Assembly: GCA_965552115.1 (NCBI GenBank)
Contig: CBEVQU010000002.1
Span: 1 to 36,917 of the forward strand
Length of the DNA stretch: 36,917 bases
Reading direction: 5' to 3'
Source of the DNA: an uncultured bacterium
GTDB taxonomy: Bacteria; Patescibacteriota; Minisyncoccia; Minisyncoccales; CAZLLZ01
In this document: positions 1 through 36,917 of the stretch, piece after piece
Position numbering within the stretch: the first letter of the stretch is position 1
How the letters are laid out: the number at the start of each line of letters is the position of its first letter
Translations under genes and position numbers: made by a program
The notes under the pieces: generated by a model
What the model saw: only the letters and a program-made list of their open reading frames with translations
Database searches by the model: none
Told to the model about the DNA's origin: nothing

Positions 1-2
1 CA

Positions 3-110
3 AAAGATGGATTCGGTTTTATAACAAAAGATGGTTCTCTCTCTGCTCATTTTGAGCATACAATTGCTATCACAAAAAAAGGCCCCATTATATTGACAAA
101 AACTAGTTAG
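3..110 (+). CDS. map: Methionine aminopeptidase, 3' end (truncated by window start)
   Basis: Manual translation KDGFGFITKDGSLSAHFEHTIAITKKGPIILTKTS* contains the MetAP C-terminal signature TKDGSLSAHFEHT. Confidence 0.9.
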   Translation, partial: KDGFGFITKDGSLSAHFEHTIAITKKGPIILTKTS

Positions 111-168
111 AGATTGGTTTTCTAACTGTTTTTTTGTTTTAAAATATTTTATGATAGAATAATTTAAA

Positions 169-903
169 ATGGAAAAAGATATTTTTTTATCAGTTATCAT
201 TCCAGCTTACAATGAAGAAAAGAGACTGCCAAAGACCTTAAAGGCAGTTTCAGATTATCTTTCTAAACAAGATTATGAGTTTGAAATTATTGTGGTAGAT
301 GATGGTTCCAGAGATAAGACAAAAGAAATTGCTGAAAATTTAAAAAGCAAGATTAAAAATTTAAGAGTTTTAAGTTATGAGAAAAACCAAGGGAAAGGAT
401 ATGCTGTAAGATTTGGAATGTTAAATAGTAAAGGAAAATATAGATTATTTATGGATGCAGATAATTCTACTTCAGTAGATCAGGTAGAGAAAATGTGGCC
501 TTATTTTAAAGAAGGATATGATGTTGTTATTGGTTCTCGAGATGTCAAAGGAGCTGTTTTAGATCCTCCTCAACCTCTTTATAGGAGATTTTTAGGAGAA
601 GTTTTTGGCTTTTTAGTTTCTTTATTTTGTGGCTTGTGGGGAATAAAAGATACTCAATGTGGATTTAAATGCTTTACTAAAAAGTCTGCTGAAGATATTT
701 TCAAGAGATGTAAAATAAATAGATTTGCTTTTGATCCTGAAATTTTAGTGATAGCTAAGAAGTTAGGTTATAGAATAAAAGAAATACCTGTTTATTGGAA
801 AAACGATCCAAATAGCAAAGTAAAATTTAAGAGTATGGTGAAAATGGGGATGGATTTAATAAAAATAAGAATAAATATTTTAAAAGGAGAATATTCAAAA
901 TGA
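169..903 (+). CDS. GT2 glycosyltransferase, dolichyl/polyprenyl-phosphate beta-glucosyltransferase-like
   Basis: LSVIIPAYNE, VVDDGSRD, NQGKGYA, FMDAD, DTQCGFK, FAFDPE motifs. Confidence 0.9.
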   Translation: MEKDIFLSVIIPAYNEEKRLPKTLKAVSDYLSKQDYEFEIIVVDDGSRDKTKEIAENLKSKIKNLRVLSYEKNQGKGYAVRFGMLNSKGKYRLFMDADNSTSVDQVEKMWPYFKEGYDVVIGSRDVKGAVLDPPQPLYRRFLGEVFGFLVSLFCGLWGIKDTQCGFKCFTKKSAEDIFKRCKINRFAFDPEILVIAKKLGYRIKEIPVYWKNDPNSKVKFKSMVKMGMDLIKIRINILKGEYSK

Positions 904-1952
904 AGAAAAAGAAGATTAAAAGTTTAAAATTTCCATCTGAATTAAGATTAGATTTAGTTTCAGGAGATTGGGTAGTAATAGCAACAGGTAGAGCAAAGAG
1001 ACCTGAAATGTTTAAGAAAGAAAAAAGGATAAAAGAAACTTTACCCAAAAGACTTTGTCCTTTTTGTAAAATTGAAACTCAACTTCCTCCTGTTTTAATT
1101 TTTTCTCAGGGGAAGAAAATTCCTTATAAAAAAGGGGATAAAATTCCAAAGAATTGGACAACCATTGTTATTCCAAATAAATTTCCGGCATTTTTACCTT
1201 TTGATCAACTAGATAAGAGAAAAGAGAATAATTTATATCAGAGAATGAATGCTGTTGGTTTCCATGAGGTGGTAGTGACACGAGATCATAAAAAGCAAAT
1301 TGCTCAATTTTCAAACAAAGAGGTTAAAGAGGTGATAGATGTTTATCATGAGAGATATTTAGATTTAATGAAAAGAAAGTTTGTAAGGTATGTTTCTATA
1401 TTTCACAATCATGGAGTGGAAGCTGGAGCTTCTATTGCTCATCCGCATTCTCAAATAATAACTACCCCTTTAATAGATGTTGATTTGAAAAAAGCTCTTT
1501 CTAAATCTAGGAAATTTTACAAAACTCACAAAAAATGTATTTATTGCGTAATGAACGATTGGGAAAGAAAACATCAAGAAAGAGTAGTTTTTGAGAATAA
1601 AAACTTTTTGGTGATTTGTCCTTTTGCTTCAAAATCTGCTTTTCAAATGATTATTTCTCCTAAAAAACACTCTCCTTATTTTGAGAAAATTACAGAAAAA
1701 GAAAAAAAAGATCTAGCTGAAGCTTTTAGGGTAGCTTTAGCTAAACTCTACAAAGCTTTGAATGACCCTCCTTATAATTTCTATTTACACACAGCTCCTG
1801 CAGATGGTAAAAAATACCCCTATTATCATTGGCATTTCACTATTTTACCTAAAACTTCTGTCTGGGCAGGTTTTGAATTAGGAGCTAGAATGGAAATTTC
1901 TACTATTGAACCTGAAAAAGCAGCTCAATATTTAAGGAAACAAAAAGTATGA
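900..1952 (+). CDS. galT: Galactose-1-phosphate uridylyltransferase
   Basis: ELRLDLVSGDWV...RAKRP, CPFC, PNKFPA, GASIAHPHSQI (HPH nucleophile), AGFELG. Confidence 0.92.
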   Translation: MKKKKIKSLKFPSELRLDLVSGDWVVIATGRAKRPEMFKKEKRIKETLPKRLCPFCKIETQLPPVLIFSQGKKIPYKKGDKIPKNWTTIVIPNKFPAFLPFDQLDKRKENNLYQRMNAVGFHEVVVTRDHKKQIAQFSNKEVKEVIDVYHERYLDLMKRKFVRYVSIFHNHGVEAGASIAHPHSQIITTPLIDVDLKKALSKSRKFYKTHKKCIYCVMNDWERKHQERVVFENKNFLVICPFASKSAFQMIISPKKHSPYFEKITEKEKKDLAEAFRVALAKLYKALNDPPYNFYLHTAPADGKKYPYYHWHFTILPKTSVWAGFELGARMEISTIEPEKAAQYLRKQKV

Positions 1953-1961
1953 AATAAAGAA

Positions 1962-2678
1962 ATGAGAAGTTTAAAAGATAATAACACCGCCCCTCTTATT
2001 TTTATTCTAGGAGGAGTTCATTGCTCAAGAAAGCTTTATAAAAAAGAAATTGATATTATAAAGGAGATAAATCCAGATGTGCTTTGCTTGGAAGAGATAA
2101 CTTCAGATAGATTATTTATTAAAGCGTGTGAAAAATTCTCGAAAGGAAAATTAAGACTTTCGGAATTTAAAAAAGCCGTTAAATTTGAAGAATACTGGTT
2201 TAAATTCGATCCTTATATTGAGCTTTTCAGTTTTATTCAAAAAAATAATATAAATTTATATCCCATAGATCATAAATTAAGAGAGCGTATAAAATTAATA
2301 AGATTAGAAAAAAAGATCTTAAAATTTATTAAGAAAGGAAAAAAAATCTCTAAATTAAAAAGACAAGAGGAAGAACTTTCTGTGGTTGAGAGAGAGAAAG
2401 AGATGGTTGAAAATATAGAAAAAGCACTTAAAAAATATAAAAGCAGAATTGCTTGCGTAATAGTTGGTTTAAATCATGTAGAGAGGTTAAAGAAGGTTTT
2501 ATCTCAGAGAGGATATAAAGTAAAAAGTGAGATTCTTTCCACTTCTAAAGAAATCGAAATTTATCTTCAAAGAATGTATAGATATGCAATAAGAAATAAA
2601 ATAGAAAATCTTGATCTTCCTCCTCTTGTACCAATCTTTGTATTAGTTTTTAAGTTATTAAATAAACAAATTAAATAA
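1962..2678 (+). CDS. Hypothetical protein, TraB/GumN/ChaN (TIKI/EreA-like) fold
   Basis: ILGGVH, DVLCLEE, REKEMVENI and IVGLNHV match the H/E/R/H pattern of this superfamily. Confidence 0.55.
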   Translation: MRSLKDNNTAPLIFILGGVHCSRKLYKKEIDIIKEINPDVLCLEEITSDRLFIKACEKFSKGKLRLSEFKKAVKFEEYWFKFDPYIELFSFIQKNNINLYPIDHKLRERIKLIRLEKKILKFIKKGKKISKLKRQEEELSVVEREKEMVENIEKALKKYKSRIACVIVGLNHVERLKKVLSQRGYKVKSEILSTSKEIEIYLQRMYRYAIRNKIENLDLPPLVPIFVLVFKLLNKQIK

Positions 2679-2682
2679 CATT

Positions 2683-3447
2683 ATGAAATATCAAATTATA
2701 GCTAACTGGAAAATGAATCCTCTTTTAGAAAAAGAAGCCCTTTCTCTTTTCAATTCTATAAGAAAGAAAGCAGAGAAATTTAAAAAATCAGAAATAATAA
2801 TTTGTCCTCCTTTTTTGTTTTTGTTTCTTTTTAAAAATAAAATATCAAAAAATTTAAAAATAGGAGCTCAAAATTGTTTTTTTGAAGAAAAAGGAGCTTT
2901 TACAGGTGAAATTTCACTAAAAATGCTTAAAAATTTTAAAGTAGAATATGTTATTTTAGGTCATTCTGAAAGAAGAAGATATTTTGGAGAAACAGATGAA
3001 ATGATTAACAAAAAAATAAAAGCTTCAATAAAAAATAAAATTAATCCTATTTTATGTATTGGAGAAACTCTCAAAGAAAGAAGAGAAAACAAAACTTTCA
3101 AAGTTTTAGAAAGACAAATAAAGACAGCTTTAAAAGGAATTTCTCAAAAAAGCCTTCAAAGAGTAAAATTGTCTTTAGCTTATGAACCTGTCTGGGCGAT
3201 TGGAAAGGGTAAAAGTTGCTCAGAAAGAGAGATAGAGAAAGCTTCTCTTTTTATTAAAAAAATTTTAGCTAAATTATATAGTATTTCTTTCTTTAAAAGG
3301 ATAAAAGTATTATATGGAGGAAGCGTGAATGAGAAAAATGCTAAAAAAATATTAAAAGAAGGGAGAGTAGAAGGCCTTTTAATAGGATCTGCTTCTTTGA
3401 AAAAAGAAGTTTTTATAAAGATTCTCAAGGAAGTTGAAGAAATTTGA
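2683..3447 (+). CDS. tpiA: Triosephosphate isomerase
   Basis: ANWKMN, GAFTGEIS, GHSERR, AYEPVWAIG, YGGSV. Confidence 0.97.
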   Translation: MKYQIIANWKMNPLLEKEALSLFNSIRKKAEKFKKSEIIICPPFLFLFLFKNKISKNLKIGAQNCFFEEKGAFTGEISLKMLKNFKVEYVILGHSERRRYFGETDEMINKKIKASIKNKINPILCIGETLKERRENKTFKVLERQIKTALKGISQKSLQRVKLSLAYEPVWAIGKGKSCSEREIEKASLFIKKILAKLYSISFFKRIKVLYGGSVNEKNAKKILKEGRVEGLLIGSASLKKEVFIKILKEVEEI

Positions 3448-3481
3448 CTTTTCTTTCAAAAGTAGTAGAATTTAGAAAACT

Positions 3482-4003
3482 ATGGAGATTTTAAAAGAAA
3501 GTATTAAAAAATATACTTTTTTTAACCCTACTAAGGGAAATTTATCTTTTTTAGAAGTAGTGAAAGAAATGATGGCTTATATTAAAGAAAAACCTGATAA
3601 AGATTATGAGGTGATTGTAGGATGCGATTCTTCATCAGATAAAGAGCCTCACTTCCCGGTAGCTTTAGTTATTTTAAGAAAAGGGGAAGGAGGAAGATTT
3701 TTCTTAAAAAGAATTAGCTATAAAAATAGAAAGTTTTATAATTGGAAAGAAAGAATTTTACAAGAGGTTTTAATCTCTTGTGAAATAGCCATATCTTTAA
3801 GGGAAGCTTTAAGAGAAGAAATCAAAAAGGAAAAATTAGTTTTAGGATATGAATTTAAATACATTCATGCAGACGTAGGAACAGGAGGAGCTACCAAAGA
3901 TATGATAAGAGAAGTGGTGGGGTTAATTAAAGGAAACGGGTTTGAAGCTAAAATCAAACCTGAAGCTTATGTCGCTTCTGTAGTAGCAGATAGATATGCT
4001 TAA
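3482..4003 (+). CDS. Ribonuclease H-like YkuK (DUF458) family protein
   Basis: VIVGCDSS, ERILQEV, IHADVG, IKPEAYVASVVADRY. Confidence 0.85.
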   Translation: MEILKESIKKYTFFNPTKGNLSFLEVVKEMMAYIKEKPDKDYEVIVGCDSSSDKEPHFPVALVILRKGEGGRFFLKRISYKNRKFYNWKERILQEVLISCEIAISLREALREEIKKEKLVLGYEFKYIHADVGTGGATKDMIREVVGLIKGNGFEAKIKPEAYVASVVADRYA

Positions 4004-4054
4004 TTTTCTTTTATTTTCAAAAAAAGAAAACCCAAAACAAAAATTTTTATTCCG

Positions 4055-4092
4055 ACCAAAATTCCACTGCTACGTAGCAGTGGAATTTTGGT
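4055..4092. repeat. Perfect 38-bp palindrome (terminator or cruciform candidate)
   Basis: accaaaattccactgctac|gtagcagtggaattttggt is self-complementary with no spacer. Confidence 0.9.
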
Positions 4093-4134
4093 GATTGAAA
4101 AATTGGAAATGTCTTTATTTTAGAGTTTTTGTGC

Positions 4135-4167
4135 TTGACAAAAAATATTTTGGGTATATACTCAAAA
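4135..4167 (+). promoter_or_regulatory. Sigma70-type promoter with overlapping imperfect palindrome (operator candidate)
   Basis: TTGACA 4135-4140, 16 nt spacer, TATACT 4157-4162; ttttgggtatatactcaaaa at 4148-4167 is near-palindromic. Confidence 0.65.
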
Positions 4168-4207
4168 AAAAGGTCGCTAATTGATTTATAAAATTTAAAG
4201 CTGAAAT

Positions 4208-4456
4208 ATGCCATTTGGTTTTGGAGGAGGCCCTTGGTGGTTATACTCCAATTATTCTGGAAGATTCCCTTATAGTTGGTGGAGGTGTTTTAGATTTCCT
4301 TGGCTACCTAGATGGTGGTGGGCTTACCCTTATTTTACAGACCAAATTTCTCCGACAGAAGAGAAAGAAATTTTATCCAAAGAATTAGAAATTTTGAGAG
4401 AAGAGATGAAAAACATTGAAGAGAGAATTAAAGAATTAGAAAAGAAGAAGAAATGA
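4208..4456 (+). CDS. DUF5320-like small protein
   Basis: Gly/Trp/Arg-rich N-terminus and C-terminal coiled coil EEKEILSKELEILREEMKNIEERIKELE; directly upstream of a NifX-family gene. Confidence 0.7.
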   Translation: MPFGFGGGPWWLYSNYSGRFPYSWWRCFRFPWLPRWWWAYPYFTDQISPTEEKEILSKELEILREEMKNIEERIKELEKKKK

Positions 4457-4866
4457 AAATTTGTATCACTTCTTTAGGTCCTGACTTGGATTCCTTGGTT
4501 GACCCTCGTTTTGGAAGGTGTGCTTTTTTTCTCTTTCTGAACGAAAAAGGAGAGCTAGAAGAAGTACTTCAAAACCCTGGAGTTGGAGCTATGAGGGGAG
4601 CTGGGATTTTAGCTGCTCAAGAAATAGCTTCTCGAGGAGCAAATATTCTTTTGACAGGAAATATAGGACCTAATGCTTTTGGAGTATTAGTTTCGATTGG
4701 AATTAAAATTTTTCTTGTCTCTCCTAATTTTTCGGTAAAAGAAGCTTTTTTAGCTTGGAAAGAGAATAAATTAACCCAATTGACCGCTCCTACTGCTCCT
4801 GGTCATTTCGGAAGAGGTTTCGGAAGAGGTTTCGGGAGAGGTTTTGGGAGAAAAAGAGGGTTTTAA
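4453..4866 (+). CDS. NifB/NifX family (FeMo-co binding fold) protein
   Basis: VDPRFGRC, GAGILAAQ, TGNIGPNAF, GRGF-repeat tail. Confidence 0.9.
   Translation: MKICITSLGPDLDSLVDPRFGRCAFFLFLNEKGELEEVLQNPGVGAMRGAGILAAQEIASRGANILLTGNIGPNAFGVLVSIGIKIFLVSPNFSVKEAFLAWKENKLTQLTAPTAPGHFGRGFGRGFGRGFGRKRGF
4806..4851 (+). repeat. 12-bp tandem repeat encoding (FGRG)n tail
   Basis: tttcggaagagg x2, tttcgggagagg, ttttgggaga. Confidence 0.85.
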
Positions 4867-4871
4867 AAATT

Positions 4872-6101
4872 ATGAAAGGAGAAAAGATTTCTCTCTTGAG
4901 CACTTTTTTGAATTTATTTTTAGCTGTTAGTAAATTAACCTTTGGTTTCATTATTAAAAGTATTGCTTTAATGGCAGATGGAGTCCATTCTGGTTTGGAC
5001 GTGATTTCTTCTTTTATCACTTTTTTGGGAATTAAAATTTCTCAAAAGCCAGTCGATGAAACTCATCCTTATGGATACTATAAAGCAGAAAGTATAGCAG
5101 GTTTTTTAGTCACCATTATTTTAGCTATTTCTGGTATTTGGATTTTGTATGAAGCTATTGAGAGAATTTTAGGTGAAAAAATTCCATTTTTTAGTTTGAA
5201 AGCTATTTTATTTGTTATCTTTTCTATTGTTTTAGTAGAAATTTTAGCTAGATTAAAATTTTATTATGGAGAAAAATATCAATCTCTCTCTTTGATAGCT
5301 GACGCTGAACATTCAAGGGCAGATGCTATTTCTTCTGTAGGAGTTTTAATTGGTTTGATAGCGATAAAATATTTTCCTTTAGCTGATGCTTTTATTGCTT
5401 TAGGAATTTCTTTCTTTGTTTTATTTCAAGCTGTCAAAATCGGGAAAGAAATTACAGATTCCTTATTAGATGTGGCTAATAAAGAAGTTGAAGAAAGAAT
5501 CAGAAAAATTTGTCAAGCCCACAATATTGAGATTTCTCAAATCAAAACAAGGAAAATAGGTTCGGCAAATTTTGCTGAAGTAAAAATCAAACTTCCTCTG
5601 AAATTAAAAGTAGAAGAAGTCGATAAAATTACAAAATCTTTAGAAGAAAGAGTTCTTTCAAATATTCCAGAATTAAAATACATAGTTTTTTCTATTGAAC
5701 CTTATCAAGTCAAAAGAAGTGTTATTTTACAAGATTTTGGGAGAAAGATCTGTTCAGTAGAGGGAATAGAAAAAATTGGACCAAAAAAATTAGGGAAAAG
5801 GATAATAATCCCTCTTGAGAATAAAAAAATCGCTAAAACTTTCGGAGCAAAAAATTATCTCATTTTAGATAAGAAAGAAGGAAAAATTTTAAGAAAAGAA
5901 ATAATAAAAAACATTTATTTTAAAAAAACCTCTCCTCATGGAGCTCGTTTTGCTAAAGCTGTCAGAGCAGACAAAGTTTTCACTTATCAAATAGGAAAGA
6001 ATGCTAAAAAGAATTTAGAAAATTTTGGAATAGAAATTGAAATTATTCCTTCAGAGAAAAAAATAAAAGATCTTATTTCTGAAATTGAAAAAGAAAATTA
6101 A
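4872..6101 (+). CDS. Cation diffusion facilitator (FieF-like) with C-terminal NifX-like domain
   Basis: ADGVHSGLD, HPYGYYKAE, ADAEHSRAD, about 6 hydrophobic segments; C-terminal TFGAKNY...QIGKNA resembles the NifX fold. Confidence 0.9.
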   Translation: MKGEKISLLSTFLNLFLAVSKLTFGFIIKSIALMADGVHSGLDVISSFITFLGIKISQKPVDETHPYGYYKAESIAGFLVTIILAISGIWILYEAIERILGEKIPFFSLKAILFVIFSIVLVEILARLKFYYGEKYQSLSLIADAEHSRADAISSVGVLIGLIAIKYFPLADAFIALGISFFVLFQAVKIGKEITDSLLDVANKEVEERIRKICQAHNIEISQIKTRKIGSANFAEVKIKLPLKLKVEEVDKITKSLEERVLSNIPELKYIVFSIEPYQVKRSVILQDFGRKICSVEGIEKIGPKKLGKRIIIPLENKKIAKTFGAKNYLILDKKEGKILRKEIIKNIYFKKTSPHGARFAKAVRADKVFTYQIGKNAKKNLENFGIEIEIIPSEKKIKDLISEIEKEN

Positions 6102-6918
6102 AAAAATAGCTATTACAGGAGGAAAAGGGGGGACAGGAAAGTCTACCTTCTCTATTTTATTTGCTAAAGAACTTTTAAAAAAAGGAAAAAAAGTTGTATT
6201 GGTAGATTGTGATGTGGAATGCCCGAATGACTATTTATTGTTAGGAAAAAAATTTAAAAATTTATCAAAGTTAATTTTTGCTACTTTTCCTAAGTTAGAT
6301 AAAAGAAAATGCAGAAAGTGTGGCCTTTGTTCTAAAGTCTGTAAAGAAAATGCTATCTTTTTTGTTCCTGGAAATTATCCTCTTTTTATCAAGGAGCTTT
6401 GTTCAGGTTGTAAAGCTTGTATAATTTCTTGTCCTTTTTCAGCTATAAAGGAAGAAAAAGAAAAGGTGGGAGAAATTTATTTGAATAAAATAAAAAATAA
6501 TTTTTATCTAATAACAGGGATAACTAAAGTAGGAGTAGAGGAAACAGGTCCTGTTGTCAGAGAGGTTAAAAATTTTGCTCAAAAGTTTGCTAAGAAAATA
6601 AAAGCAGACTTTATTTTATTTGACTCTCCTCCTGGAGTTCATTGTCCGGTAATTTCTACTGTTTTAGGTACAGATTTAGTTTATTTGGTGACAGAACCTA
6701 CTCCAATGGGAGAGCATGATCTAGAGCAGATTTTAATTTTGTGTAAGAAATTAAAATTGAAAACAAAAATTATTTTAAATCAGTCAAATTTAGGAGAAAA
6801 GAAGGGAATTGAAAAAATTTCTAAGAAATATAAAGTGAAAATTGAAAAAGAAATTCCTTATTCTGAAGAAATTGCTAAAGCTTATTCAAAAGGTCGTCTT
6901 CTAGAGATTAATTTTTAA
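6085..6918 (+). CDS. MinD-superfamily P-loop ATPase with inserted 2x[4Fe-4S] ferredoxin
   Basis: GGKGGTGKS, DCDVECPN, CRKCGLCSKVC, CSGCKACIISCP, DSPPGVHCP, TEPTPMG. Confidence 0.9.
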   Translation: MKKKIKKIAITGGKGGTGKSTFSILFAKELLKKGKKVVLVDCDVECPNDYLLLGKKFKNLSKLIFATFPKLDKRKCRKCGLCSKVCKENAIFFVPGNYPLFIKELCSGCKACIISCPFSAIKEEKEKVGEIYLNKIKNNFYLITGITKVGVEETGPVVREVKNFAQKFAKKIKADFILFDSPPGVHCPVISTVLGTDLVYLVTEPTPMGEHDLEQILILCKKLKLKTKIILNQSNLGEKKGIEKISKKYKVKIEKEIPYSEEIAKAYSKGRLLEINF

Positions 6919-6927
6919 AAATAAAAT

Positions 6928-7443
6928 ATGGCACTATTACCTTCGTTAAAAAAAGAAGAAGTTAATGAAATAGCTAAAGAAATTTATAATTTTTTTGAAA
7001 AAAAAACAGGAAAAGTCCCAGAATGGGTGAAAGTAATGGCGCATAGATCTGAAATTTTAAAAGAATTTGTTGAATTATTTAGGGTAATTATGGAAGAAGG
7101 AGAAATTGATCAGTTTTTGAAATGGAAGATAGCTTTGGTAGTTTCGGAAACTTTAAGGTGTCCTTTTTGCGTGGACGTTTCTGTAAAAATGCTAAAAAAA
7201 TTAGGAGCCAAAGACGAAGTAATAGAAAAGATTAAAAAAAGAGAAGGGGAGACAGAAGAAGAAAAAAATGTTTTAGAACTAATAAAAGATGTTACTTTGG
7301 ACGGACACTTAGATAGACCTGAACTTTTTGAAAAATTAAGAGAAAAATTTACTCCTTCTCAGATTGTAGAAATTATTTCAGTAATGGGACTTTTCAACTA
7401 TATTAATAGATTTAACAATACTTTAGCTATTTTACCTGAGTAA
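6928..7443 (+). CDS. Carboxymuconolactone decarboxylase/AhpD-like peroxidase-related protein
   Basis: IALVVS...CPFCVD, FNYINRFN. Confidence 0.8.
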   Translation: MALLPSLKKEEVNEIAKEIYNFFEKKTGKVPEWVKVMAHRSEILKEFVELFRVIMEEGEIDQFLKWKIALVVSETLRCPFCVDVSVKMLKKLGAKDEVIEKIKKREGETEEEKNVLELIKDVTLDGHLDRPELFEKLREKFTPSQIVEIISVMGLFNYINRFNNTLAILPE

Positions 7444-7445
7444 AA

Positions 7446-8027
7446 ATGAGAGAAAGCAAAGAGCTTGAGAAAATTAAAAAAGAAATTCTATCTTGTAAAA
7501 AATGTCCTCTTTATAAAACAAGGAGAAATCCTGTAGCAGGAGAAGGGAATCCTAAAGCTAAAATAATGTTTATTGGAGAGGCTCCAGGAGAAAATGAGGA
7601 TAGAGAAGGTAGACCCTTTTGCGGGAAAGCAGGAAAAATTCTAGATGAATTATTAGAAAAAATAAGCTTAAAAAGAGAAGATGTTTTTATTGGTAATTTA
7701 TTAAAATGTCGACCTCCTCAAAATAGAGATCCTAAATCAGAGGAAATTTTAGCTTGCTCTCCTTTTTTAGAAAAACAGATCGAAATTATAAAGCCAGAGA
7801 TTATTTGTCCTCTGGGTAGATATTCAATGAAATTTATTTTTGAAAAATATGGTTTAAAAGATGAATTAGATTCCATCTCAAAAATTCATGGTAAAGTTTT
7901 TGAAGTAAGAACTCTTTTTCAAAAAGTGAAAATTATCCCTTTTTACCATCCTGCGGTTTGCACTTACAATCCAAGAATGAGAGAAATTTTAGAGCAAGAT
8001 TTTAAGATTTTAGAAAAATTTAAATGA
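7446..8027 (+). CDS. Uracil-DNA glycosylase family 4
   Basis: CKKCPL, GEAPG, GRPFCG, KCRPPQNRDP, YHPA. Confidence 0.95.
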   Translation: MRESKELEKIKKEILSCKKCPLYKTRRNPVAGEGNPKAKIMFIGEAPGENEDREGRPFCGKAGKILDELLEKISLKREDVFIGNLLKCRPPQNRDPKSEEILACSPFLEKQIEIIKPEIICPLGRYSMKFIFEKYGLKDELDSISKIHGKVFEVRTLFQKVKIIPFYHPAVCTYNPRMREILEQDFKILEKFK

Positions 8028-8028
8028 T

Positions 8029-8475
8029 ATGTCTTTAGAGAAATATTGGCAGAAAAGAGATTTTAAAAAGACAAAAGAGCCGAAAGGGAAAATTTCTAAA
8101 ATTTCTAAAAATAGGTTTGTGATTCAAGAACATTGGGCTACTCATCATCATTTTGATTTAAGATTAGAAATGGATGGAGTTTTGAAATCATGGGCTGTTC
8201 CAAAAGGATTGCCAGAAAAAGCGAGAATAAAAAGGTTAGCGGTTCAAGTAGAAGATCATCCTGTAAATTACCTTAATTTTGAAGGTGAAATTCCCGAAGG
8301 TTGTTATGGAGCAGGAATTGTTAAAATTTTTGACAAAGGAAAATATGAACTTATTGAAAAAAGAGAAGATAGATTAATTTTTAAATTAAATGGGGAAAAA
8401 GTAAAAGGAAAGTACACTCTGATTAAGATGAAAGGTCAAAAAAATCAATGGTTAATATTTAAGACAAATTTATGA
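8029..8475 (+). CDS. Stand-alone LigD 3'-phosphoesterase (PE) domain protein
   Basis: YWQKRDFKKTKEP, FVIQEHWATHHHFDLRLE, SWAVPKG, RLAVQVEDHP, YGAG. Confidence 0.92.
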   Translation: MSLEKYWQKRDFKKTKEPKGKISKISKNRFVIQEHWATHHHFDLRLEMDGVLKSWAVPKGLPEKARIKRLAVQVEDHPVNYLNFEGEIPEGCYGAGIVKIFDKGKYELIEKREDRLIFKLNGEKVKGKYTLIKMKGQKNQWLIFKTNL

Positions 8476-9026
8476 AAAGAGAAAAAGCACTAAATCTTTT
8501 GAGAGAGAATTTAAAGAATCAGAATTTAATTAAGCATTCTTTAGCAGTAGAAGCTGGAATGAGAGCTTTGGCAAGGTATTTCAAAGAAGACGAAGAAAAA
8601 TGGGGATTGTGTGGATTGTTACACGATATTGATTATGAAAAGACAAAGGGAGATCCAAAACTGCACTCTAAAATAGGTTCTCAAATGCTTAAAGATTTTG
8701 GAGTTGATGAAGAAATTTGTCAAGCTGTTTTAGTTCATAATGAAGCTCATGGGATGGAACCTGAAACCTTAATGGCCAAAGCTTTATATTGTGTAGATCC
8801 TCTGACAGGATTGATAGTGGCAGCAACTTTAGTTTTACCTTCAAAGAAAATTAATGATTTGAAAGTCGAAAACGTATTAAATAGATTTAAAGAGAAAGCT
8901 TTTGCTAGAGGAGTAAATAGAGAAATTATTAAAAAATGCGAAAATTATTTAAATTTACCCTTGGAAAAATTTATTGAAATTGTTCTATCTGCTATGCAAA
9001 AAATTTCAGACAAATTAGGTCTTTAA
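8472..9026 (+). CDS. HDIG/HD-domain metal-dependent phosphohydrolase
   Basis: KHSLAVEA, GLLHDIDYE, DPLTGLI, FARGVNRE. Confidence 0.88.
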   Translation: MKREKALNLLRENLKNQNLIKHSLAVEAGMRALARYFKEDEEKWGLCGLLHDIDYEKTKGDPKLHSKIGSQMLKDFGVDEEICQAVLVHNEAHGMEPETLMAKALYCVDPLTGLIVAATLVLPSKKINDLKVENVLNRFKEKAFARGVNREIIKKCENYLNLPLEKFIEIVLSAMQKISDKLGL

Positions 9027-9827
9027 ATGGTAAAGATAATAAAAACTCAGGCAAAAAGTATTTTTACTAAAACTAAGCTTCCTGGAGCAGATTTTGTGAT
9101 AAATCAATATGTAGGTTGCGAACATGCTTGTCTTTATTGTTATGCTCGTTTCTTATGTCGCTGGAAAAATTATGGAAGATGGGGAAAATGGATTGAGGTA
9201 AAAGAAAATGCACCAGAATTAGTAAAGGGAAAACATATTAAAGGAGTAGTTTATATGAGTTCTGTTTCAGATCCTTATCAGCCAATTGAAAAGAAATTGA
9301 AAATAACAAGAAAGATTTTAGAAAATTTAGACAAAAAGACAAAGTTAGCTATTTTAACAAAATCAGATTTAGTTTTAAGGGATATTGATTTGTTTAAAAA
9401 ATTCAAAGATATTGAGGTTGGATTGACCATCAATGGATTTAGAGGTTTTGTTAAAAAACTTTTTGAGCCAAATTCTCCTTCTCATAAAAGAAGAATAAGA
9501 GCTTTGAAAGTTTTGAGAGAAAATAAAATCTCTTCTTACGCTTTCATCAGCCCTATTATTCCAAATTTAGTAAATGTGAGAAAAGTTATTCAAGAGAGTA
9601 AAAATTTTGTAAATTATTTCTGGTTCGAAGTTTTGAATTTGAGAGCTTCAGGTAGAGAATTTATTAATCTTTTAAAAAGAAAATTTCCAAAAAGTTATAA
9701 AGTGATGATAGACGAAAAGAAATTTAAAGAATTTCTTCAAAATTTAAAAAAGGAAATAAAAAAAGAAAACATAAAGTCAGCAGGAATAGAAATTCATCAA
9801 AAGAAATGGGAAACAATCAAATTATAA
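9027..9827 (+). CDS. Radical SAM protein, spore-photoproduct-lyase-like (SplB/Rv2578c-type)
   Basis: INQYVGCEHACLYCYA, SSVSDPYQPIE, ILTKS, FEPNSPS. Confidence 0.88.
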   Translation: MVKIIKTQAKSIFTKTKLPGADFVINQYVGCEHACLYCYARFLCRWKNYGRWGKWIEVKENAPELVKGKHIKGVVYMSSVSDPYQPIEKKLKITRKILENLDKKTKLAILTKSDLVLRDIDLFKKFKDIEVGLTINGFRGFVKKLFEPNSPSHKRRIRALKVLRENKISSYAFISPIIPNLVNVRKVIQESKNFVNYFWFEVLNLRASGREFINLLKRKFPKSYKVMIDEKKFKEFLQNLKKEIKKENIKSAGIEIHQKKWETIKL

Positions 9828-9831
9828 GAAA

Positions 9832-10710
9832 ATGAAAAAGAATTTTAAATTGAAAATAGCAATTGTTTCAGGAAAAGGGGGAGTAGGGAAGTCAATGATA
9901 TCTTCTGCTTTCTCTATGCTTTTTTCTGAAAAATTTAAAGTAGTGGCTGTAGATTGCGATGTTGATGCTCCTAACCTATCTATCTGGTTAAATGAAATCA
10001 AAGGATGGGAAAAAGTCAAAAAAATTTCAATTTCTCAAAAAGCAATTATAAATTATAAAAAGTGCAAAGGATGCGGTCTTTGTGCTAAAAATTGCCCTTT
10101 TTTTGCTATAGAAATGATAAATAAAAAACCGAAAATAAATCCTTTTTTATGTGAAGGTTGTGGAACTTGTCAAATTATTTGTCCACAAAAAGCTATAAAG
10201 TTAAAATCTGTTAAAAATGGAGAAATAAGAATAAAAAAGACAAAATATGGTTTCCCTCTTGTAGTAGGTCACCTTTTTCCTGGAGAGACAGGATCAGGAA
10301 AGATAGTATCAGAAATAAGAAAAGAAGCAGAAAAATTCCCCTTTCAAATTCAAATATTAGATTCTTCACCTGGAACAGGTTGCCCTGTTATAGCTTCTTT
10401 AAGAGAGACAGACTTTGCTATTTTAGTGACAGAACCCACTCCTTCTGCTTTCTCTGATTTGAAGAGAATTCTTAAATTAGTTAAATTTTTCAAGTTACCT
10501 TTTAGAATTATCATTAATAAAGCAGATCTTAACAAGAAAATTTCTAATAAAATAAAAAAGAAATTTAAAGGAAAAATTTTAGGCGAGGTTTCTTTTGATA
10601 AAAATATTTTCAAAGCTATCTCTAATTTAAAACCTATTTTAGAAACAAATTTAAAAGCTAAAGAAGAAATTAAAAAAATTTACCAAAATTTAATTAAAAC
10701 AATTTTATGA
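9832..10710 (+). CDS. Second MinD-superfamily P-loop ATPase with ferredoxin insert
   Basis: SGKGGVGKS, DCDVDAPNL, CKGCGLCAKNCP, CEGCGTCQIICP, PGTGCPV, TEPTPS. Confidence 0.9.
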   Translation: MKKNFKLKIAIVSGKGGVGKSMISSAFSMLFSEKFKVVAVDCDVDAPNLSIWLNEIKGWEKVKKISISQKAIINYKKCKGCGLCAKNCPFFAIEMINKKPKINPFLCEGCGTCQIICPQKAIKLKSVKNGEIRIKKTKYGFPLVVGHLFPGETGSGKIVSEIRKEAEKFPFQIQILDSSPGTGCPVIASLRETDFAILVTEPTPSAFSDLKRILKLVKFFKLPFRIIINKADLNKKISNKIKKKFKGKILGEVSFDKNIFKAISNLKPILETNLKAKEEIKKIYQNLIKTIL

Positions 10711-10988
10711 CTAGACCAAAAAAACCAAGAAGAATATTTTTTGATCCTAACTTTACTTATTTTAAACCAAGAGCTATTCCTCTTTCTGAATTAGAAGAAG
10801 AAGAGCTTTCCATTGATGAATTGGAAGCTATTAGACTTTGTGATTTAAAAAATTTAAATCAGATAGAAGCTGCTAAAAAAATGAAAATTTCTCAAAGCAC
10901 TCTCCAGAGAATTTTATCTTCTGCCAGAAAAAAAATAGCTAAAGCTCTCATTGAAGGAAAAGCCATCAAAATAAAGAAAAAAATTTAA
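10707..10988 (+). CDS. DUF134 family HTH DNA-binding protein
   Basis: RPKKPRRI, YFKP, DELEAIRLCD, AAKKMKISQST, ARKKIAKALIEGKAI. Confidence 0.92.
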   Translation: MTRPKKPRRIFFDPNFTYFKPRAIPLSELEEEELSIDELEAIRLCDLKNLNQIEAAKKMKISQSTLQRILSSARKKIAKALIEGKAIKIKKKI

Positions 10989-11001
10989 ATTTATTAAGTT
11001 C

Positions 11002-11066
11002 TTGACTGAAGCTCTCTGGGAGTTATAATTTTATAACCTATAAATTACGTAATTTTTTACGTAATT
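11002..11066 (+). promoter_or_regulatory. Promoter plus tandem TTACGTAA palindromes (operator candidate for the AbrB-like protein)
   Basis: TTGACT 11002-11007, TATAAT 11024-11029; aattacgtaatt 11043-11054 and ttacgtaatt 11057-11066. Confidence 0.65.
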
Positions 11067-11074
11067 ATTAAATC

Positions 11075-11257
11075 GTGGCAAGGAGAAAAAGCTCAAAAAG
11101 AAATATTCGGAAATTAACAAAAGTTGGCGGCAAAAGCTATGCTGTGACTTTACCGATTGAAGTTATCCGAGCTTTTGGCTGGAAAGAAAGACAAAAACTC
11201 ATCTTAAAAATAAACAAAAAAAATAAAACAATAACAATAAAAGACTGGAAAAAATGA
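11075..11257 (+). CDS. AbrB/MazE/SpoVT-family DNA-binding protein
   Basis: RKLTKVGGKSYAVTLPIEVIRAFGWKERQKL; GTG start; overlaps the hsdM start (ATGA). Confidence 0.85.
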   Translation: MARRKSSKRNIRKLTKVGGKSYAVTLPIEVIRAFGWKERQKLILKINKKNKTITIKDWKK

Positions 11258-12843
11258 GGAAAGAAGAAAAAATATTTAGGAAAGATATAAGGAAATTTGT
11301 AGATCTTCAAACCTTAGAGTCTTGGCTTAAGGAAGCTGCTGATCTTTTAAGAGGAAGAGATGAAGGATTAAAGTACATTATTACTCTACTTTTCTACAAA
11401 AGACTTTGCGATGTTTTTGATGATGAAATCGAAAATCTTAAAAATAAATTTTCTCAACTTGGGGAAAAGGAAATTTTAAAATTAGCAAAGGAAGAAAAAT
11501 TAGTTCCTTTTTTTATTCCAGAAGAGGCTCATTTTCAAACAATAAGAAAAACTACCACTAATTTAGGTGAAAGGCTTACAGAAGCTCTAAGGAAAATTGC
11601 CAGAGAAAATCCAGAACTTCAAGGAGTAATTGATATTATTGATTTTAACGAAACGAGATATAGTCACGGTGAAAGAATTAGGGTTATTTCCGATGATACT
11701 CTTTCTAAGCTTCTCGAAATTTTTAATGAGTACACAATTGGACTTGATGAGGCAGAACCTGATGTTTTGGGTAGAGCTTACGAATATCTTTTGAGACTTT
11801 ATGCTCAAGGAAAAGGTAAAACAGCTGGAGAATTTTACACCCCTAGAGAGGTAGCTTATCTAATGGCTTATTGTGTCGATCCTAAAGAAGGAGAAGAGGT
11901 TTACGATCCTGCTTGTGGATCTGGAGGTTTTCTAATTAAATCTCATTTAGTACTGAAAGAAAAATTAGAAAAACAGGGAAAAGAGATTGAAATTCCCTTG
12001 AAACTTTACGGACAAGAAAGAGACCCGACAACTTTTGCTTTAGCAAAAATCAACATGTTCATTCACAATATCGAAACTGTCGATATTAGGCTTGGAGATA
12101 CTATTTTAAACCCTCGCTTTATTGAAAACGGAAAATTAAAGCAGTTTGACATAGTTTTGGCTAACCCAATGTGGAACCAAAAGGGATATTCTGAAAGTTT
12201 TTGTAATTCTGATCCTTTTGAAAGGTTTGTCTTTGGCTATGTTGGAGGACCCAAAGGTAAAAGCAGTTTTGATTGGGGCTGGATTCAGCATATGTTCGCT
12301 TCTTTGAAACCTACAGGAAGAATGGCAGTAATTTTAGACACAGGTTCTGTCTCAAGAGGGACAGGTAAAAAGAAGGACAAGGAAAAAGCGGTTCGCCAAA
12401 AATTTGTTGATAATGATTTTATTGAGGCAGTTTTACTTTTGCCAGAAAATCTTTTTTATAACACTGGCGCTCCTGGAATTATTCTTTTTATCCGAAAACA
12501 AAAACCAAAAGAAAGGAAAGGTAAAATTTTGTTAATTAACGCAAATAGAGAATTTGTCAAAGGAAAGCCAAAGAATTATTTAAGTGAAGAAAATATCAAA
12601 AAGATAGTTGATGTTTATAAAAATTTTAAGGAAGTAGATAAATTCAGCAAAATAATCACCTTAGAAGAAGCAAGAAAAGCAGATTATAATTTAAGCCCTT
12701 CAAGATTTGTATGGGTATGGGAGGAGGAAAAGTATAGATCAATTGAGGAAATAATGAAAGATTTAGAAAATACAGAGAAAGAAAGAAGAAAAATTGAGAA
12801 AAAATTAGAAGAAATTTTATTCTCTGTAAAAGGTCCAAAATAA
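11254..12843 (+). CDS. hsdM: Type I restriction-modification methyltransferase subunit
   Basis: LGRAYEYLL, GEFYTPREV, YDPACGSGG, LYGQE, motif IV ANPMW, LFYNTG. Confidence 0.95.
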   Translation: MRKEEKIFRKDIRKFVDLQTLESWLKEAADLLRGRDEGLKYIITLLFYKRLCDVFDDEIENLKNKFSQLGEKEILKLAKEEKLVPFFIPEEAHFQTIRKTTTNLGERLTEALRKIARENPELQGVIDIIDFNETRYSHGERIRVISDDTLSKLLEIFNEYTIGLDEAEPDVLGRAYEYLLRLYAQGKGKTAGEFYTPREVAYLMAYCVDPKEGEEVYDPACGSGGFLIKSHLVLKEKLEKQGKEIEIPLKLYGQERDPTTFALAKINMFIHNIETVDIRLGDTILNPRFIENGKLKQFDIVLANPMWNQKGYSESFCNSDPFERFVFGYVGGPKGKSSFDWGWIQHMFASLKPTGRMAVILDTGSVSRGTGKKKDKEKAVRQKFVDNDFIEAVLLLPENLFYNTGAPGIILFIRKQKPKERKGKILLINANREFVKGKPKNYLSEENIKKIVDVYKNFKEVDKFSKIITLEEARKADYNLSPSRFVWVWEEEKYRSIEEIMKDLENTEKERRKIEKKLEEILFSVKGPK

Positions 12844-12861
12844 ATAAAACGCAAAAGTTTC

Positions 12862-13167
12862 ATGCCTAAAAGAGGAAGAAAAGCCGAAATAAAAGTAGCT
12901 ACGTACTTAAAGAGAAAAGGGGCAAAAGTTAAAATTTCTCCTGGAAGTAGAGGCTCTGCTGATATTATTGCCAAATGGCCTTCAGGAAAACGATGGCTGA
13001 TTCAAGTGAAGTCTTCTGGAAGGAAAGTAAAAGATTTATCCTCAAAAGAGAAACATAATCTTGTTCGAAGAGCTCAACGCAATAAAGCAGTAGCAGTAAA
13101 AGCTGAAGTAGAAAAAGGAAAGATTACTTTTAAATCTGTGAGAAACGGGAGAATTCTTAAGCCTTAG
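12862..13167 (+). CDS. Small PD-(D/E)XK nuclease, Hjc/Mrr-like
   Basis: GRKAEIKVATYLKRKG...GSRGSADIIA...LIQVKS. Confidence 0.7.
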   Translation: MPKRGRKAEIKVATYLKRKGAKVKISPGSRGSADIIAKWPSGKRWLIQVKSSGRKVKDLSSKEKHNLVRRAQRNKAVAVKAEVEKGKITFKSVRNGRILKP

Positions 13168-13190
13168 AGTAATTTCTCAAAAAGTTAGTT

Positions 13191-14015
13191 ATGATACATT
13201 TAGAAGAAATATTTCACTCATTGAATAATTTTCTCAATACATTCTTAGGGGCTCCGTTTTGGAAGGGACTGGGTGTTATTATTACAACTTTAATGGTATT
13301 TTTTACTTATTGGTCTCTTAAAACATTAAGAAAAGAAAGAAAAATTCAATTAAATCGAGAAATTGTAGAGAAAATTTATAATGTTTTGCTTCAAGATTTA
13401 AAGACTATTTTCTCGTCAAGAAAGATTGAAAACTTAGAAAGTATACATCCAAAAAATTGGAAATGGGAAGAAATAAAGAGAAAAGAACCATGGATTTCGT
13501 ACCAAATTTCCCAACATTTATTTAAAAAACTTAATAAATTTTCTCAAAAAGTTAAAGATTATGAAAAAATAAGAATATCTTTCAGAGAGGAGTTTGAGAA
13601 GTTTTTGACTAAAATTGTGAAATCTAAAAAAATTCTTTCGGAAGAAGAGTTAGATAGATTAGAAAAAGTAGAGACTATAACTTACTGGGAAGGAGAAGGG
13701 TCAACTTGGAAAAGTGTGAGTATTTTTGAACTTTTCTTTTACAACAAAAACATATACGAATTTTTTAATACAAAAAAGCTAAAAGGAAAATTTTTATTAG
13801 ATTATTTTCTTTATTCTCAAGGTCGGAAACGGAAAGAACTTAATGAAGAAGAATTTAACAAAATTTGGCAGGTGGTAAACAACCGTGATTATGCTTTTTC
13901 TCGAAGTCTAAATTTAGAAGCTTTCCAAAAAATCAAAGAGTTTTACAAGGAAGTTAAGAATTTAAACGAAGAAATTGCAGAACAAATCTTTCAACTGACG
14001 CGAGAAAGGTTGTAA
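13191..14015 (+). CDS. Hypothetical protein with N-terminal transmembrane segment
   Basis: 274-aa ORF; hydrophobic GLGVIITTLMVFFTYWSL; no recognised motif. Confidence 0.6.
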   Translation: MIHLEEIFHSLNNFLNTFLGAPFWKGLGVIITTLMVFFTYWSLKTLRKERKIQLNREIVEKIYNVLLQDLKTIFSSRKIENLESIHPKNWKWEEIKRKEPWISYQISQHLFKKLNKFSQKVKDYEKIRISFREEFEKFLTKIVKSKKILSEEELDRLEKVETITYWEGEGSTWKSVSIFELFFYNKNIYEFFNTKKLKGKFLLDYFLYSQGRKRKELNEEEFNKIWQVVNNRDYAFSRSLNLEAFQKIKEFYKEVKNLNEEIAEQIFQLTRERL

Positions 14016-14034
14016 AATTTAAGGCAAAAAAATT

Positions 14035-14379
14035 ATGACTAAAGAAGAAAAAAGAATATTAAAGGAAATTGTTACTCGTGGCGGTCTTTTGTCGCCGGCT
14101 ACGGTAATTAATGCAATTGCAAAAGGAGATAGGCGATCAGTTGAAAATTTGGTAGTGAAGGGATATATCGAAGAAGTTCCACAGGATATACAAGGGCCGA
14201 GAGATACTTATACGCTTAATTTCTATAGGGCTACAGAAAAGGGCCTTTTAGTTTTTGCACCATTGTATAAAAGAATATTGTTCGCAATAAAAGGAGATAT
14301 TCGTACTATAATCATTTCAGCAATTACCGCTTTGATTACCACGCTAATTACTATTTTTCTTGAAAAGTTGTTACGATAA
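14035..14379 (+). CDS. Hypothetical protein, winged-helix-like N-terminus with C-terminal TM helix
   Basis: VENLVVKGYIEE...FYRATEKG pattern; C-terminal IIISAITALITTLITIFL. Confidence 0.55.
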   Translation: MTKEEKRILKEIVTRGGLLSPATVINAIAKGDRRSVENLVVKGYIEEVPQDIQGPRDTYTLNFYRATEKGLLVFAPLYKRILFAIKGDIRTIIISAITALITTLITIFLEKLLR

Positions 14380-14389
14380 TTTAGATAAA

Positions 14390-15676
14390 ATGAAAACTAA
14401 ATGGCCAACAAAAAAATTAGGAGAGATTTGTGAATGGTATTTTTCAGGAGTTTGGGGAAGAGAACCGGAAAGTAACACTAATTTAGCTAAAGTAATCCGT
14501 GTTTCTGACATTAAAGATGATTTTTCTATTGATTATGAAAAAGTACCAGTAAGGGCAATAACTTCAAAAGATTTAGAAAAATATAAACTGAAAACAGGTG
14601 ATATTGTAATTGTGAAATCTAGTGGTTCAAAGAATAGAGTAATTTCTGGAAGAGCAGCGTATTTTGAAGAACAAAACAATCAAGTTTTTATTCCTTCCAA
14701 TTTTCTTTTAACCTTACGAATTTCAAGAAATAAAGCTCTTCCAAAATTTGTATGGTATTTCCTTCTAACTGAGAAAGTTAAAGGTTACGTTAAAGGAATT
14801 GTTGAGGGGACGACATATCCAAACCTAAATATTTCCCAATATTTAATTCTTCAAATTCCCCTCCCGCCTCTTCCCATTCAACAAAAAATCGTCTACATAT
14901 TAGACACAATTCAATCTGCGATTAAATTACAGGAGAAAATTATTGAAAAGACAAAAGAATTAAAAAAGAGTTTGATGGCGGAGTTGTTTAAGTATGGCGG
15001 ACCATCGTTTAGGAAAGGAAGAAAATTAAAGAAAACTGAAATCGGAGAAATTCCTGAAAATTGGGAAGTAGTGAGGTTGGGGGAGGTGGTAATTAGAAAT
15101 GATGGAATTAAAAGAGGTCCTTGGGGAGGATCGATAAAAAAAGAGATTTTTGTTGAGGAAGGATATAAAGTTTATGAGCAAGGAAATGTTATCAAAAAAA
15201 ATTTTGAAATTGGGAATTATTTCATTACGGAAGAAAAATTTTACGAGCTTAGAGATTTTGAAGTGAAGCCTGGCGATATTTTATTAACAGCTGCAGGTTC
15301 CCTAGGACAAATTGCAATAGTACCTCAAAACATAAAAAAAGGAATAATGAATCAAGCATTAATTAGAATTAGATTAAACAATGAGAAAATTAACCACCTT
15401 TTCTTTAGTTATCTTTTTAATCACATATCGAGTATTTTTGCGAAGTATTCTCATGGATCTACATTAAAAAATTTAGTTTCTGTAGGCGAATTGAAAACTC
15501 TTCCAATCCCCCTCCCACCTCTTCCCGAGCAACGAGAGATTGTCGAAATTCTTCAGACGATTGATCAAAAAATTGAAATTGAAAAAAAGAAAAAAGAACT
15601 TTATGAGGAGTTGTTTAAAACAATGTTGAATAAAATAATGAATCAAGAGATCGATGTAGGGAAGATAAATTTATGA
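14390..15676 (+). CDS. hsdS: Type I restriction-modification specificity subunit
   Basis: Two TRDs; conserved IPLPPLPIQQKIV and IPLPPLPEQREIV; KKTEIGEIPENWEVVRLGEV spacer; ATG 14390 preferred over TTG 14360. Confidence 0.95.
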   Translation: MKTKWPTKKLGEICEWYFSGVWGREPESNTNLAKVIRVSDIKDDFSIDYEKVPVRAITSKDLEKYKLKTGDIVIVKSSGSKNRVISGRAAYFEEQNNQVFIPSNFLLTLRISRNKALPKFVWYFLLTEKVKGYVKGIVEGTTYPNLNISQYLILQIPLPPLPIQQKIVYILDTIQSAIKLQEKIIEKTKELKKSLMAELFKYGGPSFRKGRKLKKTEIGEIPENWEVVRLGEVVIRNDGIKRGPWGGSIKKEIFVEEGYKVYEQGNVIKKNFEIGNYFITEEKFYELRDFEVKPGDILLTAAGSLGQIAIVPQNIKKGIMNQALIRIRLNNEKINHLFFSYLFNHISSIFAKYSHGSTLKNLVSVGELKTLPIPLPPLPEQREIVEILQTIDQKIEIEKKKKELYEELFKTMLNKIMNQEIDVGKINL

Positions 15677-16248
15677 TTCCTGAAGAGAAATTCAAAACAG
15701 ATTTAATTGATAAGCTAAACAAAATTTATCCAGGTTGGGTGAATGGTGATAAAGAAAAAGGTCAACATAAGAAAGTTGATATAATTAATCATTCACTTAA
15801 GATCGCTATAGAGATAAAAGATGATACCTACTCTAAACGAATAGATCCTCCTCTTTCAGGAGAGATAATCGTGTATGGAGAAGATCTCGATAAAAAGAAT
15901 AAAATTCTTTTAGATGACATACGTTCTGCAAACCAAAAATTTAAAGCTTACCCTGGATATAAGACTATATTAATTATTCGCACAGAGTCTGACATTGCTG
16001 ATACAATTAGATATCCGATTGAAGGTTTATATACTTACAAGTTTAATTCCCGGACAAAGAAATTACAATATGTGGGTAGAAAGACAAAATACTCAAGATT
16101 TGTAAGAAAAGAAATTGGCTGCTACTTAATTTTTAATGGTGATTGGTATTATTTCTTCAACAAATATGCAAATCAAAATCGAGTTTTGCATAAGAGGGAT
16201 ATAGAAGATTATTTTGGGATACGACTAAAAGAAGTTCCAGAAGTTTAA
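15673..16248 (+). CDS. Hypothetical protein, probable PD-(D/E)XK nuclease fold
   Basis: EEKFK...KKVDIINHSLKIAIEIKD matches E...D-x(n)-ExK; coupled to the hsdS stop. Confidence 0.55.
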   Translation: MIPEEKFKTDLIDKLNKIYPGWVNGDKEKGQHKKVDIINHSLKIAIEIKDDTYSKRIDPPLSGEIIVYGEDLDKKNKILLDDIRSANQKFKAYPGYKTILIIRTESDIADTIRYPIEGLYTYKFNSRTKKLQYVGRKTKYSRFVRKEIGCYLIFNGDWYYFFNKYANQNRVLHKRDIEDYFGIRLKEVPEV

Positions 16249-16263
16249 CATATAATAATAAAC

Positions 16264-19176
16264 ATGAGACATGTAAGCTTCTTAGAAGCAAAAACTGTTC
16301 AGGATCCGATTTTGAAATACGCAACTGAAATTGGTTGGGAGTTTTTGAATAACGAAAAAGAACTTGATTTGCGAGATGGAGAAACGGGAATTTTATTTGA
16401 AAAGATAATTAAAGGAAAAATTTTAAGATTCAATCCTAATATAGACGAAGATGTGGCTGATGAGATAATCAAAGAACTTAGAGAGAGAACAAGATTTGAC
16501 ATTTTAGGTAATAAAAAAATTTTGAATTTTTTGAGAGGAGAAACTCCTTTTTATAGCAAGCAAGAAAGAAGAGAGATTAATATAAAGTTGATTGATTTTG
16601 AAAATGTCGAAAATAATACTTTTCAAGTAGTAAAAGAGTTGAGTTTTACAAATGGTAAAGCATGGAATAGATACGATTTAGCATTTTACATCAATGGTAT
16701 TCCGATTTTAATTTGCGAAACAAAAAGCCCAGAAAAAGAAGAAGGAATCGAAGAGGCAATATCTCAAATAGAAAGATATCATAGAGAGACGCCCGAATTT
16801 TTAGTTTTCCCTTCAATTTATGTGGTTTCTGATCTTTTAAATTTTAAGTACGGTCCCACATGGAACATAGAAGAAAGGAGTCTTTATAATTGGAAAGGTG
16901 AAAGCTTAGAAAATATAGTAAAAAGCTTTTTTGATAAAAAGAGAATTTTATCATTATTGAAAGATTATATTGTATTTTGGGAGAAAGGAGGGGAATTAAA
17001 AAAGTTTATTTTAGCTTTTCATCAAATAAGGGCTGTTGAAAAAATCGTAAAACGAGTTTTAGAAGGCAAGAAAAAAGAAGGATTAATCTGGCATACTCAG
17101 GGAAGTGGAAAGACTTTAACAATGATTGTTGCTGCTCATAAACTGAGGAAAATTCCACAACTTCAAAATCCTACTTTAATAATGGTTGTTGATAGAAACG
17201 AACTCGAAGAGCAACTTAAAACTAATTTGGAAAACTACGGTTTTGAATCTGTAGAGGTTGCTCAATCAAAAAAACATCTTAGAAAACTTTTAGAATCAGA
17301 TTATCGGGGATTAATTTTAACTTTAATTCATAAATTCGATAAATTACCCAAAAATATAAATCAAAGAAACAATATTATTGTTTTTGTAGATGAAGCTCAT
17401 CGTTCTCAAGAGGGAGAACTTGGGGTTTATATGAGGGCAGCTTTGCCTAATGCTTTTTACTTTGGTTTCACTGGTACACCTATTGATAAGACAAACGTCG
17501 GAAAAGGTACTTTCTTGATGTTTGGCAAAAATGATTTACCCAAGGGATATCTCGATAAATATTCAATTTTAAACTCCTTAGAAGACGGAACTACTGTTCC
17601 TATTCATTATACTTTGGCTCCAAACGAAATTAGAGTTCCCACTGAGCTTTTGGAAAAAGAGTTTTTCAAGATGGTTGAGAAAATGGGAATAGTAAGCGTA
17701 GAACAGCTTGATAAGAAAATTTTAGATAAAGCAGTGAAATTGAAGAATCTTTTGAAAAGCCCAGATAGAATCGAAAAAGTAGTAAAATTTATAGCAAAAC
17801 ACTTTCAAGAAAACGTTGAACCCTTGGGTCTTAAAGCATTAATTGTGGGAGTAGATAGAGAGGCTTGCGCATTGATTAAAAAAGAATTAGACAAACATTT
17901 GCCTCAAGATTATTCTTATCCTATCTATACTAGAAACTATCAAGATCCAGAACTCATAAAAAAATTCTATCTTAGTGAAAGAGAAGAGCAAGAAATTAAA
18001 AAGAGATTTTTAAAGGCCGAAGAACTTCCTAAAATTTTAATTGTTACAAGTAAACTTTTGACTGGTTTTGATGCCTCTATTTTATATGTGATGTATCTTG
18101 ATAAACCCATGTCAGATCATACACTGTTACAAGCAGTGGCTAGAGTAAATAGACCCTTTAAAGGAAATCAAAATGTAAATCCTAAGTCAGCTGGATTGAT
18201 CGTTGATTTTATTGGGATCTTTAAAAAATTAAAGAAAGCTTTAAGATTTGATTCTATGGAAATTGAGGGCGTACTGATTGATTTTGAAGAAGTAAAAAAA
18301 GAATTTAAAAGCCAAATGAGAGAAGGGCAAAAATATTTAGCTCTTGCAGGACCTAAACTTGATGACAAAGCGGTAGAAAGAATAATCGAGTACTTTATTG
18401 ATAAGAAAAAAAGAAAAAAATTCTTTGATTTCTTTAAGTCTCTTCAGAAAAACTTTGAGCTTTTATCACCAGATCCATTTTTGAGAGATTATTTAGATGA
18501 TTATCTGATTCTTTCTGGGATTTTTAAAATCATCAAGAAACATTTTATTAGTGAAAAAACAAAATTAAAAAGAGAACTTTTCAATAAAACAGTTAAGCTT
18601 ATTAAGAAATACGCAGAAACCAAAGGTTTAGAAAAAACCTTACCAATTTATCCTATAAATGAACAAGTTTTAAAAGTGCTTCATGAAGATAGTTCTCCAG
18701 AGACAGTCAAAATTATAAAAATTCATCGTTCCATTTGTATTTTAATAGAAGAGAGTGGAACAACAGAGCCCTTTCTTTTTTCCTTAAAGGAGAAATTGGA
18801 GAAGATTTTAGAAGAGTTTGAAAGAAGACAGATCGATACTAAAGAGGCTTTAACTAGATTAGAAAATCTGCTTAAAGAAATCAATAAAGCACGGAAAGAG
18901 AAAGAAAAAACAGGGCTTTCTTCTCATCAATTTGGGATATATTGGGTAATGAAGGATTTAATTCCAGAGGAGAAGAAAGTTAAAAGGATAGCCATAGAGA
19001 TTAATAATTTATTCGAAAAGTATCACAATTGGCAATTTAATCCTTATCAATCGCGTAAATTAAAAATTGATTCTTTAAACCTTCTGCTTTCGCTTGACAT
19101 GAGAAATGTTGATTTAATGAGAGAGAAATTGAACTTAATATTAGAAATGAAAAAACATTGCCTCACGAACAAGTAA
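16264..19176 (+). CDS. hsdR: Type I restriction endonuclease subunit R
   Basis: YDLAFYINGIP..CETK nuclease motif, WHTQGSGKT, DEAHRSQ, GFTGTP, LLTGFDA, QAVARVNR. Confidence 0.96.
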   Translation: MRHVSFLEAKTVQDPILKYATEIGWEFLNNEKELDLRDGETGILFEKIIKGKILRFNPNIDEDVADEIIKELRERTRFDILGNKKILNFLRGETPFYSKQERREINIKLIDFENVENNTFQVVKELSFTNGKAWNRYDLAFYINGIPILICETKSPEKEEGIEEAISQIERYHRETPEFLVFPSIYVVSDLLNFKYGPTWNIEERSLYNWKGESLENIVKSFFDKKRILSLLKDYIVFWEKGGELKKFILAFHQIRAVEKIVKRVLEGKKKEGLIWHTQGSGKTLTMIVAAHKLRKIPQLQNPTLIMVVDRNELEEQLKTNLENYGFESVEVAQSKKHLRKLLESDYRGLILTLIHKFDKLPKNINQRNNIIVFVDEAHRSQEGELGVYMRAALPNAFYFGFTGTPIDKTNVGKGTFLMFGKNDLPKGYLDKYSILNSLEDGTTVPIHYTLAPNEIRVPTELLEKEFFKMVEKMGIVSVEQLDKKILDKAVKLKNLLKSPDRIEKVVKFIAKHFQENVEPLGLKALIVGVDREACALIKKELDKHLPQDYSYPIYTRNYQDPELIKKFYLSEREEQEIKKRFLKAEELPKILIVTSKLLTGFDASILYVMYLDKPMSDHTLLQAVARVNRPFKGNQNVNPKSAGLIVDFIGIFKKLKKALRFDSMEIEGVLIDFEEVKKEFKSQMREGQKYLALAGPKLDDKAVERIIEYFIDKKKRKKFFDFFKSLQKNFELLSPDPFLRDYLDDYLILSGIFKIIKKHFISEKTKLKRELFNKTVKLIKKYAETKGLEKTLPIYPINEQVLKVLHEDSSPETVKIIKIHRSICILIEESGTTEPFLFSLKEKLEKILEEFERRQIDTKEALTRLENLLKEINKARKEKEKTGLSSHQFGIYWVMKDLIPEEKKVKRIAIEINNLFEKYHNWQFNPYQSRKLKIDSLNLLLSLDMRNVDLMREKLNLILEMKKHCLTNK

Positions 19177-19344
19177 AAAATGTACAATAATTTAGTTTTA
19201 AATATAAGAGAAGGATGAAAAGTTCTTCTGGTGACAAATTATAGTTAGTTTTTCTAATTTATGTGTGAGAAAAAAAATTAAATAAAAAATTTAAAAAGTT
19301 GCTATAAAAAGCTAAAATAAAGAAAAATTTAAAAATGGATATTT

Positions 19345-19776
19345 ATGAAAAATAAAAAAGTTGGTGTAGGGATTGGAGTAATGCTTTTAAAAGAAGGAAA
19401 GGTGCTTTTAGGTAAAAGAAATATTGATCCTGTAAAAGCTGATAGCGAATTGCATGGCGAAGGAACGTGGACAATACCAGGGGCAAGGTTCATTTTGGCG
19501 AGACATTAAAGGAAGCGGCTGCGCGAGAAGTTTTTTGAAGAAACTGGAATTAAGGTGAGAGATTTAAAATTAATTAGTGTTTCTGATGAGATTTTAGAAG
19601 ATGTTCATTTTATAACAATTGGATTTTTATGTGAGGATTTTGAGGGAGAGCCTGAAGTAATGGAACCTGACGAAATTACTGAATGGAAATGGTTTAATTT
19701 AGATAAATTACCTTCCCCTATGTATTTTCCAAGCGAAAAAATCATAAAAAACTATTTAGTTCAAAAAATTTATTAA
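19345..19776 (+). pseudogene. NUDIX hydrolase with two compensating frameshifts
   Basis: MKNKKVGVGIGVMLL...GEGTWTIPG / GKVHFGETLKEAAAREVF / EETGIKVRDLK; the Nudix box is split between frames at a G run (~19480) and a T run (~19531); in-frame TAA at 19507-19509. Confidence 0.85.
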
Positions 19777-19890
19777 AATAGAAGTAGTGATTTATGTTTA
19801 ACTTCGATGTTAAACAGTAGTGAAATCAAAAGGGCAAGAAATTAATTGAGGAAAAACACTCAATTTTAGATAAAACATTGAAAAGAAATT

Positions 19891-19986
19891 ATGATAACTA
19901 TCAAATCAAATAAGTTTATTTTAAGACCATTTAAAAGAGGAGATGAAAGTTCATTGAAAGAGAATATAATTGCTAAAGTTAGATAA
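19891..19986 (+). pseudogene. Remnant of RimJ/RimL-type GNAT acetyltransferase (large internal deletion)
   Basis: MITIKSNKFILRPFKRGDESSLKENI resembles the LxLRPxxxxD N-terminus of RimJ/RimL GNATs and ends after 31 aa (IAKVR*). Confidence 0.5.
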
Positions 19987-20061
19987 GAATATATGCTAAA
20001 ATTTGGCTAAAAAGGTCGGAGATTAATTTTTTAAAAAATTTTATTAGAGGTTATAAAAACT

Positions 20062-20283
20062 ATGAATAACAACGATTTAAAAAATTTAAGGGAAGACTTG
20101 ATAGGAGAACTTCAGGCAATTAATCAATATCAAAAACATATAGATGAGACCGATAATGAGAAAATAAAGAAAGTGTTAAGCCATATTAGAGATGATGAAA
20201 AAGAACATTTTGCTGAGTTGGTGAAACTTATTCAAGAACTTGATCCAACTCAAAAAGAGAAATTTCAAAAAGAGGGACTTTAA
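20062..20283 (+). CDS. Small ferritin-like/rubrerythrin-type di-iron protein
   Basis: GELQAINQYQKH...HIRDDEKEHFAEL (ExxH). Confidence 0.85.
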   Translation: MNNNDLKNLREDLIGELQAINQYQKHIDETDNEKIKKVLSHIRDDEKEHFAELVKLIQELDPTQKEKFQKEGL

Positions 20284-20299
20284 ACAATCATAAACTTTA

Positions 20300-20518
20300 A
20301 TGTTAATAAAAGTTAAAGTTTTTCCAAACTCTAAAAAAGAGGAGATAATTAAAAAATCTGAAGATAGTTTTGAGGTGAAAGTTAAAGAAAAGCCAGAAAA
20401 AGGCAAGGCCAATAGTGAAGTAGTGGGAATTCTTAGTTCTTATTTTAAAATTCCTGAATCAAAAATAAGATTGGTAAAAGGTTTTAAAAAAAGAAACAAA
20501 ATTTTTGAGATAAAATAA
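20300..20518 (+). CDS. DUF167 (YggU) family protein
   Basis: VKVFPNSK, KPEKGKAN, IRLVKGFKKRNK. Confidence 0.9.
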   Translation: MLIKVKVFPNSKKEEIIKKSEDSFEVKVKEKPEKGKANSEVVGILSSYFKIPESKIRLVKGFKKRNKIFEIK

Positions 20519-20553
20519 TTAGTCAATTTTAGATAAGGATTTAAATTAGAATT

Positions 20554-21243
20554 ATGGATAACAGCAATCAAATAATATATCTTTCACCTTCAAAGCTTAA
20601 TCTTTTTCAAGAATGCCCGCTTTGTTTTTGGCTGCATATGGTAAAGGGATTCCACAGACCAGAGGGACCAAGCTCAAGCTTGCCAAGAGGAATGGATAAT
20701 TTGATTAAAGAATATTTTGACCGCTACAGGAAGATTGGAGAAATGCCCCCTGAAATTAAAGGAAAAGTGCAAGGAAAACTTTTACAGGACCAAAATCTTT
20801 TGAATGAATGGCGGAAAACTACAAAAACAAGCTCGCCAAAATTTTTTGACAAAGAATTAAATGCTTGTTTATTTGGTGGTTTGGATGAATGCTTTGTAGA
20901 TGGAGATTATTTTATTCCGGTAGATTATAAGACTCGAGGATTTGACTTGAAAGAAGATTCTCTTTCTTATTATCAAACCCAACTTGATTGTTATACCCTT
21001 TTGTTAGAAGCAGAAGGATACAAGCATTTATCCTTTGGCTATTTGATTTATTACATTCCTACTAAGGTAGAAGAAAAAGGAAAAGTTCAATTTAAAGTCG
21101 AAGCTCATAAAATAGAAACAAATCCAAAAAGAGGTTATGATGTTTTTCGGAAGGCAGTAGAATGTCTTCGCGGTCCGCGACCTGTTTCTCATAGTCAATG
21201 TCAATTTTGTTCTTGGGGCAATGATTTTATAAATTTTGAGTAA
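20554..21243 (+). CDS. PD-(D/E)XK nuclease (RecB/Cas4-like solo)
   Basis: LSPSKLNLFQECPLCFW, GGLDE, VDYKT, QLDCY, C-terminal CQFC. Confidence 0.85.
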   Translation: MDNSNQIIYLSPSKLNLFQECPLCFWLHMVKGFHRPEGPSSSLPRGMDNLIKEYFDRYRKIGEMPPEIKGKVQGKLLQDQNLLNEWRKTTKTSSPKFFDKELNACLFGGLDECFVDGDYFIPVDYKTRGFDLKEDSLSYYQTQLDCYTLLLEAEGYKHLSFGYLIYYIPTKVEEKGKVQFKVEAHKIETNPKRGYDVFRKAVECLRGPRPVSHSQCQFCSWGNDFINFE

Positions 21244-21282
21244 TTTAATTATGTTTAACTTATAATAGTAGTAAAATTAATT

Positions 21283-21399
21283 ATGAAAAATAAAAAAATA
21301 ACTTGTAAGAGAGGATTGAGGAAAAATGTGATAAAGAAAGAGGTTTTTGAAAGAGAAATTGCTCTTTGTAAGATGTTGTCTAAAAAGAATAAAAATTAA
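21283..21399 (+). pseudogene. Short ORF, probable truncated gene remnant
   Basis: MKNKKITCKRGLRKNVIKKEVFEREIALCKMLSKKNKN* (38 aa), protein-like but ends in an A-rich tract. Confidence 0.35.
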
Positions 21400-21419
21400 A
21401 AATTCTAAGATTAAAATAA

Positions 21420-22634
21420 ATGAAAAAAAATTTTACTTTAATTCAAACAATCTTTGCTGTGATAATTTTTATTTTACTTTCTGGAGTAGTATATCTTTGG
21501 GTTAACAATACATTGAAATTTGGTGAGATTTCAAAAAGAAATGTTCCTCAAACTCAAGAAGAATCTAAAGTTGAAGAAGAAAAATTTGAAGAAAAAGAAC
21601 AAAAAGAGAAAGTAGAAACAAAAGAAGAAAGCGTTTCATTACCACAAGAATCTCCTTCTTCAACACCTCCTCCAGCATCTTCTTCTACTTCTCCTTCACC
21701 GCCACCAGAGGAACAGCCTACTTTACCTGAAACAGGATCTCATCAAAGATTAGATATTTCTTTTTTTAAAGGTGTTTGGGCTCAACCTGGTGGGGAAGAG
21801 AGAGCATTGAAAAACGATATTGAAAAAATGAAAAAAGACGGAGTAAATATTTTTGCCTTCTCTGTTTTATATCATACTAATCATGACGGTACAGTAGAGA
21901 TTATCTCTCCTAATTATAAGTGGAACTCTGATCCAGAGGGAGGATATATAAACTTAATAAGAATGGCCCATAATGCCAGATTGGGAGTTTATTTAAATAT
22001 AGATTTTGATCACTGGTGGGAAGATCAAAAATTTTTAAGTGTTTCTGAAAAGGTAAAAAATAAATTTTTAGAAAGTGCAAAAAAAGCTTCTCTCTACTGG
22101 GCTGAAATTGGAGAAAGAGAACAAGTAGAAATGTTTTCGCCAATGAATGAGCCAACAAATATTTTGGGTAAAAAAGAGGGAATAAAATGGATGGAAGATA
22201 TTTTACCAGATATCAAAAAGAAATTTAAAGGTAAAACAAATGTTGCTCTTTTCGGAGCCGAAGTCGGTGACCTCTCTTCTTATGGAAGCATTGCCGGATA
22301 CGATTATGTCTCAGTTAATGTTTATACTATAGACACTTCTAATAAGGAATTTTTAGATTATATAAAGTATGACGTCGTCCCTTATATGGAAAATCTTGTT
22401 AAAAAATATAATCTCAAGGGATACTTGTTTGGTGAGATGGGAGTTCCCGCTAGCAATGAAAAGCAAGATAAAGTATTTCAAGAATTTTTTGAAATAACTT
22501 GGAATAATACCAGTGGTTATTTTCTTTCTGGTTGGGGACCAAAAATTATGTTAGATGATCCTTTTCCAGATATGCAATTTACAGGATATGATGCAGAAAA
22601 TGTAATAAAAAATTGGTATAATTTGGCAAAATAA
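21420..22634 (+). CDS. Membrane-anchored clan GH-A glycoside hydrolase (GH113/GH5-like) with Glu- and Pro/Ser-rich stalk
   Basis: N-terminal TM, linker SPSSTPPPASSSTSPSPPP, acid/base NEP, nucleophile FGEMG. Confidence 0.75.
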   Translation: MKKNFTLIQTIFAVIIFILLSGVVYLWVNNTLKFGEISKRNVPQTQEESKVEEEKFEEKEQKEKVETKEESVSLPQESPSSTPPPASSSTSPSPPPEEQPTLPETGSHQRLDISFFKGVWAQPGGEERALKNDIEKMKKDGVNIFAFSVLYHTNHDGTVEIISPNYKWNSDPEGGYINLIRMAHNARLGVYLNIDFDHWWEDQKFLSVSEKVKNKFLESAKKASLYWAEIGEREQVEMFSPMNEPTNILGKKEGIKWMEDILPDIKKKFKGKTNVALFGAEVGDLSSYGSIAGYDYVSVNVYTIDTSNKEFLDYIKYDVVPYMENLVKKYNLKGYLFGEMGVPASNEKQDKVFQEFFEITWNNTSGYFLSGWGPKIMLDDPFPDMQFTGYDAENVIKNWYNLAK

Positions 22635-22686
22635 AAAAATAAAAAAGATTTTTGACTTTTCGCTTTCAAAATTTTATATTTAATTA

Positions 22687-23985
22687 ATGGCAAAGAAAAA
22701 GGAAAAACCTAAAGAAGAGAAGAAAATTTTATTGAAACAAAAACCAAATAAAATAAAAAAGATTGGAATAAAGATAATTGGAATAGGGGGTGGAGGATGT
22801 TCAATAATAGGAGAGATATCAAAAAGGATTAACAAAGTTTCTTTTGTAGCAGTAAATACTGATTTACAAGCTCTAAAAGGATTGCCAAAAAATATCAAAA
22901 GATTTTCTTTTGGGGAAGAAGTGACAGGAGGTTTAGGAACTGGAATGAATGTAAAGTTAGCTGAAAGTTTAGCTGAAAAAGAAAAAGAGAAAATAAAGAA
23001 TTTATATAAAAATCAAGATATTTGTATTTTTATTTCTACTTTAGGTGGAGGGACAGGTTCTGGAGCTGGCCCTGTTTTTATTAAAGAGGCAGAAAGTTTT
23101 CCTTGTGTGAAATTAGGGATCTTTACTTTACCTTTTAAATTCGAAGGTAAAAAGAGGCTTCAAATAGCAAAAGAGGCCTTAAAGAAAATTACCCCTCTTT
23201 TAAATGCTTCTTTAATAATTCCAAATGACAGAATTTTTCAATTAGTAAATAAAAATATCTCTCTAAGGAAAGCTTTAATCGCTTTAGATAAAATATTAGC
23301 TGAAAATTTAAAGGAAATAATTGATCTTATTTTAAATCCCGGAATTATAAACATAGATTTTGCAGATTTTAAGACTATTTTAGAAGAAAAAGGAAATCTC
23401 TTCTTTCTCAATACTCTAAAGACATCTGGAGCAAATAGGGTAGAGAAAATAATAAATAATATCTTTCATTCTCCTCTTTCTGATTTTAATTTCGGAAAGA
23501 TAGAGGGAATTTTGTTTAATTTAGCAGGGAGTGGAGAGTTAAAAGTGGAAGAGGTAAATAAAATTAGCAAGACAATTTCCAGCTTAAACAAAGGAGCTAA
23601 AATTATTTTTGGAATTTCAAAAGACAAAAACTTAAAAGAAGAGAGAAAAGGAGATAAAATAAAGCTGACTTTATTTGTAGTAGGAAAAGAAAAAGAAGAG
23701 AAAGGAAAACAAAAAAAGAAAGCAAAAATTAAAAAAGAAAAAAAAGAAAAAAAGGTTAAAAAATCAAAAAAGAAAAAAAAGAGAAAAGAAGTTAAAAAAG
23801 AAGCTTTGAAAGAGAAGAAATCTTTAGAGATAAAAAATCAAAAAAAGAGAAAGACAGCTTTAGAAATAAAGAAAGCTCTTGAAGAAGAAGAAAAGAAACT
23901 TTTAGAAAAAGAAAAAGAATGGGAAATACCCACTTTTATTAGAAAGGGATTTAAAAAGAAAATAAAAATAGTTCAAAAAAAATAA
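22687..23985 (+). CDS. ftsZ: Divergent FtsZ-family GTPase with Lys-rich linker
   Basis: IGIGGGG, VNTDLQAL, LGGGTGSGAGP, PFKFEG, GIINIDFADF, C-terminal WEIPTFIRK. Confidence 0.88.
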   Translation: MAKKKEKPKEEKKILLKQKPNKIKKIGIKIIGIGGGGCSIIGEISKRINKVSFVAVNTDLQALKGLPKNIKRFSFGEEVTGGLGTGMNVKLAESLAEKEKEKIKNLYKNQDICIFISTLGGGTGSGAGPVFIKEAESFPCVKLGIFTLPFKFEGKKRLQIAKEALKKITPLLNASLIIPNDRIFQLVNKNISLRKALIALDKILAENLKEIIDLILNPGIINIDFADFKTILEEKGNLFFLNTLKTSGANRVEKIINNIFHSPLSDFNFGKIEGILFNLAGSGELKVEEVNKISKTISSLNKGAKIIFGISKDKNLKEERKGDKIKLTLFVVGKEKEEKGKQKKKAKIKKEKKEKKVKKSKKKKKRKEVKKEALKEKKSLEIKNQKKRKTALEIKKALEEEEKKLLEKEKEWEIPTFIRKGFKKKIKIVQKK

Positions 23986-24861
23986 ATGGAAAAAATCAAA
24001 AAAGCAGTCTTTCCTATAGCAGGTTTGGGGACTAGATTTTTACCTCTTTCGAAAGTGGTAGGAAAGGAATTTTTCCCTTTAGTAGATAAGCCAATGATTC
24101 AATATTTAATTGAAGAAGCTTTAAATTCTGGAATTGAGAAAATTATTTTTGTTTTAAGACCTGGAAAAAAAGAAGTAGTAGATTATTTCAGAAAAGATGG
24201 AAAATTAGAAAAGAAATTAAAAGAAACGCAAAGAAATCATCTTTTAAAAGAAATTAGAAAACTTCAAGAAATTTCAAAAAAGCTTTCTTTTTCTTTTGTC
24301 TATCAAAAGGAACCCCGAGGAGATGGACACGCTATCTTACAAGCTAAAAAATATGTGAAAGATGAACCCTTTGCTGTCTTTTTTGGGGACGATATCATTT
24401 ACTCAAAAACCCCTTGTCTTTTACAGCTTTATAATGTTTTTAAGACTGCCCAGAGGGAAACAATAGCTTTAAAGAGGGTAGCAAAACAAGTTATTCCTCA
24501 ATATGGAATAGTGAAAGTTGAGAAAATAGCTAATTCTTTTTTTAAGATAAAAGATATTGTAGAGAAACCTTCTTTAGAGAAAGCTCCATCTGATTTAGCT
24601 ATTGTAGGAAGATATATTTTAACTCCAGAAATTTTCCCTTATTTAGAAAGACTTAAACCTAACAAGAAAAAAGAAATAATTTTAGCTAATGCTTTAAAAG
24701 AGATGGTTAGAGATGGTAAAATAGTTTATGGATATGAGATAGAAGGGAAATGGCTTGAATGTGGGGATATTTTAAGATGGTTGAAATCTAACATTTATCT
24801 TTCTTTACATCATCCAGAATTTGCTCCCGAAATTAAGAAATTTTTAAAAGAAAATGAATAA
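23986..24861 (+). CDS. galU: UTP-glucose-1-phosphate uridylyltransferase
   Basis: KAVFPIAGLGTRFLP, QKEPRGDGHAI, FGDD, VEKP, VGRYIL. Confidence 0.9.
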   Translation: MEKIKKAVFPIAGLGTRFLPLSKVVGKEFFPLVDKPMIQYLIEEALNSGIEKIIFVLRPGKKEVVDYFRKDGKLEKKLKETQRNHLLKEIRKLQEISKKLSFSFVYQKEPRGDGHAILQAKKYVKDEPFAVFFGDDIIYSKTPCLLQLYNVFKTAQRETIALKRVAKQVIPQYGIVKVEKIANSFFKIKDIVEKPSLEKAPSDLAIVGRYILTPEIFPYLERLKPNKKKEIILANALKEMVRDGKIVYGYEIEGKWLECGDILRWLKSNIYLSLHHPEFAPEIKKFLKENE

Positions 24862-25723
24862 AATTACAAAAGAAATTTTAAAAGAAGTTTATAAAGAAAG
24901 GCCAGCTGAATGCCATAAATATGATTATGGATTGCTATTGATAATTGGAGGCTCTCAATTTTATTCAGGTTCTCCTGCTTTATCTGCTCTCTCTGCTTTC
25001 AAATCAGGAGTTGATATGGTATATGTGATTTCTCCTCGAAGGTCAGCAGATATTATTGCCTCTTTTTCTCCAGCTATTGCCGCTTTCCCCTTAGAAGGGG
25101 AATATTTAACTAAAAAACATCTTTCTACTCTTTTTTCGTTAGTGGAAGGAGCAAAAGAAGTTTCTCATGGAAAGACAGCTGTTGTTTTAGGTGGAGGAAT
25201 GGGGAGAAGTTCTGAAACTTTAGATGCTATTTTAGAATTTTTAGAAAAATTAGATGTTCCTGCTGTGATAGACGCAGATGCAATTCATGCTATATCTAAA
25301 AAACCTGAGATAATTTCAGGAAAACCTTTTGTTTTAACTCCTCATAAATATGAATTTTTTATCTTGACTGGAAAAGAAGTAAGAAAAAAATCAGATGAAG
25401 AGAGAATAGAGATTGTCCAAAAAGAAGCAGAAAAACTGAATACAATTTTAGTTTTAAAAGGAAAAACAGATATTATCTCAAATGGTAAAGAGGTTGCTTT
25501 AAATGAAGTAGGAAGCCCTTTCCTCTCTAAAGGAGGGACAGGTGATACGTTAGCGGGCATTTGTGGAGCTCTCCTAGCTAGGGGAGTAGATCCCTTTTTA
25601 GCTGCACAAGCTGCTACTTTTATAAATGGAAAAGCAGGAGAGTTAGCTGGTGAGAAATTAAGAGAAAGTCTGATAGCAACTGATTTAATAAATGAAATTC
25701 CAAACGTTTTGAAAGATTTATGA
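24854..25723 (+). CDS. nnrD: ADP-dependent NAD(P)H-hydrate dehydratase
   Basis: HKYDYG..IIGGS, VIDADA, LTPHKYEF, VLKG, GGTGDTLAG. Confidence 0.9.
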   Translation: MNKITKEILKEVYKERPAECHKYDYGLLLIIGGSQFYSGSPALSALSAFKSGVDMVYVISPRRSADIIASFSPAIAAFPLEGEYLTKKHLSTLFSLVEGAKEVSHGKTAVVLGGGMGRSSETLDAILEFLEKLDVPAVIDADAIHAISKKPEIISGKPFVLTPHKYEFFILTGKEVRKKSDEERIEIVQKEAEKLNTILVLKGKTDIISNGKEVALNEVGSPFLSKGGTGDTLAGICGALLARGVDPFLAAQAATFINGKAGELAGEKLRESLIATDLINEIPNVLKDL

Positions 25724-26652
25724 AAGAGGAAATAAAAGACACTATTATTATAGGAGGAGGACCTGCTGGAATTACAGCAGGTATTTATCTTGCGAGAAAA
25801 AAATTAGATGTTTTACTTTTAACAAAAGAATTTGGAGGACAACTTTCCAAAAAAGCTTTAGCTATCGAGAATTATCCTGGATTTGAAGAAATATCTGGAG
25901 CTGAATTAATAGAAAAATTTAAAAGACATTTAGAAAAATTTAAAGTAAAAGTAATCTTAACAGAAGTTGTAAAGGTAGAGAAAGAAAAAGATATTTTTAA
26001 GGTTTTTACAAAAGAAAAGAGAGAGTTTTTTTCGAAAAGTCTTATTGTAGCTTCAGGATGTAATCTGAGACAATTAAATATTCCAGGAGAGAAAGAATAT
26101 ATAGGGAAGGGAGTGTCTTTTTGTGCTATTTGTGATGCACCTTTCTTTAAACACAAAAGAGTAGCTGTCATAGGAGGAGGGAATTCAGGATTGGAAACAG
26201 CTATTTATATGAAAAATATAGCTGAAAAAGTTTACCTTTTAGAAGCTTCTCAAAAGTTAAAAGGAGATGAGATATTACAAGAAAGAATAAAAGAAGCTGA
26301 GAATATAGAAATTTTAACTTCTTGCCTAATAAAGGAAATAAAAGGGGAAGATTTTGTAAAAAGCATTATTGTTGAGAAAGATGGAGAGATTAAAGAGATT
26401 CCTTTAGATGGAGTTTTTATAGCAATAGGTCTTATTCCTGCTACTTCTTTTTTGGAAAATTTAGTTGATTTTACAGAAAGGGGAGAGATAAAAATAGATC
26501 CTGAAAGTTGTGCTACAAAAACCCCAGGACTTTTCGCTGCAGGAGATGTAACTAATATAAAATACAAGCAAATAGTAATTGCTGCAGGTGAAGGAGCTAA
26601 AGCTGCTTTATCTTGTTATTTTTTCTTAGAAAATTTAATTAAATCTTCGTAA
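25720..26652 (+). CDS. trxB: Thioredoxin reductase (TrxB/AhpF-like)
   Basis: GGGPAG, CAIC, GGGNSG, PGLFAAGD, QIVIAAGEG. Confidence 0.9.
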   Translation: MKEEIKDTIIIGGGPAGITAGIYLARKKLDVLLLTKEFGGQLSKKALAIENYPGFEEISGAELIEKFKRHLEKFKVKVILTEVVKVEKEKDIFKVFTKEKREFFSKSLIVASGCNLRQLNIPGEKEYIGKGVSFCAICDAPFFKHKRVAVIGGGNSGLETAIYMKNIAEKVYLLEASQKLKGDEILQERIKEAENIEILTSCLIKEIKGEDFVKSIIVEKDGEIKEIPLDGVFIAIGLIPATSFLENLVDFTERGEIKIDPESCATKTPGLFAAGDVTNIKYKQIVIAAGEGAKAALSCYFFLENLIKSS

Positions 26653-27782
26653 ATAGAAAAGAGTTTTTTTGCTTGTTTTTCTTGAGAAAATTTTTCTGCA
26701 ATTTCTCTCGATTTTTGAGAGAATTTTTTATATAAATTAGGAGATTGGAGTAATTTTAAAACAAAAGAAGCAAATAATTTTGGATTAGCTTTCCTCACTA
26801 AAAATCCATTTTTATTGTGCTCTATGACATCTACAAAAGCTCCATCTTTAACAACTACAGGAGGCAAACCTGTAGCTTCGGCTTCCAAAATTACAATTCC
26901 TTGTGTTTCAGTAAAAGAAGAAAAGACAAAAATGTCTGATCCTTGATAGAAAAAGGGAATTTGAGAATGAGGAATTCTACCAGTGAATTTAATAAATTTT
27001 GATACTCCTAATTTTTTAGCTTTTTCTTTTATTTTTTTAACAAAAGAGCCTGCTCCTACAAAGACTAAAAAAACATCTTTTCTTTCTTTTACTATTTCTT
27101 TTAAAACTTCTATTAAAAAAAGAGGATTTTTTTCAGGTTCTATTCTTCCTACAAAAAGTAAAATTTTTGAATCTTTTTCGAGAGAGAGTTTCTTTCTTAG
27201 AAGAATTTTGCTCTCTCGGTTTTCTTTGAAAAAATTTGTATCTACTCCAGTAGGTAAGATTTTGATTTCTTTTTTAGTTCCATATTCTTTTAAAAGCTTT
27301 TTGATTTTTGTAGAGGGAGCAATGATTAGGTCAGATAAATTAGAAAACCAGGTTGACCAAACTCTGGCTAAATAAGGGGTAATTAAATTTTCTTTTAAAT
27401 AAAATTTTGCATATTCAGAATAAAGAGTATGGTGAGTGTAGACTAAAGGAATTTTTTCCCATAAAGAGATAAATTTTCCTAAAAAGCCTAAATTAAAAGG
27501 AGAATGAGCATGACAGATATCTAATTTTATTTTTATTATTTCTTTCAATTGGTGATTCTCTGGCAAAAAAGGTAAAGCAAAATATGTTTCTCTTTCTGGA
27601 AAAACTCTCATTGATTTGAAACGAATTACTCTTTTATTTTCATCTTTATAGTTTTCTGCAGCTGGTGCGAAAACAAAGACTTCATTTCCGAAATTTTCTA
27701 AATTTTTTCTGAAAGTCTCTATAGAAATAGTTACCCCATGAAGGGAAGGTAAGTATCCATCTGTAAAAAATCCAATTTTCAT
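26616..27782 (-). CDS. GT4 glycosyltransferase (diacylglycerol glucosyltransferase-like)
   Basis: FTDGYLP..GV, VYTHHTLY, FVGRIEPEKN, ETQGIVILEA. Confidence 0.9.
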   Translation of the reverse strand: MKIGFFTDGYLPSLHGVTISIETFRKNLENFGNEVFVFAPAAENYKDENKRVIRFKSMRVFPERETYFALPFLPENHQLKEIIKIKLDICHAHSPFNLGFLGKFISLWEKIPLVYTHHTLYSEYAKFYLKENLITPYLARVWSTWFSNLSDLIIAPSTKIKKLLKEYGTKKEIKILPTGVDTNFFKENRESKILLRKKLSLEKDSKILLFVGRIEPEKNPLFLIEVLKEIVKERKDVFLVFVGAGSFVKKIKEKAKKLGVSKFIKFTGRIPHSQIPFFYQGSDIFVFSSFTETQGIVILEAEATGLPPVVVKDGAFVDVIEHNKNGFLVRKANPKLFASFVLKLLQSPNLYKKFSQKSREIAEKFSQEKQAKKLFSIYEDLIKFSKKK

Positions 27783-27808
27783 TAATTTTATTGTATAATA
27801 AATTTAGC

Positions 27809-28435
27809 ATGAGTTCTATCCCTTATTTATCTCCTCGAATTTATAATCTGTGGCAAAAAATTGTTGAGAGAGAAAGAGAAGCTTTGTATCGAAAAATTTC
27901 AAAATTAATTGGAAAAAACAAAAAGGTATTTGAGTTAGGATCAGGTCCTGGTTTTTTATATTTTTATTTGCAAAAAGGTTGCACTTATATTGGATGGGAT
28001 TTAAACAAAAGATTTGTGAGTTATGCCCAAAAAAGAGGAATAAAGGTAGAAAGAAAGGATATTTTTAATTTTAAAGAATATCCAGAATCTGATGTAATTG
28101 TTATTTGTAATTTACTTCATCATATTTTTCCAAAGGATAAAATTTTAATCAAAAAAGCCTTAAAGAAAACTAAAAAATTAATTGTTTTAGAGCCTTATAG
28201 AATCTCAAGGGTTGATTTCCTCCCTTATTTTGTTTTTTATCTTTATGATAAAATTATAGGAGATAATGATGGAATAAATAATTTTTCAGAAAGGAGAGAA
28301 TGGAAATTTACTGATTTATTTTCTTTAAAAGAATATTTCAAAAAAATGGGAGCTCGAAAAATATATGTTTTGAGAAAGAGCAAGAAAGTTTTAGCTATTT
28401 TTGAAAACAAAAATTATGAAAGGAAACAAAATTAA
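27809..28435 (+). CDS. Class I SAM-dependent methyltransferase
   Basis: VFELGSGPG, IGWD, LLHH; ATG 27809 lies just downstream of TATAAT 27794-27799. Confidence 0.8.
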   Translation: MSSIPYLSPRIYNLWQKIVEREREALYRKISKLIGKNKKVFELGSGPGFLYFYLQKGCTYIGWDLNKRFVSYAQKRGIKVERKDIFNFKEYPESDVIVICNLLHHIFPKDKILIKKALKKTKKLIVLEPYRISRVDFLPYFVFYLYDKIIGDNDGINNFSERREWKFTDLFSLKEYFKKMGARKIYVLRKSKKVLAIFENKNYERKQN

Positions 28436-29666
28436 AAAAATAAAAGCTAGAGAAATTTTAGATTCAAGAGGGGATCCGACCCTCGAAGTTTTGATATTTA
28501 CAGATAAATTTATCTCTCGAGCTTCAGTTCCTTCTGGAGCTTCAAGAGGGGAAGAAGAAGCTAAAGAATTAAGAGATGGAGGAAAAAGATATTTTGGGAA
28601 AGGAGTGAAGAAAGCAGTAAAAATTGTAGGAGATTTTATTTCCAAAAAACTTAAAGGAATGAAGCTAACCGATCAAGAAAAAATAGACAACATTCTAATA
28701 GAATTAGATGGAACAAAAGATAAAAGAAAATTGGGAGCTAATACTATTTTAGGGGTGAGTATAGCTTCAGCTAAAGGAGGAGCTAAATCATTAAATTTAC
28801 CTTTTTATAAATATATAGCTTTTCTTTATGGAAATAAAAAAAGACTGAAAATTCCAATTTCAGCTTTCAATATAATAAATGGAGGTTTACATGCTGGAAA
28901 TGAATTATCTATCCAAGAGTTTATGATAGTCCCTCAAACAAAATCATTTAAAAAAAATCTTCAAATAGCTTCTGAAATCTACCATTCTTTAAAAGAGATT
29001 TTAATTAAAACTTTTGGCAAAGAAGCAGTTAATTTAGGAGACGAAGGAGGATTTTCTCCTCCTTTAACTAGAACAGAAAGAGGACTAGAATTATTAGAGA
29101 AAGCAACAAAAGAAGCAGGATATAAAAAATGGGTGAAATTTTCCTTAGATTGTGCGGCTTCCCATTTTTGGACAGGGAAAGATTATAATTTAGAAGGAAA
29201 AATTTTTACTTCAGAAGGTCTTATTTCTTTCTATGAAAATTTAATTAAAAGATTTCCTATTTTATCTATCGAAGATCCTTTTTCTGAAAAAGACCTTGAT
29301 GGGTTCGGAAAGTTTACTAAAAAATTTAAGAGAAAGATTATTATTTTTGGGGATGATTTGACTGTTACTTTGGCAGAAAAAATAAAATTAGCTAAAGAGA
29401 AAAAACTTTGTACAGGGGTTATCATTAAACCAAATCAAATAGGAACTTTAACTGAAACGTTCCAGGCTATAAAGATAGCAAGAGAAGGGAAAATGAAGAT
29501 TATGGTTTCTCACAGATCAGGGGAAACAACAGATACTTTTATTTCAGATTTAGCTGTGGGAGTTGGAGCTGAATTTTTGAAAGCTGGCGCTCCAGCTAGA
29601 GGAGAAAGAGTAGTAAAATACAATAGATTATTAGAAATTGAAGAAGAAATTTATGGAAAAGGATAA
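28416..29666 (+). CDS. eno: Enolase
   Basis: REILDSRG, VPSGAS, NGGLHA, GDEGGF, GDDL, KPNQIG, SHRSGET, KYNRLL. Confidence 0.97.
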   Translation: MKGNKIKKIKAREILDSRGDPTLEVLIFTDKFISRASVPSGASRGEEEAKELRDGGKRYFGKGVKKAVKIVGDFISKKLKGMKLTDQEKIDNILIELDGTKDKRKLGANTILGVSIASAKGGAKSLNLPFYKYIAFLYGNKKRLKIPISAFNIINGGLHAGNELSIQEFMIVPQTKSFKKNLQIASEIYHSLKEILIKTFGKEAVNLGDEGGFSPPLTRTERGLELLEKATKEAGYKKWVKFSLDCAASHFWTGKDYNLEGKIFTSEGLISFYENLIKRFPILSIEDPFSEKDLDGFGKFTKKFKRKIIIFGDDLTVTLAEKIKLAKEKKLCTGVIIKPNQIGTLTETFQAIKIAREGKMKIMVSHRSGETTDTFISDLAVGVGAEFLKAGAPARGERVVKYNRLLEIEEEIYGKG

Positions 29667-30675
29667 AATTGAAAAAATTTTTAAAGAAATTAAAGAAAAA
29701 GTAGATAAAAAAATTATTGAGATTTTAGATTTAAAAGTAGACAAGAAAATAAGGAAAATTTTAAATTATCAGATTCAAACAGGTGGAAAAAGAATAAGAC
29801 CTATTTTGTGTATTTTGTCTTGTAAAGCAGTTGGAGGAAGAGAAAAAGATGCTCTTTTTGCTTCAGCTGGCATTGAAATCTTACATAATTTTTCTTTAAT
29901 TATAGATGATATTATAGACCATAGTATTTTAAGAAGAAATAAAGAAACACTTTGGGCAAAATATGGAAAATCGATTGCTCAATGTTTAGCAATGAGCTAT
30001 TCAGCAGCTGTCTTTCAATCTGCTTCTTTGACCAAAAAACCAAAAGAGATATCTCTTTTATTTGCTGAAGCTATAAAAAAAATAGTTGAAGGAGAAATTT
30101 TAGATATTTTATTTGAGCAAAAGGGAAGGGAAGATGAGAGATATATCATTGAAAACAGATTTTCTGAAGTTTCTCTCAGAGACTATTTAGAAATGGTATC
30201 TAAAAAGACAGCTTTTTTATTCAAAATCACTTGCAAAGTAGGAGCTATTTTAGGAGAAGGTTTGGAAAAAGAAATAAAAGCTTTAGAAGAATTCGGATTT
30301 AATTTAGGAATAGCTTTCCAAATTAAAGATGACATTTTAGATATTTTTGGAAAAGAGGAAATTTTTGGGAAAGAAATAGGGAAAGATATAAAAGAAAGAA
30401 AAATGGGAAATATTGTTCTACTTTTGTCTTTTAAAGAATTAAAGGAAAAAGAAAGAAAATCTATTAAAAGGATTTTAAAAAAAGATAAAATTTTAAAAAA
30501 AGATATCAAAGAGGCAATTGATTTAATAAAGAAAACAAAAGCTTTGGAAAAGGCAGAGAAATTAGGAGAAAAATATGTGAAAGAAGCAATGAAAAGACTG
30601 TCTCTTTTAGAGAAAAACAAATCAGTGAAATTACTAAGAGAAATAGCAGATTTTCTACAAAAAAGAGAAAAATAA
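29653..30675 (+). CDS. Polyprenyl (GGPP-type) diphosphate synthase
   Basis: GGKRIRP, IIDDIID..RR, KKTA, AFQIKDDILD, GKDI. Confidence 0.92.
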   Translation: MEKDKIEKIFKEIKEKVDKKIIEILDLKVDKKIRKILNYQIQTGGKRIRPILCILSCKAVGGREKDALFASAGIEILHNFSLIIDDIIDHSILRRNKETLWAKYGKSIAQCLAMSYSAAVFQSASLTKKPKEISLLFAEAIKKIVEGEILDILFEQKGREDERYIIENRFSEVSLRDYLEMVSKKTAFLFKITCKVGAILGEGLEKEIKALEEFGFNLGIAFQIKDDILDIFGKEEIFGKEIGKDIKERKMGNIVLLLSFKELKEKERKSIKRILKKDKILKKDIKEAIDLIKKTKALEKAEKLGEKYVKEAMKRLSLLEKNKSVKLLREIADFLQKREK

Positions 30676-30677
30676 TC

Positions 30678-30710
30678 TTGACATAAGGAAACAATTTTCT
30701 ATTATAAAAT
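30678..30710 (+). promoter_or_regulatory. Promoter upstream of the structured intergenic RNA candidate
   Basis: TTGACA 30678-30683; TATTAT at 30700-30705 (16-nt spacer). Confidence 0.55.
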
Positions 30711-30926
30711 AGAACCTTTAAGAAGGAGAAAATAAACCAGGCTACTCTTTTTATTCCCCCTTATTAGGTTGCCTTCTATTTTACCCTTGCCTGGTTTATC
30801 TCCAAAGGAAGCAAGGAAAGAAGCGCCCTCTCTTTTTTTACCACCCTCCTTTTTATTAATAAGGGCGGGTGCCTCCCTTCTTTTCTTGCTTCTGGAGAAA
30901 GTAAATTTGGCGCTCAGCGCCAAATT
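30711..30926 (+). ncRNA. Candidate structured sRNA/leader with three hairpins and C/U-rich loops
   Basis: Stem 30732-30742/30789-30799 (11 bp perfect); long stem 30799-30823/30877-30898 with inner cgccct/agggcg; hairpin 30904-30926; GC-richer than its flanks. Confidence 0.55.
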
Positions 30927-30934
30927 ATTAAATT

Positions 30935-31891
30935 ATGGAGATAATTTTCAACAAAATTTTTCTTTTACATCAAACTGGAGATCATCCAGAAAGCAAAAAA
31001 AGACTTGAAGTTTTTAAGGATTTAAAAGAAAGAGAAATAGAAAATGGAGAGAAATTCTTAATTTTAGTTCATACAAAAGAATATATAAAATTTATAAAAA
31101 GTCTTTCTTTAAAAGAAAAATCTTTAGACCTAGACACTCCTTTAAGTAAAGAAAGCTATAAAGTAGCTTGTTTTGCAGTAGGAGCTTCTATTTTGGCTTC
31201 AAAAGAAAATAATTTTGCTCTAATAAGACCCCCTGGCCATCATGCAGGTTCTAACTTTGGAGGAGGTTTTTGTTTATTTAATAACATTGCTATAGCTTCA
31301 AAGAGAATAGTTAAGGAAGGAAAGAGAGTTTTTATTTTAGATTTTGATGGGCATTTTGGTGATGGTACTTCTCAAATATTTTATAACTCAAAAAATGTGT
31401 TATATTGTTCTATCCATCAATATCCAGCTTATCCGGGGAAGGGAAAAATAAAAGAGGTAGGTGAAGGAGAAGGCGAGGGATTTAATATCAATTTTCCTTT
31501 ACCACCTCAATCAGGAGACGATATTTTTTTAAAAGCAGCAAAAATACTAATTTCAATTGGAAGACAATTTTCACCAGATGTTGTTGGAGTGTCAGCAGGT
31601 TTCGATGGACACAAATTAGATCCTTTATTGAATTTAAATTTTTCAGCAACTTCTTTTTATAAAATTGGGAAAATGCTTTCTGAAAATTTTTCTAAAATAT
31701 TTGCAGTTTTAGAAGGAGGGTATAATTTAGAATATTTGCCAAAATGCGTTTTTAATTTTATAGCAGGTATAAACAAAGAAGAACTTCCTTTCAAAGAAAA
31801 AGAAACAAAAACTCCCAAAATAATTAAAAATGAATTTGACTTAAGAAAAAGAGAATTCCAAAAAATCATTTCCAAATACTGGAAAATGTGA
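30935..31891 (+). CDS. Histone deacetylase/AcuC-family Zn deacetylase
   Basis: HPES..RL, RPPGHHA, GGFCLFNN, DFDGHFGDG, SAGFD, LEGGY. Confidence 0.93.
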   Translation: MEIIFNKIFLLHQTGDHPESKKRLEVFKDLKEREIENGEKFLILVHTKEYIKFIKSLSLKEKSLDLDTPLSKESYKVACFAVGASILASKENNFALIRPPGHHAGSNFGGGFCLFNNIAIASKRIVKEGKRVFILDFDGHFGDGTSQIFYNSKNVLYCSIHQYPAYPGKGKIKEVGEGEGEGFNINFPLPPQSGDDIFLKAAKILISIGRQFSPDVVGVSAGFDGHKLDPLLNLNFSATSFYKIGKMLSENFSKIFAVLEGGYNLEYLPKCVFNFIAGINKEELPFKEKETKTPKIIKNEFDLRKREFQKIISKYWKM

Positions 31892-31909
31892 ATTTTAAAT
31901 TTAAAAAAC

Positions 31910-32599
31910 ATGAGATATCCAGAGATTGACTTCAAAATAAAAAAGGAGACAGATTTTTATTTATATAAAATCTTTTCAAAAGAAAATCGAAGAATTTTGG
32001 ATGCATGTTTTTATAATTTATATAGTGATCTATCTTGTCTTAAAAAAAAGAACCTTTCTTCAAAGGAAAAAATAAAAGTTATAAAAAATTTTATTGAGGA
32101 ATATTATAAGAAACATCAAAGAGAGATTGAAGAAAACCTAATGGAAATAGAAAAAGATTGGAATGGAATAAAAAATGATTTTTTTAGATTAGTTGATAAA
32201 ATTTTCAAAAATCACCCTTGGCCTAAAGGAAAATATATAGCTTATGTAACTATTTGGGGAATTTATCCACGTGATATAAAAGAAAAGATATTTTTCATAC
32301 CTTATAAAGATAAAAAATTAGCTTTAGAAGTTATCGCCCACGAAATGCTTCATTTTATCTTTTATGATTATCTTTATAGCCATTATCCGAAATATAAAAA
32401 GAAAAAATATCAAAAGAGGATTTGGAAAATCTCAGAATCTTTTAATGTGATTATACAAAATCAAAGAGAGTGGGTAGCTCTTTTTCACAAAAGACCTGAG
32501 GTTTATCCAGAACTTAAAAAATTAATTCAAAAAATTAGAAAGATTTGGAGAGAAAAAAAAGACATAGATTATTTATTAAAAAAGATTCTACCTAGATAA
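31910..32599 (+). CDS. Hypothetical HEXXH zincin-like metalloprotease
   Basis: VIAHEMLHF with a downstream Glu (WKISES). Confidence 0.6.
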   Translation: MRYPEIDFKIKKETDFYLYKIFSKENRRILDACFYNLYSDLSCLKKKNLSSKEKIKVIKNFIEEYYKKHQREIEENLMEIEKDWNGIKNDFFRLVDKIFKNHPWPKGKYIAYVTIWGIYPRDIKEKIFFIPYKDKKLALEVIAHEMLHFIFYDYLYSHYPKYKKKKYQKRIWKISESFNVIIQNQREWVALFHKRPEVYPELKKLIQKIRKIWREKKDIDYLLKKILPR

Positions 32600-32614
32600 T
32601 GATAGCTGTTTTGT

Positions 32615-33238
32615 TTAAATTTCTTTCTTTACTATGCATTCAATTACTGTATGGAAATGAGGACTTCCGTGAGAAGTGTCTCTAAAACGTCTTTCTTCAA
32701 AAGAAATAATTTCCAATCCTTTTAATAAATCTTTTACTTCTTTTTTTGGAAAAAAATGTCTAAATATCTGTTTTCTTGGAAGAAAAAAAGTATTTCTCTC
32801 TACTTCTTTGAAATTTTCTTTGAACCGCTTAAAAAAAGGATCTCTTATTGAGAAAACAGATAGATAGAAGATACCTTTATTTTTTAAAGCTTTTTTAATT
32901 TTTTTTATTATCTTTTCTACTTCCTTTCTCTTTAAAAAATCTAAAACTGAAATAGCAATAATCAGTGAATAGGTTTTTGGAGAAAATTTGAATTTCCTCA
33001 CATCTATTAGTTTAGCTTTAATATTTAGTCGTTGTTTTTCAGAAATTTTTTTAATAAATTCTATATTTTCTGGTGAGATATCTATCGCTGTTACTTCAAA
33101 CCCATTTTTAGCAAGAAAAAAACTATTTCTTCCATTTCCTGCTCCAATATCAAGAGCTTTTCCTTTAGAAGAATATTTTATAATTTTTTTTAATCTTTTT
33201 ACGGGTTTTGTATAAAGATTCACATAGGGAAAATTCAT
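32615..33238 (-). CDS. Class I SAM-dependent methyltransferase (TehB-like)
   Basis: ALDIGAGNGRNSFFLAKNGFEVTAID; C-terminal HGSPHFH. Confidence 0.85.
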   Translation of the reverse strand: MNFPYVNLYTKPVKRLKKIIKYSSKGKALDIGAGNGRNSFFLAKNGFEVTAIDISPENIEFIKKISEKQRLNIKAKLIDVRKFKFSPKTYSLIIAISVLDFLKRKEVEKIIKKIKKALKNKGIFYLSVFSIRDPFFKRFKENFKEVERNTFFLPRKQIFRHFFPKKEVKDLLKGLEIISFEERRFRDTSHGSPHFHTVIECIVKKEI

Positions 33239-33249
33239 ATCTAACTTGT

Positions 33250-33293
33250 TTGACTGTTTTCCTCTCTACATTATATAATAAAAATAAAGGTGA
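33250..33293 (+). promoter_or_regulatory. Promoter and RBS of the Cys-rich peptide gene
   Basis: TTGACT 33250-33255, TATAAT 33274-33279, AAGGTGA 33287-33293 ahead of ATG 33298. Confidence 0.7.
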
Positions 33294-33297
33294 TGAA

Positions 33298-33456
33298 ATG
33301 AAAGATGAAGAGAGGAAGATTCTAGAAAGATATGCATTTTGGAACCTGAGTAAATGGCAAAAGGAATTTTGTGAAAGTTGTCGAGGGTGTGGTGCGCCAT
33401 CTTGTGGATGTGAAACAGGATGTAGTTGTTCTCCTGGATGTGGAGGTCCTGCTTAA
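33298..33456 (+). CDS. 52-aa Cys-rich peptide (RiPP precursor or metallothionein-like)
   Basis: MKDEERKILERYAFWNLSKWQKEF-CESCRGCGAPSCGCETGCSCSPGCGGPA: charged leader-like half plus 8 Cys in a Gly/Ser/Pro core; has its own promoter, RBS and terminator. Confidence 0.8.
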   Translation: MKDEERKILERYAFWNLSKWQKEFCESCRGCGAPSCGCETGCSCSPGCGGPA

Positions 33457-33492
33457 CTCTTGTTCTTTTTCTAAAAATCTGTTTTCAAAAGC

Positions 33493-33527
33493 AAATAGCA
33501 TACTCTCAGGGTATGCTATTTATTTTT
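33493..33527 (+). terminator. Intrinsic terminator after the Cys-rich peptide gene
   Basis: aaatagcatac/gtatgctattt stem followed by a T-rich tract. Confidence 0.75.
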
Positions 33528-33562
33528 CTCTTTACTAGAATATGTAAATTTTTAATATTTTC

Positions 33563-33641
33563 GGCTTGACAGATAAATTTGGAATAAAGCATAAAAAAAT
33601 AAGTTGCTGTTTAAAATAAAATATGGAGGTGAAAAAAATGG
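33563..33641 (+). repeat. Duplicated promoter-leader-RBS cassette, copy 1
   Basis: ggcttgacagataaatttggaataaagcataaaaaaataagttgctgtttaaaataaaatatggaggtgaaaaaaatgg, near-identical to 35472-35551. Confidence 0.92.
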
Positions 33642-34339
33642 GCGGAAAAAACCATCAGCCGTGTAGGAAATATATTCGAGAGTCTATTATGCTTTCCAAA
33701 GCGACTTCTGATATTTTAGCGAAGCTTGAGATAGCGAATTCTCTTTTGGAAGATGTTTTACTTGCAGAGCTTAATGGAGAAAATAAGAGCCGATATATGA
33801 AGGACATTCTTAAATATTTGATTGAAAGTAAAAATAAAACAGAAGAAGCTCTCAAATATATTAATTGTATTCTAGTAAAAATGGACAAATTAAAGTTCCA
33901 AGATAGCGAGATGCTAAATGAAATATTAGCTCTTAAAGATGCTTTTATTGAGCTAGAAATTATTCCTCGAAGAGAATTTTCAGCTTGGGAAATAACGGCG
34001 AGTATACTTGAAAAAGAAGGATTTAAAGGAATTTTTATTTATTTCCATAAACTTTTAGAGAAGATAAAAGAAAATCTACAAGAATTAATTGAACTTTTTG
34101 TAAAAGGACAAGAGTATACTGAAAAAGGGAACCTATTAGAAGCTATTGAGACGAACGAATTACCAATAAGGCAAAGCTTTGTAAAGGTATATTTAGCTTA
34201 TTTAGATTTTTCAGCAATTTTCACTTGTTCTAGCATAATTTCAACTGAAGTTTATTTAAGAACCAATGGCTATCCTTCACTCCTTTCGGATTTAAATTTC
34301 CCAAGGAAGAGAGATGCGGTTATACTTTCGGAAGTTTAA
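33638..34339 (+). CDS. Hypothetical all-alpha protein (233 aa)
   Basis: GGAGGTG RBS places the start at ATG 33638 (MGGKNHQPC...); amphipathic helices; no family recognised. Confidence 0.7.
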   Translation: MGGKNHQPCRKYIRESIMLSKATSDILAKLEIANSLLEDVLLAELNGENKSRYMKDILKYLIESKNKTEEALKYINCILVKMDKLKFQDSEMLNEILALKDAFIELEIIPRREFSAWEITASILEKEGFKGIFIYFHKLLEKIKENLQELIELFVKGQEYTEKGNLLEAIETNELPIRQSFVKVYLAYLDFSAIFTCSSIISTEVYLRTNGYPSLLSDLNFPRKRDAVILSEV

Positions 34340-34368
34340 GAAATTTCCGATGTTTTATATCTTAAATG

Positions 34369-34398
34369 AATCCGAATCTTTAATGATTCGGATTTTTT
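34369..34398 (+). terminator. Intrinsic terminator
   Basis: aatccgaatc-tttaat-gattcggatt followed by a T tract. Confidence 0.75.
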
Positions 34399-34411
34399 AT
34401 TTTTAAAAGAT

Positions 34412-35416
34412 ATGATAGAATTTAATTACAATAAAAGAATTCTTATGGATAACAAAGCTAAGAAAATAAAAATTTCTTTTTCGTTGGACAAAAGAATTTT
34501 TTGTCTTTATTGTGCTTTGGTTTCATGTAATATTCATGAGAAATTCAAAAAAAATTTATCAAAGAGTAATTTTTATAAAGAGCTACAGAGTCATTTTCAG
34601 CACCTCAAACTTAGTAGCAGAAAAAAACTAGAGCATTTTTTTAATCGGAATCATTATTTCCAATATCTTTGTTGGGTCCTTCGTCATTCTGATTTTCCTG
34701 AATTTAAGCTAAGAACAAGAAATAAAGATTCTCTTCAAAAGCCAGATAGTTGGTTTGATGGTTTTGATGAAGTTTTGAGAAGGTTTTATAAAGAAGCGGA
34801 AATAAAAAAACTTTGGGAAAGATCAAAACCAAAGTATCAAAAAATAATTTTTCTTTATCAAGAAGAAACGGAAAAGAAGATTTTAGAAGTAATCAGACGT
34901 GTAAGAGAAAAAAAAATAAAATTGTATTTTAACGAAATAGTATTAATCCCCAATCTTTTAGAGGCAATAGGGGTAGGTTTTGCTCCGATGATTCCTCCAA
35001 GAGCTTATATAATTTTCGGCCCTTCTACTAAAAAAGTTAATACTTCCTTAATTATTCATGAGTTTTTACATCATTTGATTAATCCTTTGCTTGAAGAAAA
35101 AGAGATAAAAAAGAAACTCATAATTTTTAGAAAAAAGTATTTTTCTTTTACAACTCCTTTATCAAGAAAATTCTATCCTAAATGGAGTTGGATTGCCTCA
35201 GAATATTTTGTTCGAGCTTTTCAAGCAACTCTCATTCAAAATAAAATCGAAAGAGAAAAATTTCTTAAAATGGAAGAAAAGCAAGGTTTTCCTAAAATCA
35301 AATGGTTTTTTTACTGCTTTCAAAAATTTAAACATAGAGATTCCATGAGAAAACAAATAATCGAAATTCTTGATGAGTTATCCAAAAGTAAAAATTTAGG
35401 ATTAACAGAGGATTAG
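34412..35416 (+). CDS. HEXXH metallopeptidase-like protein (DUF4932-like)
   Basis: IIHEFLHHLINP...YPKW..IASEYFVRA...EEKQGF; the true start may be ATG 34445. Confidence 0.7.
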   Translation: MIEFNYNKRILMDNKAKKIKISFSLDKRIFCLYCALVSCNIHEKFKKNLSKSNFYKELQSHFQHLKLSSRKKLEHFFNRNHYFQYLCWVLRHSDFPEFKLRTRNKDSLQKPDSWFDGFDEVLRRFYKEAEIKKLWERSKPKYQKIIFLYQEETEKKILEVIRRVREKKIKLYFNEIVLIPNLLEAIGVGFAPMIPPRAYIIFGPSTKKVNTSLIIHEFLHHLINPLLEEKEIKKKLIIFRKKYFSFTTPLSRKFYPKWSWIASEYFVRAFQATLIQNKIEREKFLKMEEKQGFPKIKWFFYCFQKFKHRDSMRKQIIEILDELSKSKNLGLTED

Positions 35417-35471
35417 CTTTTTAGAATATATCAAAGATTTTTTAACAGAAGAAAAATGTTTTTAAAATTTT

Positions 35472-35551
35472 GGCTTGACAGATAAATTTGGAATAAAGTA
35501 TAAAAAAAAATAAATTGCTGTTTAAAATAAAATATGGAGGTGAAAAAATGG
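35472..35551 (+). repeat. Duplicated promoter-leader-RBS cassette, copy 2
   Basis: Differs from copy 1 by two substitutions and two A-run lengths. Confidence 0.92.
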
Positions 35552-35661
35552 AAGATAAAAAAGAATTTGTTAAGAAAGTTCTTTCTGATATTAAGAAAGA
35601 AGAGAAAGATATGAAACCAGATGATTGGAGAGGTCTTCTTCATAATTGGATAAAATGCTAA
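35548..35661 (+). CDS. 37-aa peptide not in the ORF track (candidate RiPP precursor)
   Basis: MEDKKEFVKKVLSDIKKEEKDMKPDDWRGLLHNWIKC*; preceded by GGAGGTG and TTGACA, immediately followed by a terminator. Confidence 0.75.
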   Translation: MEDKKEFVKKVLSDIKKEEKDMKPDDWRGLLHNWIKC

Positions 35662-35663
35662 AT

Positions 35664-35693
35664 TGGGCTAAGCTAATTTTTAGCCCATTTTTT
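35664..35693 (+). terminator. Intrinsic terminator after the 37-aa peptide gene
   Basis: tgggctaa/ttagccca stem followed by T6. Confidence 0.75.
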
Positions 35694-35730
35694 ATATTGT
35701 ATTTTTTTTAGAAACTGATAAAATTTGATT

Positions 35731-36609
35731 ATGAACTGGAAACTAAAAAAAATTATTACCAAAGATGGGATTAATCTAGAAGGGATATTTTTTCTTCCTC
35801 CGAGTCATAAGAATAAAGGAATACTTTTTATTCACGGTTTCACAGGAAATTTTTATAGTAATATTGAAATACTCAATGCTTTGGCAGAGAGACTTGGAAA
35901 ATTTGGGTTTGGTGTTGCATCTTTTAATACGCGGGGTCATGATATTATTAGTTGGATTCGCTGCGAAGGAAAAAAAGAAAAGAAGCTATTAATTCTAGGT
36001 GGAGCTTTTGAAAAATTTGAAGATTGTATTTTAGATATAGAAGCTGGCTTGAAGTTTTTACATTCTCAAGGTTTTAATGATCTTATATTAATAGGAATAA
36101 GTACTGGGGCAGACAAAGTAGCTTATTATTTATCTAAACCTCATAGTAAGTTAATTAGAGGCGCAGTTTTTCTATCACCCGCTGACAATATTTTAATTGG
36201 CCGAAAAGAGTTAGGGAAAAAGCTTGATACGATCTTAAAGAAAACAAAAAGAATGATAAAAATAGGCAAAAAGAATGAGCTTATTTTAGATCCATTACTT
36301 GAATTTCCTATTTCTTATCATCGTTTTTTTAGCTTGTACCAAGAAGGAAGCAATGAAAATGTCTTTGTTTTTCATAGTCGGGTAAAAAAGTCCAAGGTTT
36401 TATCAAGGATTAAAGAACCTATTTTTTTAATATTAGGAGAGAAAGATAGATATTTATATAATTATTCTCCTCAGTTTGTAATAAGAATCATTAAAAGAAA
36501 TATTTATTCGAGTTTTAAATCAGCGGTAATAAAAGACGCAGGCCATAACTTCAAAGGTAAAGAAAAAAAATTAGCCAATTTGATTGCTAATTGGATTAAG
36601 AAACTATAA
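35731..36609 (+). CDS. Alpha/beta hydrolase (DUF1749-like serine hydrolase)
   Basis: FIHGFTGNFY, RGHD, nucleophile GISTG, GEKD, AGHNF. Confidence 0.85.
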   Translation: MNWKLKKIITKDGINLEGIFFLPPSHKNKGILFIHGFTGNFYSNIEILNALAERLGKFGFGVASFNTRGHDIISWIRCEGKKEKKLLILGGAFEKFEDCILDIEAGLKFLHSQGFNDLILIGISTGADKVAYYLSKPHSKLIRGAVFLSPADNILIGRKELGKKLDTILKKTKRMIKIGKKNELILDPLLEFPISYHRFFSLYQEGSNENVFVFHSRVKKSKVLSRIKEPIFLILGEKDRYLYNYSPQFVIRIIKRNIYSSFKSAVIKDAGHNFKGKEKKLANLIANWIKKL

Positions 36610-36758
36610 CTTAATTATTATTTTTTAGTTAGTCCCTGATGTTTTTTTCAGTCTTTTTACTGGAATTTTAAGATATTTTGTTCTAATAACAGCTGGAAAC
36701 TAGCTTCATTTTTGACATTATTTAAGGAGTGTAATATATAAAAGAGAGGTGATGTAAG

Positions 36759-36917
36759 GTGTCTAATCAAATAAGTGCATTAAAAAGTAAATATGGAAAT
36801 GAGAAGATAAAGGAATACTGGTTTTCCATTCAGCTTAAACCGGTAGGAAGTGCGTGTAATATCGCAAGAGGATGGCGATCGAGGAGAGTTACCGGGGCCT
36901 CAAAGCTCTTTTGGGCC
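36759..36917 (+). CDS. N-terminus of anSME/SPASM-like radical SAM protein, partial and interrupted
   Basis: GAGGTGA RBS, GTG start, MSNQISALKSKYGNEKIKEYWFSIQLKPVGSACNI; KPxGxxCN is the anSME-type lead-in to CxxxCxxC, but the 2nd and 3rd Cys are absent. Confidence 0.65.
   Translation, partial: MSNQISALKSKYGNEKIKEYWFSIQLKPVGSACNIARGWRSRRVTGASKLFWA

Follow-up and report, generated by a model that had tools for sequence, protein, structure and literature searches.

The question raised by this locus is how many of its small genes belong to one peptide-modification pathway. The window, meaning the whole stretch of 36,917 nucleotides that was analysed, comes from a very small CPR-type bacterium, and the host genome (587 kb, ~30% GC, 97.8% complete) fits the label CPR-like given in an earlier note, which had also read the right-hand end of the window as a single RiPP island with precursor, maturase and protease. 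All of the genes listed there are present (two peptides, p233, two HEXXH genes, a hydrolase, an rSAM start with KPVGSACN and a methyltransferase). With a probability of about 0.75, we read the core of the finding as a minimal two-gene RiPP cassette, composed of the peptide pep2 and an rSAM/SPASM enzyme without an RRE, the rest of the island being composite. The features concerned are:

31910-32599, + strand: HEXXH229, gluzincin-like protein of 229 aa with HEMLH ... E176 (from alignment), the second HEXXH gene
32615-33238, - strand: class I SAM methyltransferase, TehB-like, 207 aa (PF03848, 80.8 bits)
33250-33279, + strand: promoter-like site of pep1, TTGACT-18-TATAAT, 11/12 positions, the best site in 32500-36917
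33298-33456, + strand: pep1, 52 aa with 8 Cys, an open reading frame with promoter and terminator
33493-33521, + strand: intrinsic terminator 3' of pep1, 13-pair stem followed by a T run
33549-33641, + strand: 93-base direct repeat, copy 1 (TTGACA promoter, 5' leader, GGAGGTGA RBS, ATG), preceding the 233-aa gene
33638-34339, + strand: p233, helical 233-aa protein of an unnamed family, conserved N-terminus MGGKNHQPC
34368-34395, + strand: terminator 3' of p233 (terminator scan)
34412-35416, + strand: DUF4932 protein with HEFLHH, 334 aa (PF16286, 39.5 bits vs cut-off 28.7)
35459-35551, + strand: 93-base direct repeat, copy 2 (by identity to copy 1), promoter and RBS of pep2
35548-35661, + strand: pep2, 37 aa, putative precursor and partner of the rSAM enzyme (comparative loci; GGAGGTGA RBS)
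35664-35687, + strand: terminator 3' of pep2 (terminator scan)
35731-36609, + strand: Ser alpha/beta hydrolase, 292 aa, G-I-S-T-G motif (DUF1749, Abhydrolase_1 and S33-type Hydrolase_4 matches)
36759-36862, + strand: 5' end of the rSAM/SPASM maturase gene, GTG start, KPVGSACN, continuing as C23:81-1101
36863-36917: assembly chimera at the contig end, outside the rSAM gene (C23 overlap and read-run contigs)

The rSAM gene, which had been described as cut at the window end, continues on contig C23: positions 36783-36862 equal C23:1-80 with 1 mismatch, contigs from a DNA run and from an RNA-library run read on beyond 36862 as C23 sequence, and a 2667-base DNA contig confirms the C2-C23 join. The last 55 bases (36863-36917), however, are part of a foreign piece with 115x depth and lie outside the gene, so that the translated 'ARGWRS...' tail is an artefact. 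The full-length enzyme (~374 aa) combines the anSME architecture and CxxxCxxC with a SPASM domain and the full set of 8 auxiliary-cluster cysteines, and 11/11 cluster cysteines are invariant across 7 orthologues; a check for SPASM and RRE domains thus finds the former present and the latter absent. Its best solved relative is anSMEcpe (PDB 4K36-4K39), with residues 15-353 aligning end to end on 5-354 (E 3.6e-49). Its best NCBIfam match is TIGR03942 (anSME; E 1.9e-78, 264 vs cut-off 349), and DynA comes third, after two anSME models; that the top score is that of a true anSME was counted against reading the enzyme as part of a peptide cassette. The enzyme stays under every NCBIfam cut-off and neither peptide has any model there, which agrees with the earlier description of the locus as unmatched to known layouts.

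Comparison of related loci shows that the partner of the enzyme is pep2 and not the Cys-rich pep1. In 8/8 loci with a 51-69% identical enzyme, a peptide ending in [DE]W.[GA]....W[IT]KC is encoded immediately downstream, so that the expected co-occurrence of a Trp-containing short ORF with an rSAM is borne out, although p233 is not conserved with it. A pep2 homologue was found in 7/7 genome and metagenome loci (L013-L019; enzyme 53-69% identical), where it overlaps the enzyme stop codon or begins at most ~25 bases past it, and genome G171 (enzyme 51% identical) encodes two tandem copies; with L013 and L014, as well as L018 and L019, being near-duplicates, the related loci are few and amount to six distinct sequences plus the window. 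A point against the cassette is that the gene order of the window is different: here pep2 is upstream of the enzyme, from which the hydrolase and a terminator separate it. A degenerate DNA pattern that covers the core and its stop codon gives 3 sites in 2/401 genomes of the phylum (the host, G000, and G171) and 0 control matches, and these two are the only ones of the 401 sampled with an enzyme match at E<=1e-100. Between the window and L013, 7/12 core codons differ, all synonymously, and the comparison with L016 gives 6 synonymous and 0 non-synonymous differences.

In the window, pep2 has a helical leader followed by the C-terminal core DWRGLLHNWIKC, and is equipped with a near-consensus promoter, the RBS listed above and a terminator. 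The peptides of this type that are co-inherited with the enzyme have 28-44 aa and lack a C/S-x-P/A-x-R motif. Because pep2 and the rSAM gene are kept together in related genomes, they would mark a so-far undescribed modified-peptide system. Of the proposed precursor, maturase and protease, the first two are retained, while no protease or exporter that would account for release and export of a product is conserved with the pair in the related loci. No transporter is visible on C23 or, as had been remarked, in the window.

In the proposed mechanism, pep2 would be made on the ribosome as a precursor in which an amphipathic leader of ~20 residues (..EFV..VL..) is followed by a C-terminal core of 12 residues with the pattern [DE]-W-x-[GA]-x4-W-[IT]-K-C. 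The RRE-less anSME-type enzyme would bind the leader directly and, by way of a 5'-deoxyadenosyl radical, would cross-link residues within the core once or twice. The type of cross-link is purely inferred: a C-C cyclophane joining Trp to Lys in W-[IT]-K, comparable to darobactin ring B and to triceptides, is the leading candidate, and the invariant C-terminal Cys may form a thioether with the invariant Asp/Glu, either in addition or in its place. A class I methyltransferase accompanies the peptide in most loci and may have a tailoring role, and, more speculatively, the hydrolase might remove the leader by cutting behind the Pro in front of the core.

Several known systems resemble this arrangement in part. 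PapB and QhpD form thioethers with Cys as donor and Asp/Glu types as acceptor, the residue types of the invariant Cys and Asp/Glu in the pep2 core. Among ranthipeptides and SCIFF (PapB, CteB, TIGR03974), the enzyme matches the PapB family (E 5.5e-46, 157/340), and pep1 shares the Cys-rich character of SCIFF; unlike in these systems, the window enzyme lacks an N-terminal RRE and its partner pep2 has a single Cys. Triceptide enzymes (XyeB, GrrM/OscB, FxsB, YhhB, AmcB) are related rSAM/SPASM proteins (E 1e-46 to 1e-20), and W-[IT]-K fits their aromatic-X-X motif. Paralogous CPR enzymes (~30% identity) adjoin Cys-free peptide ORFs with similar leaders and cores rich in aromatic-X-Asp/Asn. Known triceptide precursors usually repeat their motif, whereas each pep2-type peptide has one, and the window enzyme is under all triceptide cut-offs (GrrM 157/310). 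The StrB/SuiB and WgkB enzymes of streptide and tryglysin are RRE-bearing members of quorum-sensing operons, and the window enzyme scores 63 bits vs the WgkB cut-off of 650. In these Trp-Lys cross-linked streptococcal RiPPs, as proposed for the window system, an rSAM/SPASM enzyme acts on a Lys-Trp pair within a short C-terminal core. The abstract of PMC11851443 names these families. DarE and DynA are RRE-less, anSME-like rSAM/SPASM enzymes acting, as proposed here, on a short C-terminal core with Trp and Lys. The Trp-Lys C-C ring made by DarE has W-S-K spacing, which equals that of W-[IT]-K in pep2 (PMC10288494). However, the window enzyme is far under their cut-offs (DynA 191/450, DarE 123/650), the pep2 core, with its C-terminal Cys and two Trp 7 residues apart, has another motif than darobactin and dynobactin, and, unlike darobactin, the window system lacks a DarBCD-type transporter and belongs to a CPR bacterium, not a proteobacterium.

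The other peptide, pep1, is a candidate for either a ranthipeptide-like precursor or a metal-binding peptide. That it is an unmodified metallothionein-like peptide, merely nearby, is a possibility to which we give minority weight: its C-terminal half holds 8 Cys within 28 residues in CxxC, CGC and GCSC spacing, its gene is monocistronic, having a promoter and a terminator to itself, and the 8 related rSAM loci did not yield it (none in L032, and in L013-L019 only a match of E=0.006 inside a longer ORF of L013/L014). Against this, a conserved N-terminal RYAFWN segment resembles a recognition leader, and the HEXXH229 family occurs by adjacent Cys-rich ORFs and rSAM genes in L066-L070. A search of 5.8 billion proteins yielded just 2 pep1 homologues (96% and 67% identity; 7 Cys invariant), and no pep1 homologue was seen adjoining an rSAM, which weighs against placing pep1 in a second module. 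HEXXH229 has no Pfam or NCBIfam match and represents an unnamed CPR family present in 19/401 phylum genomes, with H144, E145, H148, E176 and W213 invariant in an alignment of 15 members. An rSAM lies <=5 kb away in 9/20 loci of the family, five of which, the CPR loci L066-L070, also have adjacent Cys-rich peptide ORFs; this recurrence keeps a module of peptidase and Cys-rich peptide plausible, and by analogy HEXXH229 and pep1 may form a second, ranthipeptide-like module, for which the genome holds no RRE-type maturase of its own.

It is unlikely that the whole of 31.9-36.9 kb plus C23 is one integrated pathway, in which the one rSAM acts on pep1 as well as on pep2, leader removal falls to the HEXXH proteins and/or the hydrolase, and p233 has an accessory or immunity role. 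Such a pathway would suit a host with just two SPASM enzymes, the other being NirJ/AhbD-like, and the HEXXH229 family lies <=5 kb from anSME-like rSAMs in 4/4 sampled genomes with both (G000, G179, G227, G284). In addition, p233 and pep2 have a duplicated promoter and RBS in common, provirus locus L025 has a p233 homologue followed directly by an rSAM and then a Cys-rich ORF, and the PapB score of the window enzyme (157 bits) is close to those of PapB-like enzymes by Cys-rich peptides (L066 151, L067 142). However, the rSAMs by Cys-rich peptides elsewhere carry an RRE, have 409-473 aa and, in L066-L070, are only 23-28% identical to the window enzyme. Furthermore, pep1, p233, the DUF4932 protein, the hydrolase and HEXXH229 have no credible homologue in L013-L019 (1-8 kb flanks; tblastn E<=0.01) or in L032/L065 (E<=0.001 for L032), and G472 and G482 hold p233 homologues but give no SPASM match. 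An 876-base RNA-library contig (a single low-depth record) also apparently lacks HEXXH229, the methyltransferase and pep1, with the p233 promoter kept.

The island is therefore better read as composite than as one pathway; overall, the refutation tests of the earlier note came out mostly in its favour and its interpretation is partly supported. The p233 family (175 representative clusters at E<=0.001; 4/401 phylum genomes; G2, N5, H6, E38 and N173 invariant) has no Pfam or PDB match. In L030, the gene right after a p233 homologue encodes a DUF4932 homologue (28% identity over 240 aa, E 2e-25), and these two genes are a separate conserved pair, sited between the two copies of the duplicated promoter. 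The hydrolase is lineage-specific and outside the conserved pair of pep2 and enzyme. Weak homologues of the methyltransferase (27-31% identity) adjoin the peptide in L013/L014, L015, L016 and L018/L019, and none in L017 or L032, making it a possible tailoring enzyme.

Protein-derived quinone cofactors use Trp, Lys, Cys and Asp/Glu residue types, and MftA is modified at its extreme C-terminus. That pep2 is likewise the precursor of a small peptide-derived redox cofactor (PQQ, mycofactocin, CTQ/TTQ logic), and not of a secreted natural product, is quite improbable, although its invariant Trp, Trp, Lys, Cys and Asp/Glu, the C-terminal position of the modification and the absence of a conserved exporter or dedicated protease would suit it: no PqqB/C/D or MftB/D/E/F-type genes are among the ORFs listed around the enzyme in related loci (no family search), PqqE and MftC are not among the best 25 of 77 NCBIfam scores, and no candidate cofactor-dependent dehydrogenase is linked. 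The view that the small ORFs are irrelevant, with an ordinary anaerobic sulfatase-maturating enzyme beside them, is scarcely credible despite the enzyme's top family and its likeness to anSMEcpe (equal length and architecture, the same cluster motifs, no RRE), given the score under the curated cut-off, the strict co-inheritance with a 28-44 aa peptide, and 0 sulfatase-domain matches in the genome, as the earlier note's reading would have it (control positive in 10/14 reference genomes).

Expression signals had been claimed for both peptide genes, and the near-consensus sites of pep1 and pep2 and the terminators hold (5 terminator-like sites vs 1.3 expected by chance). Promoter-like sites as a class are not enriched (18 observed vs 18.9 expected), and weight is therefore placed only on individual near-consensus sites. 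The two repeat copies are identical in 88/95 aligned columns, with no third copy elsewhere in the genome, so that a single duplicated unit supplies promoter, RBS and start to both the 233-aa gene and pep2; at copy 1 the assembly graphs break and depth approximately doubles. RNA-library contigs map to pep2, the hydrolase and the rSAM start, such libraries being liable to hold DNA, and the pep2 terminator could dampen transcription running on into the hydrolase and rSAM genes.

The peptide pep2 and the radical SAM (rSAM) enzyme whose gene starts at the 3' end of the window bear, as read from sequence, the signature of a RiPP precursor/maturase pair. All of the gene features that the earlier note had joined into a single RiPP island are present where it had placed them, and the region is laid out as follows:

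31910-32599, HEXXH229, a 229-aa gluzincin-like protein
32615-33238, minus strand, a methyltransferase
33298-33456, pep1, a 52-aa Cys-rich peptide
33549-33641 and 35459-35551, the two copies of a 93-base direct repeat (88 of 95 aligned columns identical), heading the 233-aa gene and pep2
33638-34339, p233, a 233-aa helical protein
34412-35416, a DUF4932 protein
35548-35661, pep2, a 37-aa putative precursor
35731-36609, an S33-like hydrolase
36759 onward, the rSAM enzyme, continuing on contig C23

The genome (G000), of which the window is contig C2, comprises 586,994 bases in 35 contigs with ~30% GC and is 97.8% complete. This size and base composition fit a CPR/Patescibacteria genome, as had been proposed, and the source labels of relatives point in the same direction, being a 'Candidatus Saccharibacteria' MAG for locus L013, which holds a close relative of the enzyme, while homologues of a neighbouring gene come from sources labelled Pacebacteria, Gribaldobacteria and Berkelbacteria. 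The 3' end of the window is chimeric, and the rSAM gene really proceeds into C23. In the comparison of the two contigs, C23 positions 1-80 match window 36783-36862 with one mismatch and the sequences diverge beyond; past 36862, the C23 sequence is found both in a 2667-base contig of a DNA run and in an RNA-library contig, and the final 55 bases of the window correspond to a 120-base piece of 115x depth. Read through C23, as the earlier note had advised, the full gene encodes ~374 aa with Radical_SAM and SPASM domains.

The enzyme can be aligned from one end to the other with anSMEcpe, the Clostridium perfringens anSME whose structure is solved (E 3.6e-49). The 11 cysteines that are invariant in seven orthologues (C25, C29 and C32, followed by C253, C259, C274, C315, C318, C324, C328 and C347) align with those of anSMEcpe, three forming the rSAM motif (CxxxCxxC) and eight serving two fully Cys-ligated auxiliary clusters. 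A true anSME is ruled out by the missing sulfatase and by a score under the cut-off: the sulfatase domain PF00884 has no match in the 97.8%-complete G000, with the control positive in 10 of 14 reference genomes, which argues against the enzyme being an ordinary sulfatase maturase. None of the curated NCBIfam cut-offs is reached.

Scores of the enzyme against NCBIfam models, with the cut-off of each
anSME, TIGR03942: 264.1 bits (curated equivalog cut-off 349.45)
Two further anSME models: 193 and 188 bits (441 and 484)
DynA, NF041298: 191 bits (450)
DarE, NF038005: 123 bits (650)
PapB, NF047865: 157 bits (340)
GrrM: 157 bits (310)
TIGR04083: 156 bits (300)
AmcB: 138 bits (425)
YhhB: 137 bits (445)
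XyeB: 70 bits (450)

SCIFF/CteB-type maturases have an N-terminal precursor-recognition element (RRE) of ~90 aa ahead of the rSAM core. Here the CxxxCxxC motif starts ~33 residues from the beginning of the full-length enzyme, too near the N-terminus, so that the RRE for which the earlier note had suggested a search is absent; the alignment with the SCIFF maturase model TIGR03974 starts only at model position 104. G000 holds just two SPASM enzymes. The other (contig C1, 5876-7315, locus L001) is a 479-aa NirJ2/AhbD-like protein (300 bits, cut-off 500) with a ~120-aa N-terminal extension and without a noticeable peptide gene alongside.

Close relatives of the enzyme are scarce. At E<=1e-20 it has no match in 38 of 40 related genomes, almost all of which belong to the same order, and the two that match show just 27-30% identity. 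Within the phylum sample, 10 of 401 genomes have a match at E<=1e-40, which is close only in G171 (4e-122), while scans of sequence collections gave one genome locus (L013, 69% identical), six metagenome loci (L014-L019, 53-69%) and two distant others, with L013 and L014, and likewise L018 and L019, being near-duplicates. The peptide is co-inherited with the enzyme: in all seven loci L013-L019 a pep2 homologue lies directly 3' of the enzyme gene, its start overlapping the enzyme stop codon or lying at most ~25 bases on, usually with GGAGG ahead, and G171 carries two tandem pep2-like copies. The consensus consists of a leader, ..[KR]EFV.AVL.., and an end, [DE]W.[GA]....W[IT]KC, followed by the stop codon. 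This core is under purifying selection, as 7 of its 12 codons differ between the window and L013, all synonymously, with six synonymous and no non-synonymous changes in L016 and seven and one in L015. When a degenerate DNA pattern of core and stop codon was searched, three sites were found in 2 of the 401 phylum genomes and none in the controls; the two, G000 and G171, are the sole genomes of this sample with a close enzyme. Neither Pfam nor NCBIfam holds a model for pep2, and the core-codon conservation, the reciprocal DNA-pattern test and this absence of an existing model all back the pairing. Among 5.8 billion proteins pep2 has only two near-identical entries, a count from which rarity is not readable, since short ORFs are rarely called. 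As in RiPPs generally, a short peptide made on the ribosome, whose leader and core are conserved, is coupled genetically to a predicted modifying enzyme.

The order in the window is unlike that of the relatives: pep2 lies upstream of the enzyme, behind the strong promoter that is present twice, with a terminator and the hydrolase gene in between. In L018/L019 (53% identical; 1084-2011 and 3345-4310), two short ORFs resembling transposase/integrase fragments by eye lie just upstream of the rSAM gene, and an S66 LD-carboxypeptidase (the MccF family) lies just past the peptide on the other strand, L018 having a similar-looking ORF farther along; these genes hint at a mobile rSAM-peptide cassette.

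Most of the genes around the pair do not follow it. With pep1, p233, the DUF4932 protein, the hydrolase, HEXXH229 and the 352-aa protein of C23 as tblastn queries, no credible match was obtained in L013-L019 (E<=0.01) or in the G171 locus (L032/L065), the sole pep1 match in L013-L019 (E 0.006) falling within a longer ORF. The only other recurrent neighbour is a class I methyltransferase, encoded directly downstream in L013/L014, L015 and L016. In L018/L019 its gene is on the other strand and apparently split, and in the window it lies 2.3 kb upstream, again on the opposite strand; L017 and L032 lack it. The pair has no conserved protease or transporter in the related loci. The 352-aa protein, encoded right after the rSAM gene (C23, locus L009, 1209-2267, plus strand) and not conserved with the pair, carries DDxxE-like and N..T...E-like motifs; among its 108 homologues from CPR-labelled sources, five have PF19086 (terpene synthase family 2, C-terminal), and it belongs to a terpene-synthase-like family of CPR genomes. 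At 29638-30675, 6 kb upstream, the window carries a polyprenyl synthetase gene (PF00348). Homologues of pep1 (P0002, 67%) and of the 352-aa protein (P0161, 47%) are each recorded with three contigs, the longest of 30,337 bases, and may share a contig in some related organism.

The pep2-enzyme system appears akin to the darobactin, triceptide or ranthipeptide classes and is a member of none. Darobactin and dynobactin have cores of the W-N-W-S-K-S-F or W-N-S-N-V-H-S-Y-R-F type; unlike these, the pep2-type core is [DE]W.[GA]....W[IT]KC, and the DarE and DynA cut-offs are missed. Unlike SCIFF and ranthipeptide systems, the enzyme has no RRE and the co-inherited peptide has one Cys. As regards the triceptides, there is one aromatic-X-X motif, W-[IT]-K, and the enzyme stays under the GrrM, YhhB, AmcB and XyeB cut-offs. 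What is shared with darobactin and dynobactin is an RRE-less anSME-like maturase (PMC10288494). The two large rSAM-RiPP compendia compared in that paper admitted only enzymes with an RRE or an ABC transporter in their neighbourhood (PMC10288494); the pep2 cassette has neither and would probably escape both. No description of the pep2 core motif or of characterised CPR rSAM RiPPs was found in the literature searched, where motif strings returned unrelated papers only; the core motif thus appears new within these sources, with a prior listing possible in the supplements of rSAM compendia, which may include these enzymes. The cassette is a solid, testable lead, offering a clean precursor/enzyme pair of Patescibacteria whose core is short and invariant, and that genomes so reduced keep an accessory peptide system suggests a role toward a host or competitor. 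Added value comes from an unnamed CPR zinc-peptidase-like family marking rSAM peptide clusters across the phylum, and from a conserved 230-aa family (MGGKNHQPC...). A known class is extended by these findings, which neither overturn current understanding nor come as a surprise for the field.

In the proposed mechanism, the leader would be bound directly by the enzyme without an RRE, as in anSME-like maturases, after which a hydrogen atom would be abstracted in the core and a cross-link formed. To a C-C ring joining Trp and Lys within W-[IT]-K we assign a probability of roughly 45%; DarE is likewise closest to anSME, and its Trp-Lys ring has the same spacing (PMC10288494). A cyclophane is favoured because the ~30%-identical CPR paralogues adjoin Cys-free peptide ORFs. 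These ORFs (L041/L062 ~5988-6119, L040/L063 1867-1989, L036 1580-1711 and L039 873-1046, each on the minus strand) have pep2-like leaders and very acidic cores rich in aromatic-X-Asp/Asn, and look like a sister precursor family. A thioether from the invariant C-terminal Cys to the invariant Asp/Glu, alone or in addition to the ring, is a less probable outcome; PapB and QhpD use Cys donor and Asp/Glu acceptor types. Some other modification is less probable again. A methyl group might be added by the methyltransferase and, more speculatively, the S33-like hydrolase of the window could cut after the Pro that precedes the core in 5 of the 8 peptide sequences compared.

A possible second module involves HEXXH229 and pep1. 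In all 15 family members H144, E145, H148 and E176 are invariant, with the Glu 28 residues on as in the gluzincin pattern; given HExxH and a downstream Glu as third zinc ligand, HEXXH229 is a putative peptidase, and Pfam, NCBIfam and PDB gave it no family assignment. The family occurs in 19 of 401 phylum genomes, and the four that hold both it and an anSME-like rSAM (G000, G179, G227 and G284) all carry the two on the same contig with no more than 5 kb between them. Of 20 loci, 9 have an rSAM/SPASM gene inside 5 kb of the HEXXH229-family gene (the window, L045/L064, L043/L062, L055/L063, L047/L068, L050/L069, L054/L066, L058/L067 and L061/L070). None is near the homologue in the other 11, of which five have flanks of 1.3-8 kb (L071-L075, the L071 homologue being 1.3 kb from the contig end) and six have 1.5-kb flanks only. 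With two SPASM genes in the 587 kb of G000, we estimate that a random locus would fall within 5 kb of one in only a few percent of cases.

In L066-L070 the neighbouring enzymes bear an RRE (409-473 aa) and include two PapB/SCIFF-like, one FibroRumin-like (375 bits against a cut-off of 400) and one StsB/AhbD-like, and a Cys-rich short ORF adjoins the enzyme in each. In the window, the Cys-rich pep1 lies 0.7 kb past HEXXH229 and 3.3 kb upstream of the enzyme, and its only two homologues in 5.8 billion proteins keep the RYAFWN segment and seven Cys. By analogy, HEXXH229 and pep1 look like a ranthipeptide-like module without an RRE-type maturase of its own. A Cys-rich precursor next to the enzyme and co-inherited with it, as in SCIFF and ranthipeptide systems, is not seen, pep1 having no credible match in L013-L019 or L032 and the coupled peptide having one Cys. 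A scheme in which one RRE-less anSME-type enzyme of an ultra-small episymbiont matures both the W..W-x-K-C peptide and the Cys-rich peptide, the first becoming a darobactin-like Trp-Lys (plus Cys) cross-linked 12-mer used on the host, with the HEXXH229 family as CPR-specific leader peptidase for rSAM RiPPs generally, would be a long shot. Several different small HExxH proteins are also seen around paralogous anSME-like rSAMs, up to five in L062 (G284:C17 900-7200), and a 314-340 aa HExxH family is common to L062, L064 (G179:C12 800-6300) and L063 (G227:C25 1-3300), giving the impression of a 'zincin zoo' that recurs near rSAM genes. A deacetylase-like gene of G179 is ~30% identical to the window gene at 30935-31891, which adjoins HEXXH229.

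The p233 family comprises 175 representative clusters, nearly all of 220-250 aa and aligned end to end, with a strikingly conserved N-terminus, MGGKNHQPC. No Pfam, PDB or atlas feature match was found, the structure neighbours in the atlas being generic helical proteins (TM <= 0.61), and the homologue in L025 has no match in plasmid or phage collections. In the phylum the family is scarce (4 of 401 genomes; none of 100 same-order relatives). In L025, a high-GC IMG/VR provirus record, the homologue is followed 16 bases on by a 366-aa rSAM and then by a 71-aa Cys-rich ORF (6001-8027); this rSAM is distant (24% identity) and has a CxxC...C..GGC tail. An ECF-type sigma factor gene lies upstream there on the other strand. 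As an obligate rSAM partner p233 is rejected, for G472, G482 and G447 all hold p233 homologues without a SPASM match, and an rSAM is found in one of three informative contexts, that of L025; nor does any consistent Cys-rich ORF lie near p233 homologues.

In L030, the p233 homologue has a DUF4932 homologue after it, in the same order as in the window, and in L029 an alpha/beta hydrolase lies near p233. By hhalign, the DUF4932 protein has no significant similarity to the 320-aa HExxH family beside the paralogous rSAMs (probability 5%) or to HEXXH229 (21%, HExxH...SE.F stretch only). We read p233 and the DUF4932 protein as a conserved pair separate from the pep2-enzyme cassette. In the window this pair is flanked by the two 93-base repeat copies, which suggests insertion or promoter capture by recombination. 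Near the p233 homologue of L029 (G472:C11, 352-885, minus strand), a 177-aa protein has a Cys/Gly-rich tail resembling the pep1 C-terminus, and a related 170-aa protein near p233 in L030 is without this tail.

Each repeat copy carries a TTGACA promoter, a leader, a GGAGGTGA RBS and an ATG, with no third copy elsewhere in G000. Rfam gave just two matches, both far under the gathering score (E 0.26 and 0.6), so the leader in the repeat is no known RNA. Each small peptide gene had been credited with its own promoter; the signals are present, and that of pep2 is not independent, being the repeat copy shared with the 233-aa gene. Terminator-like sites are enriched (5 against 1.3 expected), and promoter-like sites as a class are not (18 observed against 18.9 by chance). 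The RNA-library contigs cover neither 31971-33167 nor most of pep1, absent cover here not being evidential. One 876-base RNA-library contig (X5 record 17), a single low-depth record, passes with hardly any gap from the end of the deacetylase gene to the p233 promoter (window 31887-33564) and may represent a strain variant in which HEXXH229, the methyltransferase and pep1 are missing; run X7 has a loose end at window 31887.

What the first reader, a model, noticed from the sequence alone, without database searches (positions are those of the whole stretch)
33298..33456. Bipartite 52-aa peptide with 8 Cys: ranthipeptide-like precursor or novel metallothionein
Seen: residues 1-24 are charged/aromatic and helix-like; residues 25-52 (CESCRGCGAPSCGCETGCSCSPGCGGPA) have CxxCxxC, CxC and CxxxC spacing. 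The gene is monocistronic. Established: a leader plus Cys/Gly/Ser-rich core is typical of thioether RiPP precursors, while CxC clusters are also typical of metallothioneins. Inference: the nearby rSAM and the leader favour a RiPP, but metal binding is not excluded.
Basis: partly seen in the sequence, partly recalled or inferred. Interest (0 to 1): 0.8.

Follow-up and report, generated by a model that had tools for sequence, protein, structure and literature searches.

The report
Orphan Cys-rich radical-SAM peptide precursor
This is a real small gene for a rare cysteine-rich peptide whose relatives sit next to a radical-SAM enzyme and a methyltransferase, so it is most likely the precursor of a modified, probably metal-binding, peptide, although this genome lacks the matching enzyme.

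Summary
Window 33298-33456 (+) encodes the quoted 52-aa, 8-Cys peptide, with a near-consensus promoter, a Shine-Dalgarno site and a terminator of its own.

It belongs to a rare family not covered by Pfam or NCBIfam: 16 clusters among 5.8 billion proteins. Invariant residues are F14, W15 and the core C36-G-C-x2-G-C-x-C-x2-G-C-G-G50.

In 4 of 4 homologue loci I could read, the peptide abuts a ~370-aa radical SAM/SPASM enzyme. Its best match is the ACGX-system model TIGR04340, then SbtM. In 2 of 2 loci with enough flank a TehB-like methyltransferase follows. The window keeps that methyltransferase directly upstream, on the opposite strand.

Peptides beside two cut-off-passing ACGX enzymes share the L..[YFI].[FY]W leader.

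- The rSAM at 9027 is unrelated.
- No ACGX-type enzyme is found in this 97.8%-complete genome.
- The anSME-like rSAM/SPASM starting at 36759 appears to have its own small "WIKC" peptide.

The core has the same Cys/Gly spacing as plant type-2 metallothioneins and a SlyD tail, so metal binding is not excluded. I rate it a new variant of a known, uncharacterised kind.

The parts
33250..33279 (+). sigma-70-type promoter-like site, TTGACT-18 nt-TATAAT
   Evidence: 11 of 12 matches, the best of 4 sites found in 32900-33900 (shuffles give a mean of 4.7 sites, so the count alone is not significant). Strain-variant contigs keep it, and a 1-nt deletion at 33261 makes the spacer 17 nt.
33287..33293 (+). 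Shine-Dalgarno site AAGGTGA, 4 nt before the ATG
   Evidence: Read directly from the sequence.
33298..33369 (+). Leader-like N-terminal segment, residues 1-24. F14 and W15 are invariant and E5 is in at least 90% of the 16 aligned sequences (A3); L9 and Y12 reach 90% only in the 10-sequence alignment (A2).
   Evidence: The same L..[YFI].[FY]W motif occurs in the small peptides beside two TIGR04340 enzymes that pass the cut-off (L246, L247). Predicted helices at 3-12 and 17-26 (low confidence).
33370..33456 (+). Cys/Gly-rich core, residues 25-52, plus the TAA stop. Invariant motif C36-G-C-x-x-G-C-x-C-x-x-G-C-G-G50, with three Gly-Cys units.
   Evidence: The spacing is identical to the plant type-2 metallothionein N-domain and to a SlyD-like C-terminal tail.
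33493..33531 (+). Intrinsic-terminator-like hairpin (13 pairs, loop of 3) followed by ATTTTTCTCT
   Evidence: the only such site in 32900-33900 (shuffles give a mean of 0.5).
32615..33238 (-). TehB-like SAM-dependent methyltransferase, 207 aa, transcribed divergently 59 nt upstream. It is the conserved partner gene of the peptide family.
   Evidence: Pfam TehB 80.8 bits. NCBIfam TehB models 79-96 bits, below their cut-offs. It is 48-53% identical to the methyltransferases beside the homologous peptides in L142 and L210, and 32% identical to the one beside a cut-off-passing ACGX enzyme in L246. Only 33-35% matches occur in 3 of 60 relatives.
35548..35661 (+). Context, not part of the finding: a 37-aa small ORF ending in NWIKC, the likely cognate precursor of the downstream rSAM/SPASM
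   Evidence: The closest rSAM homologue (G132, 52% identity) is followed by two tandem small ORFs ending in QWIKC and SWTKC.
36759..36862 (+). Context: 5' end of an anaerobic-sulfatase-maturase-like rSAM/SPASM gene that continues on contig C23 (1-1101). Window bases 36863-36917 are a foreign assembly end.
   Evidence: C2 36783-36862 equals C23 1-80 at 79 of 80 bases; contigs of runs X1, X3 and X6 continue with the C23 sequence after 36862. TIGR03942 264 bits against a cut-off of 349.

Best explanation
The ORF is a genuine small gene with its own transcription signals. It encodes a precursor-type peptide of an ACGX-like radical-SAM RiPP system. This is a sister family to the NCBIfam 'ACGX system' and is not covered by its peptide model.

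Proposed mechanism, with the status of each step:
1. Shown by sequence only: the gene has its own promoter, Shine-Dalgarno site and terminator.
2. Inferred: the N-terminal ~24 residues (E5, L9, Y12, F14, W15) are the recognition, or leader, segment for an ACGX-type rSAM/SPASM enzyme.
3. Inferred by homology of the linked enzymes to SbtM: the invariant core cysteines, three of them in Gly-Cys units, are oxidised by radical chemistry at Cys C-beta. This would give 5-thiooxazole-type rings or another Cys-directed cross-link.
4. Inferred from conserved adjacency: the TehB-like methyltransferase adds methyl groups.
5. Speculative: the product is a thiol-rich, metal-binding peptide.

In this genome the cognate ACGX-type enzyme is not at the locus and was not found in the assembly. 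The peptide-methyltransferase pair is therefore an orphan module. It is either only methylated, cross-processed by another rSAM/SPASM, or used unmodified.
For: - Conserved family: 16 clusters with an invariant FW motif and the core CGCxxGCxCxxGCGG.
- In 4 of 4 readable metagenome loci (L142, L203, L210, L222) the peptide lies about 0-40 nt downstream of a 367-382-aa rSAM/SPASM.
- I scanned three of those four enzymes (L142, L203, L210). Their best NCBIfam match is TIGR04340 rSAM_ACGX at 323-332 bits, followed by TIGR04082 SbtM at 214-223 bits.
- In 2 of 2 loci with enough flank a TehB-like methyltransferase follows. It is 48-53% identical to the window's.
- Two genomes of the same phylum have TIGR04340 enzymes above the cut-off (426.6 and 410.5 bits). 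Both carry adjacent small Cys/Gly peptides with the same leader motif (KELKSINYW, EKLKDFDFW). One also has a TehB-like methyltransferase.
- Equal longest-contig lengths pair six more family clusters with ACGX-like rSAMs: 30337, 26232, 4033, 2158, 2185 and 10589. This is an inference, not a look-up.
- SbtM converts a conserved Gly-Cys(Sec) motif to a thio(seleno)oxazole (PMC9204691, passages read). 5-Thiooxazole peptides bind copper (PMC12668002, abstract and passages read).
- ESM Atlas nearest clusters by features are rSAM-modified Cys-rich RiPPs (FibroRumin 0.82, SCIFF 0.78). These are under 0.9, so they are leads only.
Against: - The window's genome has no ACGX-type enzyme. The best TIGR04340 score is 148.5 bits, on contig C1, against 323-332 bits in the homologue loci and a cut-off of 400. 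That C1 protein scores better as NirJ2/AhbD-like (300 bits). It also occurs in 2 of 60 relatives in which the peptide was not found.
- 0 of 16 family members, and neither of the two ACGX-adjacent peptides, hit the ACGX target model TIGR04341 or any NCBIfam precursor model.
- The linked rSAMs score below the TIGR04340 cut-off.
- No modification has been observed for any member, and the ACGX system itself is only a computational prediction.
- Only 4 homologue contexts could be read directly.
Confidence: 0.62

Rival explanations
1. The peptide works unmodified as a small metallothionein-like metal-binding peptide. The C-terminal Cys/Gly cluster binds soft metals such as Zn, Cu(I) or Cd, and the N-terminal helix is only a solubility or interaction module.
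For: - The invariant core CGCxxGCxCxxGCGG has exactly the Cys/Gly spacing of the plant type-2 metallothionein N-domain ([23 protein letters not shown]). 32 of 108 metagenome stretches matching my degenerate DNA pattern were such plant MT2 starts.
- The same motif ends a SlyD-like prolyl isomerase (L148; PDB SlyD hits with E 3e-11 to 2e-9). From recall, the SlyD tail is a metal-binding region.
- This genome lacks the cognate rSAM, yet it keeps an intact ORF with strong expression signals.
Against: - No significant metallothionein family hit: Pfam Metallothio_2 matches 3 of 16 members with a best E of 0.14, and the window peptide matches none.
- Five aromatic residues and a conserved FW motif in the N-terminal half are atypical of metallothioneins (recalled criterion).
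- 4 of 4 readable homologue loci place the gene against an rSAM/SPASM, not next to metal-resistance genes.
- The PDB profile search found nothing at E up to 10.
Confidence: 0.15
2. The peptide is a second substrate of the local anaerobic-sulfatase-maturase-like rSAM/SPASM (window 36759 onward, continued on contig C23). This enzyme would replace the lost ACGX-type enzyme and make thioether (ranthipeptide-like) or Cys-oxidised products.
For: - The enzyme lies 3.3 kb downstream on the same strand, and the join to C23 is confirmed.
- No sulfatase (PF00884) is found in the genome, so it has no classical substrate.
- It is rare among relatives: 2 of 60 have only 27-30% matches.
- It has partial similarity to PapB ranthipeptide (157 bits) and CcpM Cys-rich-peptide (96 bits) maturases, both below their cut-offs.
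- The methyltransferase-peptide pair sits between genes that recur beside such rSAMs elsewhere. The 229-aa HExxH protein at 31910-32599 matches neighbours in L255 (E 1e-25) and L259 (E 1e-4).
- SbtM chemistry is described as starting like anSME thiol oxidation (PMC9204691, passage read).
Against: - This rSAM appears to have its own precursor: a 37-aa ORF ending in WIKC at 35548-35661. Its counterparts, ending in QWIKC and SWTKC, directly follow the closest homologue of the enzyme (52% identity) in G132.
- None of the 13 homologue loci in 12 of the 400 other phylum genomes searched has an FW/CGC-type peptide in the flanks held, about 1.5 kb on each side.
Confidence: 0.13
3. The gene is a decaying or functionless remnant of an ACGX-like cassette that lost its enzyme.
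For: - The cognate rSAM is missing.
- The gene order differs from all four readable homologue loci. There the methyltransferase is downstream and convergent; here it is upstream and divergent.
Against: - All 12 family-invariant residues are intact.
- The promoter, Shine-Dalgarno site and terminator are near-consensus.
- A strain variant seen in contigs of two studies keeps the ORF, with two N-terminal substitutions (D3N, E4K, equal to P0001) and one synonymous Cys codon change. It also keeps the promoter.
- The methyltransferase is full length.
Confidence: 0.1

Closest known systems
ACGX system (NCBIfam TIGR04340 rSAM_ACGX and TIGR04341 target_ACGX), a computationally predicted RiPP system
   Same: - Small Cys/Gly-rich peptide next to a ~360-aa rSAM/SPASM enzyme without an N-terminal extension.
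- The enzymes of the homologue loci have TIGR04340 as their best match, at 323-332 bits.
- The same leader motif and a TehB-like methyltransferase occur beside enzymes that pass the cut-off.
   Different: - The peptides do not match TIGR04341: 0 of 16, and none in the window's genome.
- The core is CGCxxGCxCxxGCGG, not ACGX tetrapeptide repeats (the repeat definition is recalled, not from a call).
- The linked enzymes score below the 400-bit cut-off.
- In the window the enzyme is absent altogether.
SbtM/SbtMa thio(seleno)oxazole RiPP (TIGR04082)
   Same: - Second-best match of the linked enzymes, at 214-223 bits.
- SbtM acts on a conserved Gly-Cys(Sec) motif (PMC9204691, passages read). The family has three invariant Gly-Cys units.
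   Different: - Scores are below the 350-bit cut-off.
- The matches fall in model positions 181-516 of 516, so the region before about position 180 is not represented in these enzymes.
- There is no in-frame stop that could encode selenocysteine in the peptide.
- The chemistry is untested here.
SCIFF and other ranthipeptides
   Same: Short peptide with a charged leader and about six conserved Cys, in a family linked to an rSAM/SPASM. SCIFF is an ESM Atlas feature neighbour at 0.78, which is a lead only.
   Different: - No hit to SCIFF models in Pfam or NCBIfam.
- The linked enzymes are not of the SCIFF-maturase type.
- The local anSME-like enzyme scores 77.9 bits on TIGR03974 against a cut-off of 425.
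Plant type-2 metallothionein N-terminal domain, and the Cys-rich tail of a SlyD-like isomerase
   Same: Identical C-G-C-x2-G-C-x-C-x2-G-C-G-G spacing, including the glycines.
   Different: - No significant sequence-family match.
- An aromatic, conserved N-terminal half.
- rSAM linkage of the homologues.
- Most likely convergence on a short motif.
Captophorins (5-thiooxazole copper-binding RiPPs made by MNIO enzymes)
   Same: Multiple Cys in a peptide are converted to thiol-bearing heterocycles that bind Cu (PMC12668002, abstract and passages read). This is a possible functional analogue of the product proposed here.
   Different: The enzyme class is different: oxygen-dependent MNIO rather than radical SAM. 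There is no sequence relation. The analogy is a hypothesis.

Membership tests
ACGX-system target peptide (TIGR04341 target_ACGX) | Scores at or above the model's cut-off of 28 bits | tested here: not met
   No hit at E up to 10 for the window peptide, for any of the 16 family members, or in a six-frame search of the whole genome.
ACGX-system target peptide (TIGR04341 target_ACGX) | Encoded next to a TIGR04340 rSAM/SPASM enzyme | tested here: not met
   Window: no rSAM is adjacent, and the best TIGR04340 score in the genome is 148.5 bits on contig C1. Homologue loci: all four have an adjacent enzyme. The three I scanned score 323-332 bits, which is the best-matching model but under the 400-bit cut-off.
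ACGX-system target peptide (TIGR04341 target_ACGX) | Leader similar to peptides beside TIGR04340 enzymes that pass the cut-off | tested here: met
   L246 (410.6 bits) and L245/L247 (426.6 bits) carry adjacent peptides with KELKSINYW and EKLKDFDFW. The family has L..[YF].FW.
ACGX-system target peptide (TIGR04341 target_ACGX) | Repeats of the tetrapeptide Ala-Cys-Gly-Xaa (definition recalled, not from a call) | tested here: not met
   The sequence read has no ACGX repeat. The core is SCGCETGCSCSPGCGG.
SbtM-type thio(seleno)oxazole RiPP | Conserved Gly-Cys(Sec) modification motif in the peptide | tested here: met
   G37-C38, G41-C42 and G47-C48 are invariant in 16 of 16 sequences. The motif is as described in PMC9204691.
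SbtM-type thio(seleno)oxazole RiPP | Maturase reaching the TIGR04082 cut-off of 350 bits | tested here: not met
   214-223 bits in the homologue loci and 101 bits for the C1 protein of this genome.
SCIFF / ranthipeptide | Match to a SCIFF model, with an adjacent SCIFF or PapB-type maturase | tested here: not met
   No Pfam or NCBIfam hit. The local rSAM/SPASM scores 77.9 bits on TIGR03974 (cut-off 425) and 157 bits on PapB (cut-off 340).
SCIFF / ranthipeptide | Thioether links between Cys sulfur and non-alpha carbons | not testable with these tools
   Needs mass spectrometry or NMR of the mature peptide.
Metallothionein | Significant match to a metallothionein family model | tested here: not met
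   The window peptide has no Pfam hit at E up to 10. Metallothio_2 matches 3 of 16 members with a best E of 0.14. The PDB profile search is empty.
Metallothionein | Clustered CxC/CxxxC motifs with metallothionein-like spacing | tested here: met
   The spacing and glycines are the same as the plant MT2 N-domain. 32 of 108 pattern matches were MT2 starts.
Metallothionein | Metal-thiolate cluster formation | not testable with these tools
   Needs metal-loading measurements.
Thiazole/oxazole-modified or lanthipeptide precursor | YcaO cyclodehydratase in the genome | tested here: not met
   PF02624 gives 0 matches at E up to 1 in the 97.8%-complete genome. LanB, LanC and LanM were not searched.

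The most novel reading that the evidence does not exclude
The family is the precursor of an anaerobic, radical-SAM-made counterpart of the copper-binding thiooxazole peptides. Several Gly-Cys units would be turned into thiol-bearing heterocycles and then methylated by a TehB-like enzyme. This would occur in ultra-small-genome bacteria and other anaerobes. In this genome, after loss of the enzyme, the same gene would be kept as a free-standing bacterial metallothionein with a plant-MT2-like cluster.
Probability: 0.2. Interest if true: 0.8.

Novelty: new variant of a known kind. Interest (0 to 1): 0.55.

Why it matters
The ACGX-type rSAM/SPASM enzymes are numerous: 1272 proteins at E up to 1e-30 for one query, from bacteria and archaea. 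In my searches I found nothing in print on their substrates or products. 'ACGX' returned 35 papers, and none of the 15 listed concerns this system. The model accessions and system names returned 0 papers.

This finding does four things.
- It defines a second, unmodelled peptide family for these enzymes.
- It shows a leader motif shared with the peptides beside enzymes that pass the cut-off.
- It adds a conserved TehB-like methyltransferase to the system.
- It gives concrete peptide-enzyme pairs (L142, L203, L210) for a direct test of whether SbtM-like thiooxazole chemistry extends to multi-cysteine, metallothionein-like cores.

The window is also a natural case of a precursor kept without its enzyme. 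That bears on how RiPP precursors might turn into ordinary small proteins.

Tried and rejected
- The search for related loci with alignment A1 in genome contigs and metagenome contigs found 131 and 192 pattern stretches, but none was confirmed by tblastn. I then used degenerate DNA patterns instead.
They gave 122 in-frame pattern matches, mostly GC-rich repeats, plus two plant MT2 contaminant contigs (L045, L061). I inspected only the matches whose open frame was under 140 aa and saw no true homologue among them.
- In the metagenome scan my regex also flagged L184. That is a 540-aa ORF in a 70%-GC contig, and I dropped it as false.
- The six weak hits in 60 same-order relatives, and the one in 400 phylum genomes (G213), are chance frames without the motif.
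- 16 of the 22 HMMER hits are 366-1210-aa beta-propeller-like repeat proteins (LKYAYWNGSSWQIE). They match only residues ~3-37 of this one peptide. The SKWQKE part is not conserved in the family, so I treat them as spurious.
- Complex prediction of the anSME-like rSAM/SPASM (11-row alignment) with the peptide (16-row alignment) returned no answer: score 0.04 against a mark of 0.32.
- RNA-library contigs (runs X6, X7) lie on patches of 33564-36862 but give no cover of the peptide ORF. One X6 contig shows a joint 33201>33564 with only an 18-nt side, which I did not interpret.
- AlphaFold2 gave no confident fold, so no fold search was made.
- Pfam found no FKBP domain in the L148 protein at E up to 0.01. 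The PDB sequence search identified it as SlyD-like.
- PMC8935624, the primary SbtM paper, is not held. The search of earlier findings was not open.
- Literature searches for 'ranthipeptide' with 'Patescibacteria' and for 'SPASM' with 'TehB' listed nothing relevant.

Full report
**The observation**

Window 33298-33456 (+) reads ATG...TAA and encodes MKDEERKILERYAFWNLSKWQKEFCESCRGCGAPSCGCETGCSCSPGCGGPA. The coordinates are exact.

A TTGACT-18-TATAAT site at 33250-33279 matches 11 of 12 positions. AAGGTGA lies 4 nt before the ATG. A 13-pair hairpin with a T-run sits at 33493-33521, the only terminator-like site in the kilobase scanned. Together these frame the ORF as a single-gene unit. They are consensus matches, not evidence of expression.

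**A real but rare family**

- The word-indexed search found two relatives, P0001 (96% identical) and P0002 (67%).
- The exhaustive HMMER search listed 22 proteins at E up to 0.001. Six are 51-76-aa peptides of the same build.
- The other sixteen are 366-1210-aa repeat proteins. Their 'LKYAYWNGSSWQIE' repeat resembles residues 11-23 of this one peptide. I set them aside because that stretch is not conserved in the small family.
- A profile of ten members then found 16 clusters among 5.8 billion proteins.
- In the 16-sequence alignment, F14, W15, C36, G37, C38, G41, C42, C44, G47, C48, G49 and G50 are invariant and E5 is nearly so. L9, Y12 and C28 are kept in at least 90% of the 10-sequence alignment only. 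C25 and C31 vary.
- None of the 16 members hits any NCBIfam model at a meaningful level. In Pfam, 3 of 16 touch plant Metallothio_2 with a best E of 0.14.
- The peptide was not found in 60 same-order relatives or in 400 sampled genomes of the phylum. All weak hits were inspected and are chance frames.

**What sits beside the homologues**

A degenerate DNA pattern for the invariant core, scanned over the metagenome contigs, gave 108 stretches. Four carry true family members: L142, L203, L210 and L222. A fifth regex hit, L184, was a false positive.

- In all four the peptide gene lies about 0-40 nt downstream of a 367-382-aa protein with a CxxxCxxC motif and a Cys-rich C-terminus.
- I scanned three of these enzymes. 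Their best NCBIfam match is TIGR04340, 'radical SAM/SPASM domain protein, ACGX system', at 323-332 bits against a cut-off of 400.
- The next match is TIGR04082, the thio(seleno)oxazole maturase SbtM, at 214-223 bits.
- In the two loci with enough flank (L142, L210) a 220-aa TehB-like methyltransferase comes next. It is 53% and 48% identical to the window's divergent neighbour at 32615-33238.
One example is P0002 with P0047, both on three contigs, the longest 30337 bases. This suggests they lie on the same contigs.

**Link to the ACGX system proper**

Two of 401 genomes of the phylum have enzymes above the TIGR04340 cut-off.

- In G436 (410.6 bits) the order is small peptide, then rSAM, then TehB-like methyltransferase. 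The peptide is MKELKSINYWIK...GCGQGSCNCGGGCNGECGSCS. The methyltransferase is 32% identical to the window's.
- In G312 (426.6 bits) the enzyme is followed by MEKLKDFDFWANHGVHPGCSTGCNEE plus an acidic tail.
- Both peptides share the L..[YFI].[FY]W leader of the window's family.
- Neither matches the curated ACGX target model TIGR04341, so that model is narrow.

I therefore read the window's family as a sister branch of the ACGX targets: same leader, same enzyme lineage, same methyltransferase partner, different core.

**The window is atypical**

- The methyltransferase is upstream and divergent, not downstream and convergent.
- No rSAM abuts the peptide.
- The genome (587 kb, 35 contigs, 97.8% complete) has 11 radical SAM matches. 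Two have SPASM domains.
- The best TIGR04340 score in the genome is only 148.5 bits.
- That protein (contig C1, 479 aa) scores higher as NirJ2/AhbD-like (300 bits). It also occurs at 62% and 37% identity in two relatives in which the peptide was not found.
- The complete rSAM inside the window (9027-9827) has no SPASM domain. It lies within a run of Fe-S, NifB-like and DUF134 genes, 23.5 kb away.

**The second SPASM enzyme**

This enzyme begins at window 36759.

- Window 36783-36862 equals the first 80 bases of contig C23 at 79 of 80 positions. After that the window's last 55 bases diverge and are GC-rich.
- Contigs of two DNA runs and one RNA-library run continue after 36862 with the C23 sequence. 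The gene is therefore contiguous, and the window's tail is an assembly artefact.
- The enzyme is anaerobic-sulfatase-maturase-like: TIGR03942 at 264 bits against a cut-off of 349. No sulfatase is found in the genome.
- It is rare in relatives.
- It seems to have its own substrate. The 37-aa ORF at 35548-35661 ends in NWIKC. The closest homologue of the enzyme (G132, 52% identity) is followed by two tandem small ORFs ending in QWIKC and SWTKC.

So this enzyme may cross-process the 52-aa peptide, but nothing shows that it does.

**The metallothionein resemblance**

- Of the 108 pattern matches, 32 are plant type-2 metallothionein starts ([23 protein letters not shown]).
- One match is the C-terminal tail of a SlyD-like isomerase.

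The invariant core thus has a spacing that occurs in proteins known (from recall) to bind metals through such segments. This is a short-motif resemblance without family-level support. The aromatic, conserved N-terminal half and the rSAM linkage of the homologues argue against a plain metallothionein. For this enzyme-less genome, however, it is not excluded.

**Mechanism proposed**

SbtM oxidises a conserved Gly-Cys(Sec) unit, abstracting hydrogen from Cys C-beta, to give a thio(seleno)oxazole. The product still reacts with iodoacetamide (PMC9204691, passages read). 5-Thiooxazole peptides made by unrelated MNIO enzymes bind copper (PMC12668002, abstract and passages read).

The family has three invariant Gly-Cys units. 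I therefore propose the following sequence of events, all of it inferred:
1. Leader-guided radical oxidation of core cysteines by the ACGX-like enzyme.
2. Methylation by the TehB-like enzyme.
3. A thiol-rich metal-binding product.

The ESM Atlas places the peptide nearest to clusters named as rSAM-modified Cys-rich RiPPs (0.82, 0.80) and SCIFF (0.78). All are under the 0.9 level, so they are leads only.

**Strain data**

Runs labelled marine sediment and hydrothermal vent metagenomes hold most of the stretch. The best holder may be the source sample.

- Variant contigs from two studies carry 33304 G>A and 33307 G>A (D3N and E4K, the P0001 sequence) and 33372 T>C, which is synonymous in Cys25.
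- They also carry a 1-nt deletion in the promoter spacer, which becomes 17 nt.
- The gene is therefore kept intact in at least two strains.

**Limits**

- Only four homologue contexts were read directly.
- No modification, metal binding or transcription of the peptide has been observed.
- The primary SbtM paper and all supplementary files could not be read, so details of the SbtM substrate and gene cluster rest on a perspective article.
- Small ORFs are often not called in public data, so the family may be larger than 16 clusters.

Noticed in passing
window 35548-35661 (+); L249 2585-2661 and 2695-2781: A 37-aa ORF ends in NWIKC and has a strong Shine-Dalgarno site. It lies upstream of an alpha/beta hydrolase and the anSME-like rSAM/SPASM. 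The enzyme's closest homologue (G132, 52% identity) is followed by two tandem small ORFs ending in QWIKC and SWTKC. This looks like a separate candidate RiPP precursor family with a C-terminal W-x-K-C motif.
   Followed up: partly
window 33563-33640 and 35471-35548: A direct repeat of about 78 nt, nearly identical, contains TTGACA and GGAGGTGA. It precedes both the 238-aa ORF (33623) and the WIKC peptide ORF, so the promoter and 5' leader appear duplicated. There is no Rfam match.
   Followed up: partly
window 36863-36917: The last 55 bases are GC-rich and unlike the rest of the window. Public contigs show a much higher depth there and continue differently. This is a chimeric contig end. The true continuation is contig C23.
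   Followed up: yes
window 31910-32599 (+): A 229-aa protein with an HEMLH motif and no Pfam or NCBIfam hit is homologous to genes next to anSME-like rSAM/SPASM enzymes in two other genomes of the phylum (L255, E 1e-25; L259, E 1e-4). The methyltransferase-peptide pair therefore sits between genes of that other cluster.
   Followed up: partly
window 32615-33238 (-), C-terminus; L142 3720-4382; L210 525-1187: The peptide-linked methyltransferases share a C-terminal H-G-x-P-H-F-H motif (SHGSPHFH, SHGQPHFH, WHGDPHFH). This could be a metal or substrate site.
   Followed up: no
L142 4448-4846 (-): A second, shorter (132-aa) copy of the TehB-like methyltransferase lies next to the full-length one. 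It may be a truncated duplicate.
   Followed up: no
window 11254-19176: A complete type I restriction-modification set: HsdM 11254-12843, HsdS 14360-15676 and HsdR 16264-19176, with small nuclease-like ORFs between them.
   Followed up: no
window 4453-10988: A run of genes comprising a NifB/NifX-like Nitro_FeMo-Co protein, a cation-efflux protein, two MinD/ParA-type ATPases with 4Fe-4S domains, a 266-aa rSAM (best match TIGR04470 'mobile pair protein B', 165 bits) and DUF134.
   Followed up: no
L128, L181, L192, L194, L219, L227, L232: Seven metagenome contigs carry the same 34-aa open frame, FGGCDSCGCGWGCSCGGGCGGCGCAGTVVWIVC[RK], with the same Cys/Gly motif. Its nature is unknown.
   Followed up: no
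L045, L061 (genome contigs records of 573 and 598 bases): Two very short contigs filed under bacterial isolates (Chitinophaga, Arthrobacter) encode plant-type metallothionein 2. This is probably plant contamination of those assemblies.
   Followed up: no

Follow-up and report, generated by a model that had tools for sequence, protein, structure and literature searches.

A conserved 37-residue peptide as the probable substrate of a compact anSME-like radical SAM/SPASM enzyme in Patescibacteria and other bacteria

Organization of the locus

The window analysed here, 36,917 nt in length, is an entire 36.9-kb contig (C2) of a genome of 587 kb in 35 contigs, which is estimated to be 97.76% complete and has a G+C content of ~30% (29.5%). 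Towards its 3' end, on the + strand, lies a 37-codon ORF (35548..35661) that starts with an ATG at 35548, stops with a TAA at 35659-35661 and, as read from the sequence, encodes MEDKKEFVKKVLSDIKKEEKDMKPDDWRGLLHNWIKC. We treat it as a precursor peptide gene, its product comprising a leader of approximately residues 1-26 and a conserved core, W27-R28-G29-x3-N33-W34-x-K36-C37, that runs directly into the stop codon. An earlier note on this DNA had pointed out the ORF as one framed by a duplicated promoter and ribosome-binding site and by a terminator, and its start, stop and length are as described there. A Shine-Dalgarno sequence, GGAGGTG, is present at 35536-35542, 5 nt 5' of the ATG, and a strong site of this kind precedes the peptide start in all six of the loci inspected.

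The framing elements proved equally real. The ~85 nt before the peptide ATG (35465-35550) are 94% identical to 33557-33637, and a genome-wide comparison found exactly two copies of this promoter/5' UTR/RBS module in the 587 kb, both on the + strand: copy 1 (33557..33637), which precedes a 233-aa ORF (33638..34339), and copy 2 (35465..35547), which precedes the peptide gene. The two have a 27-nt exact core in common, for which 100 shuffles gave no chance match, and the copy before the peptide gene is recent. The promoter hexamers, read from the sequence, are TTGACA (-35, 35475-35480) and TATAAA (-10, 35499-35504), separated by an 18-nt spacer; a consensus promoter scan misses them because it demands a T at the last -10 position, where an A is found here. 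The 233-aa protein has 13 relatives, which are unnamed or 'hypothetical', and it is absent from the other peptide/enzyme loci compared.

On the other side, a hairpin resembling an intrinsic terminator (35664..35693, + strand) begins 2 nt past the stop codon, as the earlier note had stated; it consists of a 9-bp stem with four GC pairs (hairpin 35664-35687) followed by TTTTTT. Five terminator-like sites were observed in 32500-36917 against 1.3 expected from shuffles, and similar hairpins lie 3' of the peptide gene in loci L022, L025, L026 and L028. An Rfam search of 33000-36917 gave two matches only, both far under their gathering scores. Contigs from RNA libraries cover parts of the wider region at a depth of 2-5; over the peptide gene itself, two libraries of one sample gave contigs covering 35556-35868 and 35636-35803 at a depth of 2-3. 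These low-depth contigs are compatible with transcription, although DNA carry-over may also account for them, and gaps in the cover carry no information. They differ from the window at 35635 and 35642, which belong to the variable codons 30 and 32 of the peptide gene.

Downstream lie an alpha/beta hydrolase gene (35731..36609, + strand), DUF1749/Hydrolase_4-like by Pfam and with a G-I-S-T-G nucleophile motif, and then the 5' end of a gene for a radical SAM/SPASM maturase (36759..36862, + strand). The remainder of the latter is carried by contig C23 (L001:1-1101), which overlaps the window at 36783-36862 (80 nt, 98.75% identity), and an intact 374-aa protein in a public collection (P0045) matches the join of window and C23 exactly. 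Comparison with C23 and P0045 further indicates that the final ~55 nt of C2 (36863..36917), which diverge from both and break the radical SAM frame after the residues CN, are an assembly artefact.

Conservation of the peptide and its association with the enzyme

The earlier note tied the ORF to the radical SAM/SPASM enzyme and looked to homologous small ORFs beside radical SAM genes for support. Homologues of the peptide were found in 15 further distinct loci, in 14 of which the peptide gene directly follows a radical SAM/SPASM gene whose product is 41-69% identical to the enzyme starting at 36759. With the window included, peptide and enzyme therefore occur together in 15 of 16 distinct loci, which come from searches anchored on the enzyme and searches anchored on the peptide.

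Anchored on the enzyme, a genome collection yielded a locus with 69% identity in a Saccharibacteria MAG (L022), and a metagenome collection yielded six with 53-69% identity and a further two with only 19-25%. Since L024 repeats the DNA of L022, and L028 does not differ from L029 in its core, the seven closer loci count as five distinct ones. All of them (7/7; 5/5 distinct) have the peptide directly downstream, ending D-W-R-[GA]-x3-N-W-[IT]-K-C-stop, and no peptide ORF follows the enzyme in the two distant loci. A profile built from two peptides and searched against 1.84 billion representatives gave 13 matches at E<=0.001, comprising 12 family members of 31-53 aa, one of them truncated, and one false match to a repeat protein. 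A DNA-pattern scan of the genome collection for the core W-R-[GA]-x3-N-W-x-K-C gave 17 matches, of which 11 were family members with a leader, ten of them new; the other six, with neither leader nor enzyme, were chance. The ten new loci come from MAGs assigned to Bacilli (4), Alphaproteobacteria/Rickettsiales (3), Saccharibacteria (1) and Nealsonbacteria (1), with one unclassified, and nine of them have the enzyme gene (41-58% identity) immediately 5' of the peptide gene, the 945-nt locus L044 having room for a C-terminal piece of it alone. The exception is the Nealsonbacteria locus L040, which has the peptide and a hydrolase with no enzyme within 8 kb; none was found at E<=1e-5 in its ~0.7-Mb MAG either. 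Across 60 genomes from the window's own order, the peptide search gave chance matches only (E>=0.016, mostly inside long ORFs) and the best enzyme match had 34% identity, with no close homologue among them. As neither was found in these genomes, the system is sporadic in its distribution.

An alignment of 24 peptides shows W27, R28, W34, K36 and C37 to be invariant and G29 and N33 to be at least 90% conserved, with I, T, V or M at position 35. Ten of the 24 were picked by a pattern that holds the conserved core residues and so provide no independent test of them, but the enzyme-anchored loci and profile matches, chosen without the pattern, show the same conserved residues. The leader varies in sequence and length and keeps a helix pattern, K-K-E-F-V-x-x-V-L-x-x-V-K. 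The peptide is thus bipartite in its pattern, a variable helix-patterned leader being followed by a conserved C-terminal core, and no cleavage site was recognized. The invariant C-terminal Cys and the W27-R28 pair, like the closeness of the enzyme to anSME described below, were not mentioned in the earlier note.

Short ORFs are frequent in DNA of 29.5% GC, and an ORF of 37 codons might for that reason be thought a product of chance. However, the 15 other distinct loci, which represent at least three phyla, contain homologues with invariant residues, and their codons vary synonymously: among the 16 loci all six Arg codons are used for Arg28, the Lys, Cys, Asn and Gly codons vary as well, and TAA, TGA and TAG all occur as stop codons with Cys always the last residue. 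Since the residues are conserved while the codons change, selection acts on the protein and not on an RNA or promoter. A chance origin, to which we attach a negligible probability, is thus refuted by the homologues and the codon variation, and by its conservation across loci the ORF is, at the level of sequence, a real conserved peptide gene. The loci likewise show, through gene order and identity, that the peptide travels with the enzyme family across MAGs of Patescibacteria, Bacilli and Alphaproteobacteria.

In the window the peptide gene stands 1.1 kb upstream of the enzyme gene and before the hydrolase gene, and elsewhere it comes immediately after the enzyme gene. In this genome the peptide gene has probably been relocated upstream of the enzyme, and it has gained a duplicate of a strong promoter as well as a terminator of its own. 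These would give rise to a separate short transcript and probably to a higher expression of the precursor.

The earlier note had also proposed that a second, Cys-rich peptide in the window carried a recognition or modification motif in common with the 37-aa peptide. This 52-aa ORF (33298..33456), which has its own promoter-like site (11/12 matches) and terminator, does contain the stretch WNLSKWQKEFC, but its only distant relative, 67% identical, is without the W-Q-K part and the proposal finds no support. It has just two relatives, with one weak match in the 60 same-order genomes and no match in a pattern search, and none of the seven radical SAM-anchored loci compared has a Cys-rich ORF of at least 45 aa beside the enzyme. 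With two relatives only and no pattern matches, we rejected the Cys-rich peptide as a second substrate.

An anSME-like enzyme without an RRE

The enzyme consists of the Pfam domains Radical_SAM and SPASM, and no N-terminal RRE was found in it with Pfam and NCBIfam models. Its best NCBIfam match is the anaerobic sulfatase-maturating enzyme (anSME) model TIGR03942, aligned over its full length at 264.1 bits and under the cut-off of 349.45, followed by DynA (NF041298; 191.5 bits, cut-off 450); the PapB, GrrM/OscB, DarW and TIGR04083 models score ~156-157 bits each. It falls under every curated NCBIfam cut-off. The closest solved structure is also an anSME, that of C. perfringens (4k36-4k39; E 3.6e-49, residues 15-353), the next matches being ChlB and CteB (5wgg, E 2.2e-16). 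The CX3CX2C motif and eight SPASM cysteines (C253, C259, C274, C315, C318, C324, C328 and C347) are invariant in 14 enzyme sequences, and the eight align with cysteines of anSME; we take them to be the ligands of two fully Cys-ligated auxiliary clusters. Furthermore, Y-P-C-E in the enzyme aligns with the Y-P-C-D of anSME, in which the Asp has a catalytic role.

The enzyme thus resembles anSME in its size, in having no RRE and in its set of cysteines. It differs in falling under the TIGR03942 cut-off and in its partner, a 37-aa peptide without what we take to be the sulfatase motif, C/S-x-P-x-R. Furthermore, a search for the sulfatase domain PF00884 gave no match in the window's genome, of which 97.76% is estimated to be present, while the control search was positive in 10 of 14 genomes. 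Since the genome is without a sulfatase domain, the enzyme is by function no sulfatase maturase.

The earlier note likened H-N-W-I-K in the peptide to the spacing in darobactin, the core of which, W-N-W-S-K, contains W-x-K, and it named DarE among the enzymes for comparison. If the peptide were a precursor of this type, H32-N-W34-I-K36 would receive two fused cross-links from a DarE-like enzyme. The invariance of W34-x-K36 is in keeping with this, so that this half of the likeness stands, as is the full-length matching of the enzyme to DynA, DarW (156.5 bits) and DarE (NF038005; 123.3 bits), which like our enzyme are SPASM proteins and which act, as ours would, on a short C-terminal core with Trp. 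Nevertheless, the first aromatic residue, on which the other half depends, is not conserved, position 32 being H, Y, Q, N, V, S or T across the family and mostly non-aromatic. The three scores are far under the cut-offs (450 for DynA, 650 each for DarW and DarE), which does not fit an enzyme of DarE type. The alignment to DarE begins only at profile position 83, so that its N-terminal part is missing, and neither the invariant C-terminal Cys nor W27-R28-G29 has a counterpart in the darobactin core. A darobactin-type precursor is therefore quite unlikely.

The triceptide maturases are related to our enzyme in a similar manner, with scores (bits/cut-off) of 156.6/310 for GrrM/OscB, 69.9/450 for XyeB, 99.1/370 for FxsB, 136.6/445 for YhhB and 137.6/425 for AmcB. 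Their aromatic-x-X logic is one that W34-x-K36 fits, but the peptide has a single motif with no repeats, and its terminal Cys is unexplained by cyclophane chemistry. Among thioether-forming enzymes, the scores are 157.3 bits for PapB (cut-off 340) and 77.9 bits for the SCIFF maturase (cut-off 425); because the latter alignment begins at profile position 104, the enzyme is without an RRE of the CteB type.

A model of the peptide-enzyme complex

The peptide and enzyme were modelled together from a 24-row peptide alignment and a 14-row enzyme alignment with SAM and three 4Fe-4S clusters. Over three runs the complex had a median ipSAE of 0.86, and the best of three controls scored 0.02; in calibration, 58 of 80 solved complexes and 2 of 110 mismatched pairs attained the mark applied. 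The runs had at least 73% of contacts in common, with a partner pLDDT of at least 62. The model is taken as supporting, rather than establishing, the binding of the peptide to the enzyme, and the solved anSME-peptide complexes 4k38 and 4k39 may have aided the active-site part of this result. Together with the co-occurrence in 15 of 16 loci, it upholds the tie between the two that was suggested earlier.

In the confident contacts of the model, leader residues 4-16 (F7, V8, V11, L12 and I15) lie on enzyme residues 226-246 and 361-365. K36-C37 are placed inside the barrel beside C274, Y276 and C328, of which C274 and C328 are auxiliary-cluster cysteines, and contact enzyme residues 63, 65, 99, 103, 168, 195, 197, 274, 276 and 328. 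We consider it very probable that the 37-aa ORF encodes the precursor, that is the substrate, of the anSME-like radical SAM/SPASM enzyme 1.1 kb downstream. As modelled, the amphipathic leader would dock on the RRE-less enzyme at residues 226-246 and 361-365, and the C-terminal K36-C37 would reach the active-site barrel. The core, W-R-G-x3-N-W-x-K-C, may there lose a hydrogen from its C-terminal end to the 5'-deoxyadenosyl radical.

The strict co-occurrence of peptide and enzyme would fit equally well if the peptide were an accessory subunit, which might lend its C-terminal Cys as a ligand for an Fe-S cluster or control access to the active site while the enzyme acted on some other substrate. 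The confidently modelled interface, with C37 next to C274 and C328 as cluster ligands, would suit this role just as well, and no exporter or dedicated protease is conserved across the compared loci. Against this, the eight SPASM cysteines are all invariant, so that no ligand appears to be missing, and the loci have no conserved alternative substrate. A variable leader joined to a conserved core, and in the window a promoter and terminator of its own, are moreover traits of a precursor peptide. We regard a subunit role as unlikely.

Possible modifications of the core

For the peptide as precursor, several modifications can be considered. A carbon-carbon cyclophane from W34 to K36 is the leading, still tentative, candidate; it is a live option because W34-x-K36 is invariant. 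According to PMC11851443, known radical SAM cyclophane cross-links span three to five residues.

A thioether from C37 to N33 or to another acceptor may also be envisaged as a minority possibility. According to the same source, NxxcB joins the C-beta of Asn to the S of Cys and QmpB joins the C-alpha of Asn to the S of Cys (PMC11851443). Since such Asn-Cys links are known, Asn33 is the obvious acceptor, and the family has in common with the thioether formers NxxcB, QmpB, PapB and CteB/SCIFF a conserved Asn and a Cys, here four residues apart (N33 and C37). It departs from them in having one Cys, always last, in an N-x3-C rather than N-x-x-C spacing, and in the enzyme having no RRE. With its full set of eight SPASM cysteines the enzyme is presumably more like anSME than like CteB, which has an open coordination site, and these invariant, anSME-like cysteines are a mild argument against chemistry on a cluster-bound thiolate.

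Less probably, the C-terminal Cys could undergo an oxidation or oxidative decarboxylation in the manner of anSME or MftC. In mycofactocin biosynthesis, the SPASM enzyme MftC modifies the final residue of the small peptide MftA, the core of which ends V-Y. MftA resembles our family in its conserved C-terminus and offers a precedent for chemistry that needs a free C-terminal carboxylate; a similar use of the carboxylate would explain why the Cys always stands before the stop codon. The cores are nevertheless different. MftC is absent among the 25 best NCBIfam matches of the enzyme, and no MftB-, MftD- or MftE-like genes were seen in the window and the compared loci. Some other modification takes up the small remainder of the probability. 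WprB, which forms a Trp-Arg cross-link, was considered as a model for W27-R28 and rejected, the enzyme scoring only 63.3 bits on the WgkB model; WprB is described in PMC11851443 as a twitch-domain enzyme related to WgkB.

Neighbouring genes

Neighbours were clustered over 16 DNA sets, made up of 14 loci, the window end and C23. L034 (43% identity) and L040 each have a homologue of the DUF1749 hydrolase gene immediately 3' of the peptide gene. Lying between the peptide and enzyme genes in the window, the alpha/beta hydrolase is a candidate processing enzyme. A different reading of this arrangement is that the ORF encodes a cis-acting leader or arrest peptide, the translation of which would decide whether transcription passes the terminator at 35664 and enters the hydrolase gene. 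The window does offer the required order, with an ORF, a terminator 2 nt past its stop and the hydrolase gene 70 nt further, and the order of peptide then hydrolase is repeated in L034 and L040; one of the RNA-library contigs (35556-35868) even crosses the terminator. In 12 of the 15 other loci, however, the peptide gene is followed not by a hydrolase gene but by various others, encoding a methyltransferase, an AMP-binding enzyme, a recombinase, a PLD protein or an S66 peptidase. Since the conserved side chains instead go with the enzyme, and the modelled complex with it passes the controls, a regulatory role in cis is very unlikely.

In L022, L025 and L026 the gene after that for the peptide encodes a class-I methyltransferase, of which L028/L029 have fragments. 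The TehB-like methyltransferase of the window (32615..33238) was rejected as its orthologue, at 28-31% identity over 111-148 aa, and the L022 methyltransferase had no tblastn match in the window's genome at E<=1e-3. Three other associations were discarded: the proximity of histidine kinases in six loci, where generic kinase domains may account for the match; an 'F1' cluster member in L034 as an ABC-F protein, with 26-29% identity over ~240 aa and a distance of 2.2 kb; and ThrRS beside the locus in L038 and L040, a housekeeping coincidence.

A third recurring partner, besides the hydrolase and the methyltransferase, is an ABC-F ATPase, the gene for which directly abuts the enzyme gene in seven loci, four of them from Bacilli, two from Alphaproteobacteria and one from Saccharibacteria. 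In each of the seven the ABC-F gene comes first, followed by those for the radical SAM enzyme and the peptide, with the genes abutting or overlapping. Four of the ABC-F proteins were scanned with NF000355, 'ribosomal protection-like ABC-F' (cut-off 380), and three passed with 430.4, 427.1 and 403.6 bits, the fourth (L036) lying 7 bits under the cut-off at 373.1. The identities of ABC-F and enzyme between loci run in parallel, and the enzymes of Alphaproteobacteria and Bacilli form one clade (support 99/98), which fits the transfer of a three-gene cassette. Judging by these relationships, ABC-F, enzyme and peptide genes seem to move as a unit. No ABC-F was found in the window's genome.

The ABC-F link in the relatives points to the ribosome. 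It is conceivable, if rather speculative, that the modified peptide acts on the ribosome, and that the ABC-F protein is the producer's ribosome-protection partner or serves the peptide as a means of adjusting translation in the cell itself. The arrangement recalls the ABC-F genes of antibiotic producers (TlrC/CarA/OleB/SrmB type) in that the ABC-F gene abuts the enzyme gene in seven relatives, but it is unlike them in that the scores of the linked ABC-F proteins for the named resistance subfamilies are far under the cut-offs. Furthermore, in the five host genomes examined for this (0.8-1.4 Mb) the linked ABC-F is the sole strong ABC-F, so that there is no clear sign of its being an additional copy for immunity. 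The hosts examined overall have genomes of 0.6-1.4 Mb.

Significance

Neither Pfam nor NCBIfam has a model for the peptide family, and its members, where named in sources at all, are called 'hypothetical protein'. Among the matches listed by literature searches, no publication deals with the family, and none was found that links an ABC-F, a radical SAM enzyme and a precursor peptide. Most likely the peptide is a new family within a known kind, the radical SAM/SPASM-modified peptides. The family is defined by a fixed core, W-R-G-x3-N-W-x-K-C-COOH, and by a compact, RRE-less, anSME-like maturase. Its discovery also indicates that genes for 30-40 aa in candidate-phyla genomes are recoverable by anchoring on their enzymes. 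The recurring ABC-F partner provides a concrete target hypothesis, which is rare for orphan RiPP families. If the ribosome-directed role were true, it would bring with it a new cross-link dependent on a C-terminal Cys. A peptide that acts inside the cell on translation, in reduced bacteria which probably rely on a host, would then be new biology for radical SAM peptides.

The gene for the anSME-like radical SAM/SPASM enzyme, which starts at 36759 in the window, was found to continue on contig C23 of the same genome (locus L001, 1-1101). The final ~55 nt of the window contig (36863-36917) differ from the true sequence of this gene, and an intact 374-aa form of the protein is present in a public collection. 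Immediately 3' of the gene on C23 lies a 352-aa ORF (1209-2267) that gave no family match in Pfam or NCBIfam and was without a homologue in the other loci compared.

Between 71 and 93% of the words sampled from window positions 33200-36860 were present in metagenomic runs of three studies, labelled as marine sediment and hydrothermal vent; the source assembly itself may be among them. Contigs from RNA libraries carried two changes within the peptide gene at a depth of 2-3, C>T at 35635 and A>G at 35642, the latter being present in two runs of one sample. These changes fall in codons 30 and 32, both of which are variable positions of the core.

The locus in the window has an HExxH protein on either side, a 229-aa protein with the motif HEMLH (31910-32599, forward strand) and a DUF4932 protein with the motif HEFLH (34412-35416, forward strand), and either could be a leader peptidase. 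A homologue of the HEMLH protein is also found near a peptide gene in L040, a locus of a Nealsonbacteria MAG, where an "orphan" peptide gene is followed by a DUF1749 hydrolase, a methyltransferase-like protein, a histidine kinase and the HEMLH protein (765-5345). This gene order partially matches that of the window together with C23, but a radical SAM gene was found neither in the L040 locus nor in its MAG. In two unrelated loci, L028 (3345-4310 and 7444-8388) and L036 (5846-6751), genes for peptidase S66 (LD-carboxypeptidase), the family to which MccF belongs, come directly after that of the peptide and are encoded on the strand opposite to it.

The duplicated promoter has its other copy in front of a 233-aa ORF (33638-34339, forward strand), and it is possible that this ORF and the peptide gene are co-regulated. 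The ORF gave no match in Pfam or NCBIfam, and its 13 relatives are all unnamed or "hypothetical". The 52-aa Cys-rich ORF (33298-33456, forward strand), with 12 Cys among its final 28 residues, has its own near-consensus promoter (TTGACT-18-TATAAT, 33250-33279) and terminator (33493-33521). Only two relatives were found, at 96% and 67% identity, and no linkage to the enzyme was seen in other loci.

In locus L041, the enzyme has a second homologue encoded nearby, as is a hybrid histidine kinase/response regulator (1-980 and 1310-3121, reverse strand). In L042, a large serine recombinase (107-2164, reverse strand) lies just downstream of the cassette of ABC-F, enzyme and peptide genes, a hint that the cassette may be mobile.
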